A stretch of DNA of 57,116 bases, the filler included, from Sphacelaria rigidula (Eukaryota): assembly GCA_964200075.2 (NCBI GenBank). It is 8 parts of 8 records of this genome, joined end to end, with 100 filler letters (N's around TTAATTAATTAA, not from the genome) between each part and the next. Parts side by side here need not be neighbours in the genome. Positions count along the whole stretch, not along the records: positions 21,459 to 28,510 come from CAXNAA020016746.1; 7 more parts are not named here. One strand, given 5' to 3'. The translations under genes and the position numbers were made by a program. This document shows positions 1-57,116 of the stretch, piece after piece. Position 1 is the stretch's first letter. Every line of letters starts with the position of its first letter. The notes beneath the pieces are model-generated. The model saw only the letters and a program-made list of their open reading frames with translations. It was not told the DNA's origin and made no database searches.

Positions 1-158
1 ATGCGACTCGCCGAGCACACCACGGCGCTTTCCGCTTAGCGAATGATTGCGAGCCTGGTCCGGCGAAAACCCGGCGTGCTCCGTCCCGGCTTTTGTTGGG
101 ATGCGAGGTCAATGGTCATATCTATGACTATAGCAGGCAAGATCATGATTACACCCCC
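1..158 (+). mobile_element. 3' part of C-tract-associated non-coding retroposon (SINE-like, long form), cut by contig start
   Basis: CCTGGTCCGGCGAAAACCCGGCGTGCTCCGTCCCGGC...GGGATGCGAGGTCAATGGTC...CATGATTACACCCC followed by a C-rich tract; bases 1-54 match the reverse complement of 37293-37347 and 52404-52456. Confidence 0.8.
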
Positions 159-2369
159 TCCCCCCCCTTCCTTCCTATCCGTGGAAACTGCTTTTATGTA
201 TATCGAAATGCATACAGGAAAACGGTATGAGTCGGAACAAAAGCTCAACTAGTGCAATGCAACATTCTCGGATCGCCAAAGGGCGCAGGGCTCGGCAGAA
301 AGTGCTCTTGTTTTTAACGGGGCGCAACGGAGGCATGACGTACCCCATGTCGATATCGACAAATTTGATGCGCGCCGCTGTGGTCGAGAAGGGTTCCCGC
401 ATGCTATGCTCTCGGACCTATGGCCTCGGGTGAGCAGTGAAGGCCGCGAACCGGCTGGTCCTTATAGGAATGTGCGGCCCATGTACCCTGTGTTTTGAAT
501 GCGTGAGATGTCATGCGTAGGTTTCAACCTGTCCTCGTCTATAGCACCAGAATTGCAGTAGTAATCATAAAACATTTTGTTTTCCCGTTCATGGCATGCT
601 CCAGAGTAGGGCACACCGTGCACACGGCTTGGGAGGAAACCAAATAACAGCGCCCTTGTGAAAGTGTGCGGTCATGGAGAAGCAGTACAAGCAGTACATA
701 AGAGTCCCCGGATACCAACGGCGACGCCGGTGTTCGCCTGCAGTGAGGACGCAATGCATGCCATAGGAGCTGTAGGAACGAATGGGGGAGTGGCGAATTC
801 ATCTGCAGATGATGGAAAGATACGTGGAAGAGGCAGAAGCAGCGTGCGTCCGTGTGCTGCTGCGCATTGCACAGACTAGCGGATTTGCGGTAGGACAGTC
901 CGCACGCTCTTTGTGGGTCGGCAGCCGGAAAGTGGGTCCATGTATACTGCCCTACCCTGGAGGGCGCGGGTACGATTTCAAGCGCTATTCCGAGACCATA
1001 ATAGCAGCACCCTTCGCGCGCTGGGAGAAGCCACGACAAACTATCATGCGGTAAGAACCCCCAGGTGGTAGTGGTGGTGAAGTATGATCGCAATGACTTG
1101 CCCAAAAAATGAGTATTGAGGATATCGGGTATACGGTATCGGGCCGATCCTTGAAACATCTACTCTTCCGATGAAAAGCAGGTACGTTTCACGTACTTTC
1201 TACGATTTTGCGGCATGTGTTGTCGCACTATTTGAACAACCTAAGTTGGCTATTGAAAGGTAGCTAATGCTATGCTATCTCTAGGCACGATTTGGTTTAC
1301 CGTTTATGCTCGCCATACATTTACGAACGTTTCGATAGTGGTTGGCTTATGTCGTGTTGGAGTTGTGACAACCGGTACTATTCCCTAGTTTGGCTATCCT
1401 TTTTACGGTAGAGGGTTGAATGGAGTCTCTGTGGTATTGGTGTAAGCAGTTTGGGTTATGCAGATGATTTATCGCCGATGGTGAATATATTTCTTCACCT
1501 ACGCAGCTTCTTTTTGAAATTCTGAAGCTATTTATCTAATGCTATTTACCCCCCGCCGCTCTCCCCCATCCCTCCACCCAGCGCGATGTTCGAACTGAAA
1601 TCGCCAGTTGAAAGTTGAGTTTTGATTTGATTGATGATTGATTGTCGCACTTTAACTGACCCCCCAGGGGTCTACCCGTGGTCTCATGATAGACGTTCCC
1701 GAGAAAAAAAAACTGAAACACGCTCTGAGAAAAAGAAGGAACAGAAAAAAAAAAGAGTCGAACAGAACGACATAGACTAGGTCCTGATGAAAAAAAAAAT
1801 GAAATGTCAACACAAGTAAAGCACAGAAAGAAATGGCCGACCTGAGCGTATCGCGGACAGTCTTGAGGGTGAAGGTGGTCGGAATGACGAGCTTTATCGC
1901 TACTCAGGTGGGACGACAACGCCTTTTATTCTACGGGGGTAGTGCTTCTCTTGCATGTATTCTAACGTTCAGTAACCAAGCACTTTCCCCCTACGCGGGC
2001 CCGGAGGAAATTTTGACGCCTTCTATACATTCTCTTTACACCTCGCTCCTCGCCCCTCGTACTTTTCAAGATTGTTCCTTTTTGCGATGTTTTTTTCGCG
2101 CTTTACGTTTCCGCGACCTTGTTGCTGTTGATGGTTGTAATCGGGGCGGGATCGGACTCCAAGGTATTTTGTGGTTGACCACCAATATCATTACGTGTGA
2201 TATTGCTGCGTTCGCTGATCGCTACTCCCGTCTTTGGTCGTGCGTTTGGTCATCGCAAAGCGCCTTGTCCGAGCTGGAGCAGGGCGTGGGGTGGCCGAAC
2301 ATTCTGCTGAGACCCTGCAAATCTCATTGTCCGCCGATTCAGGGGGAGGTGGGACAAACGACGACGGCG

Positions 2370-2720
2370 TGATGCCCGGTTATGTCATCTCATTCAACTT
2401 CTGGCGAGAGTCGAGGGTTGGCGGACCCCGCCCGTACTTGGAATAGCGGGATGTTCCTCGGACCCGATGGACCTCACGAGGGAAATTCACAACGAGCAGT
2501 GCCGCAAGAAGTACGCCGAGCTCAGCAGTTATTGGCATTTGCCCGGAATGAACCTGAACGTGCACGAGAAGCGCCACTCCAAGCTTCCAAATTCTTTTTG
2601 CTAACCTCACCGGTATGACTTTCGACGCGTTCACGTTCGCCACGATCTTGCTGAACGAGTTCGAGAACGTCTCCATCAACCGGCGCTCATCAGCCTTGAT
2701 GCTTGGACACACCAAGAATC
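2370..2720 (+). pseudogene. Possible decayed Ty1/copia gag (UBN2-like) fragment
   Basis: Frameshifted translation ...KKYAELSSYWHLPGMNLNVHEKR/FQILFANLTGMTFDAFTFATILLNEFEN resembles the copia gag helical pattern; judged by eye only. Confidence 0.3.
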
Positions 2721-4562
2721 ACGCCACCCAATGTCAGACAGCTTGCTGAAATGAACTGTGGACCTGTGAGAGATGCTTTTGTAGTTCGCCCGTGATGAGA
2801 TCTTTCGACGCATATGGCAACATGCGCATTACACACCTCAACACTCTCTAGGATAGCCTCGCGCGGGGGGAGCGGGGGCTGGGGGGGCGGGGGGGGGGGG
2901 GCGACATGACGACGCACACCTGGGGATGATGTTTTATGTATTGCTCTATCGACCTCACTTCCTGTGTGGCCTTGCCCTACTTGGCTTGGATATTTAGTCC
3001 AGTATTCTTTGGGGTGTTTCCGTCGCCATCTAGGCGAGTGTTTTTTCTTGTGTCTCCGTTGCCTTTTTATTTCTTGTTTAAATTTGACTTTCATTTACCC
3101 TTTGTTTCTTCCTGCCCCTTTTCTGTATTCGATGGTTTAAAATTTCGTTCCTCTGGGTCGTGTTTTGTATCTGGATTATTGCGATCGTCTTGTGACCATA
3201 GCTGGATTCGCAGTTGATGGATTATTATGTGATAAATGTATCAACTCAAATTATTCAAGGACGGGACTTCATCAACTTCAGGCCGGTACCCAGCCCACCC
3301 CCGTCTCTGGATGATGGAGAAATACCTCGAGTACATGTTTTTTTCCCTGTTTCTTGAACGGTACGCACAATAGAGCAATGCCTTTACCGCCCACGGCCCA
3401 CCTGCAGGTGAGAAGCTAAAGAATGACGAGTTTTCGCTGTCTTTGAAGCCCAAAACCGATGACGTTTCGCTGCCTTCGGATGAACCGTTCAGCCGCGGGT
3501 CTGAACAAAACGGCTGATGTGAAGAAAACACTTGCTCGTGCATACTCACGACTGACTGTCTGCAGCGATACTGTACCGTACCGTACCGTACAAATCGGTC
3601 ATAAGTTTGGTCGTGCGGGTAAGTGCTTCCTGAATTTGCGATCGTCAGATCCAAACAAAAAACCTGCTGAGTGTGCTGTACTGTTTTGTATGCCAGGGTA
3701 CTGGATTATACCGAGATCTTCCTTCGGGTCGGTAGTGATGCAAATACCTCAAGAGGAAGCCCTTTTCTTCGCGTTTCTTTGTCAGTGCGCGCAATGGGTC
3801 AATGGCTTTGCCATTCACAGCTCGCCTGTGCGTCAGCACCACAAAAGTGAGGCGATTTCGCTGCCCGCGGATTTTGCGTTCAGCCACGGGTCTGAACAAA
3901 TGGGGGTGATGTGAAGGTGATCGGTGCTTGCGTGCTTGCGTACGGCTGTTGTAGCGGTGTACTGTGCATTACTACTCAATCGACCGTGCGGGCACATGCT
4001 TCAAATTGCGTCAGTGCATCGACGTATAGCACGCGACTGCCAACACACGGGTGCCGCGTCCAGAGAAATTGACGTTTGCATCTCGTTGCACATCCCTTAT
4101 TCGCTGACCGTTACCAGAGTGGTATCTCACGTCATGTACGACCTGGGTGGTGTTTTCAAACTGCGGTGGCTTTATGGTCGCGGTAACAAAACCTGGTGTA
4201 TGCATGGCATTGTGTGCGTGTGTAAGACATACCAAGCAGAACAGCATGGGCGGAGCCGCACTAGCGGATGCAGGGAGCCTGCCACGGTGCGGTGTACTGT
4301 ACTATCAAAGTAGTCGCTATAGTTGATCTTCGTTTTGGTTTTGAACCAACTCAGTGGACTGCCCATCGTCGTACCGTCGTGCCTGTACAATCGTCGGCCT
4401 GTTGCCAACAGCATCGATCACAAGATCGGAAAAGACGGTTAACCCTTAGACCGCGAGATTGGTCTTTCTGGACTATGCATACTTGTTTTCACTTGAAATT
4501 GATGCCGATTCAACAGAAGACTAACCTCGCGGTCCAAGGGTTAACCATTAGTTTCACAAATA

Positions 4563-5164
4563 CAGAGGCGGTCACCACTTAAGAATACCTTATTTTGAGC
4601 GAGGCTCAGTTCTTGTTGGCTGCCCCAACCCGAGCACAAGTTCTTTTTCTCCATGTTCTTATTTCGTCGCCCCATCCTTGTCCAAAATCCGTGTTCTTGT
4701 TCTTATTTCAGCACCGATTGCTTAACTGGTGTGCAACAGTCACTATGCACAAGTTCTTATTTGCCAAGATATTTTTTTGTCGTGCCATCCGTGTCCAAAA
4801 GCGATGCTCTTGTCCGTATTTCAACACTGATTGCTCCAATGGTGTGCTGCAGCAGTCAGCAGTCAGTACTACGGCACTTTGGTGGCACTCGACTGCACTC
4901 GGCGGACATGAGAACACGGGTGCTGCTGTTTGGCGCAAGAAAACACCCCTCCATGGGGCAACTATCAACCTTCTTGGTCGAAAAGCGTGACGTTGCGGGT
5001 TCTTGTTCTTCTATGTAGCTGCAGCGGTACACCTCATGTGCGGGTTCTTGTTCTTAACCCCAGGTCCAATTTGAGCACGTGTTCTTATGAGCAAGTTCTT
5101 AATATTTCAAATTTTTGAGGCTCAAATTCTTAAGTGCCGTATTCTTAAGTGGTGACCGCCTCTG
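4563..5164. mobile_element. MITE, Tc1/mariner-like (602 bp)
   Basis: Perfect 26-bp TIR CAGAGGCGGTCACCACTTAAGAATAC at both ends; TA at 4561-4562 and 5165-5166; no coding capacity. Confidence 0.9.
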
Positions 5165-5299
5165 TATCTGGCGAAGAAAAAATGAAGCATCTCTCAATAC
5201 GAACTTTCGAAATATCCCGGAGCGTGCAGGCGTTCAGGTTTCAACTTGAAAAGCCCGTGAGAGAAATCGCTGTACATTCAAGCTTGGTTTTTCACCCTG

Positions 5300-6200
5300 A
5301 ACCAGCCTATGTAGCATTTCCCGCATCGTGCACTGCACCTCCTCCATTGGCATCTCTTCGCCATCCTCAACTCTTGGAGCACCAGATGATACCACATCTG
5401 AGACAAGGGATTGGTCAGCGACGAGCTCCTTTGACATGGTCTCGACCAAGACTGCATCGAAGATGTCGAATAATAGCGACACGAAACGCGTCCTTGCCTG
5501 ATGCTTGGCAGACGCCGAACCACGCTGATACTTCACCGTCATCCAGCAGCTGTACCTGAGCTTGCGTGCCATCGTGGATCATTCGGAGGACCTTGATCGT
5601 CCGCGGCGGGACGCCAAATCGGGCAGGCACTTCCCACGAGAGCGTGCGGTCTGCGGAGTCGTGAGTCTTCTGCAGGTCGATGAAGCACATGTTGGGTAGG
5701 GCATTGGCCGCACATCTCACTTCTTGTAGTCGGCGCACCACGCACGTCGTGTCGGTGACCGATCTGTGGCGCCGGGGATCCGCGCTGTTTTTCAGGAGAT
5801 ATCCCGGCCTCCTTGCAGGAACGACCCAGCCTGTTCTCTAAGATCTTGAGGAGACTTTTCCCAGCAAGAGGGAGATGCCCCTGCAGTTAGCACACTCGGC
5901 TGTGTCCTTCTTATCTAGCCCGCTGATACATTTGTATTGTCTTTCTACTCCTGTGGCACCTCGCGGATGTCTACCCGACGGCGATGATGTCGCAGAAGTC
6001 GTGAAGAATCTCCCGAGGCTCCACGACCGCCCAAGCTCGAGGAGTGGAGCAGGTGGCCCGTCCGGGTCCATCGCTTCGCCGTTAGCCGTAGCACTCAGGA
6101 CTTCCTCAGTTTCACTTGGCCTCGGCGGGTTTCCAAGCGACAACGCTGTCAATCGTTGTGCGATGTTCACGATGACGCCTTGGTCGATAGTTACCGATAT
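5300..6200 (-). pseudogene. Decayed non-LTR (RTE-like LINE) reverse transcriptase fragment
   Basis: Frameshifted motifs in order: ANGEAMDPDGPPAPLLELG, KKDTAECANCRGISLL, MCFIDLQKTHDSADRTLSWEVPARFGVPPRTIKVLRMIHDG, ...SLLFDIFDAVLV; ends just before the YADD motif. Confidence 0.9.
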
Positions 6201-6470
6201 GACATCCAGAAAGGTGAAGAAAAATACCGTTCACATCTCTCAAATATTGAATCTGTCCCGCAGAAGGTTCTCGCCCTCGTCCCTGGTACACAGCGCGCTT
6301 TCTACTTTTCGTCCCCTGCCAGACTCCACCCTTCTTTCAGACATCTGCACCATCCTCTCATGACCGCAATGCCGATGTACACCCTCAGGTACCTGTCACA
6401 CCTCAGATTGGATAACTTTTTTGAGTTTCCTGACGCTACTCTCAAAGCGCGCATGCGGGATCTCCCCTCA

Positions 6471-6726
6471 GAGTGATGCTACGGTAGGGGTGCACAAATA
6501 TTTTCCGAGGTTAGAATTGTTGGGAGCCCGTGATCTCATCCAAACGCGGCTTATAAAAATATGCGAGAGTACGCCAGGATTACTATTTCAATATGCTGGG
6601 AATATCCCGACTGAATTTGTAAAGGGGGATGCCCTGGCCCATATTCTTGTGCATCTAGAACCGTTAGGAACCTTTGGACCAGACAAGATTTCGGGCAAAA
6701 AGTGCACCCCTACTGTAGCATTGCTT
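6471..6726. mobile_element. MITE family S1 (256 bp), Sola2-like termini
   Basis: TIR GAGTGATGCTACGGTAGGGGTGCAC / GTGCACCCCTACTGTAGCATTGCTT; 4-bp TSD CTCA (6467-6470, 6727-6730); homologous to 21681-21937. Confidence 0.85.
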
Positions 6727-7053
6727 CTCAGTCCTCTTTGCACCGTTAACATCGCCCTTTCCCTCTCATGTTAGGTCTGTTCGTAGTCACCTTGGCAAAA
6801 TATCTATATACTTGTTTTGTCCAATGAGTACATTCGGGTATGGGGTGCAGATCGTATTTCCCCAACGGAGGTACCCACGATGCGATGATTAGGTTGTCGA
6901 AAACACACGAAGTTGGGGGCATGATCATTCAAAAAAAGGAAAGTGTCGTAGTCACAGCTTTGAGGCCGCTTAGGGCGAAGTTACCACACGTCGGACAGAT
7001 CAGTTTCTATGCGATCCAGCTCCTACAGGTGAAGTATGAACACACTTGTGTAC

Positions 7054-7153
7054 NNNNNNNNNNNNNNNNNNNNNNNNNNNNNNNNNNNNNNNNNNNNTTA
7101 ATTAATTAANNNNNNNNNNNNNNNNNNNNNNNNNNNNNNNNNNNNNNNNNNNN
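7054..7153. other. Artificial contig spacer N44-TTAATTAATTAA-N44
   Basis: Six-frame stop linker between N runs; the same linker recurs at 14207, 21359, 28511, 35663, 42815 and 49966. Confidence 0.98.
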
Positions 7154-7163
7154 GGGGGTCCGC

Positions 7164-7209
7164 CCCTACAAAGCCGGGACGGAGCACGCCGGGTTCTCGC
7201 CGGACCAGG
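7164..7209 (-). mobile_element. Fragment of C-tract retroposon (short form)
   Basis: CCCTACAAAGCCGGGACGGAGCACGCCGGGTTCTCGCCGGACCAGG, identical to 37040-37085. Confidence 0.85.
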
Positions 7210-9721
7210 CTAGCTAGTACAGGGGGCGTTTTATTTTTATTTCGGCCCAAGGCAAATCGATCGAATGCCCCTACAGCATGAACCGTCGAAACCAACTATT
7301 CACTTCCACTAACGTAATAGTGATCGGCAAACACGCAGTTGCACGTGGCACAGTGGCGCGTGCGCTACCCTGTTCCAAGGCAGGGTGAACACTCTGCAGT
7401 AAGACGGTAACGGTAGGCTGCATGGCAAAATGAGAACGCAGCTTCGGCTAAACCTATGCGTAGTCAGTCATCCAACGAAGCGCGTCACCATAGCACTTAC
7501 GTGGATGTGAACAAGCCGGGACAGGACCGAAGAGCAACTACAAAAAATCGCTCAGCAGCTACCAGCAGTGTACCAACGAAGGGACAGATATGTACCATCA
7601 ATGCGTGAAGCGGGGACAACGCACGGCAGAGTCAACTGTTGTGCAATGCAACTAAACCCAGTATAACCTAACACCTTAGACAGTCAGCATAACACGGGGG
7701 CGCCTCACTAAATACAAGAAAAACACGCAGACATAAAACCCGACTTGCTGACTACGGTGCGGCTTCAGTAGACGAACACAACGCCAAGCAACACGAGTAA
7801 GACTTTACCAACCAGGCAGAAGAACGTCCGTTTCGACGCCAATTGTCATACTGATGGGGTACGTAATGGATTGGCTGGGGTCTCTCAGTATGAGTGCCAG
7901 GGGATACTATAGTTCCAGCTCACCAAGTTTTTAACGTGCGCACACTCATACAGACCTTGGCAATCCATCAAGCACACATCACAGTATAAACATTTCTGGT
8001 TGGAGACTCAGATGTTGATAGTATCATATTATATCTACAAGCAGCTCTCTACTTCAGTACAGCTGCGGCGCAGTCATAGAAGCAGAGCATAGTGATGGTG
8101 CCAGAGTAGCAGGAGTAACTAGGCCAGCAAGCTAGGCAGGTCAGCAAGTGCCAACGGTGGGGCCAGCGGATTCTAGCCGCGCTCAACCCCCAATAATGAC
8201 AAAAACAAACGCGGAAACAACGCGTCACGGAACCCAGGGTTTACGAGCAGACCCGCAAATCGTGATACTTGCAACGCCGCTGAGCTTCATCACAGCCTCC
8301 CCTATCTCAGCATGACTCGAATGCAAAGTAGAAGCTGTACTTTAGAGCCAGGGACGTACGAACTGCCCGCTGACGGAAATGAGCTGTTCACCGCCTTGGC
8401 ACATCTGTGTACTGCCTCCAACAGCGTGAAGGTGAATTCCCTCGCCCTTGCAACTTCCTGACAGCATGAGATGGAGACTGCGAACCAGTGTGCGATACAA
8501 TTTCGTACAACCAATAGACGGTTTGAGTCTGCTGAACGGAGAGTCAACAGAGTCCAAGGTACACCATGCCGTGGCCCATGGCAGGCGCTTTCTTCAACTT
8601 CATGATATTAGAGGCTGTCGCATTCTTCCAAGAGAGTGACATTATCGAAAATGCCAAAGAAACGCCTATCGTGTGACGCCATTGCACGTGCTCGCTCCAT
8701 GAGGCGAGCAGCAGGCAATTAGCGCCAGGACTTCGCTTCCTCAGCTTCTCACACGAGAGAAACGCGACCTCTCGTCCCTTCGCTGCGGGTGTGTAAGCCA
8801 CTCAATCCCTCGTAGCGTAGCCCGGCTGTAGCATTATTGGTGTTAACTTGGTGAAAATGTATGATTTTTGAAACAACGATACGTGACAACAAGAAACACA
8901 AAATGTTATCATTTGCTGATACACATAACTGTAGCGCAGCGTCGGTGTTCTATTTCCCTGCAGGGCGCTGACCCAGCAGTTGATCAAGCGTCAGAAACGT
9001 TTGTACTCGACACAGCATACTATATCTCCTACCGTAAGAAAATAGCATATATTTACTCATGACACTCAGTATTCTGTACCCTCTCCTCCTCCCTTTGCTG
9101 TGGAAACTTGTACACCATGAACGGACGGCCTTTACTTCACCGGTTCCACCTTGTTGCAGGTACTGAAACTGGTGCCACATCCTCAACAACTGCCTCTACA
9201 TCTTCACTAAATCCCAGCAGTCAACACCACCTCGTGAGAGGTTCTCCCGATTGATCCAAGTCACAGACAAAAACCACTTCATATTGCCGGGGAGCACGTG
9301 CAGCCGCATATCCCTCTTCCGCCCGAAACCTCGCACTTTCGATTGTCTAACTATCTCTTGCTGACGGCGAATATCTCCATGATGTCAGCGCTCCGGCTCG
9401 TCTCCTTGAGGACAGTTACAATCTTCGATTTATCTTTAAATGTCCGCGTCACACATTCGGTCACGGAACGACAGGTCCGGCAAAGTCGATGGCAGGTGTG
9501 CTGACATCGAGGGCACGGGACCCAATACCGTGGCATTCATTTGCGCACTCTTGTCACCTGAAATATATATGAGATGGACACTGTGCTGCTCTCTCAAACA
9601 AACGTGCCACCAAGCGAGACAGATATGGAATACCACGTAGGTAGGCCGACGATAGTATACCCTCACCACCAGCCTCCACTTATATTAACAGTACCTCAAT
9701 CATCACCCCCCGCCTACCGAC

Positions 9722-9790
9722 TGCTCCGTCTCGAAAGGGATGCGGGGTCAATGGTCAGACGACTAAGGCAAGCAACAAATGAGCACGCCG
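9722..9790 (+). mobile_element. 5'-truncated LINE 3' end
   Basis: TGCTCCGTCTCGAAAGGGATGCGGGGTCAATGGTCAGACGACTAAGGCAAGCAACAAATGAGCACGCC; C-rich sequence on both sides. Confidence 0.8.
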
Positions 9791-10057
9791 TAGATCCTCC
9801 CCCACCCGACCCCGCGCCGCCCCCACCCCAGGCCAAGCNNNNNNNNNNCCCCTCCCACCCGCTCCGTCTAGAAAGGGGCGGGGGGGCCAAGGCAAAACAA
9901 CAAAAGAAAAAAAAAAAAGAGTCCCCCCCCCCCCCCCCCCCCCGCCTACCCACGACAAGATTGTATACGTCAAAAGCGGGTACGAGGGCAAATCTGGACA
10001 CCCGTTGTTGACATGATTCGTGCTCACCCCGTTCACGTCAAGACCGTCCTAGGGTGA

Positions 10058-11338
10058 TCAATGCCCCGTCGAAAAACGGATTGATTCCATGATGAAATCC
10101 TCATACCCGGGGAAGTACTTGTTCACAAGCTCCTCGAAGCACTCTCGCTCGGTAGCATCCACCACCACATCGGCACGAAGTGTACCTTTGCTCATAGTCT
10201 CTGGGGTTGCTGTGATCGCCTCATCGCGTCCTTCGCCACTTTGAGCACCAGCCGATGATGTGCGTTTTTTCGAACGCAGCACCGCGAGTACCTTAGCGAA
10301 ACATGCGGGGTCGCAGTCCAGCTGCCGTCGTCCCTGTGCATCCACGGCGCTCCTGCTTGTCTGCCATCTTTTACTGAACATGGCAGCGAGAGCAGAATCG
10401 GGACACGCCTGAAGAGTGGACCACAGCGTTGACATGGGCGTTCCACGAACGATGAGCTCCACGACTACGTCAGTTTCACCCATGAATCTTGGACCGTAGA
10501 GTTCTGTCATTGTCTGCACCGCCTCGTCAAGCCTAGCATTGATCTGTGCCACCTTAACTCTGGCACGCTGTAGTGATTCTCGTTCGCGACGGACGCACTC
10601 GACAAGAAAGGCTTCACTGCTATCCACGTCGCCATCCCCAACGGACGAATACTTGGTCTTGATGTCAATGGGGGTGGCATACGATATTGCTTGGTGCTGT
10701 GTGGATTTCGCGCCTCCACACGTTTCCACAACGAACACCTCTACGTCCACGACAGCCCTTTCGTTCAGACGGTTATACGCTTCAAGTGACTGTATCGGCA
10801 CCTCGTATGTGCTGTCGTCGGCGGCTTTGCAAATGACTGCAGATGTGTTGCAACCGTCTCCATTGGTGGTCAGCGATACTTTGAGTTCATTATTGCCAAA
10901 CGTTGGCCCGGAGTTCTTGTCACAGAATACTGCCCTAGGCCGGGCGTCCGTGTGCCACACCCCCTTGTTTATCCCCCACTTTGTCGCGTGTGCATGGCTC
11001 GCCGTACGATGTCCTGTGTCGTCCCGTAGCATAAAGATAAACGCTGCTGCAGAGTCTTTGTATGAGTGTTCCCCCGACCACGAAACATCCGAGAATCCCC
11101 CCACAATGCTCTCCTTCGCGGACGAGATTATATTTCTAATCCTCACCAGTGTGATCGTAGGCCCAACATTATCACATTTGGAGTGGAAACGTGCCGTACT
11201 GAATCCGTCCCGAGATGCTCGATACAGTAGTCGTAGCTCTCGAGGCTCCTCCGGACACCCATCCCTAAGTAGCCGATAGAAACTAGCACGGTCCCCGGGG
11301 CCCAGCACAGTACTTGCTCCCAGCAACGTAGAAACAGC
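10058..11338 (-). CDS. Terminal exon of a TLDc + coiled-coil + KCTD-type BTB/POZ protein (5'-partial)
   Basis: Uninterrupted frame of ~425 codons; TLDc motifs LRLLYRASRDGFSTARFHSKCDNVGPTITLV, IVGGF...W, AFIF, GPTFG..EL, VDVEVF; BTB motif VVELIVRGTPMSTLWSTLQACPDSALAAMFS...DAQGRRQLDCDPACFAKVLAVLR; no in-frame ATG upstream before the stop at 11384-11386; candidate acceptor TTCAG| at 11339-11343. Confidence 0.9.
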   Translation of the reverse strand, partial: AVSTLLGASTVLGPGDRASFYRLLRDGCPEEPRELRLLYRASRDGFSTARFHSKCDNVGPTITLVRIRNIISSAKESIVGGFSDVSWSGEHSYKDSAAAFIFMLRDDTGHRTASHAHATKWGINKGVWHTDARPRAVFCDKNSGPTFGNNELKVSLTTNGDGCNTSAVICKAADDSTYEVPIQSLEAYNRLNERAVVDVEVFVVETCGGAKSTQHQAISYATPIDIKTKYSSVGDGDVDSSEAFLVECVRRERESLQRARVKVAQINARLDEAVQTMTELYGPRFMGETDVVVELIVRGTPMSTLWSTLQACPDSALAAMFSKRWQTSRSAVDAQGRRQLDCDPACFAKVLAVLRSKKRTSSAGAQSGEGRDEAITATPETMSKGTLRADVVVDATERECFEELVNKYFPGYEDFIMESIRFSTGH

Positions 11339-12653
11339 CTGAATCTGAGGTAGTTCGACGACATGGGATGGAGGCTCGACCGTTCAGTTGCATGAAACAG
11401 CCTTGGCTTGGGGTAGTTCAACGATTCGAGGTGAAGCCTTGAATTTACGAACGCATGAAGCAGCTGGCGCGTGGACAGTGCTCTGGGGTCTCTGGGTGGA
11501 GGTTTAATAAACGGAACGCATTCCCGTGCAGAATGGTATTCGCAGGCGATATATATAGTGCGAAGTTTCCACTATACATCCACGATAAAACCTTACAGAA
11601 ATGCTGGCAATCATATTGCCGGGCTGATGTTCATGTCGCACCGGAACAAATGATGAGAACAAGTAAAGATAGATGGCATGGTATGTGACGTGTACAAAGC
11701 TGAGACAGAAATAAGATTTTCGTCAAAATACCAAACGGTTGCCTCGAGTGTATGACATTGAGTCTTGTATGGTGTGTCCATTTGACAGTCAGCAATTCAC
11801 TTGTTTTGTGCCTCTTTTCACAGCGAACCAGTCCAGTGCAGTCCGCATGATTATGTCTGTGTACTCGTTATGAGGCTCACGCTCAGTCCCCATAGGGTGT
11901 GCTGGCAGCTCCGGGCGAGGTTTCTGAAAAATTCCCGGGCAACGCTCAATTTTCAGATACTCGAAGAAATGCACACAAAAGATAGCTGCCAGTGACATCA
12001 GAGGTCACGTATATTCAAATACTCAAAGCCCAATCCAACACGTTTGCCTCGATCACTTTCTGCGATGCAAGCGGGTTTGAGAAACTATCTGCGAAATATA
12101 GCGCAAATTTTCCAAGACGGTACCGTGCCGTACACCGTGGTATCGCGATTTTGTATTCCTCGTTAACCGTGGGAAACGCGTGGCCAACGACCATTACCAC
12201 ACCGTACCGTACTGGAGCGATCACCTGCACCGCGCGGGGGCGGGCCGTGACTTGAAGGGATCTCATCGTACAAAAACACCGCGAAACACGCAAACCTTGG
12301 GGCAAGTAGGCGCCAAATACCGCCATACGATTTCGTAACGATGGATCAGGAGTGAGTATTTCATCATGAACGGTAAATAATGGTGTCCAAATCCATTAAC
12401 ATTCGCGCGTCGAAGTTTCTTTTCTTTTTAATTGGTGTGGAGTATTTGTGTATTCGTGAGGTATCTCATCTGTGTAGAATATGTGTGTACCTCAGGTCTG
12501 TCGAGCCTTTTCTCTTGAAAAATTCAGTGCACGCGAAATGTTTTTTCGGGCACAGATGCCTATAAAATTTCGGTATTTTTAAAGCGAAGTCATCATGTTG
12601 CACAGTGGAACATCTCGTCTGTTTCTACCGTAGACTCGTCTTTCAGCCGCCGC

Positions 12654-12930
12654 GCCCCGGTGGTACAGTGGTACAACGTACGCAATTTAATCGGAAATAT
12701 GTGGTTTCGATTCCCCCCAGGTGCGTTTAGTTTGGAATTTTCTCCGAAGCATCTGATTCCATCGTTGAACTTGTGAGGGTACATGCTTTTTTGACTGAGT
12801 TACTTCGAGTAGAGTCGACACAGTGCTAGTGCTAATTTAATCCGCGACATCAAACTGCAGGGCGTATGCCGTGAGAGATGGGTTGGCCCCTTAAGATCAC
12901 GCACTCGTCCCGAGGGAGGGGAGGAGCTAA
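12654..12930 (+). mobile_element. tRNA-headed SINE family A
   Basis: A-box-like TGGTACAGTGG and B-box-like GGTTTCGATTCC; body (ACTGAGTT...GAGTCGA...GATCACG.ACTCGTCCCGAGG.AGGGGA) shared with 33795-34100 and 49383-49520. Confidence 0.6.
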
Positions 12931-14143
12931 GATTGTGACGAAGAACAAAATGTCTTTATTTTGCTGTGTCGGAAGTCGGATGATTCCGCTGCGAAAATAG
13001 ATGAATGGTATTCGAGGGAAAACTGTGATCTCGGCATATGTTCCCTCGTGTCAAGGACGTTCGCGGCGTATGTTAAGAGTATGTGTTCGTGAGATGTCGG
13101 TAGTCGATTTTTGCTGTGCGGTATGTGTAAAATTAGTAGTTGCCGTTCATGCTTTGGTGACTTGATTTCCGTTTTCTAATACCGGTTGTTGACTTTCCCC
13201 TTCTTTGGCTCGCATATCTAGCGGTGTCCCCCCTAACCCTCCTTCTTGTTTTACCTCTGGATCTCTTGTCCTTACTCCTTGTATGTTTCTTCTTTCTAAC
13301 TTCCTTGCTTTTGGTAATCTTCGCGTCTCCTCTCTTCTCCTCTCTTGTCTTTACCCTGTGAGCGTCCGGGGATGGACACTCGAGACTAATACTGTAGTCA
13401 TTCTCAGATTCAACCCATCGACATCTCTGGCTGGTCGAAAACCCACCAAGGAGACGAGCAGATGGGAAAAGTGAGGAAATACCTATCTTGGTCCTCTTTT
13501 CTTTCTCCTTTTTTCCTTTATAGTTCTCCTCTCTGTGCAGTATTGTTTGTGTGTAGCTCATGCAGGGCTGGAGGGTCAGGATCCCTGCCTCGAGAGTGCG
13601 GTGCCGAAAGGGCTCATTCGTAACTGATTTCCATGCCTTTGCTTGTCGTTCGGCTTTCTTACCCCAAGCCCTGCCAAACAGGGGCCTGTTGGGTTTTTTT
13701 TGTAAGATCGGTACCAGGTCATTGCATACCGTCTTTCTCGCTACATTTCCTCTTTCAATCCACGCGTTTTCCCCCCTTGGTTTGTTTTCCGCTTCCCTCG
13801 GTACCTCAAGTTATATGTGCCGTAGTCGTTCGGTGCCCAAGTGAATCGCACCGCACTCCCGTAAAATATATATGACTGAGACAATGTAAACAGTAAAACT
13901 ACGCGCCGTGCCGTACTTTACGAGCTCCGCGCGCCCCGCGCCACTGTGTCAGCGAAAATCAAGTTCTGCAGTGATCATGCTCAAAATACCCGGAGTCAGG
14001 AAAGCTCTAAACTAGTCTGAAAAGGGAATCCTATCTGTGCTATCCTGGCTGGTGGGAAAGAGAATGAAGTTGTTTCGTTGTTTCGGCTGCAAACCCGACA
14101 TCCGCGCCTTGTCGATGAACATTGAATGTTCGGACCCAGCGAC

Positions 14144-14205
14144 GGGGGTGTACTCATGATCATGCATGCCATAGTCATAAGACCATGGACCTCGCATCCC
14201 TACAA
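14144..14205 (-). mobile_element. C-tract retroposon 3' end at contig end
   Basis: GGGGGTGTACTCATGATCATGCATGCCATAGTCATAAGACCATGGACCTCGCATCCCTACAA. Confidence 0.85.
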
Positions 14206-14206
14206 T

Positions 14207-14306
14207 NNNNNNNNNNNNNNNNNNNNNNNNNNNNNNNNNNNNNNNNNNNNTTAATTAATTAANNNNNNNNNNNNNNNNNNNNNNNNNNNNNNNNNNNNNN
14301 NNNNNN
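14207..14306. other. Artificial contig spacer
   Basis: N44-TTAATTAATTAA-N44. Confidence 0.98.
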
Positions 14307-14999
14307 GTACTGGTGTGGGGGGGTCGGTACGGCAGGCCGGGGGGCCTAACGTGAATAAAGCCTCGTTTAAAAAAACAGCGGTGTTGTACATACCAAACTT
14401 CGACAAAACCCTGGATATATATACGTATACATATGCATAATGTATTGCATACAAGGATCGGACGAGGCCGCCTATCAGCGGCCCCGTCCTCCACGATAGG
14501 GGTGGAAAAGAAGTAATTTAAATTTGGAGGTGGTACAGGCAATGCCTACTACCAAGAGGTTGAGCTAAAGGTTGGATATCTGTATCGGTTATGAAACTAT
14601 GTTATACGTGATGAGTATAAGATGGAAGATCCGGCAAGGACGTCATGTTTGACCCGTTCGGCGCGCATTTTTGTTTCCCTTTCAAACGGAACACTGTGAC
14701 GCTAAAATAGACGGTCAGGACAGAGACGATAAAATTTAGCTCCAAAATTTACCGAACCGCGGCAGCTGTTCAATTCACTGAGAAAGAGACAAAGAAAAGC
14801 AAGAACTGCGACTTCAAAGTTCATCGAACTCCGAGATATAGAAGCTAAGAAACGAAGAAAGGCCTGAGAACAAAACGCTGCGCGGTACGCTGCCTCTTTA
14901 TTGTTTTTGCTTACGCTTTCACTGATCAGACGCCTACGCCGTAAGGAAAACTGATGGGGTTACCGCCTCGACGTGAGTGTGTTACATGTATACCGCCAT

Positions 15000-15200
15000 A
15001 TATGGTCTGAAGAAAACTCCAGCCTGAAGGAAACCCTGCTTCCCAGCGCATCCCCCCTCACTCTGCAATACGTTAGGCGATGCACGGCTTGCCGCAAACA
15101 TGTGGCGCCCCTAACTATTAGAGAATGCAACGCAAAGTTGTGGGGTGGTAATCCCGCGAAGGCTACGATTTGTCGGAGCGCCTCCCTCGGTGGCCTGAGA
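15000..15200 (-). pseudogene. Decayed tyrosine recombinase C-terminus (DIRS/Ngaro-like retroelement)
   Basis: ALRQIVAFAGLPPHNFALHSLIVRGATC corresponds to the degenerate HSLRIGGAT box; a frameshift follows. Confidence 0.65.
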
Positions 15201-16233
15201 CGTGACACCAACACCAACGTGACACAGAAAACGTATGAAAACGCAGCGCAATTTTTGTAAGAGCATGCAGCACCAAGCCTGCCACGCGGACCTGCCTGCC
15301 CTCCGTTTGAAAGGAAGACTCATAACCAAAGTCTTTTTTCCGCACTATGACGACGATTGAACGCTCTCCGAATATACCATTGAAGCACACATAATATACT
15401 TCCCCATTGAGTTCCTTGGCCCGGTTGTCTTACGGCATGTCGAGGTTGCACGACGGTTTCGGAAACGCAGTGTTCATGGATGCGATGGTTACGAACGTTC
15501 AGAGAGTTCAACTTTAGGGCCGGTTGTTTATAGAAGTAGGCGACCATCTCCGGTGACGATCTCCAAAGGAGTAATCCGATACTCCACGATACCCACAGAA
15601 GAAGGGAGGAATGCGGAGGGCTTCACAGAGAAGATAGCATTGTACTGTACTGCGCTGTACTGTACTGATTGTACTGTGTTGAAAGGTGCACTTCTGCGAC
15701 CCGTGTAATCGATGACCGTTCTCGAAAAATTGAAAAATATTTTCTCGAAAGCACACGTCTAGAACGTAAACAGTCGCATCGTCCGTCTAGAAGGCAGTTC
15801 ACTGACGTTTCTGGAACGTGCCGTGTAGAGCACTTGAAAAATGAGTGCAAAACCCAGATGACCTAAACGCGGTTCAGAGAGTTCAACTTGAGAGCCGGTT
15901 GTTCATAGAAAGAGGCGCCCATCTCCAGTGACGATCTCCAAATAAGTAAAATCCGATACTCCACGATACGCACATAAGAAGGGAGGAATGCGGGCTTCAT
16001 AGAGAAGATAACATTGTACTGTACTGTGCTGTACTGTACTGATTGTACTGTGTTGTACGGTGCACTTCGGCTTTGTCTATTTACACAAACAGCAGCCACC
16101 GCATGATGGGTCAGTTGTATTTGTATGGGAGAACTATTTGCTTCAAAAATGAATCCCCACCGCAGCCCAAGCACGTTTTTTGGGACTGAAGGCAGGAAGG
16201 GATGGTGGTGTCGGAGAGTTTTGTGTCGTCTAA

Positions 16234-17657
16234 GGCCGTGTCTCATCAAATATTTTCCGACTCGAAAACATGCGGTCGAATCGAACTGATCGTTACTAAG
16301 CCGAATCTCATACGCCCACGGTATTTATATTCCTAGATGGCTTCAAGTCCATTTTATAATTACTTGCGCGCGACGGGCAGGGTCAAAAACAGAAAAGCTT
16401 AGCTTTTTCGAGCGAAAAGAGCGGTGGAATGAACGAAGCGGCACGTAACTCCCATGTTGCAGACAACCGTGCCAGATGCCAGATACCAGGTACTAGATAC
16501 TACCCTTTCGCAGAGGTACGCAAAACCCAAATGGTTCATTCGCAGCTAGCTACGTTCCCAACCCTGCGGCATAGATCACGAACTCAGCACAGGGATATAT
16601 ACTGCAGCAGTGACAGGAAACCGACACTACCACACTTTTAGCGTGTGTTTCTTGTTGGCAATAACTTGGGCATCTAATTATGTGGAAGGGTCCACCAACG
16701 GAGTTGCGTGCCGGGGTGGGCGATCGAATTACCAACGCGCTCATGGGCAGCAGAGGCGGTGAAAAAATGCAAGTGGTTCAAATCTGCTTTGCATCCTCCC
16801 GTACACAGAGAGTCAGAAAGCTGTGCTGTCTGTCAAATCTGCTGTATGTCGCGTTGCCCACTTCTTTTCCACCTCGCGGCTGCATGCTGCGCGAAACGCA
16901 CAAACTATTTTCACAACACAACAACAACAGTAGTAAAGGCCGCCACTGTTGTTGTACAGTCTGTATGTTTGTACTGTACTGTATATAGGTAGAGAAGTAC
17001 CTGTGTTGCAGACTATCCTGCCAGATACTACCCTTTCACAGAGGTACGCAAAACCCAAATGGTTCATTCGCAGCTAGCTACATACCCAACCCTGCGGCAT
17101 AGGTCACGATCTCAGCACAGGGATATATACCGCAGCGATGATAGGAAACCGACGCCACCACACTTTTGGCATGATGTGTTTCTTCTTGTTGGCAAAATTT
17201 TGGGCATCTAATTTTGTAGCAGGGTCCACCGGCGGAGTTGCGTGTCGGGGCGGGCGATCAAATTGCCAACGCACTCATGGGCAGTGGAGGCGGTGAAAAA
17301 GTGCACGTGGTTCAAATCCGCTTCGCATCCTCCTGTACGCGGAGAGTCAGAGAGCTGTGCTGTCTGTCGAATCTGCTGCGGGCCGCGTCACCCGCTTCTT
17401 TATCACATCGCGCCCGCATGCTGTGCGAAACACACACCACCTGGACAGTACAGGCCGCCACTGTTGTTGTATAGTCTGTACTGTCTGTACTGTACTGTGT
17501 GTTGAATAGAAGTAAAGAACTACCGCTTCACGAATTCGCTCCGCCTTTTCGAGTCGAAGCGTGCAATTTCGCTCGGACCCAAACATAGCAAAGCGAAGTG
17601 AATCAATTCCGCCGCACGAACTCGTTCGAGTCGGAGAAAATTTGATAAGACACCGCC
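16234..17657. mobile_element. PIF/Harbinger-like non-autonomous element (1424 bp) with internal ~540-bp tandem duplication
   Basis: ~33-bp imperfect TIR GGCCGTGTCTCATCAAATATTTTCCGACTCGAA / TTCGAGTCGGAGAAAATTTGATAAGACACCGCC; 3-bp flanks TAA/TGA; empty site GTC-TGA-GCC at ~55807-55815; internal repeat 16455-17003 vs 17004-17515. Confidence 0.85.
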
Positions 17658-17789
17658 TGATCCTCGATCATACCCATGGACAAACGGAACGAACGGTGGG
17701 AGGAAGAAGATAACACTGTACTGTAATGTCAAGCATTGCACTGCTGTACTTTACTGTGCGTTTTTGATCGACCTTGTCTCGACCTATAC

Positions 17790-18645
17790 AAGCTGGGCTA
17801 GCCTAAAAACGGATTCAAGCTCTAAAAGCAATATCTCATCGACACAGACGAGTTGGGCCGTGATCTGAATATCGTATTAATCGTCCAATCAAGGGGAAAG
17901 TGCCTATCTGCTCAAAAGTTTGGGCCCATATTTCCTTGTTGATTAAACCCCATGTTAAGTCATTCCTATATCTAAGGGAGATAGCGCCAATACTAAAATC
18001 TCTATGAAGCTCCCGATCGATGCATTTAGCGGATGGCGACGAATTTTGGTGTGGAGAACCACAAAAAAGTGCCGAATAATAATAAAAAATGAGCCTCCCA
18101 TTTTTTTGTTTTCATAGAGGCTAGGGCGTTCTCGTGGAGAAATGGTCTTTATCATAGTAGAACGCCCTGAACCAGTGAAAAAAATGAAAAAAAGCAACCT
18201 GACCCACTTTGTTTTGTCGAATATGCCTTAGAGAGCGCCCACACCAAATTTTAATACACGAAAACCAAACATGGGCCGGTGAGTGGCCTGCGAAATACTG
18301 TTCCGAATTTCTACCGATCTGGCTTTTTAAAGCTCCATGCTCCCGCTAATATTTAGAGTTGGACACTGAAATTGGTATGGACAATGGATAGGGCATGAAA
18401 AAGAAATTACAGCGGCACCAAAAGTTCTTGTTAATTTTTTTCATGAGTCGAGGGCAATAATCAATTTTCAGGCATCAGTAAAATGCCCCCAACTCATGAA
18501 AAATGAAAGTAAAACTTTTGGTGCAGCTGTAATTTTTTTATTATGCCCTACTCATAGTCCATACCAAACTTCAGGGTCCAACTCTAAATGTTGGCGGGAG
18601 CATGGGCATTCAAAGTTCAAATCCGCCGCTAGGCTGGCCCAGCTC
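17790..18645. mobile_element. Sola2-like non-autonomous element (856 bp)
   Basis: TIR AAGCTGGGCTAGCCTA / TAGGCTGGCCCAGCTC; 4-bp flanks ATAC/GTAC; empty site CCTATACAGAC at ~55941-55951. Confidence 0.8.
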
Positions 18646-19545
18646 GTACAGACTGGCACCCCCAGGGGGGGTCATCTGTGTTGCATTGTCACAGTTTTGA
18701 CGTGAAAGTAAATGATGAACAGACCGTACCGGCGATGCAATGCAGCAGGGACGTGTGGGTGTCATGGGTGTAGATGGCCTTCTACGCTTCTTTTCCCAAC
18801 CGACCGGGCGGCACATTCGCTTCTTCGCCGATCGACTGGGCGGATCATTCCCATCTCGTTGGCTTGTGCGATTTTCCGTCAGGAAGATCCATGACACTCT
18901 CTGCAAGAAATTCCTATACATTTTGTCCTCGATTAGCATCTTTGACAGTGACGCTCTTTTTGAGTACTGGTGTCTCCGGTGTTCATCGAGTATGCGTGTA
19001 AAGAATCAAATTTCCGTTTTTCAAAATCAAAGTGTCAGCGCCGCCATCAGAACTCAGCGTGTTGCCTATTACGCGCACACTTTGAGGCGCTGACAGCTTG
19101 GGTCGAAGGTCGAATCTCGCCCTCGTCGAAGGGGAACGGTGATGGGAAAACATTGCACTATCTCATCGAGCTTTCACAAATGAAAAACGTCGCAGGGTGA
19201 CGTGGAGCTGAAGGGGTTTGTGAAGTGTACTGTTTTCAGAGTCGGGTGAATTACCCCGCTTCGTTTTCCGAGATAACAGGTAATCTTACTTACCCATATT
19301 TGGTCTATCTTTGCATGTGGCCTTGACCACACAAGGTCATCAAATATTGCACGCACAATCGGTCATCACGATTTGCATCCGCCAGCACTGCACAAGAATA
19401 CACACCACACCACACCACACCACACCACGTTACCTCTCGTCACAGGCATGGTGAACAGCCAACACACTTTACAGTCAGCGCAAACATTGTAATGGACGAA
19501 TGACGAATACCGGTCGGAAAACACATGAGTTAACGAGTAATACCC

Positions 19546-19818
19546 CGATAGTCCCCTCCCCCCGCCCCGCCCCCTCCCCCCCTTCCCTCATAACCAGCCC
19601 CGAAACTGTCACGAAACAAAATAGCCCCATAGCGCACGATAGCTGGTTTCAGATTGAATGAAGCACCTCATATGGACGACATTGGTGGAAGCGATCCCAA
19701 CCGTGGGAATTCCCAATTGCTCGCTGTACTCGGCCTCTTTCATTTCGATTTACATGTAGGTTTTGCTGCTCCAAACCAGCCACTTTTCTGGTGTGGGGGA
19801 GGGGGATGCTATCGTGGC
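19546..19818. mobile_element. MITE family M (copy of 40482-40744, opposite orientation)
   Basis: CGATAG+C-run / G-run+CTATCG ends; interior matches 40520-40680 and 53480-53590. Confidence 0.65.
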
Positions 19819-19974
19819 CATCACTCTTACTCAGGTATATGGTACAACTCAGTCAGTGAAAGTAGGTACCGCTAAACAAATGTGACAAAAAACTCACTCA
19901 GTAGAAAGAGGCTACTTTACCGGCGTTGGGCTACAAGTGTCCATGGTCGACACAATTTTTACAAGTATCGCTAC

Positions 19975-20100
19975 CCCTAACCCTAACCCCAACCCTAACC
20001 TAACGCATACCGAGAACCCTCGGACAAGGGCGGTAGATAGCATTCCCTAGGCAAAGTGCGGTCTTGGTGCGACCCCAAATCGGCGCCTGTGGCGCCGATT
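19975..20100 (+). repeat. Dispersed repeat beginning with telomere-like CCCTAA units
   Basis: CCCTAACCCTAACCCCAACCCTAACC followed by sequence homologous to 30652-30770 and partly to 51264-51290. Confidence 0.6.
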
Positions 20101-20861
20101 TCAACGAAAACGCTTTCTGCGCACGCGAGGAGCACACGGGACTGTCAGCCCCACTAAACTTCCGATTCTCGTTGTACACACTCAAATCAAGTACCATAAA
20201 CCATGAACATTTTTAGCCCAACGCCGGGAGACTTCCGAGAAAAAGGGGCCGCTGCGTTACACGGTAAAACTCGACCGGAGAAAGTAACTACCGCTGACTT
20301 ACGCGAAAATGAGGGTCACTCGAGTGAAGGTGAGTTGATTAGTCCGACGTGCACGGCAAATCTCAAGATGAAAGTCAGATAGTAAACAATGGCCGCTGCT
20401 TCACCCCAGTCACGCAAAAAAAAGGGGGCGCGCGGTATAGTTAGTTGATTCTATAAGCATGCCTGTGATATCCTCAGTTACAGTTGTCCGCCTTCACAAC
20501 ATTTCATCATGTCTGGAGTGCCCTTGTAGGCACAGCCTCCTAGACCCGCAGGGTATCATCCCCGTCCTCCCGGTCATTATCCAGAATCCCCTCAAAACCT
20601 TCCAGAATCCCCGTCCCCCCGGTCATTATCCAGATCATCACTGCCTACTCAACGTAACGGCGGAATTTCGTCACAGCACTCAGCACCACACCCCCCTCGC
20701 GACCGCAGCACATGATCTCCTTCCTCCCCCCCTCCCCCCCCTTTCATTTCCTTTCCCTTCATTTATGTTCTGCTTCCCATCTTTTCTCTCCTACTTCCAG
20801 CTGAGCTCGATTTTATGTCGGCTCATTCCCTTGTTATCCCACATGTTCTTCCCCCTTTTTC

Positions 20862-20935
20862 TCGATAGGGATGCGTGGTCAATGGTCAAACGACTAAGGC
20901 AAGCAAGAAATGAGTACGCCCCCCCCCCCCCCCCT
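20862..20935 (+). mobile_element. 5'-truncated LINE 3' end
   Basis: TCGATAGGGATGCGTGGTCAATGGTCAAACGACTAAGGCAAGCAAGAAATGAGTACG followed by a long C run. Confidence 0.8.
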
Positions 20936-21173
20936 TTTTTTCTGGAGTTTTTCCTTCAGTAAATTCTTCCGTCCACGTGACAACATTACTCATCGGTGTC
21001 TTCGAGCACGAACAGTACACCCCAGGTCATCATCTGTGCGACAAACCGCGGCCGAATCCGCACCAGTTTTAGTCAATTCAGCGACAATCGACCGATCAAA
21101 TGATCAATACATGCACACAGAACATGGAGATATTCATCCCGTCGGATGAAGTACAACATGCAGAGCACAGTCA

Positions 21174-21174
<1 letters not shown>

Positions 21175-21233
<59 letters not shown>
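21175..21233 (+). repeat. (CA)n microsatellite
   Basis: ~29 CA units directly abutting a retroposon copy. Confidence 0.95.
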
Positions 21234-21236
<3 letters not shown>

Positions 21237-21343
21237 GGTCCGGCGAAAACCTGGCGTGCTCCGTCCCGGCTTTGTAGGGATGCGAGGTCAATGGTCATAT
21301 GACTATTGCATGCAAGGTCATGAGAATCGCTCCTCCCCCCCCT
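21234..21343 (+). mobile_element. C-tract retroposon, short (~100 bp) form
   Basis: CCTGGTCCGGCG...GGGATGCGAGGTCAATGGTCATATGACTATTGCATGCAAGGTCATGAG followed by a C run. Confidence 0.85.
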
Positions 21344-21358
21344 GACCAAATAAATCGC

Positions 21359-21458
21359 NNNNNNNNNNNNNNNNNNNNNNNNNNNNNNNNNNNNNNNNNN
21401 NNTTAATTAATTAANNNNNNNNNNNNNNNNNNNNNNNNNNNNNNNNNNNNNNNNNNNN
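21359..21458. other. Artificial contig spacer
   Basis: N44-TTAATTAATTAA-N44. Confidence 0.98.
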
Positions 21459-21530
21459 CCCCGCAAAAAAACCGGGAGCCGGCAGGCGGGGTCCCCCCCC
21501 CCCTCCCCCCCCCCCCCCCCCCCCCAGAAC

Positions 21531-22117
21531 CATACAAGGAGAAACGCGACGTGCTAGAGGGCGAGATGCGGGCCGTGAACGAAGGTAGCATGAAATCGTT
21601 TGAGGCATAAGACAGTTGGGAGAAAACGATTGCTATACTAGGAGGAGATGGATGGTGGCCCGGACGGCGAAACAGGACGGGAGTGATGCTACGGTAGGGG
21701 TGCAGAAATATTTTCCGAGGATAGAATTGTTAGGAGCCCTTTATCTCATGCAAAACACAACCTATGAAAATATGTGAAAGTACGCCAGGATTACTTTTCC
21801 CATGTGCTAGAGATATCCCGAATGAATTTGCAAGCGGGGATGCCCTGATCCATATTTTCGTGCATCTAGAATCGTGAGGAGCCCCTGAACTAGACATAAT
21901 TTCGCGAAAAATGTGCACCCCTACCGTAGCATTGCTCACGGGGAAAATATATGCAAACGGTGTTTGTGTAATGTATGAAAGAAACGTACTGAGCGCCAGA
22001 AGTTGGAGGTGGCTCTCCTGGGAGTAGAAACGATGCTCCGTCTCGGAAGGGATGCGTGGTCAACGGTCAAACGACTAAGGCAAGCAATGACTGAGTACGC
22101 CCCCCCCCTACCCCCCC
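21531..22117 (+). mobile_element. LINE ORF2 C-terminus and 3' end, interrupted by MITE S1
   Basis: Decayed translation YKEKRDVLEGEMRAVNEGSMKSFEA*DSWEKTIAILG..WWP..AKQDG/ICKRCLCNV*KKRTER...APSRKGCVVNGQTTKASND*, then GTACG + C run; long C run immediately upstream (21493-21525). Confidence 0.75.
21681..21937. mobile_element. MITE family S1 (257 bp), Sola2-like termini
   Basis: GAGTGATGCTACGGTAGGGGTGCA...TGCACCCCTACCGTAGCATTGCTC; 4-bp TSD ACGG (21677-21680, 21938-21941). Confidence 0.9.
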
Positions 22118-23765
22118 AAAAACTAGAAATTTCGAGCTTGGGGCCCACGTGCCCCGAAATATATTTTGACAGACCCTCGTCTCGCCGCCCATTTTGTTGC
22201 GCTTGGCGTGAAAAGTGTGAGCAACGAAAACAGCGAGTTCGGCACGGCCCATGTGTCAACATCGCAGGGGGTGCATTTTTGTTTTTGTTTTTAGTCCAAG
22301 ATGACGAGCCATGTTGCTATGGTAGCGGCTTCACATTGGGGCACATATCTTCCTTGTTCAGGGTGCATCAACTTCGGAGCTGCACAAGAACATCGGTGAG
22401 AACTTCCCGCTTTCAAAATAAGTTGGAGTATCCCTCTAGCCCATTGGAAATGCTAATCATCGCGTGCTTGCATATTTTTTGAGTCATTTTCGGATGAGAT
22501 GGAGGGTTCCCACCAACAAGTCGAACCTCCTACACGTCTTGTGCTCCCCTTCCCTCGCACCACTCAAATGTGCGCCACAACGGCGCTCCAGCGAACCTCT
22601 CTCTGAAGTGCTATACTGAATTGTAAGGTATCATCTGTTCTGTGTTGTCCGATGCCCTTGCTCTGTTTCGGATTCGAGAGAGCATCACGACGCTACTCCG
22701 TGACGGTTATGTGACTGGCTGATTTGCTAGAGGGGAAAATGGAGGGTTCGAATTTGAGCACCCGTTTTTTGAGCAAGTCAAGTATTTTACGAATCTGATC
22801 TACTGATACTGACGAGGACACGAGTGAGAAAGGGAATTTCACAAACTTCGACCGCAGCGTGAGTGCTGACTCAATCCGTGACACCAACATGCGAGGTATG
22901 TCCATCAGAAGAGACGGCTTGATTCCTTATAACGGCGCACTCGTCCCTAAAAAGTCCTGGCTGAATATCGTTTCGCCAAGATTGACAGTCTTGGATACGA
23001 CTGAGAATGGGAAGCGCATCGGGAAGCGGTCAATGTGCTTGTTGGACCTGCGGGTCTGCTCAATCGTGCTGTAGAACTGGTTCTAATCCTGCGGGTAGGT
23101 TCTGCTATTCTGCTCGAGGGGACGGGAATACCGGCCGCGGATTGTTGGTCGAAGGCTGTAAAGCAGGAAAGCGTCATCAAGGTGTCAATCCTACTGCAAG
23201 GGCGTGAAGTTGTCGTTTTTTCTCAGCTGGACTTCCTACGAAGGTGGGATCCATCTAAGCATCGCCTCTTCTCTTCGGTGCGGTAATCCAGCACGTTTCG
23301 GGTATTATACCCTGCCTCACTACATCATTGTTGACTTATTGCTGTCTCGAATCGCGACGTGCACGTCATAGAAGGATGGGCTGTCGAAGACATTTCTTGA
23401 ATCTCGTTTGATACTTGACATGGTGAATAAATATAGGGCCCTGCTCCCCAAAGAAACCGAGACTAGAGAACTGATCTCCAAAGGGAGAAGAGGGTGTTAT
23501 CCATCGTCACGCTGTAACATTACTAGTGTCAACACTGCGTTCTGCGGGCTTTAGTGCCGTCTGTTGTATGTAGTAATGATTACCGCGCAACACAACACGA
23601 GCCGAGAGAAAAAAAAACTTATTGTTAGGCTGGTCCGTTGTTTCCCAAATGAAAGCAATCATGTTCTAGTTATGAGTTTGCACATGCTGCACTTGGGTAG
23701 AAATCGGACAACTAATGCAATCATTGGGTTACTATATTTTGTGTAACTTATGTATTGAGGTAGAG

Positions 23766-24190
23766 CTCACCCGGCCAGATCGTGCACAGATGAATTGTGT
23801 TCTCTAGCTGAGCTGACCAGAGTCTGCACCGGTGGGTTAGTTTTATGAATCACCCGGCCAGAATATGAGACCACTGAGTTACGCTGTAGAACTTACCTGG
23901 CCATGATATGCAACGTTGAATTATGTTCCGCAACCCACCCCACGAGAATATGCATCGCTGACCTATATTCTGTAACTGACCCAGCCAGCATATTCACCCA
24001 CGAGATATGTTGTTGTAAGTCAGCCGATCAGAATATACACCCCTGGGTTATGTTGATAACTGACCCGGCCAGAATGTGCACCGCTAGGTCATGTTCTAAA
24101 ACCTACAAGATCGGAGAATGCACAGCTGAGTTGTGTTGTATATCTCACCTGACCAGAACGTGCACCGCTGGGTTATGTTACCATGACTCC
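23766..24190 (+). repeat. Degenerate 42-bp minisatellite, ~10 units
   Basis: Consensus ~ACTCACCCGGCCAGAATATGCACCGCTGAGTTATGTTCTATA; units of 41-43 bp. Confidence 0.85.
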
Positions 24191-24695
24191 CAAGTGAGTT
24201 TCGGGGAAGAAGGTCGAATTAGACTCAACCTGAGTTGAATTGTCTGACGTGTGGATATGTCATGTGTTCCACCATTAGCGTCTCCACGGCCATGAAGTTG
24301 TTGATTTCAGCTCGCCAGCCTGATATGGCCACTACCGGCCCTGCTGGTGGTTGTCGGTTGTGCGGACCTAGTAGGATAATTGTGTGTTTGGGCTACCGAC
24401 TTGTTCATTTGGTGCACGTAACGTGCAGTACTTTATACTATCAAAGTCTTCCGGTTGTTGCGCAGTGAGTTCGCACCAACACCGGACTTAGTGTAGGTTC
24501 CGTATCGTTTTGCAAGAGTGGGTCGACGGCGTTATTGTTTGACGGCAACATTCACGTGACCGGTGTCGCGCCTGATCAAGTGTCACGCTTTCATACCACT
24601 TCTCAAGTAACACATGGCTGAAGTCAGTAGAAACGACGAAGCATGAAACAAACAACGATATTAAAGAGTTTCGGGAGACGTTTTCTGAAATCTTA

Positions 24696-25723
24696 GAGTC
24701 AGAGTGGAACGGAAAATAGCCGGTAACGGTGCACTTTCCGCTATGAAGGTTTTTTCGAGGCGACGTTTTCAGAGTGAGAGTCCCGTTTGCACCACTTCAC
24801 TCTGAAAACCGTTGTTCCTCCTCAGAGTTTATAGCTGAATAAAAAAAATCACGCCCGCCTTCGCCACCATGGCCACGTCCAGTCCAAAGTCAGTACACCT
24901 TAAAAAGTTAAGTGGGACATTCAGCATCCATCAAAACTGCCGGACTCATCACAATGGACCATTCACGAAGTAGAAAAGCTTGGCATCGCAATCAGAAGAC
25001 CTCCCCGACGCCGCCATGGTATCAGCAATCCGCTTGGTTGTGTTGCGTGAAAATTCCAATGCTCGACGGGTACACGTTGCGTTGGGTGCAGTTCCTCATT
25101 CTTGCCAGCTTCAGCTGGAAGAAGACGGTGGGAACGATTCGTAGTCTACAGAGCACAAGCAATACTACACCTGGCTGTATTCCCATCCCGTGAGAAATAA
25201 TGACGTCTTGCACCGCCGTTATGGGTGGCACGTGGAAAAAGCATCGCAATGCAACCGAGGTCTGCTGTTTGGAAGTGCTGCGTACCTTACTGTCTGTACT
25301 ACTGTTTGTACTACTGACTCTCTGTACCGTATCGCTGTACAGTATAATAGTTCACAGCATCGGAATGCACTGGTTGTTGTAGGGTTTTGTATTGCACTAT
25401 CTGTACTGTACTGTACTCCATGCTGCACAGAACTACGGCGCTATGGCACTACAGTGTCCTGTAGTGCCCCGTGGTGGATTGGGATACTGCAGGTGCAGTG
25501 AAAAAGCGTAGTGTGTGGTGCGTACGGTGCCGCAGTGTACGGTGTAGTCAGTGTTGTGCCGACCTATGCACTTTTGAAGTGGACGCTGGTCGATCGTACA
25601 TTTGGTGGGGCAACCTGCGGCCAATCACTGCGACAAAAAAAATCACGTCAAGCCACGTCACATCAGCTTCCGCCATGAACTTTTGAACGTCCACTATGAA
25701 GCTTCCACTCGGCACTCTGACTC
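24696..25723. mobile_element. Putative non-autonomous TIR element (~1 kb)
   Basis: TA-GAGTCAGAGTG ... CACTCTGACTC-TA (13-bp perfect inverted match including TA). Confidence 0.45.
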
Positions 25724-26685
25724 TATGCTGGAAAAAAACATCCCGAAACTCTCTATTGGCCTTCGACCTGAGCCCATGTCCATGACTACCTCCCGCAACG
25801 GCTCGTGCTCGATTCTACCACGGCAGGGGACAACCTAACGACGGATAGGTTTCAAACAGTTGGTGCGACAAATACGATTTGTGTTCAAGCGCAACGGTCA
25901 TTTTCAATTCTGAAATCTGGAACACAATCACACAGAAATAAAGCTGTACTTCCTGACATATAGTGCTATTAATACTTCGGATACGAGTTGGGCACGCTGA
26001 GAGGTATCAGTCGAGACGAGGATTGCGCCCCTAGCTTGACAAGAAAACTCCGAGATTTATTCCTCGTTGTTCCGTCTTTCTCCATGGCCTTCTCGTTTCC
26101 GGCAATGGTGTACGAGGATCACGTTAGGGCTCGGTGTGTGTGTTGGTGTTGTGGTCTGATCTATTCTTGACGCGAGGCTATACCTTCGGTATATCTGTGC
26201 GCATCAGCCGGGGTCACACAGGAGGATGGTAAACACAGGATCGTTCAAGTTTGATGGTACTTCAACTCCCTTCTGGGGTGCTTGTCTTCCTTTTCATCAC
26301 GAGGAGGGTTCGACGATCCCTCTCACGCTCTTTACAATAGACGCAACAACTTTCCACCCCTCTAACAACAGACGCGGGGGTAATATGTCATTATATATCG
26401 TCGAAGACAACATACGGTGAAATGCGTGTATTGATGAGAAGACAAAATATGTTGCGACCATCGATCGATGACCCTCTGCAACTGTAATAAATCAAGATCA
26501 CTGGTCATCGATGGATTTTATATGCCCCACTAGATTGTGGGATGTGGCTATAGATAGCCATGATCGTCACCAAAATATTTGGTGAGCCATCTATCGACAG
26601 CCATGCTACCATCAGTAGATTTCGTGAGCCACCTATTGATAGCCATGCCGTCACCAAAAGCTGTGGGAAAAATCTATGGATGGCC

Positions 26686-26968
26686 TTCGCCGACGATAGA
26701 TTTTGGGGTATCCATCGATGTACATTGTCAACAGTGGGTTGTTTCAGGTAGAATCTATCGATAGCTAATGCCGCCAACAAAAGATTGGGATAATATATTC
26801 ATAAAATGTTCCCGTTCGGGAGGTTATTCGCCGACGATAGATTTTGGGGTATCTATCGATGTACATTGTCAACAGTGGGTTGTTTTACGTAGAATCTATC
26901 GATAGCTAATGCCGCCAACAAAAGATTTGGGATAATATATTCATAAAATGTTCCCGTTCGGGAGGTTA
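26686..26968 (+). repeat. Near-perfect tandem duplication of 141/142 bp
   Basis: 26686-26826 and 26827-26968 differ at only a few positions; degenerate ~40-bp GATAGCCATG subrepeats precede them from ~26540. Confidence 0.9.
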
Positions 26969-28446
26969 GTACCGGCCTCGCGGGGGTGGCGCAAGTCGAT
27001 AGTTTATGGTTGAGAGTGGATGTTGTATCTCAATGTACAGTAGTGATCGTGGCGGTACAAAACATCGCATGTGTTGTCGGCTGTCGTTGGGGAATATGGG
27101 AAATTTGGCGGAGGCCGACGGCGGAAACGCCGTTGTAGGACATGTGTGTTATTCCCGAGGTGTCAAAATGCGAAGTAGCTCTTGTGCCAGGAAATCATGA
27201 CAGCGGGAGGCACTCCCGAAAAATTGGAATGCGTGGAAGATTCTGGACATGTTCTTTGTACATCACTGTTGCTCTCACATCACTAGGCCTTTTTGAAACA
27301 GGGTGATTGTTTTTGCGGCAAAAGATTCTTGTGCTGCCGTGCTGCTATGCCTTGTTCACGTCGCCAACGGCCCATTGCACGGTCTTGTGTTTGCTGGTGA
27401 CTAAGGCCAAGGTGATGTATAATTGTTTTCAACTGCTTTGCTCTCCTGCTCTCGTGACATTGACGGCATAACCGGTGTGTTCGTGCTCCCAAATGAACGA
27501 GAACGCGACAAAGAAAAACACGGGGAGAAGTTACTCCGCCAACAGTAATCATGTTTAAAGCTTCCCATGATCTTAAACGGACTTTTTGTCGTTGTTCGGA
27601 CTTTTTTTTTTCCATCATCTTGAAAAGGCGTTTGTGGTTCGGGATCGACATCTCGCGAAAAAAAGCCAGTTCGAGCGACTTTCGGTGACCAGAACACGCG
27701 CCACGGGCATCAGATGATACCCAAACCTGAACGGTGATGTACCGCTGACCCTTCTCAGCGCGCTACAATAGAAAGCGCGGGGGGAAATGCCTTGCCGCCA
27801 GAGAAAATTCGGCAAACGTGGTGAAAAATGTGAAGTGATACATGTACATATATATATATTTATATTGTCCACCGCAGTGTTCTTTCGGCATCAACGGCAA
27901 TGCACCAAACACATACTGTACCCACATAACTACCCGAGGCCATAGCGGGTAATAGCTTTTGTGGACGTTAGATCCATCCACCACAAACTTGAGATGCTTG
28001 GACGCAATTCAGAGCCTATCGCGACTAATTTACTTGTATCGATAAACGACTTGGCCAGCCCATCGTCGCGGTAGTTATGGATTTTGTCGCTTGTCCCGAG
28101 TATGTTGTTACTAAGTTCCATCGATAGACAGTCGGTCGACTGTGGCTGACAACGGACATCAAAAGGCACAAAGTCTGTTGTTCAGGGAATGAGCATATCT
28201 CACCCACGCATGCAGGTCCTCCAAGCGGTCTTGTCCGTCATAGGGAGAACCATGAGTACCAACACCACACCGACAAGAAAACCCATAAACATCTGTCCAC
28301 ACATGTTACGGACTCCTACAACATACAACCGTTCCGCATGTGTCGAATTGTGATGACACTGTTTTACAAGGGTCCACGGTGGCACCATATATTCACCGCA
28401 TCGTCAACTGCGACCTCTCTAGCGTACGTTCATGGAGTATATACTC

Positions 28447-28498
<52 letters not shown>
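28447..28498 (+). repeat. (ATT)n microsatellite
   Basis: ~17 units at contig end. Confidence 0.95.
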
Positions 28499-28500
<2 letters not shown>

Positions 28501-28510
28501 CCATCACATT

Positions 28511-28610
28511 NNNNNNNNNNNNNNNNNNNNNNNNNNNNNNNNNNNNNNNNNNNNTTAATTAATTAANNNNNNNNNNNNNNNNNNNNNNNNNNNNNNNNNN
28601 NNNNNNNNNN
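28511..28610. other. Artificial contig spacer
   Basis: N44-TTAATTAATTAA-N44. Confidence 0.98.
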
Positions 28611-31600
28611 GGGTGTGTTGTGGGGGGGTGGGTGTTGTGGGGGGGGGGTGTTTGGGGGCGGGGGGGGGGGGGGGGGGGGATACAAGGCAGTTGACTGTCG
28701 TTGTTTTCATTTTCATTTTCATATTATTTTTCGTTTTTTTTTTCGCTCGATTGTATGTTTTGTTGCGGGCAAGCAGTTGGCATCTCCCAGGCTCTTGAAC
28801 TTGTCTGCCATATACTCAATGCGGTACAGTATATATATATATATATATAAATACACAACACAGTGCTGAGGTGCTTGTTGTCAGTGTCGATATTTGTTGT
28901 TTTCATGTATTTTGTTTGTTTTCTTCCATGTGTCTAGCCCTACCGTATACATACATGCATATACACTTTCAAGGGTGAGGAACACACGTTTTTATTCCTT
29001 TTTTGCTTTTTTTACTCTTTGCTCTTGACATTGCGCCCCCGCTTCCCCCATCCCTGAAAGCAGCGCATATCGTTCCAGGCCAACTCGCTCCTCTATTTGA
29101 TTTTTTTCGTCTTGGGGCGGGTGAGGAAGGGGAGTCGCACCCTGTTGTAACTTCGGGGGGTAAGTTGTGCGTTGGGCTTCGCGTTCTGCGGCTTAATTGT
29201 GAAAGGTGCGGCAGTCAAGCCCTTCAAAGGCGTGCCGTTGGAATTCCTCGCACATTTACTTCATTAGGTGGCACCCTGTTTATGTCGGAGTTGGGTTCCT
29301 CGGCGCCCCGCCCGGATGATACATATCTCGTAATCTATATTGTATATGCTTGCTTGAGGTGGGGAAAAAGAAGGCAGGGGAGAGGGCACGTGCTGAACGA
29401 TGGGGCCGTCGTAGTAAGGGAGGGTGTTGGCGGAGGGGGGGGGGAGGGGAGGCTGCGAAGGGAAGGAGGCAACCTGTACACCTTGTTTTCGACGCTTGCG
29501 CGCGATTTTTGTCGAGCGAGATTAACGCGGCTGGCGAGTTGTGTGTATGTGTGTGTGAGGGAGTGTGTGTGTGAGGGAGTGTGTGTCTTTCAGTCATGTA
29601 CAACCGCCAGTTGGAAGAATTTGGGGCGGGGGTTGGGGGGGGGAATGGGATAAAGGGTGAAGGTGAGGTTGTTGGAGTGGGAGTGGGGTTGATTTATCAG
29701 CACCCTACATATCGGCTCCGTCCCGATAACTTATCTCTGTCTGCCTGCGTACCTCCCCCCTTCTACATATACATTTCTCGCTACATGTACGTGTCGTCTT
29801 GGTATGGGCTGTGTGTGTACTTTAGTTGTTGAAGTCGATGTGTGCGTGTACGGCGGTGAGTTGCTCTGTCTCGTCTTGATTCATATAGCATGTTTCTTTT
29901 TGTTAATTTTGTTATCGCTTTATGGTGGAAGAAATGGGAAAATAGGTTATATATATAGCGTTAGAAAATGATTTTCATGAATTAGGACATGACTTTTTTT
30001 TTCTTCTTTTTTTTCTCTTCCACTTCAAAGTGGAAGGGAAGAAGGTATATAATAATGTGTTTGAAAAAACAGACGAGGTCTTGATTTGGTTGTGAGTGAA
30101 AGTGGAGGGTTATATGAGAGTATTGTGCGGGGGGGAAAAAAAAATGGTGACGATTCTTGAGTCGAGAGTGTGTGAGCAGCAGTATAGTAGTTTAGCTGGT
30201 GCGACAAATGACGGTTTTTCTCATCAATCGGGTATTGATATGAAAGCAGCGTTGGAGAAAATGTGTAGCGTTGTTGAGAAAATAAGGCTCTTGGCTGCGT
30301 CGGGTGCAAGTGCAGGCCCCACATGGGGGGACATGTTTCATGTGACGAAGAAAAAACAAGACAAAGTGCGGTAAATACTGCTGACAAGAACGAAAGGAAG
30401 AAGAAAATAGGATAGGGACAATATCTTGATGCTGTTGTACGGTGTACTTTTTGTCGCATCTTTTTTCGATGAACGCTCAACGGTGACTGGCTGGTGGCCG
30501 CAGCTTTGTCCGAGTGTAGGCCATGCGGTCCACCGTCTGCGTGTTGCTCGCTCAGGTTGGTGGGGTTGAAAATAGAGGCCGCCTCTAGCTGTTGGCGAAA
30601 ATCTGCGGATGTCTTTTTTCGAACAAATTAACCGTAACACTAAGCCCAACAAACCTAACCCCGACCCAATGCCCACGAGAAGCCTGGGGCAAGGTGGGTG
30701 CAAAGGTTCTCCTAGGCCCAGTGTGCGTTGGCAGGCCTCAAAATCGACGCCGCTGACACCGGTTTGGACAACATACGTTCTGGACGAGCTGGGTCCACTG
30801 CTCACCTGCCCCAAACCACAATTTTTCTCAGAAATGTCTTCGCTCTAGAATCAAGAAGTCATCTTGTCAACTATAGATTTCCGACCAAAGCTAAAGCTCT
30901 ACTGTGGAAATGCCCTCCCCGCGGAGATTGCTGTCACTTGTCTTGTTGCGGTGGATGATACAGATACAGGCAGGGAAAGTACAGAATGGGCACGGAGTTT
31001 TTCTTGTATTGGCCACGAACCCCCCCCCCCCCCCGAAATTGTCATTAGCCAAAATTCCTCGGTCCACAGTTGAAAGTACCATATCCAAGTATCTGCGATC
31101 GTGACAGCTCTCAACACAAACCACACATACCTCCAATACTAGTGAAACATATGTTTTAGCTCTGATTCATGGATGCTTAGGATTAGGGTATAGTCAGAGA
31201 GTACCGGTACTTTGTGTCTCGACACTCCAGCTACTCAGGGTCATCCCTATATATCGCTTTTTCGCCCCAGAAACTCTGGACTATTCAGCATTTTCGGCAG
31301 TCGATAGATTCCCTACAGCAGTGGGCGGTCTACCTACTAATCTTGTGGCATTTTGTGATTTTTTCGGGCTCTTTCCGCTTGCCACCGCTTATCACATCGG
31401 GGATCTGAAGACGTTTGTATCCGCTCCATATTCCAAGAATAAAAAATCATCTGTACTCAATATTGCGTGACTCACGGGCTGACCGGTCATCGGGGGTCCT
31501 GCCACGTTTCAGCCCAGATTCTTACTCTTCTGTAGTTTCGGCCGATCGAGCCCGTCTCAATCATGTTTGTGAAGAAATATATTGTTATGTTTTTTAGAAA

Positions 31601-32101
31601 TTCTGCCTACCCATTGCACTAGGGCCGAAAAACTGTGTTCCACGGTCGATAACACCCTCCTGATAAACGGGGTATTCACTCGTTTCGCCCAATAACGCCA
31701 CCTGACACTGACTTGGGCACTGCGTTTCGAAGATGATCTATTTATTGTACCGAAATCTACCCACGCTAGCAATATCGAGTTCTATTGAAGAGTAGTACGC
31801 GAGGAAATGCCCAAAACACCCCTAAATAATTAGACCGCCCACTACTGTAGGTGATGGGCAATCCGCAACATTTCGGAGATTTTCTACTCCTGGTGCTTTG
31901 GAGTACCGAGCCCTAAAGTATACTCTGTGGGAATCCAGCGTTCCTGGAGTACCGTACTCTCTTCTAAGCCCCCTTTTCTTCCCTTTGGCCACGACAACAA
32001 ACACAGACAATACTTGGCACCCACGCATTTTTAATACTGGAAAAATATCGGGAAACAGTGATGCCCATCCCTGCCGTAACCACTGCCACCACCAAGCGTC
32101 A

Positions 32102-33394
32102 TCATTGCGCGCCCAATCGATCTCTCCGCCGATTCTGGGACAGTTTGGTATCACGTTTTCCCTGATCGCTGTACGCCACACGGTATGTGCCGTCTTGCCC
32201 TGTGCCTCTCGCCCCTCCCTCCCACGCCGTTTCTTGATATGACCACTCTCCCGGGTTCCCGATAAGCATCTCGCTTTCCTCCCCCAACCCCATTTCGCCC
32301 CACCTTCTGCCTCTGGTGCGTTGTAGTGTTGCACTGCGCGCAGAAGGTCCCGGTGTAAAGGTTGATCCTGGGCCGTAGTAGTAGTAGGGCCCAATATCGG
32401 CATCATCATTAAAGCCATCATCATCATCATCATCATCAATGCTATCATTATCGTCGTTCATATTTTTGAGCAAGCTCAAGGAAGTCACCTCTCGCGTGCC
32501 TTGGTGAAGTCGATGCTCTTCATGTTGTCGCCTTTCGTGGGCGGCACGCTTCATTTCTGAGGTTGTCGGTGATCGCTGCCTCCCGCGAATACTGCCGCCG
32601 CCTGATGCTTCGGAAGAAGGCAAAATACCGCTGAAAAATCTGCGGCCGTCAAAGGTTGCATCAGTGCCTCCGCCACCGACCCCGCCGCCGGTACCCCATT
32701 CTGTTCTCCCTGCCGGGGAGCCCTTTCCTAGTTGAGTATGGTCAAAACGGTATCCGTCCCGGAGGATGCTGTTCATTCGGGCCCGGTTGATGCTGTCATG
32801 TACTTTAACGTTGTCCGTGAGCCGAGCCTGTTCGCGGTAGCTGTTTTCATCGAACGCGCCGTGGGGCGGTGGGGATTGCTGTTGTCGCTGATGACGACTC
32901 GCCATACGCGTCGTATTCGTGGCGTCGGAGAAATCGTTGTCGCGGGAGGCGAGAAGTGGTTTGTATTCGTTGATCATCGGCGGTATCGACCGGCGCAGAG
33001 AATCGACGCCCGCTGCACCGAATTTCCGCGTAGTATCGCGACCACGAACGAACTCGTCGTCACCGTACGCTTTGCTGATGATGTCGGCGTTGTTGAATCC
33101 CACGTCCGCGATTTCTCGAGGTCCAGCTGTGAAGGAGGGCGGTTTATTGACTCCATAATCTCTAACGGTCGTGCCGTTCGACATACAGTATCGCTGCTGC
33201 TGCTGCTGCTGTTGATCTTGACCGAGATAGGACAGCAGCTTCCGCTTGATCGCCTTCCGCGCGACTCGCGCGAGGTCGGGCAAAGCCGGATCCTGCCGCA
33301 ACACCAAGTTGTGAAACCGTTGGCGAAGGAAGTGAGTTTTTTTCACGGTCTTTGATACTCGCACTCGGATGGCCAAGAGGGCCCACGAGTGAAA
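32102..33394 (-). CDS. Probable long exon of a low-complexity protein of unknown function (partial)
   Basis: ~430 open codons, GC-rich, with poly-Q, poly-G and poly-D tracts; basic helical N-terminal part FHSWALLAIRVRVSKTVKKTHFLRQRFHNLVLR; no ATG start and exon boundaries uncertain. Confidence 0.6.
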   Translation of the reverse strand, partial: FHSWALLAIRVRVSKTVKKTHFLRQRFHNLVLRQDPALPDLARVARKAIKRKLLSYLGQDQQQQQQQRYCMSNGTTVRDYGVNKPPSFTAGPREIADVGFNNADIISKAYGDDEFVRGRDTTRKFGAAGVDSLRRSIPPMINEYKPLLASRDNDFSDATNTTRMASRHQRQQQSPPPHGAFDENSYREQARLTDNVKVHDSINRARMNSILRDGYRFDHTQLGKGSPAGRTEWGTGGGVGGGGTDATFDGRRFFSGILPSSEASGGGSIRGRQRSPTTSEMKRAAHERRQHEEHRLHQGTREVTSLSLLKNMNDDNDSIDDDDDDDGFNDDADIGPYYYYGPGSTFTPGPSARSATLQRTRGRRWGEMGLGEESEMLIGNPGEWSYQETAWEGGARGTGQDGTYRVAYSDQGKRDTKLSQNRRRDRLGAQ

Positions 33395-33794
33395 TTACTC
33401 TCTAGTAGGCGAGGACAGTCAGTTCGATCCCTCAATGAACCGGAAGAAATTGCGTGTGGCGTCGTGGAAGTCGTCGTGCGGGGAGGGTGTGGCGTGCGTT
33501 GTCAATGTTGGGAACGAGGATTGCGTTTCGTCTCACCGAGATGGTCCTTGTGGGTGCGTGCTCCGTACCTACGGTGAGCTCAATTGGTCGATGAATACAT
33601 AGATGAATGGATTCTTGATTGATTGACTGCCGCAAATTAGCACGTATGAAATGGTGTCAGGCGATTTGTGCCATGATCCGTGAAGTGTTGCACGAACGCG
33701 CAGATTTGGTGTGATCGTCGTCCCTCTCAACACGAGCAGGTTCCGCAGCTAGAACGTACAAGTGCGTGACTCAACATTTTCAACCAGCCACCTC

Positions 33795-34100
33795 ACTCCG
33801 GTGGTCTAATGGTGAAAAACAAAAACGAAAAAGGTGGGTCATTAGGTGGGACAAATGTGAGTTCGATTCCCGTCGGATGCTCTTAGTTTTCATTTTTTTA
33901 CCAAGCATTTAAGTTCCACTGGTAGAGGCACGAGGACCTGTGTAAGATACAGAGCTTGTTTCACTGAGTTCGCTTGGCGAGAGTCGATGCAGTGCGGGAG
34001 TGGTAGTCATGATCTAATTCGCGACATTGAATGTAAGGCACGTACAAGGGAAAAGGTGGGTTGATATCTCGAGACCACGGGTTCGGTCCAAGGAAGGGGA
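33795..34100 (+). mobile_element. tRNA-headed SINE family A
   Basis: CCGGTGGTCTAATGG (A box), GAGTTCGATTCCC (B box); body shared with 12790-12930. Confidence 0.55.
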
Positions 34101-34489
34101 CGGGTTATATATTCGTACTTCTTCTGCTCCGTATAACAGATAAACCATGGGAATGCAGATCGTATCTCCCGAACAAAGATGCCGACGATGCTATGGTTGG
34201 GCTCATGAGAAAGACGTCACGCACATGATGATAACTAAAAAACAAGAAAGGGAATGTATTGCGACATAGAATAGTTCAAAACGTCCCCCATTTTTGCACT
34301 GTTTTTAGCTTTTTTGGGGGGAATCTTGGGACAGAGAAAATGTATGAGAGCACACCGAGGTAACGACGCGGCAGAGGGCGAGGGCATGGGAAAGGATGCT
34401 ACAGTGCGATGAGGGGCTCTTCATAGCGAGTTGGGGCTATTTATCAAGTATCAGAGACGAACAGGACAGTTAACCACTTAATTTTTCGA

Positions 34490-34878
34490 CGTATTTAGCC
34501 ACCGTGATATCGCTCCTTATTGCAGACGAAAATACAACTTGAAAAGTGTTTTTTGGAGCTTCTACGTCAATTTGCTGTACGCCCTGAAAGAGAGCTAGAC
34601 GGATTTGACGATTTTTTTCTGAACTTTACCAGCCTCCGAGAAAAACGGCCGATCTTGGAGAAAAATGCAAGTTTGGGAAAGAAGAAAACTGCGGCAACCG
34701 GAAAAACGCATAGGTGTGCTGGAACAGTCTCAACGAGTACGGCAAGGCATTCTCCAAGGTGTCAAAATCCGCTTAGTTTTCTTCCAGGGCGTAGACCGAC
34801 ATGGAAGCTCCTAAAATGCACTTTTCCATATTTCATGCTTGTCTGCCATAAGGAGCGGCCTAAAAGCGGCTAAATACG
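34490..34878. mobile_element. Foldback/MITE with ~120-bp imperfect inverted arms
   Basis: 34490-34609 is the imperfect reverse complement of 34761-34878; TTAA lies 16 bp outside each arm (34470, 34895). Confidence 0.7.
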
Positions 34879-35662
34879 ACCGTTTTCGGGCCAATTAACG
34901 TTTTTTCAACTGTTCGGCCGCGTGGTGGGAAAGAATGCGGGTACAAAGATGGGTGCCACCTGAACAATCCCTAAGAAAACGGTGTACAGAGGAAGTGGGT
35001 ATATACATACATATATACTCGGATTATATATATCTCATACATGTATGTGTGTGTATTCCACCGGGAAATAGTCACCTTGTAAAGAGAATGCACGAAAAAC
35101 ATGAAGACAGGCGCGATGACACACGTCAAAATGGCTCCGATCACGAACACAAACTCGGAAAAATCTTTCCCGATCCCTTTCCGTGATTTCTTGGCTCGTT
35201 GCCTGTGAGCGCACGAGGCAAGGGAAGTCGAGCAGCACAGTTAGCGACGAGAACGCAACACAATGCCATCGCGCAAAAAAATTAAAAGTTGGCACACCCC
35301 ATCCGCCTGTTGATTGCAGAATGCGGGGGCCCTTTCCCCCGCGATTCCCCGGAGTGGTGACGCCCTGCAGGGTCCCGCATAGATATCAGTACACATGTAC
35401 CTTGACGAGTGAATTTGACTTTCCAGGGTACAGTATAATAATGCTATCACCGGTGGCAACTGTGAGAGGTGACTCTCAGGATTATTGCGCATCATAGCAG
35501 GATCACCTTGCCCTCTCGATCTCTCCCTTGTGCAGCCAGCCCTAGGTCATCTGATCAGGTAAGACCACAGCTTCATCAGTGTGTCCAAGAGTGATGCTAC
35601 GAACAGCCAATCATCTATGTTGAGGATGGTGCTTTTGATTGAGGATGAGAACCCGGAGGATT

Positions 35663-35762
35663 NNNNNNNNNNNNNNNNNNNNNNNNNNNNNNNNNNNNNN
35701 NNNNNNTTAATTAATTAANNNNNNNNNNNNNNNNNNNNNNNNNNNNNNNNNNNNNNNNNNNN
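35663..35762. other. Artificial contig spacer
   Basis: N44-TTAATTAATTAA-N44. Confidence 0.98.
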
Positions 35763-35767
35763 CTTGA

Positions 35768-35910
35768 AGGGTGAGCTGCATCCTGCTAAGCTTGTTCGGC
35801 CCGAAGCCTACTGATGACCTTGCACTTGGATGACAGCCTCCAATGAGTTGCTTTATTCTGTGGTGTCGCCACTTTCAGAGACAGCCACAGCTTTTACACT
35901 GCCTCGTGGG
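35768..35910 (-). mobile_element. Internal fragment of C-tract retroposon long form
   Basis: AAGGGTGAGCTGCATCCTGCT...CAGAGACAGCC matches 37348-37490 and 52458-52600. Confidence 0.8.
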
Positions 35911-36989
35911 TGGGTGGGGGGATACACGAAAACTAGGGGCTCACAGATGTGCCGGACGACCTGACTACTCGCGGTGCGTTTGAATCTGGGTGAAAACGGT
36001 TTCAACCGGCATGAATGAGTATGTCTCATTGGTTAACAAGCGTGTTCGAAGAAACGTTGCTGCTTTCAAGGACGATTTCAAGTGGAATTTTGTCGAAGTG
36101 ATGGCCCGAAATACCCCCCCCCTCCCTATCGTAGCATCTCTCATAGACCGTCGGGCAGGCCAACATGGGTAGGCACTGGGCACTGCACGGGTAACACGTA
36201 TATATTTCACAACGTAACCGTAAGCCCTCCAGCGACAACGATATGTACTGTGCAGCTGACGCATCTCGTCAATCCTGGAGGGTTCATCTACAGATTGCAC
36301 CGCGTTCATGCACGGGTGGTCACTGTGCATATGACGAGTGCACTTTTTTTTGTTTCGCCCTTGAAGGAAGGACACAACCTCACCCAACACTTAACCCGCG
36401 AGTGGGTTTGTTTGCCGATTATCCGAGGGCTCGGTTAGACCACCGTGTGACGGTCATGTGGGGTAGGCGCCTCTACAGTAGCGTTCGGAAATCTTTGCTC
36501 AAGGCAGTCTGGGAGGTAAACACTGAGAAAGCCCGGTTGACTTTGCGCCGCGCATGGCCCGCCCTACTCTTATGAGTTTCAGCCCTTGACGAGTACGTTA
36601 TGACACCCAGTGGCCCCGCGTGTACTGCGTATACTAGGAAATTTTCCCTCGATCTGAAGAGAAAGTTTACGATCAGCTTCGAACGAATCGGAGAAATAAA
36701 GTGAAAGGGATGAGAACATTAGGTCGTGGAACACAATTACTGGCGACTAGAAAACTGGTGAAGGTCCAGCGAGCAGAGTTCACAAACCGGTCGACAAAGC
36801 TATCCCGCGGGCATTACTGGCGTGGCAACCCAACATACGTGAGAGACATGCTGCGAGGTAGACGTGAAAAAGGCTGTGCAGAAATATCCTCACCGCTATT
36901 CAGCGAAAACTGTTACCTCTACAAATTCCCCCCTCATCTCACAACACACGAAGAGGGTCATAAATGACCTAGGAGGGAGGGAGGGGGGG

Positions 36990-37763
36990 GTGTACTCATG
37001 ATCATGCATGCCATAGTCATAAGACCACTGACCTCGCATCCCTACAAAGCCGGGACGGAGCACGCCGGGTTCTCGCCGGACCAGGGGTGTACTCATGATC
37101 TTGCATGTCGTAGTCATGTGACCATTGATCTCGCATCCTCACAAAGCCACGACGGAGCACGCTGGATTTTCCTCTTGATGAGGGAGAGGGGGGGAAAGGC
37201 TACTCATGATCTTGCATCCCATAGTCACATGACCATCGACCTCGAATCCCTACGAAGCTGGGATGGATCACACCGGGTTTTCGCCGGACCAGGCTCGCAA
37301 TCGTTCACCAAGCGCGAAGCGCCGTGGTGTGTTCGGCGAGTCGCATAAAGGGTGAGCTGCATCCTGCTGAGACTGTTCCGTCCGAAGCGTACTGATTACC
37401 TCGCATTTGGATGACAGCCTGCAATGTGTTGCTTCATTGTCTGGTGTTGCCACTTCCAGAGACAGCCTCGGCTTATGCTCTGCCTGCCTCATGGGGTCTC
37501 ACCATGTCAACACTACGTAGTAGGATCATCTCCTTTGCGTGGAGCTGAGGTTTTCCCACCCCGCACAATATGACCTACCTCGACCACCATCATGATTACC
37601 GGGGGGAAAACGCAAGTGCGCAAAACAAAACGGTTAACCTGGTTGCCTAGCTTACGCAATGATTGCGTATTTTACAGCGCCATCGCCAACCGACGCCAAC
37701 CTCATAGGGGGTTCGTCCCTGCAAAGCCGGGACGGAGCACGCCGGGTTTTCGCCGGACCAGGC
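36990..37763 (-). mobile_element. Head-to-tail cluster of C-tract retroposons (two short copies, one internally deleted long copy, one fragment)
   Basis: Copies at 36990-37085, 37086-~37170, ~37200-37712 and 37717-37763, all in the same orientation and each adjoining a G run on the + strand. Confidence 0.85.
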
Positions 37764-38305
37764 TAACCAACGCTGTCGTCGAGCCTCCCCTCTCTTCCCC
37801 CCCCCCCGTCTCTCTCCAAGTCGAAAAGGCTTTGTTCTACATGGAGAGAAGGAGAGAAGAAGAAGGAAAAGAGGCGGCGGATTTTATTTCCCCTGAGGCA
37901 GCGAGCGGGACAAGACGGTGTGCGATCATCACAATCATCATCGCCTGTTAGCGACAATCGACCTCGATCCCCGCCTCACCGTGCACCTACCGCCGCGACA
38001 GAATCAATCAATGATGGGGGGGGGTGCTCATCCGTTGCTTGCCTTAGTCATTTGATCGTTACATACATACGGAAAATCTCGCGCAAGAGTCTGTCCAGTA
38101 CTCGCCATCCATTGACACAAGTCAGGATTGGCATCATTGTCTTCACAGCGCATTACTGGTTACTTTTTTGCGCTACGAGACTGGCAGAGAGCCGTGCCCA
38201 TGTACCAGGGCACACCATATTGCGTTCTATCAGCGTGGGTAAGGTGTGCCCCCTGGAGTAGTTCGAGATCCACCGTCCGTCGACTTTGGGGTCAGCGTCA
38301 CGGTC

Positions 38306-38380
38306 GGGGATAGGGTTACGGTCAGAGTTACGGTTAGAGTTTCGGTTACGGTCACGGTTACGGTTAGGGATAGGATTAGT
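38306..38380 (+). repeat. Degenerate telomere-like hexamer array (GGTTAG/GGTTAC)
   Basis: GGGATAGGGTTACGGTCAGAGTTACGGTTAGAG...GGTTAGGGATAGGATTAG. Confidence 0.7.
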
Positions 38381-39068
38381 TGGTTGAGCTAACTAACTCA
38401 TCACGATGACCAGCATGTGAGGATCAAAACGCTCCACGATCGATGATAAAACAGAGCCCGCGTACAAATTCATGGCGAGGTAGATTATTTGAGTTTCCCC
38501 TCTCACAAAAAATAATTGAGCTAGGTTCAACTCAGCTCAGCTCGGGAGGCTTCGGAGACAACCGTTCACCTCACTTTCACAATAACATCAACAACAACAT
38601 AATAACAACACAACAACTAGAGCAGCATCAATTATTGATGTCTTCCACAAAACAAGAAAGCGCCGGCGAAACAAATAAACCAGACTAACCTACCTACTTA
38701 CCTGCCTACCTACGTACCTAGCTACCAGCCGACCACGCGCACAGTCAGTGCATGCCCACATGTACATCATACACCTTCCTTTCCCCACCGCGTTACGTCA
38801 CCAACCGTGGTCCTCGACACAAAAACGATAACAGGATCGATCGCCCGCGCAAGGAAACTTGGTCCAAACGACTGCTATCCCCTTGGAGAAAATACTACCA
38901 GAAACCTCATCAGGCAAGCAGTGGTAGTGCTGTTGACAAAGGGGGAGATGCCGCGGGATCGCAAGTTGTGCCAGGCAGCAACACGGGAAACGTTGAACCT
39001 CGAGGGTCGCTGGAGGGGCGAGTCCAACGGAACAGAAGTACGTCAGGCCACTCTGCTCAGGCACGTGC

Positions 39069-39071
<3 letters not shown>

Positions 39072-39125
<54 letters not shown>

Positions 39126-39146
39126 TGTGTTTGTGTGTTTGTGTGT
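39072..39146 (+). repeat. (GT)n microsatellite
   Basis: Direct observation. Confidence 0.95.
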
Positions 39147-39493
39147 TTTCAGCCGCTTGCGCGACCGATAGTGGCTACCTCGTCATGATCGCCATTTTTA
39201 ATTGGAGATTGATGGCGATTCAACCTTTAAATATATATATATATATATACACGTATCTGAGCGGTTAAAACGGGTGAAGACGCAACGTTGTTTCGAGTGC
39301 GATCCTTTATATATGTATATGTGTGGTGTTGACGCATGATGCTGAATACAGGACACACTGTGTCAGTAGTTGTCTTTGTCAACTTTGTGTGAAAAAAAAT
39401 CAGAAAATGAAGAAGCGAAAATTATGTGCCTCTTCAGTTTCGCTGGGGATTTTTACAGGGGCCGGGCGAATGAATGATCCGTCTGGAAATTCC

Positions 39494-39718
39494 TTGATTT
39501 TAGTGTAATTGATTCATACTGTACGAATCAATCCTTCGGCTTTGTTGCCAGCGTTGCAACCAGAGGTACGCGCAGCCCGGGCACATGGAATGTCGCAAAA
39601 ATTGCGTGGAGACCTTTTTGACCAGTGACTATTTTCTTTTTTCCTTTTCGAGCACAATCAGGCCTGAAAATGGTGGATTTTGCCGATTCGGACCAACGAT
39701 GGTTCGTCCGGACCGTGG
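39494..39718 (+). repeat. Unclassified dispersed repeat
   Basis: Collinear with 51344-51571 (TTGATTTTAGT...GTACGAATCAATCCTT...GCAAAAATTGCGTGGAGACCTTT...TTCGTCCG). Confidence 0.8.
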
Positions 39719-40481
39719 ATGTTTCACAGTACCTTAACCAACTGCTGCACTTTCTCTTTCCCTTACTCCCAACTCTTCCCCTTTGCTCGGGACGAGTCCG
39801 TGGTCTAGTGGTCCCAAGGATTCAATCCATCTTTCCCCCGGCGCACGCCTTACATTTTGGTGTCGAGGATTGGATCATGACCAGCTTTCCCGCACCCCGT
39901 CGACTGTCGTCAAACAAACTCAGCCAAGGAGACTACCATTACTGTTGCTGCGAAGAACCTCGTCGCCGGGTTGCGTTTCTAGCATTTGATTGAGTGTGGG
40001 CTTTCACCCTATTTTCACTAGATGGTGAAGAAGTAAAATGGTACCGGTTGCACAAACGGACATAAAACGCTGAAGGTGTCCATGCGTGGAATTGGCATCT
40101 TTTTTTCGCTTGAAAGGTTACTTGTGACCTAGACTGCCAATAACCCTGGCGGTCAAGGGGCTCACATTCGGAAGAGCTAGTCGGCGGACCCCTTGACTGT
40201 CGCACCTATACTGATGGCTGATACTGATACTGATACTGATACTGATGCCTGTCGCAACTACACTGAACCCCAAGGATCCAACCTTGATTACACAATAGAC
40301 GTACCCGAGATTAAAAAGAAAAACGGAAACACTCCCTGAAGAAAAAGTGAAGGAAGTCGAAGAGTAGAACAGACGAGGTAGACTCAGAAAAGAATAACAA
40401 AAGAGAAGGAAAGAAAAAACAAGGCAAGCAAAGGGAAAACAAGTAGAAATGACCGGCCTCTTCAACATGACTTCGGTGGGA

Positions 40482-40744
40482 GATACTTTCTACGATAGCC
40501 CCCCCTCCCCCCCCCCCGAAAAAAAATGGCTGGTTTGGGGGAGGCAGCATTTACGCGTAAATTAAAATGAAAAAAGCCAAGGACAACCAGCAACCCAGAA
40601 TTCCCACGCTTGGCTTCATTGTCGCCAATGTCGCTCATATGAGGCTCTTCATGCAGCCTGAAACAAAACATCAGGCGCTGTATGACCATTTTCTTCGTGG
40701 CACTTTTGGGCTGTTTTTGGAGGGGGGCTATCGTAGAAAGTGTC
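40482..40744. mobile_element. MITE family M (~260 bp)
   Basis: TIR GATACTTTCTACGATAGCCCCCC / GGGGGGCTATCGTAGAAAGTGTC; other copies at 19546-19818, 53480-53600 and 56735-56820; TSD not resolved. Confidence 0.75.
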
Positions 40745-41984
40745 AAAAAAGGTCGTGCTCTAAAACCACACTCAATCCCAGTCGCGGGAACAAAAAACTC
40801 GTGGCAACAGGTTGTGGCTGGTCTATTTCAACCTCAATGTGTTGGGTATCAAGCTTCCATCCATGAACCCTGCGGAAGAGAGGCACCAAACCGCTACATG
40901 CATACATCGGGAGGAAATAGCACACACGTAGAGAAAGAGAGAAAGAGATGCGAGACAGAGAGAGAGAGACTGCAGGGGTAATGAGACCCAAAGGATACAG
41001 TACGGTAGAGCAGGTACAAACGCAACACCAGAAAGCCCCGCAAGACTACCGACCAAGGGCAAAATCATAAACGTGTAGGACAAGACAGGGGTACATCAGT
41101 TTCCGTATTTGCCCAATTTCTCGCATACGTCCCTAGCCGGGTATAAAGTGGGCCATTTCCTCGGTCGTTTCCGTCGTGGATTGCTCGCGAGCTGTTGCTG
41201 TTGTTGCGCTAGCAAAGACAATTCTCTGATTGGCGGATATCGACGCAGCCGCCCCTCGTTTGTGGCGGCGGTCCGGTTCTCGTTTGTCTTCGCGTCGCCA
41301 CGTGTCCTCGAGCTGCTCCGCAGACCGCACAGACGTACATGGAAAATTGATTCGCTACCTTTCCGCGCCCCTAACGCTGCGGCGTCTCATTCGTCGTTGT
41401 GCACGTGCGTGTGGGTCGGTGTTTTGGCCGTGCCGTTAGCCCCCATCCCTTCTTGCAGGCGAGTCCTTAGCCCCGAGAGGTCAACCCATTTCTGTCCCGA
41501 TGCTTGCGTGGTAGTTAACCATCGAACACTGATTTGACCGACAATTTGCGCATCCCATTGACGATCATCGGATCATTAGTTGCTACTCACGTTTTCCGGC
41601 GTCACGACGTCAACCAGATTATCTTGATACAGCAGAGGCCTTTTTTATGACCGTATATATCCTGGCATTCGAATCACCAAGTCTGGCGGAACTGACGGTT
41701 GGCACACTATTTTGATGACCGGTGCTCGGCATGTGAATACCTTGGGGAATGGGAAGCGGATGTGTATCTGTCTGAAAGTGAAGAAATAGGGCTCGTGCAT
41801 GACAATCATGACAGCTAAACCGCAACCATATCGGACGACGTTGTCCCCCTTTTCAACGGGTATGTGCGTGTGTGCTTCTGAGGGTGCCATATTCCAGCGT
41901 GTGTATGGCAGGTACATCGATCGATGGGAAAAAATGCAGCGCACGTAGTACCAGAATAGTAGCAATAGTGCTACCATGTCACTA

Positions 41985-42135
<151 letters not shown>

Positions 42136-42726
42136 TTTGATTACAAGTGCTACTACCACGAGTGTATTGTCAACGTCGAGGGTCACAGTTGTTCCATACA
42201 ACAAGCTGGTGTAAGGGGAAGCGGAAACGCCTTGTTGCCCACGCTGCAAAACAAAAAAAGCGCTTTTGACCCCCCTATCGTTGAACGACTCGAAGGTATA
42301 CATACAGTCCACCGGTGAGGCTCCCCCCGGTTCCCCCATCCCTGGCCAGAAACCAAACAAAGGGACCATCGAGGTAAAGAGAACGAGTGAACAAGGCATA
42401 CAAATGTGGCATTTCCCCGAAATAACAACAAGCGAACGATCTCGGCTGTTGGCATGGATATACGAAGATGCATGGTATTATAGAGTGATCCTTCGGCAGG
42501 CAAAGGGTGCGAAGCACACAACGCTTGCGGCGAAATCGGGGGGGCACATGGGTGCGTTATACAACCGACCACTAAAACATCATTTGTGGGCATCCATCTC
42601 CGTGAGTGGATGACGTTGTGAACTACGCGGTTTTTGTTTGCAGGTATGCGTGTTGTCGTAGTATGTTCGGTGTATTTACGAGTACGGTACAATGTTTCGA
42701 CCGAGAAACGTCGACCGGCTCGCTCT

Positions 42727-42808
42727 GGGGGGGGTGTACTCATGATCATGCATGCCATAGTCATAAGACCATTGACCTCGCGATCGTAAGAGGACGGGAC
42801 GGAGCACG
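42727..42808 (-). mobile_element. C-tract retroposon 3' end at contig end
   Basis: G run + TGTACTCATGATCATGCATGCCATAGTCATAAGACCATTGACCTCGC. Confidence 0.85.
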
Positions 42809-42814
42809 AGGGGC

Positions 42815-42914
42815 NNNNNNNNNNNNNNNNNNNNNNNNNNNNNNNNNNNNNNNNNNNNTTAATTAATTAANNNNNNNNNNNNNNNNNNNNNNNNNNNNNN
42901 NNNNNNNNNNNNNN
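42815..42914. other. Artificial contig spacer
   Basis: N44-TTAATTAATTAA-N44. Confidence 0.98.
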
Positions 42915-42978
42915 ATAAGGGGCTCCTAACAATTCTAACCTCAGAAAATATTTCTGTATCCCTACCGTAGCATCACTC
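42915..42978 (-). mobile_element. Terminal fragment of MITE S1
   Basis: ...AAAATATTTCTGTATCCCTACCGTAGCATCACTC is the reverse complement of the S1 left end. Confidence 0.8.
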
Positions 42979-45900
42979 AACCATGAATATTTGTATCCCA
43001 AAGCCGGTAAACTAGCCCCCTCCACGCACACACACAAATCAGAGTTCTACTAAAGCGGCGGAGAGTATCTCTCGGGTAGCACATTTATAGGACGAGCACT
43101 TGAGTCATTGCTCATCGTGACAAAACTGAATGACTCGAGCACACGAGTCGTGCTCGTTGTGTTTTCAAAAACAAAAACATCCACGAGTGCACTCGTTTCG
43201 ACGAATAATGACTCGTCCGACGTGAGAAATATATACCTGGTGCATTGAGTATGGGTTCCGGGTACAGTAGCCAGTGAGGCTCCTCGGGCGGGAAAATACG
43301 TGGATTTGACTCGATTGCCGTCAAATCGGTCGAGAACAACCACCCAATGAATGCCATCTTTCTTTCGCACACCCGCAGCAAGAAAACGCAGAAGAAGATC
43401 AGCGAAATGATGCGAAACCCGCGAAGAATTCGGGTAAATTAAAGAGCTAACCTGGTTCAAAAGGGCATGACCCACTCGTTAGTCTCTACTTACCCCAGGA
43501 TCACTTCACGACCATTTTTTTTCCATTGACACTTGCTTATATTTCGTGTCTATTTCACGGTTAAGTCGGGGATCGGGGACACCAACTGACGCTCAATTTG
43601 CTCAGGATCCCCCCGCCCCCTCACCCCCACCCGCTGTACCTTGAAGGGGCGAAACTGACAAGGTACATCTTTCCTGGCGCTGCCCATGAAAAAATAAAGA
43701 ACAAGAGAGGATGGAATCCTTTGTTGCAAAAATCTAGACGATGCAGTCTATTCTCATTGTGTTTGAATGGAGTCGTCGCAACGAAAGGTAGCGCTACAAC
43801 CTGTTGCGGTTCAACGAAACTACTAACCATGTAATACCGTTTCATTCGTATCTTTTTCACGGAGAGTATCTCTTTCGTGTTGATTTATAGTCTACCTGTT
43901 TGAATGACGTTTCAAGTAGGATATTGCTGGAGTAGGCGTGTTGCCATAATTTATCAATGAAAGATACTCTAGCAGAGTATTTAGGCCACGTAGGCTGTAA
44001 GATATCTTGTGTGCAAGTTTGCAGTTGATCCAAGCTAAAGAACTGGCAAGGCTACCGCGTCAGCAGTAGCGAGGTTGAATTGGATGATACGATTTACTCC
44101 TACGTACGTGTAGAGGTCTTTGTTCTTTGTTCCAGGATCGAGTATGCTTGGATTCGGTGGTCTCTACCGCCCTCGCAATCACTCTCGCAAGCTTACCCAG
44201 CTCTTCTTTTTCTCAACCCTCTGCTTTCAATAGAGGCTACTTGATTTTGTTCGGCCGAAGTGAAGAGCCCAAAACATCATTTATTTTTCTCTTGATTTTC
44301 TGTCTGCTACAGAAACAGGTGGTTCAACTACCACTCACTGTGCAACCTCTGCCATACTATTGTCCCTGCGACGGTAGTCGGTCTATTTCGAGAACAGTAT
44401 CAAACATCACGAGCCAAATATTTCCAACACACATCCTCAAAGGTCAGGACAATCTGTAATTTCATTTCTGTAGCACCATCTGTATACTACAATAATAAGT
44501 GCTTTGAAAACAAGCAGAATTTCCAATCCTGTATCGCCGAAACGGCGTGCGTGGGTGAGCGGGGGGGGGGGGGGCACGTACGTGCGGAGAGTGCTCCATT
44601 ATTGTTTTTTTTTACAGAACACGGACGCACGTGAAGAGCGACTTGGGGAAGTTGACCTCCTCGCCGAACGTCTTCCACAACAAATGCGGCAAAGTGTACG
44701 ACGGTGCCGCGAGTGGTAATAGAGGCAATACATACCGACCGTGTCTGCCTGATGTGCAGGATCTACGTTCGTGAATGGATGAGCCGTACAGTACGTTTTC
44801 GTGCATGATGAACACGATGTAATCGCAGCAGGTGACAGGGGGTATACTGCACAAGCGTGCCAAATGCAGACGACCCACCAACAAATGAGATCAATATACT
44901 CCACGTGCGTACGTACAGTAGTACGATTCATGTCGATCATCGACTTCACCGAGCGAACGCTGGTGCAACATCAACAACATATTATGGACGATAGGCACCG
45001 TTTGCAGTGGGTGCACGGACCCAGTTGTGACTATCATGTTTGTGATGGGGTAACTTCCTGCTTCAAAACAGAAGCTTACAGACCTTCTCACACCGGCCGC
45101 AGCATTACACGCATGGACTGCACTGTAAGCAATCTACTGCTATTTTGAACAGTGCGGCGTTGTAGTCGTGGTGGCGTATTGATGACCTGCAGGGGCTCCC
45201 GGATGGATCCGGCCACCTCAAGATATATTGCACTTCACTGTCGTCTGTTGTGACTGTCTCAAGTGGTGGGATGACTCTCCACAGACAACAGTAGAGTATA
45301 GTACAACAGTACATTTGGATTTGATGATGAAATTTGAATTCGGTACAACAGTATTGGTACATGCACTACAGAACAAGTACTCACCGAACCGCCACCACTA
45401 CTGCCGGCAGCAGCACCACCACGGAGGTTGGTACGAAGGGGAAGAAGGCCTGGAGACTCCATCATAGTTCCGTAGATCACTCCGACAACAAAGCACACAG
45501 CCCACACCGCTGGCCACACCACATCCGCCCGCATGTTTCAGCCTATAGGTCGTGCCAGGCCGCCACTACTAGCTGAGCTGTCGAAAAATTTGCAGGGTAT
45601 GAGAGACTTGAGATCCACCTCAAGAAGATTCCCTGTGAAATGATATATCCAGCAGCGAACGACCTCTGAGATGCAACAAGCCACCGGCCCGTTATAACAA
45701 CGGCTCGCAATTACTTGTAGGTGTAGCCGGCCGGTTACGTGAACAGGATATCGCGTGCAGTTGTTCTCGCTTGTGGCCGGGATGGTGTGAGTAAGAGCCG
45801 AGAGGGAGGGGGGGTGACAGAGTTGATGGGAGGCCGTTCGTTGCTGTTGCACAAGATAGGAAAATCGGCCTTGCAGGCAGGCGACGATAATTGAAGGGGT

Positions 45901-47780
45901 CTGGGGTTTGCAATTTGTAATTTGCAAATGCGGGTGAACGGAAATCAGAGGACCCCCAAGATCCATCAGCGATTCGAATATGGCAATTGCGAATGCGATC
46001 AAAATAAAGTATGACAGCCTAGACATCTTGTTTGAGGGAGCCCGGGGGTTGTGTGTACTACAACCTGTACGAGGGGATAGGTGGCGATGCTCTGCATGCC
46101 CTTAAGTGCGCAGCAGATTAGCATACTATGTAAATTTTCGCCCGTGAAGTGTCAATGAACAGCTGAAAAATTCGAAGCAGTTGCCATACGACAGTGCGGC
46201 GGACATCATACGGAGGATATCGTACTAAATCCGGTCTACAAGCGCGTACCGGAACAACAGTAGCTGTCATGCGGCGCCCGTTACTAGGAACGTTAGCCCC
46301 CGCCTTCTCGTCAAGAGCACCGTCGTGGCCTTGGCGCCCCCTGTACATGTGCTGCTACTGTTGTCTTAATTTATCACCATTCATGACTCCATCTTCTGCG
46401 CTGTATCAACAAAACCAACAGCATCCGTCTTCAACGACAACCCGTGGCCGCACGCCCATGCTCGCAGCGACTAGCAATCCCTACGGTATTTCCAAAGGCG
46501 GAAGAAATCGAGCGACGGCTGCGTTTGCGAAAACAACACCCGCGAGAGCTACGCGGACTTTTATAGGAGGGGAGTCATTGTCGGTCGTGAGAGCGATGCA
46601 CACGATAGCCACGTCCACTGCTAGGCCAGGTAGGTCGATTGACTGCACATCAAACACCGCAGATCACGGTGTATAACACCCCCGTGCGCGCTCGCCCGCA
46701 AGATCTTCATGTTTTGAATTCACGGTTAGCAGGTGTGCAGACGTAATAATTATCTCAGGTCTGCATACGCTATACACTGCTATAATAATAGTGTTTGTAA
46801 TAATACAATGTGTTACAAGCTGGTTTAGAAATAATGGGCAATCTACAAACTTACAGATAGGATGTAATCCTTGACTCCCACACAACACACACAGTCAACA
46901 CCACCCTTCCGCCTCTACCCCCGAAATACTAGTATTGATGTGTAGCAGTAAGATGTTGAACATCCTCGGTTCTCTCGAGAGAAAGTGCGATCGTTCTGAC
47001 TCTTCGAAACACCTCGTTCCCTGTTCATAGCCTAGAAAGATATCGACGATCGAATATGGCCTTCCCGACTATTATACACACAACGTTTCCCCTGTAGGAG
47101 CCAATTCAGACAGTATGTAGCTGTTGACCTGTTGTCCCTGCACATGTCAGCATCACACTTGTTTTCGGCGTCAAGGCTCTGACAGTGATTCGCTGTTGCA
47201 CGGAGGAAACTTTGTGGCCTACCAGCGCAACGCACAACACCCACTCGTTGCTTTTCCAATCACGTAGTCGGCGGCGAAGCAAAAACAGCATGTGTGCATC
47301 TAAAGCCATAGCCGACTGAAGACCTGTTCGGTCGTTGGGAGCTCCGGCCTCTGAAAGCTTGAACTGCGTAGAAGGGAATATCCACAGCAGGAGCATTTCA
47401 AAGATGAAATCAAGTCACAAACGTTGGCATTTGCGGACTCATAGACCAAGGAAATTGACTCTGCAAATCTCCGTTTGTACAAGATGACGGAACAAAGCCA
47501 AACGCCCGCCCCCCACCAGTATCCATCGCCCTTGCGAGATACGGGAGATAGGTACGAGAGCAGCATAAAAGGAATATGGTCCGATTACCTGTATCGCTCC
47601 TTCATCTCCGCTGACTGTTCTTCGGGGTTTTTTCTCGGTTCAAGTGTGCAACGCATACTGTTTGAATTTCAGGTGCATAATGAGTGCAACAATCAATGAA
47701 TCAATTTTCGGGATGAATACCCTGTGAGCTACGGTTCATCACTTCTTGCCCAGTTCCACATTTTGCCCCCATCCTCCCTC

Positions 47781-47921
47781 CGTAATGAGCGCCGAAATGT
47801 TGGAGGTGTCTCTATTAGGAGTAGGAACGGTGCTCCGTCTCGGANNNNNNNNNNCTCGGAAGGGATGCGTGGTCAACGGTCAAACGACTAAGGCAAGTAA
47901 CGAATGAGGACGCCCCCCCCC
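47781..47921 (+). mobile_element. 5'-truncated LINE 3' end
   Basis: Encodes RNERRNVGGVSIRSRNGAPSR(gap)KGCVVNGQTTKASNE*; flanks GCCCCCATCCTCCCTC upstream and GCCCCCCCCCTCTCCCT downstream. Confidence 0.85.
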
Positions 47922-49899
47922 TCTCCCTGGACCCTTCCCGGTACATGCTGGGAAAAATAAAACACGACTGCTGAACCCTCAAAGCAGGTAACCCAATGGC
48001 GGCGTCACGAATGCAAGACAACTTCATCGGCGCAGGTCAACAAAGACAAGGCTCTACTAGAGGAGCCCTGATAAATGATCCCGTGACAGGGAGCAGAGTA
48101 TCCTGCGGGTGGGGAGCAGGGACATCTGGGTTGGGGGCAGTACGCCAGTTGAGGACAGCAGCCACCGGAAGGAGTGTGCGTCGGGGTAGAGGGTGGGGTG
48201 GCGCGGAGGGTCCGTTGTACATGGGCAAGGGGACAGAACGAAAACAAATCAAGAAGGCGCAGGTGAGGGCTAATATTATACGCGAAAAGTGCAAAACTTG
48301 TGTCTCTTGTTGTTTCATCTTCAACAGCTTGTAGAATGGAAGAAATCAAACATGATGGTGAATCTTTGGGAAATGTTTTTTGGTTTTCTTCATGGCTCCG
48401 GTTTTTAGACCTTCAACCAGAATGCAGTTGTGCAGAAAAGCGTCGTATGTTTGGGGGATTCGTGTGTTTTTCCGTCCACCATGACGTTCATAGGGTGTTT
48501 GATGGTGTAAATCACCACTACTGGAGATGATTTTTGGCCTGCTTTTTGTATCGTACGGATCATGACCCCAGCATGCTGTGTATCCCCCTCCCCCTCCCTC
48601 CTCTATAGATGGATCGCCACCCCATTGTGATCACCTCTCCATGATATCATCTCTCTGTACTGCCTGCCAGGAGAATTTGGCAGTCCAGAGCGCGTAGCAT
48701 ACCGTCATCGCCTCCCTCCTCCCCCACCGCATCACCCCTCGCTTGTTGGAACGCCCTGCAGCGTAGAGCGGTTATTGATCCAAACACACACATTTCGTCA
48801 CTGTTGGGGCACGTTTTGCCTCAACTCATCGTCTGAAATCCACGGCTGCCAACATTTGTCTTTTTCAAACCCTCGAAGCTGACCCTACAAGCCAAGGCCC
48901 AAACCCAAGGCAGATGGAGAACCCTGGAGGGGAAGGGGGCAAGAGGGTGTTCGAGGCAAAGCGTGCGTTTGACAGAGCTCGAATCGGCACCTTGCCTGCG
49001 GCGCCGACTTGAACAGAAACACGTCCTACGTACGCATGCCGGGGAGCAGCACTCGGGACTGTCATTCCCCTAAAGAGTCGAGTATCCATGTCCGAAAAAA
49101 TGTAGAATACTTGTTCCTACCGCTGAATGTTGGCGACGGTGTTGGAGTCGACTCTGCTGCAGTCATTTACGTGACAAACGGTAATATTGTTGACCGCACA
49201 AGCGTGAGTGAGCAACAATGGGGACGAGATCGGTGACTGACGGGCAAGGCGTTTGAGATAATGAAAGCGAGAGCGAAGCAATAGTTGCCCGGGAACGAGG
49301 TGAAGGGAAAATGAGACAGGTAGCAAAATAAATAAATTAATCGACGCATGATGCCCAAATACAAGATATACGTCAAGGTAGTCGACTGAGTTTGTTTGAC
49401 GTGAGTTGACGCGGTGGGGGAGGGCTGACCCAATCGGCGAGACCAAAGTGCAAGGCGTGTACTAGGGGAGAGATGGGATGGTCCCTTGAGATCACGGACT
49501 CGTCCCGAGGAAGGGGAGGGATTCAAAGTGCGACAAAAAAACAACAACGTGTGTTTTCGGAGTTATATCTTATGCTATTATAATGTAGTGGATGGTTCGA
49601 GCTCGAACCTTGGTTTTGTATCAGCGCGTGTCTTTCAGTTTCGTGTGCAGTTAATTTGATTGATATTTTTCGTTGGTTGGAACAAAGACAAGCGATAAAC
49701 GAAGCAAAAATGAACTTCTAAATAGCACTGCATACGATGGGGGAGGAGGAGGCGGGGTGTATTCGTGATCTTACATGGCATGGTCTTGGAGGAGGAGCGG
49801 AGGAACGGAGGGGAAGGGGGGGGGGGAACGGTTTTCCTGACTTCTAGACCACAGCAAATATTCACATAATGGGCTCAAAGTCGGACCTCTCAGCAACAC

Positions 49900-49965
49900 G
49901 GGGAGGGGGCGTACTCATTTGTTGCTTCCCTTAGTCATTTGACCATTGACCACGCATCCCTTTCG
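49900..49965 (-). mobile_element. LINE 3' end at contig end
   Basis: GGGGAGGGGGCGTACTCATTTGTTGCTTCCCTTAGTCATTTGACCATTGACCACGCATCCCTTTCG. Confidence 0.8.
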
Positions 49966-50065
49966 NNNNNNNNNNNNNNNNNNNNNNNNNNNNNNNNNNN
50001 NNNNNNNNNTTAATTAATTAANNNNNNNNNNNNNNNNNNNNNNNNNNNNNNNNNNNNNNNNNNNN
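49966..50065. other. Artificial contig spacer
   Basis: N44-TTAATTAATTAA-N44. Confidence 0.98.
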
Positions 50066-50094
50066 TCCCCCCCCTTTTTTTTTTTTTTTTTCAC

Positions 50095-50246
50095 CTTGAT
50101 ACGCAGAGTGGCAGCAGATTTTCCCGGGGAATGACATGTCCGCAACTAAAGACGTCCACTCTCGACGGCTCGACGGAGGAAAAGAGCTGACGCACCAAGT
50201 CGCCCGTCGGCTGCATCGTACCCCCCACGAGCACGATGGCGCGAGC
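50095..50246 (-). CDS. DDX11: Internal exon (152 bp) of DDX11/CHL1 (ChlR1) Fe-S DNA helicase
   Basis: ARAIVLVGGTMQPTGDLVRQLFSSVEPSRVDVFSCGHVIPRENLLPLCVS matches the DDX11-type motif III region (GGTMQP...FSCGHVIP); acceptor CTTCAG| and donor AG|GTGA. Confidence 0.9.
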
Positions 50247-50633
50247 CTGAAGTACCAACAAAATGTATACATTCAAAGACGAAAAAATAAAAATAAAACA
50301 TATCAAGGATGCGTTGGGGTAGAGGGTAAATACCCCAACCGGGTACTTACTCTCCCGAATTTTGTGTTGCGATAGTCCCATCTCCAAATTCTACTGTACG
50401 TGATATTATCATCTGGGTGTTATTGGATACAATCTCAATGCTCTTTGCCCAAACGTTTGGGTGCTTGGAGTAAGATTTTTCAACAAAACGCAAATGTAGG
50501 ACATAGCCTACTATACCCAACACACCCATAAAAACATAGATGCCTGAGTGGTGCAGCGTTCATCGCGAGATGCGTTTGATTATTGACGTCTGTGTGTGTA
50601 TATATATATATGTATGTATATCACACCTTGGTC

Positions 50634-50970
50634 GCCCCGGTGGCTCAGTTGGTAACCTCGAGACCTTCCGACGGTTGGATCGTAGATTCGAATCTCGGAG
50701 CGATCTGAGATTTTTCCTCACACAATGCCCGACAGTGGAGACCGACTCTGCCGTGGGTACACAAAATTCGACCTAATAGTCGACGAGGGAAAGGGTCCAC
50801 TGTACCCCTCTCGCGATAAAAAAAAAAGGACGAGCACTACAGAAAAAAGGTAAAAAACTAAAGAACAAAATGCTGTGTTGGCCTTCCTCCTGTGTGACCC
50901 CGGCTGGTACGCCCACATACACCAAAAGGTGTAGACCGGCGTCCAGAATAGATGGGACGACAACACGTAC
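50634..50970 (+). mobile_element. tRNA-headed SINE family B
   Basis: GCCCCGGTGGCTCAGTTGG (A box), GATTCGAATCTC (B box); body shared with 53684-54080, 54240-54459 and 56821-57030 (-). Confidence 0.7.
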
Positions 50971-52308
50971 ACTCCTTGTACAATATATGATCAATAGTTG
51001 CATTAGACGATAAATGTACTGCGTAAAGTATAGATCTATCGCAACTTTTGTCGGACCGACCGACGATAGCTGCAATAGGCCCATACTCCCCGCAGTATTT
51101 TTTTTTGTCTATTGCACCTATTGAACATGTATTGTCCAGAATGTGAGATATATATATATATATATATATAAAATAGATATGAGGTGGATTGACCCAAGCT
51201 CGGCTCCACATGATCCGTGGTTGATGCATTTTAAAAAATAACGACAGCCCTCACTCAAAGTCAGGGCATACCGAGAACCCTCGGGCGAGGGGGGGCGGGT
51301 ATAACGCAAGGGTCGTATTAATGAATAATTCGCCTAGAAATTACTTGATTTTAGTATACTTGATTCGTACCGTACGAATCAATCCTTAGGCTTTGTTTTT
51401 CAGCGTTGTAACCCAGGCACGCGCAGCCCAGGAGCGTGGAACGACGCAAAAATTGCGTGGAGACCTTTCTGACTAGCGGGCAACTTTTTTTTTTTTCCTT
51501 TCTCGAGAAAATCAGCCCTGAAAAATCGTGGATTTGGTGATTCGAACCGGCCATGATTCGTCCGAACTGTGATACAAAGAGTATCCGTCCCGTATAGGTA
51601 AAGAGACCTCGTATCGGCGGCGCAGGGGCCGATTCGGACGTGAATGCGCTCTGTGCTCGCTGAAAAGCACTCGGGACCGTCAGCCCCAATAAAGATCCGA
51701 AGATCAGTGTCCACACTCGAAAGAAGTAAGTATCAAGCATGGATGACTTGTAGGAGGAAATTGGGATGAAATTTACTGATGAGAGATAGATGTAAAATAG
51801 AAGGGGGAAAAGAGAGAGAGAAAAAAATAAAACGTACTACGAGTACTCGGAATAGAAATGTAAGCAGGCAGATTTATGAACTAGACTCGTACAGAGTATG
51901 TATGCATTTGCCGCAACGTGGTGTTTTTTTTCCCTTTTTCCTAGTGAATAAGCTCAGCACCCTCCTCCTCCTCCTCCTCCTCCTCATCACCATCGTCGGC
52001 GAACGCAGGCGAGATTAAATGACATTTTTAATTAATGTGATGTCCAATTGAGATGAAACATACAGATTTATGCTGCATGATTCCACAAGCACTCGTTTCG
52101 CATCCCACTCCTGGACGTATGCTTGCCTCGATACAGTTCTCATCTTCATCAATGTATATACACATAAATAAAGATGGGGGTTGTCCTAGTAGAGACATCT
52201 CGAACGCTTGGGCGCTCATGAATTTTTCCAATGCATTACATGAAAAAACCACATATCTTATCTCATCTTATCCCCTTCCCGAAGGCGCGCGCGGGGGGGG
52301 AGGGGGGA

Positions 52309-53063
52309 GTGTACTCATGATCTAGCATGCCGTGGTCATACGACCGTTGACCTTGCATGCCTACGAAGCCGGGACGAAGCACGCCAGGTTTCGCCGGACC
52401 AGGCTCGCAGCCAATTATCAAGCGCGAAGCGGGGTGATGTATTCGGCGAGTCGCATGAAGGGGGAGCTGCATAGCTTAAAAATTTGTTCGGCCCGAAGCG
52501 GACTGATTATCTTGCTTGTGAATGACAGCCTCCGATGAGTTGCTTCCTTTTCTGGTATCGCCACTTCCAGAGACAGCCACGGGTTCCACACTGCTTCACG
52601 GGTGTCTCATAATGTTATCTGCCTGTTTCAGGGACGCCGTAGCCATTCGGAACAAAACCTGTGCGGGCTGATCACGCTACTGGAGACGACGAAGTGTCCA
52701 AGTGTCTCCCATGTCTATATAGCACGAGCACGAAGGCTCAAGGCAGCACAGCAACTAGGATCACTGCAATTGTACTACAGTAACTCTGAGGGTGCGCATA
52801 CTCTACTTGGCCATTTGTGAAACTTGAAGGTTTTCGAGCTAATTCAAACACTACATTATTTGGTCACCCCCTTTGCGCAGAGTTCGGGTTATCCCACCCC
52901 GCACAACATGATCTATTAAGAGGTCGAACACCATCACGGCTGCCACAACCAAAACGCAAGCGCGGAAAAAAAAAAAACCGGCAACCTCGTGGCCTACATT
53001 ACGCAGTGGTGAGTGGCGTATTTTCACAGCGTCATTGCCAACCGACGCAAACCTCACAGGGGG
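52309..53063 (-). mobile_element. Putative full-length C-tract retroposon (~755 bp, non-coding)
   Basis: 3' module at 52309-52403; body matches 37293-37510 and 37540-37712; shared far end CCAACCGACGC.AACCTCA.AGGGGG; G runs at both ends on the + strand. Confidence 0.7.
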
Positions 53064-53078
53064 TCCGAGGAGAGTAAG

Positions 53079-53370
53079 ACCACTTTGTATGGCAGCCAAT
53101 CCGTATTTGTACAAATATGAGGATTTTAGGCCGCTGAAATCCGATTTTCTCCCGTGGATTGATTTTCCGGACCCCAGTCCCTTGGGCATGTTTTTCGCTT
53201 AGCTCTGAGGAAACCAGACCAATTCTCGGATTCTCTAGGCGCTGACTTTTGGTTCATCATCCTTCTGCTAAGATCGGGAGACCCCAGCATCTCCCACGAT
53301 TTAAACGGATTTAAACGGGCTGAAATTCTTATGTCTATACAAAGACGGATTGGTTGCCATATAAAGTGCT
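53079..53370. mobile_element. MITE (292 bp) with ~65-bp imperfect TIR and 5-bp TSD
   Basis: ACCACTTTGTATGGCAGCCAATCCGT / ACGGATTGGTTGCCATATAAAGTGCT; GTAAG at 53074-53078 and 53371-53375. Confidence 0.8.
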
Positions 53371-53683
53371 GTAAGTTCTCGCTCAGAGGAGGTGAGTCTG
53401 TCGCAGTTCAGGGCCATTGTATCCATGGTTGACAGGTTTTTTTTTCTCCCTTCAAATCAACACATCAAGTACCTGAGAACTCCCACACGCTGCGGATCGT
53501 TTTCGCCAATGTCGCCCATATGAGGCGCTTCATGCAGTCCGAAACCGGCCATCATGCGCCGTATGATCATATCCTTCAAGGGGGAGGGGGGGACGGGGGG
53601 GACGGGTTCTAACGAACACGTTCGGTACATTAAAAGAGGAAGCAAAAGTAACTTTGTTTCGAGGACTTATAATGAAGTCGCTC

Positions 53684-54080
53684 GTCCCGATGGCTCATTT
53701 GGAAACTTCGAGCCCTTCTGACGGTTAGGACGTGGGTTCAAACTCTCGGCGAGGTCACACGACCTGGGATATTTCTCATATCACGCCCAGCAATGGAGAG
53801 CGATTATACCGTGGGTAAATCAAATTCGACTTCACGGTCGACGACGGAAAGGAACCGCTGAACGTTTCTCGCGATGAAAAAGTAGGAAAAGTCCCACGGA
53901 AGGAAGATGGAGTGCTGGAACAAAATTAAACATAACTTGGAAACAAATGTACTGCATTCCCTCCTGTGTGCCGCTGGATAATTGATTGATTGTCGCACGT
54001 TGACTGACCCTCCAGGGATCCAGCCGTGGTCATATGATAGACATACCGTCGAGAATAGATGGAATGACAACACACACAAG
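53684..54080 (+). mobile_element. tRNA-headed SINE family B
   Basis: GTCCCGATGGCTCATTTGG ... GGGTTCAAACTC head; collinear with 50634-50970. Confidence 0.7.
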
Positions 54081-54459
54081 AAGGACATTGGCTGATCCAA
54101 AAAAAGAACAGCACTAGGGATTCCCACGTGGTCCCCCACCCGAAGTACTAGCCTGGTCCGACGACGCTTCACTTCACGGCGCGGTCGGGATGTGGTGCTA
54201 TCGACGTGGTACGGCCCTTCCTCAGAAACACTTACATTTTCCAGCTCTGTACACCATCGTCCAGAATAGATGGGATGACAACACACACACAGTTAGGGAT
54301 GCTAATCGGGGCGAAAAGAAAGGTGGAGTACTAGAACAAAACAAAAAAAGCAAAAATCCTGTGCTGGCCTTCTTCCTGTGTGATCCCGGCTGATGCGCCG
54401 ACAAATATACCGAAAGGAGTAGACTGCCGTCCAGAATAGATGGGATGACAACACACACA

Positions 54460-56215
54460 CACAGTTAGGGATGCTAATCGGGGCAAAAAAAGTGAATGGG
54501 CTGTTCGAGGAAGTCACAGAGACCACAGACAAAAAATCATTTTCCTTTTTTGTCCTGGGATGCTCCGCCCAAATACACTTGCTTTTGCAATCCAATCTTT
54601 TGACGGGTTGATCGCGCGCGCAGGCAGCACCCTCCCTGTTCATACCCTACATCCTGCTGCTGACCATCCACACGCAGCCCATGGCCGCGGCTTTATCCCC
54701 CAGCTTGCAAGGCGTACACCCTCACCCTGAAAAAAAAAGCATATAATTTGAATATAATTTCCGGCTTACTGATCTGACCGCGGGAGGTGTGCCCTGGAAT
54801 GGGCGCTGCAGTGCAATGCATTCGGGTTGGGAGCACCTAACGTAACAACCGTGGAGAACCGCCCAGATTAAACTTATCCATCGATGGAGCGTATCCTGAC
54901 CAACGCACCGTCCCCAATTAAATTCACGTGAAAAAGAATGACAGCCAGAAGGGGCTTGAGGGGAAAGGTCGGGGGGCAGATCGGGGTCGGTCCCGGAGTA
55001 ACTTTACTTCGGTGCGTACGCATGCGAAAATATGATACACTCAGACATTTTCTGTTGAAGAAAGCTCCGCCGCTTATGTACACAGCCGCGCGAGGAACCC
55101 AAGGTAAAAAGCATTGCGTGTACGGGAGCAGAGAACATCATAGTGACCGGATTGTGCTCTCCTCTTCGTATGTAGTGCTGATTGTATTGGGTACCGCCAT
55201 GTTCGCCGCACGGCGTCGACAGCCTTCGCCCGCTGCGACTTGAGCTTGTATGTGGTGAATACACGTACAAATGTCTCTCACCCTCCGCTCAACCCAGGGT
55301 CGGGCATATGTCGTATCGGCATACTTTTTCACTTGAAAAATGAATGTAAATCCAGATGACTCAGTCGGGGGTCGGAGGGTTCAACTTTAGTGCCGGTCAT
55401 TAGTAGGAAGAGGCGACCGTCTCCAGAGACTCTGACTTGAAAAACAAAAATAGGACACCATCCTGGCGATCAAGCGTCACTTTTGGAGCGGGCGGGAAGA
55501 GTGACGATCTCCAGAGGAGTAGTCCGATACTCGACGATACCCACAGAAGAAGGGAGGAATGCGGCGGGGGGCACAGAGAAGATAGCATTGTACTGTACTG
55601 CGCTGCGCTGTACTGATTGCACTGTGCTGTACGGTACACTTCGGCTTCGTCTATTTACACAGAGAGCAGCCACCTTATGATGGGTCCGTTGTGTTTGTTA
55701 TGGGAGAACTATTGACTTCAAAAATGAATGCCCACCGCAGCCCAAGAACTTTTTCTGAAACTGGAGGCACGAAGGGATGACGGTGTTGGAGGGTTTCGTG
55801 TATGTAGTCTGAGCCTTGGTGATACTCATAGACAAACGAAACAAACGCAACGGGTGGGAGAGAGAAGACAACACTGTACCGTGATGTAACACATTGCACT
55901 GCTGTACTTTACTGTGCGTTTTTGATCGGCTTTGTGTCGACCTATACAGACGGGCACTCCCAGGCGGGTCATCTGTGTTGCATTGTCACAGTTTTGACTC
56001 GAAAATGAGTAATGAACGGGCCGTACCGGCGATGCAATGCAGCAGGGACGTGTGCGTGTCATGGGTGCAGATGGCCTTCTGCGCTTCTTTTCCCAACCGA
56101 CCGGGCGGATCATTCCCATCTCACTGGCTTGTGCGATTTTCCGCCAGCAAGATCCTACACACGCTTTGCAAAAAGTTCCTGTATATTTTGGCCCCGATTA
56201 GCATCCCCAACGGTG
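54460..56215. mobile_element. CMC/CACTA-like non-autonomous DNA transposon (1756 bp)
   Basis: TIR CACAGTTAGGGATGCTAATCGGGGC / GCCCCGATTAGCATCCCCAACGGTG; 3-bp flanks ACA/ACA; second copy in contig 3. Confidence 0.75.
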
Positions 56216-56319
56216 ACAGCATACTTTGTTTATTCACCTCGCAGTTAAGACCTTCGCCTTTGTACAATACCAGCCGGCTCGGGAGACCGCAGGTACGGGT
56301 ACGAGGGTAGAGTATGACA

Positions 56320-56584
56320 GAGTGATGCTACGGTAGGGGTTACACTTTTTTTAGCAAAAATGTTTCTCGGGGTTGCTCGGGATGTTGGACCAGTCACTTT
56401 GTGAATCGACATATTTTTTACTTGAAAAAGACTGAAAATGATTCTAGACCCCTGAGTGCAGACACCATGCTTCTGGGAGTCCGATTCCCGGAGTTTTGGG
56501 TTGCAGAGTAAGCCCCATATATTTGGGCTCCTACAAAAAAGAGACCCAGAAACAAAAAGTGCGACCCCTACCGAAGCATTGCTC
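56320..56584. mobile_element. MITE sharing S1 TIRs with a different interior
   Basis: GAGTGATGCTACGGTAGGGGT ... ACCCCTACCGAAGCATTGCTC; no clear TSD. Confidence 0.75.
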
Positions 56585-57116
56585 ATGAGCACAGGTAAAG
56601 TACGATGGCACGGTACAAGTAAAAGCACGATAGAATGGTACGGAATTGAGTAGGGTGAGCTACGTGCTCCGGAATTCTCCTCATCCTGGACAATATATGG
56701 TCAATAGTTGCAATAGGTCTATACTCTAAACGAGGCATCAGGCGCTGTATGACCATTTTCTTCGCGACACTTATGAGCTGGTTTTGGGGGGGTGGGGGGG
56801 GGCGCCTATCGTAGAAAGTGCCTGGCACCCAGTCTATTCTGGAGGCCGTTCTACACTTTTCGGTATATGTGGGCACATCAGCCGGGGTCACACAGGAGGA
56901 AAGCCAACACACACGAGTTTTTTCTTTTCTTCTCCTGCTTCATTACTTTTTACGTTCCTACTGGGGTGCTTGACTTGATTTTATATCGCGGGAGGGGTTC
57001 ATCGGTCCCTTTCCCTCGTCGACCATTAATGACTTGATAATAGCAACAGAAGCAGCAGAGCAAGGGGCTCACGTGGGTGAGGAGATGGTATCAGGATTGA
57101 TGTTCGCGGATGATTT

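Follow-up and report, generated by a model that had tools for sequence, protein, structure and literature searches.

Do the runs of C that border the copies of a LINE and of its non-coding partner in Sphacelaria rigidula belong to the elements, or are they the sites into which the elements inserted? The question arises at a 5′-truncated LINE copy with C-rich sequence at both ends (the focal copy, positions 21493–22117 of the 57,116-nt stretch of DNA that was analysed, hereafter the window). A reading made from sequence alone, with no database searches, had taken the C runs at such copies to be duplicated target sites rather than a tail, and had proposed retroposition into poly(C)/poly(G) tracts. 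The window is composed of eight unlinked pieces of 7051–7053 nt each, joined via N44-TTAATTAATTAA-N44 linkers; sampling, and not biology, therefore accounts for the cut ends of the copies at 1, 7154, 14206, 35765, 42814 and 49965. C/G runs of at least 7 nt number 43 in 56 kb of window, with 14 touching the end of a recognised copy and 29 lying away from any.

The LINE and its ORF

LINE copies in the window (family A) are 5′-truncated, 40–320 nt long, and share one common 3′ terminus. Together with the sequences that bear on them, they are as follows.

9706–9956, plus strand: unit A1 + A1′, with A1 at 9721–9792, an N10 gap, the degenerate A1′ at 9861–9922 and a C21 tail at 9923–9943
20851–20945, plus strand: LINE 3′ copy A2, with the copy at 20860–20918 and a C16 tail; flanked by CCCCCTTTT (5′) and C16-TTTTTTT (3′)
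21493–21525, plus strand: C11-T-C21 tract abutting the 5′ truncation point of the focal copy; candidate target or target-site duplication (TSD) C run
21526–21681, plus strand: focal copy, part 1, 86% identical to L002 (reverse complement) 4687–4839
21682–21937, no strand assigned: MITE-like insertion of 256 nt inside the focal copy, not LINE, with 20–27-nt terminal inverted repeats
21938–22099, plus strand: focal copy, part 2, with the ORF end (TGA 22092–22094) and the shared ~80-nt 3′ domain ending GAGTACG
22100–22117, plus strand: tail of the focal copy, C9-TA-C7
38016–38058, minus strand: LINE 3′ copy A6, short and diverged, with a C9 tail; 5′ junction free of C runs
47766–47928, plus strand: LINE 3′ copy A4, with the copy at 47781–47912 and a C9 tail; flanked by CCCCCATCCTCCCT (5′) and C9-TCTCCCT (3′)
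49890–49965, minus strand: LINE 3′ copy A5 with tail C5-T-C4, cut by the piece end
52184–52279, minus strand: weak LINE fragment lacking the 3′ domain, beginning 14 nt past the tail of partner copy B8
57024–57116, plus strand: fragment from the RT region of the LINE (…INDL…FADDF), cut off where the window stops

All six LINE 3′ copies named in the sequence-only reading match the 3′ end of an ORF carried by two metagenome contigs, L001 and L002, the LINE copies of the window being 79–96% identical to that end (BLASTN spans 9722–9789, 20860–20928, 21527–21681 plus 21938–22108, 38016–38055, 47781–47921 and 49900–49965). BLASTN returned further LINE pieces at 9861–9941 (degenerate), 52184–52279 (minus strand) and 57024–57116 (RT region). 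Part 1 of the focal copy begins right after the codons of a CCHC knuckle, the adjoining C tract begins just 35 nt into its sampled piece, and the MITE-like insertion shows a 5-nt duplication, ACGGG.

The ORFs of L001 and L002 are intact, with 1253 and 1426 codons. Pfam searches of their proteins (P0001 and P0002) identified Exo_endo_phos (6.7e-13 and 3.1e-11), Exo_endo_phos_2 and RVT_1 (1.1e-30 and 7.7e-33), and found no restriction-like endonuclease domain. FADD is present in the RT, a CCHC knuckle (CxCx8Hx4C) lies downstream of it, and the closest solved structure is L1 ORF2p (PDB, 3e-22). Exo_endo_phos and RVT_1 in these ORFs identify family A as a non-LTR retrotransposon (LINE) of APE type with a single EN-RT-CCHC ORF. 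Around the full-length L002 copy, a possible 8-nt TSD (CCTTATCA) was seen by eye and is too weak for use.

The named proteins nearest to this ORF are those of Ectocarpus, at just 59% identity, and in the Ectocarpus transposable-element library, as far as its table notes go, (C)n ends are confined to RTE-X families (PMC12477816). On these grounds, the LINE is most likely related to the RTE-X families of Ectocarpus and may itself be a member of RTE-X. ESM Atlas placed the LINE protein among generic RVT_1 clusters and one Tx1-named cluster (0.95), which is insufficient for assigning a clade.

A non-coding partner with the same 3′ end

Family B is non-coding and occurs in two forms, of ~580 nt and ~110 nt. 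The partner copies reported earlier at 1, 7154/7164, 14144, 21234, 35765, 36983–37764, 42727 and 52293–53072 were all upheld by sequence comparison.

1–167, plus strand: partner B1, body end, 3′ module and C5-T-C8, cut by the piece start
7154–7226, minus strand: partner 5′ end B2, half-module and internal C5, with a 5′ flank of C5 + 10 nt, cut by the piece start
14144–14206, minus strand: partner 3′ module B3 with a C5 tail, cut by the piece end
21234–21342, plus strand: B4, a short partner module that ends in C8; (CA)n precedes it, with no upstream C run
35765–35925, minus strand: partner body fragment with C6 + 10 nt ahead of its 5′ truncation point, cut by the piece start
36983–37166, minus strand: head-to-tail short modules B6 (37088–37166) and B5 (36991–37085), joined via …GAGTACA-CCCC-TGG…
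37188–37764, minus strand: long partner B7, ~577 nt, with a 5′ half-module, internal C5 (37711–37715), body, 3′ module and C7 tail
42727–42814, minus strand: partner 3′ module B9 (C8 tail), interrupted by the end of the piece
52293–53072, minus strand: long partner B8 with a C6-T-C8 tail, 5′-truncated a few nt upstream of its internal C5 (53063–53067)

The C runs noted at the far ends of the two long copies (37711–37715 and 53063–53067) are internal to the element and not flanking sequence: the same junction of half-module and C5 recurs at 7154–7212 (93% over 59 nt), and in B7 the element continues to ~37764.

No pol III head was detected in the partner, which is thus not a SINE in the strict sense. 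ARAGORN found no tRNA genes in the window, and neither long partner copy has an Rfam match to a tRNA, 5S, 7SL or ribozyme. A 5S-derived head was considered and dropped; the 5S gene at 54103–54222 lies ~1 kb from B8 and matches in full as a gene on its own. A Penelope-like element or a retrozyme with a hammerhead was also weighed, given the partial copy that lies in tandem upstream of the long partner, and was dropped, as Rfam gave no ribozyme and the autonomous element encodes APE and RT, not GIY-YIG. A likeness between the 5′ region of L002 and that of the partner, suspected by eye, was not significant by BLASTN. The partner-module pattern was found at no locus in viral contigs, and its seven loci in bacterial genome contigs (L003–L009) were read as chance matches in GC-rich bacteria.

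What joins the two families is their 3′ end. The last ~80 nt align between them, and L001 and L002 match the partner modules at 78–82% over 51–69 nt (BLASTN), which bears out the proposal of a LINE and non-coding partner of the stringent type. Copies that keep the 3′ end finish in …TGAGTAC(G/A) followed by a C run and no poly(A), as had been described, and every such copy in the window terminates in a C run. The stop codon does lie within this terminal motif, as the TGA of AAATGAGTACG(C)8–10 on the intact ORFs: these end in …AAA TGA GTACG, then C8 (L001) or C10 (L002), leaving the LINE almost without a 3′ UTR. Comparison of L001 with L002 gives synonymous differences at 0 of 22 identical-residue codons within the last 25, against 334 of 940 for the whole ORF. 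This supports constraint at the nucleotide level on a 3′ domain that would overlap the last ~25 codons of the ORF. RNAalifold predicted a hairpin in the domain, with a compensatory change in just 1 of 14 pairs.

C runs at the junctions

We compared 15 5′ junctions with a background of 112,296 positions, counting a junction as C-positive when CCCCC lay within 25 nt upstream. Seven of the 15 are C-positive against 2.7% of the background (binomial p ~6e-8), although in two of the seven the C run is the tail of an adjacent copy, so that independence among the junctions is incomplete. The earlier claim of C-rich sequence at 5′ truncation points therefore stands as an enrichment but not as a rule: the other eight junctions (A1′, A6, the RT fragment, B4, B5, B6 under the strict window, B7 and B8) lack C5 within 25 nt. 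Short C runs are a preferred, not a strict, target in this small and partly old sample.

Flanking direct repeats that open with a C run, of TSD-like length (~10–17 nt), border five of nine complete units and are absent from A6, B4, B7 and B8. The best in the window belongs to the A1/A1′ unit, with CCCCCCGCCTACCGAC (9706–9721) upstream and C21 then GCCTACCCACGAC (9944–9956) downstream, and this pair (CCCCCCGCCTACCGAC / C21-GCCTACCCACGAC) is the one repeat of complex sequence; the other four are low-complexity pyrimidine strings. The A1/A1′ repeat brackets an N10 gap as well as a degenerate second copy, possibly an assembly duplicate. The B6 + B5 dimer sits inside a single flanking repeat, with C7-TCTCCCTC upstream and C8-TCCCTC downstream. 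Of 72 mismatched flank pairs used as a control, 2 to 9 scored equally high, because C runs are common to many flanks.

The lengths of the runs differ between the two sides. In four of the five TSD-bearing units the run on the 3′ side is the longer (3′ vs 5′: 21 vs 6, 16 vs 5, 9 vs 5 and 8 vs 7), while the focal copy is the exception (3′ run 9(+7) vs 5′ run 21(+11)). L001 and L002 keep C8–C10 despite unrelated flanks. Together these two findings indicate that the element brings its own C run, contrary to the proposal that the runs are duplicated target and not tail. The C run would serve both as a tail carried by the element and as the opening of the TSD, the target C5–7 forming the first part of a 10–17-nt TSD.

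Contigs from sequencing runs of this organism show that the same ends recur far beyond the window. Summed contig depth over the partner module reaches 5.0–5.7 million, against ~60–80 on single-copy stretches (run X1). At 36979 and 42727, the consensus of loose ends continues past the 3′ end into G runs (C in the element sense) of at least 11–19; at 37085 and 37764, C runs lie upstream of the module start in X1, X3 and X4. Head-to-tail joints from 37085 to 42727/42730 occur in 14, 4 and 14 contigs of X1, X3 and X4. This consensus fits both insertion into a C run and a tandem array made in one event. Contigs of four runs, which break at the repeats, showed no empty allele across 35763–42814.

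Proposed mechanism and known relatives

We put at roughly 0.65 the probability that the system is an APE-type LINE that ends in oligo(C) and prefers C runs, together with a non-coding partner copied in trans. The LINE RNA would end in GTACG and an oligo(C) run in place of poly(A), and the last ~25 ORF codons would double as an ~80-nt 3′ recognition domain. A partner RNA with the same 3′ domain and C run could then be copied in trans by the LINE machinery through recognition of the stringent type. The first nick is predicted at the 5′ edge of a C5–7 run on the sense strand and the second 10–17 nt downstream, with priming by G/C pairing. At the 3′ junction, the C-initiated TSD would merge with the C tail of the element, so that each insertion may leave a longer C run, itself a good target. 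Longer C targets, in addition to template jumping between RNAs, could yield head-to-tail arrays.

A stronger form of this model, which we hold a little short of even, is that this putative RTE-X lineage is truly homopolymer-directed, nicking next to oligo(G), priming on the oligo(C) end of its RNA and seeding its own targets. Self-seeding of this kind would account for the arrays, for an excess of C/G runs in the genome (the 43 in 56 kb) and for the great abundance of partner copies. If true, this would be the first mechanistically characterised G/C-homopolymer-primed LINE, a counterpart to the poly(A)/oligo(T) priming of L1.

An unlikely alternative is that the (C)n tail is templated and there is no target preference, each upstream C run having come from the tail of an earlier insertion or of a second template reached by jumping. 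Head-to-tail joints are common in the contigs, B6 and B5 are fused via just four C's within one flanking repeat, two of the seven C-positive junctions do use the tail of a neighbour, and the Ectocarpus library remarks in its notes on one partner that it ‘can be present in tandem’ (PMC12477816). However, no element 3′ end precedes the upstream C5–6 of A1, A2, A4, B2 or the 35765 fragment, and in these five, 4–10 nt of ordinary sequence separate the C5–6 from the junction. The spacer recurs after the 3′ tail in A1, A2 and A4, the three whose 3′ side lies inside the piece. Such junctions, 5 of 15, are far above the 2.7% background.

That the RNA has no C tail, all end runs being duplicated target of a strictly poly(C)/poly(G)-site-specific element, is quite improbable. 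C runs do flank many copies on both sides, in the window and at loose ends genome-wide, and at the focal copy the 5′ run (C11-T-C21) exceeds the 3′ run (C9-TA-C7), both being interrupted. Against this stand the longer 3′ runs of the other four TSD-bearing units, whose TSDs (A1, A2, A4 and B6 + B5) extend 4–10 nt past C5–C7 into ordinary sequence. C5 is also missing at 8 of 15 junctions, and the Ectocarpus curators entered ‘(C)n 3′’ as a feature of the element in their table notes (PMC12477816). Sequencing or assembly error at repeats could in principle create C/G homopolymers and odd junctions, and there are two N10 gaps, each inside a LINE copy, one (in A4) with CTCGGA on either side and the other having after it a degenerate duplicate in which G and A homopolymers abound; yet four sequencing runs, which represent two studies and at least three samples, have contigs with the same C-run ends, as do the two independent metagenome contigs (L001 and L002) and, by its notes, the independent curated library of another genus (PMC12477816), so that artefact is hardly credible.

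The LINE/partner system is not new, since the same kind is already catalogued in Ectocarpus. The sequence-only reading knew of no described example, but that library records, in its table notes, (C)n-ended RTE-X LINEs with non-autonomous partners (PMC12477816). RTEX-1_Ec32 and RTEX-2_Ec32 carry the remarks ‘(C)n 3′’, ‘(C)n termini/TSD’ and ‘C-rich’ TSDs, and are accompanied by the non-autonomous RTEX-N1_Ec32 (607 bp), which shares 60 bp of the 3′ end, and RTEX-N2_Ec32 (188 bp) (PMC12477816). Common to both systems, going by those notes, are a brown-algal host, a single EN-RT ORF of ~5–6 kb, a (C)n 3′ end, a C-rich TSD, a ~600-bp partner with a 5′ part of unknown origin and ~60 bp of shared 3′ end that is the most abundant family, and a second short partner sharing the 3′ ~100 bp (PMC12477816). 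The likeness is one of family features as the library notes describe them and not of sequence alignment. The host differs from Ectocarpus, host-gene relatives in named brown algae being just 32–36% identical. A literature search on poly-C or C-rich retrotransposon tails and RTEX/RTE-X target sites, in which the spellings ‘poly(C)’ and ‘(C)n’ may be missed, returned no description besides that of PMC12477816.

The present analysis thus places an Ectocarpus-type (C)n-ended LINE, probably RTE-X, and its partner in another brown alga, at very high copy number, and the same system in marine metagenome contigs with intact ORFs. The Ectocarpus record consists of table notes, in which tail versus target, the overlap of ORF end and 3′ domain, and arrays are not analysed (PMC12477816). 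Additional to those notes are TSDs that open with C5–7 and continue into ordinary sequence, a 3′ run that is usually the longer, a recognition domain that would overlap the last 25 codons, and dimers within one TSD.

Stringent LINE/SINE pairs share a 3′ tail, as described for eel UnaL2/UnaSINE1 with (TGTAA)n (PMC3747384). As in the account of that pair, the partner here has the 3′ domain of the LINE, and its 3′ end is predicted to be stem-loop-like and closes with a short repeat instead of poly(A) (PMC3747384). Unlike the eel pair as there described, the repeat here is a single base (C), the putative recognition domain lies inside the ORF and not in a 3′ UTR, and the partner has no detectable pol III head.

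Mammalian L1 and Alu have a poly(A) tail, a TTTT/AA nick site and TSDs that start with A, and insert into older A tails. The proposed logic is alike: a homopolymer tail would pair with its complement on the nicked strand, TSDs open with the tail base, and old tails serve as targets. Polyadenylation cannot supply C, so the C tail, in contrast to that of L1/Alu, has to arise from a template or by slippage; recognition, too, appears stringent here, through the shared 3′ domain, and not relaxed. Should the G/C-pairing model be true, it would provide a second, independent case of homopolymer-primed TPRT, and brown-algal genomes would gain C/G homopolymer tracts from these elements.

Microsatellite- and repeat-specific LINEs include the R1-clade elements Waldo, Mino, Kibi and Koshi, as well as Dong and the Zepp arrays. 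These resemble the present system in inserting into simple repeats similar to their own 3′ end and in forming head-to-tail arrays. Their targets are di- to tetranucleotide or telomeric repeats, recognised with high specificity, whereas the elements described here favour a short homopolymer, and do so at only some of their junctions (7 of 15). For annotation, repeats of families A and B break assemblies, as the two N10 gaps inside copies illustrate.

A common 3' end in two families

Self-comparison and multiple alignment of all ends revealed two dispersed families whose final ~80 nt are similar: a LINE (family A, copies A1-A6) and a non-coding partner (family B, copies B1-B9). The common end is GTGCTCCGTC...GGGATGCG(T/A)GGTCAAYGGTCA-loop-GACTA(A/T)GGCA(A/T)GCA...ATGAGTAC(G/A), then a C run. 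Poly(A) is absent from both families, bearing out the observation of the sequence-only reading that they end alike in a C run.

Copies of the two families and of a MITE-like family
9721-9792, plus, family A
9861-9943, plus, family A (degenerate)
20860-20934, plus, family A
21526-22117, plus, family A
47781-47921, plus, family A
49900-49965, minus, family A
38016-38058, minus, family A
37188-37764, minus, long family B copy
52293-53072, minus, long family B copy
1-167, plus, short family B 3' module or fragment
21234-21342, plus, likewise
7154-7211, minus, likewise
14144-14206, minus, likewise
35765-35903, minus, likewise
36983-37085, minus, likewise
37088-37166, minus, likewise
42727-42814, minus, likewise
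21682-21937, MITE-like
6471-6725, MITE-like
42915-42978, minus, MITE-like

Seven N44-TTAATTAATTAA-N44 linkers (7054-7153, 14207-14306, 21359-21458, 28511-28610, 35663-35762, 42815-42914 and 49966-50065), at a constant 7,152-3-nt spacing, cut the window into eight, each piece being 7,051-7,053 nt in length. As the pieces are unlinked, distances and neighbourhoods across linkers are meaningless, and because piece ends are sampling cuts, the repeats at 1, 7154, 14206, 35765, 42814, 42915 and 49965 are cut by sampling. The C tract (21493-21525) of the copy flagged earlier, A3, begins just 35 nt inside its own piece. Two N10 gaps lie in LINE 3' copies: that at 47845-47854 has CTCGGA on both sides and resembles an unmerged contig overlap, and after that at 9839-9848 comes a second copy (9861-9943), degenerate and rich in homopolymers, which may duplicate 9721-9792 at poor quality.

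Identity of the LINE and its relatives

Pfam searches of 12 ORFs found no RT encoded in the window; the sole match was a host gene at 10058-11326 (minus strand) with TLDc and BTB_2 domains. Among named proteins, those most similar to this host ORF come from brown algae, at only 32-36% identity, which places the window in a brown alga different from those named; one unnamed protein is 66% identical. With a 22-nt degenerate pattern taken from the family A end, we retrieved two metagenome contigs, L001 and L002, each with a single long intact ORF (1253 and 1426 codons, respectively, stop to stop). Both proteins contain Exo_endo_phos and RVT_1 (Pfam), then a CxCx8Hx4C knuckle, and are 75% identical overall (mean column identity 83%). 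The closest solved structures are L1 ORF2p (3e-22) and next R2 proteins. Together, the domains and nearest structures indicate an APE-type rather than restriction-like endonuclease; family A is a genuine LINE. BLASTN of both contigs against the window recovered all six LINE 3' copies listed earlier, at 79-96% identity, together with a LINE RT fragment (57024-57116) and a weak piece (52184-52279). The flagged copy corresponds to L002 (reverse complement) 4687-4839 plus 4835-5006 and is interrupted by a 256-nt MITE-like insertion (21682-21937). Members of the MITE-like family are ~250 nt long; their terminal inverted repeats (…GATGCTACGGTAGGGGTGCA…) span 20-27 nt, and their duplications, ACGGG and CTCAG, span 5 nt; similar termini (…CTACGATAG…) adjoin C/G runs at 36114-36122, 40499-40517 and 56786-56802.

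The ORF ends in ...GCVVNGQ(T/M)TKASNK with its stop inside AAATGAGTACG; a run of C8 in L001 or C10 in L002 comes next, before sequence that is unrelated. In both contigs the 3' UTR thus amounts to five bases and the C run, confirming the earlier view that the stop codon lies in the terminal motif and leaves almost no 3' UTR. The final 25 codons of L001 and L002 hold 22 identical residues and 0 synonymous differences; across the full ORF, synonymous differences affect 334 of the 940 identical-residue codons. This comparison points to constraint on the nucleotide sequence of the LINE 3' domain. RNAalifold predicted an imperfect hairpin of 14 pairs on 10 ends, with compensatory change in 1 pair only, and this structure is plausible rather than demonstrated. 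The C-terminal (G/R)CVVNG motif is retained among relatives down to ~40% identity, and overlap of the 3' recognition domain with the end of the ORF may be a feature of the whole clade. Relatives P0008-P0023, at ~40% identity, carry (G/R)CVVNG..AMAA right at the C terminus, preceded by low-complexity sequence that varies; some are encoded on megabase contigs and fall in clusters with 500-700 members.

Among 5,926 candidates, 269 proteins are relatives of the LINE ORF with E up to 1e-3, the closest named ones being Ectocarpus sp. CCAP 1310/34 proteins (59% identity). In supplementary file 1 of the curated Ectocarpus TE library (PMC12477816), RTEX-1_Ec32 is entered as 'single EN-RT ORF; (C)n 3'' with a 'C-rich' TSD (target-site duplication) and RTEX-2_Ec32 as '(C)n termini/TSD'. 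The entries also include RTEX-N1 (607 bp, '60 bp 3' end 83% RTEX-1/RTEX-2', 'can be present in tandem') and RTEX-N2 (188 bp, similar 3' tail). Within that table, (C)n ends occur in RTE-X families only, RTE having (CAA)n and CRE (CA)n. Judged by these table descriptions, the Ectocarpus RTE-X system is like families A and B point for point. In the literature outside Repbase Reports, where parenthesised forms are unsearchable, no description of poly-C or C-rich tails or of RTEX target sites was found besides PMC12477816. The sequence-only reading knew of no described example, and the table entries for (C)n-ended RTE-X families overturn this. The kind of element is already on record for Ectocarpus, and families A and B are a further member.

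C runs as probable tail and target

The 5' flank was aligned with the 3' flank for nine units having both ends inside a piece. Five carry a direct repeat starting with a C run, and this alignment found no flanking repeat in A6, B4, B7 and B8.

Flanking repeats (upstream; downstream)
A1 + degenerate twin: CCCCCCGCCTACCGAC; C21-GCCTACCCACGAC
A2: CCCCCTTTT; C16-TTTTTTT
A4: CCCCCATCCTCCCT; C9-TCTCCCT
B6+B5 dimer: C7-TCTCCCTC; C8-TCCCTC
A3 (flagged): C11-T-C21; C9-TA-C7

Only the A1 repeat contains complex sequence, the other four being pyrimidine-rich; the A1 unit has an N10 gap within it and a twin that resembles a poor-quality duplicate. In a mismatched-pair control, 2-9 of 72 cross pairs scored equally high, a control that is weak because C runs are common to many flanks. 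Microsatellites of (CTG)n/(CTA)n, (CA)n and (GT)n lie at 41965-42150, 21173-21233 and 39065-39150, with (CA)n directly upstream of B4.

The 3' run exceeds the 5' run in four of the five pairs (21/6, 16/5, 9/5 and 8/7; A3 is reversed), and L001 and L002 have C8-C10 beside unrelated flanks, which argues that the element supplies its own C's. The C run therefore serves as tail and, at the same time, opens the TSD: the earlier interpretation of the runs as duplicated targets holds for a C-run target preference but fails in denying a genuine C tail. The layout is as predicted by target-primed reverse transcription with a G-run primer strand, the mechanism we infer. A primer strand ending in a G run would pair with the oligo(C) RNA end, and the TSD would begin with C's and merge with the element tail at the 3' junction. 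Arrays could come from insertion into older tails or from template jumping between RNAs, the latter fitting the joint of B6 and B5, which consists of only four C's and lies within one flanking-repeat pair.

All 5' junctions inside a piece (n=15) were searched for CCCCC in the 25 nt upstream. Seven were positive (A1, A2, A3, A4, B2 and fragments at 52279 and 35903), against a background of 2.7% of 112,296 positions (binomial p ~6e-8), and eight were negative; C runs at 5' truncation points, as claimed, are thus enriched but far from universal. The run at the 52279 fragment is a neighbouring copy's tail, as is that of B6 (C7, beginning 27 nt upstream, just beyond the test window), so the junctions are not all independent. 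At A1, A2, A4, B2 and 35903 the upstream run is C5-6 only, with no element end before it, and is separated from the junction by 4-10 nt of ordinary sequence. Of 43 C/G runs of at least 7 in the window, 29 are unattached to a recognised LINE or partner copy; the estimate for random sequence of equal length at 50% GC is ~5 runs of at least 7. Unattached runs may be tails of decayed copies, other families or free targets. Long C/G runs (10-20 nt) away from recognised copies lie at 2881-2901, 28622-28679, 29435-29444, 31020-31034, 37797-37807, 44561-44574 and 49816-49826.

The partner family

Neither a long ORF nor a tRNA is present in family B, and E-value-level Rfam scans gave no match to 5S, 7SL, tRNA or ribozyme in either long copy. 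In its full form (~577 nt), a half-copy (48 nt) of the family's own 3' module is followed by an internal CCCCC, a body of ~430 nt, the 3' module itself (~110 nt) and the tail. The CCCCC at 37711-37715 and 53063-53067, formerly read as flank of the long copies, is internal, since a different piece has the same half-module + C5 junction at 7154-7212 (93% over 59 nt) and read matches extend to 37764.

In run X1, summed contig depth, which differs from copy number and shows only great abundance of the partner family, reached 5.0-5.7 million over 36943-37414 vs ~60-80 on adjacent single-copy stretches; the analysis covered 133,419 contigs. The partner module is enormously repeated in the organism. 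Genome-wide, the loose-end consensus past the module 3' end (places 36979 and 42727) reads, on the plus strand, as 11-19 or more consecutive G's, i.e. poly(C) in element sense. Upstream of the module 5' start (places 37085 and 37764), it is a C run in element sense in sequencing runs X1, X3 and X4 (agreement ~0.5). Head-to-tail modules joined by a C run (37085 to 42727/42730) appear in 14 contigs of X1, 4 of X3 and 14 of X4.

A complete 5S rRNA gene lies at 54103-54222 (minus strand; Rfam RF00001, 67.9 bits), with short repeats near it (54258-54317 and 54428-54489). Other dispersed or tandem repeats, at 74-90% identity, pair 15497-16226 with 55330-55801, 16495-16982 with 17023-17498, 18647-18940 with 55945-56205, 39469-39717 with 51320-51571, and 50774-50972 with 54314-54460 and 56828-57028.
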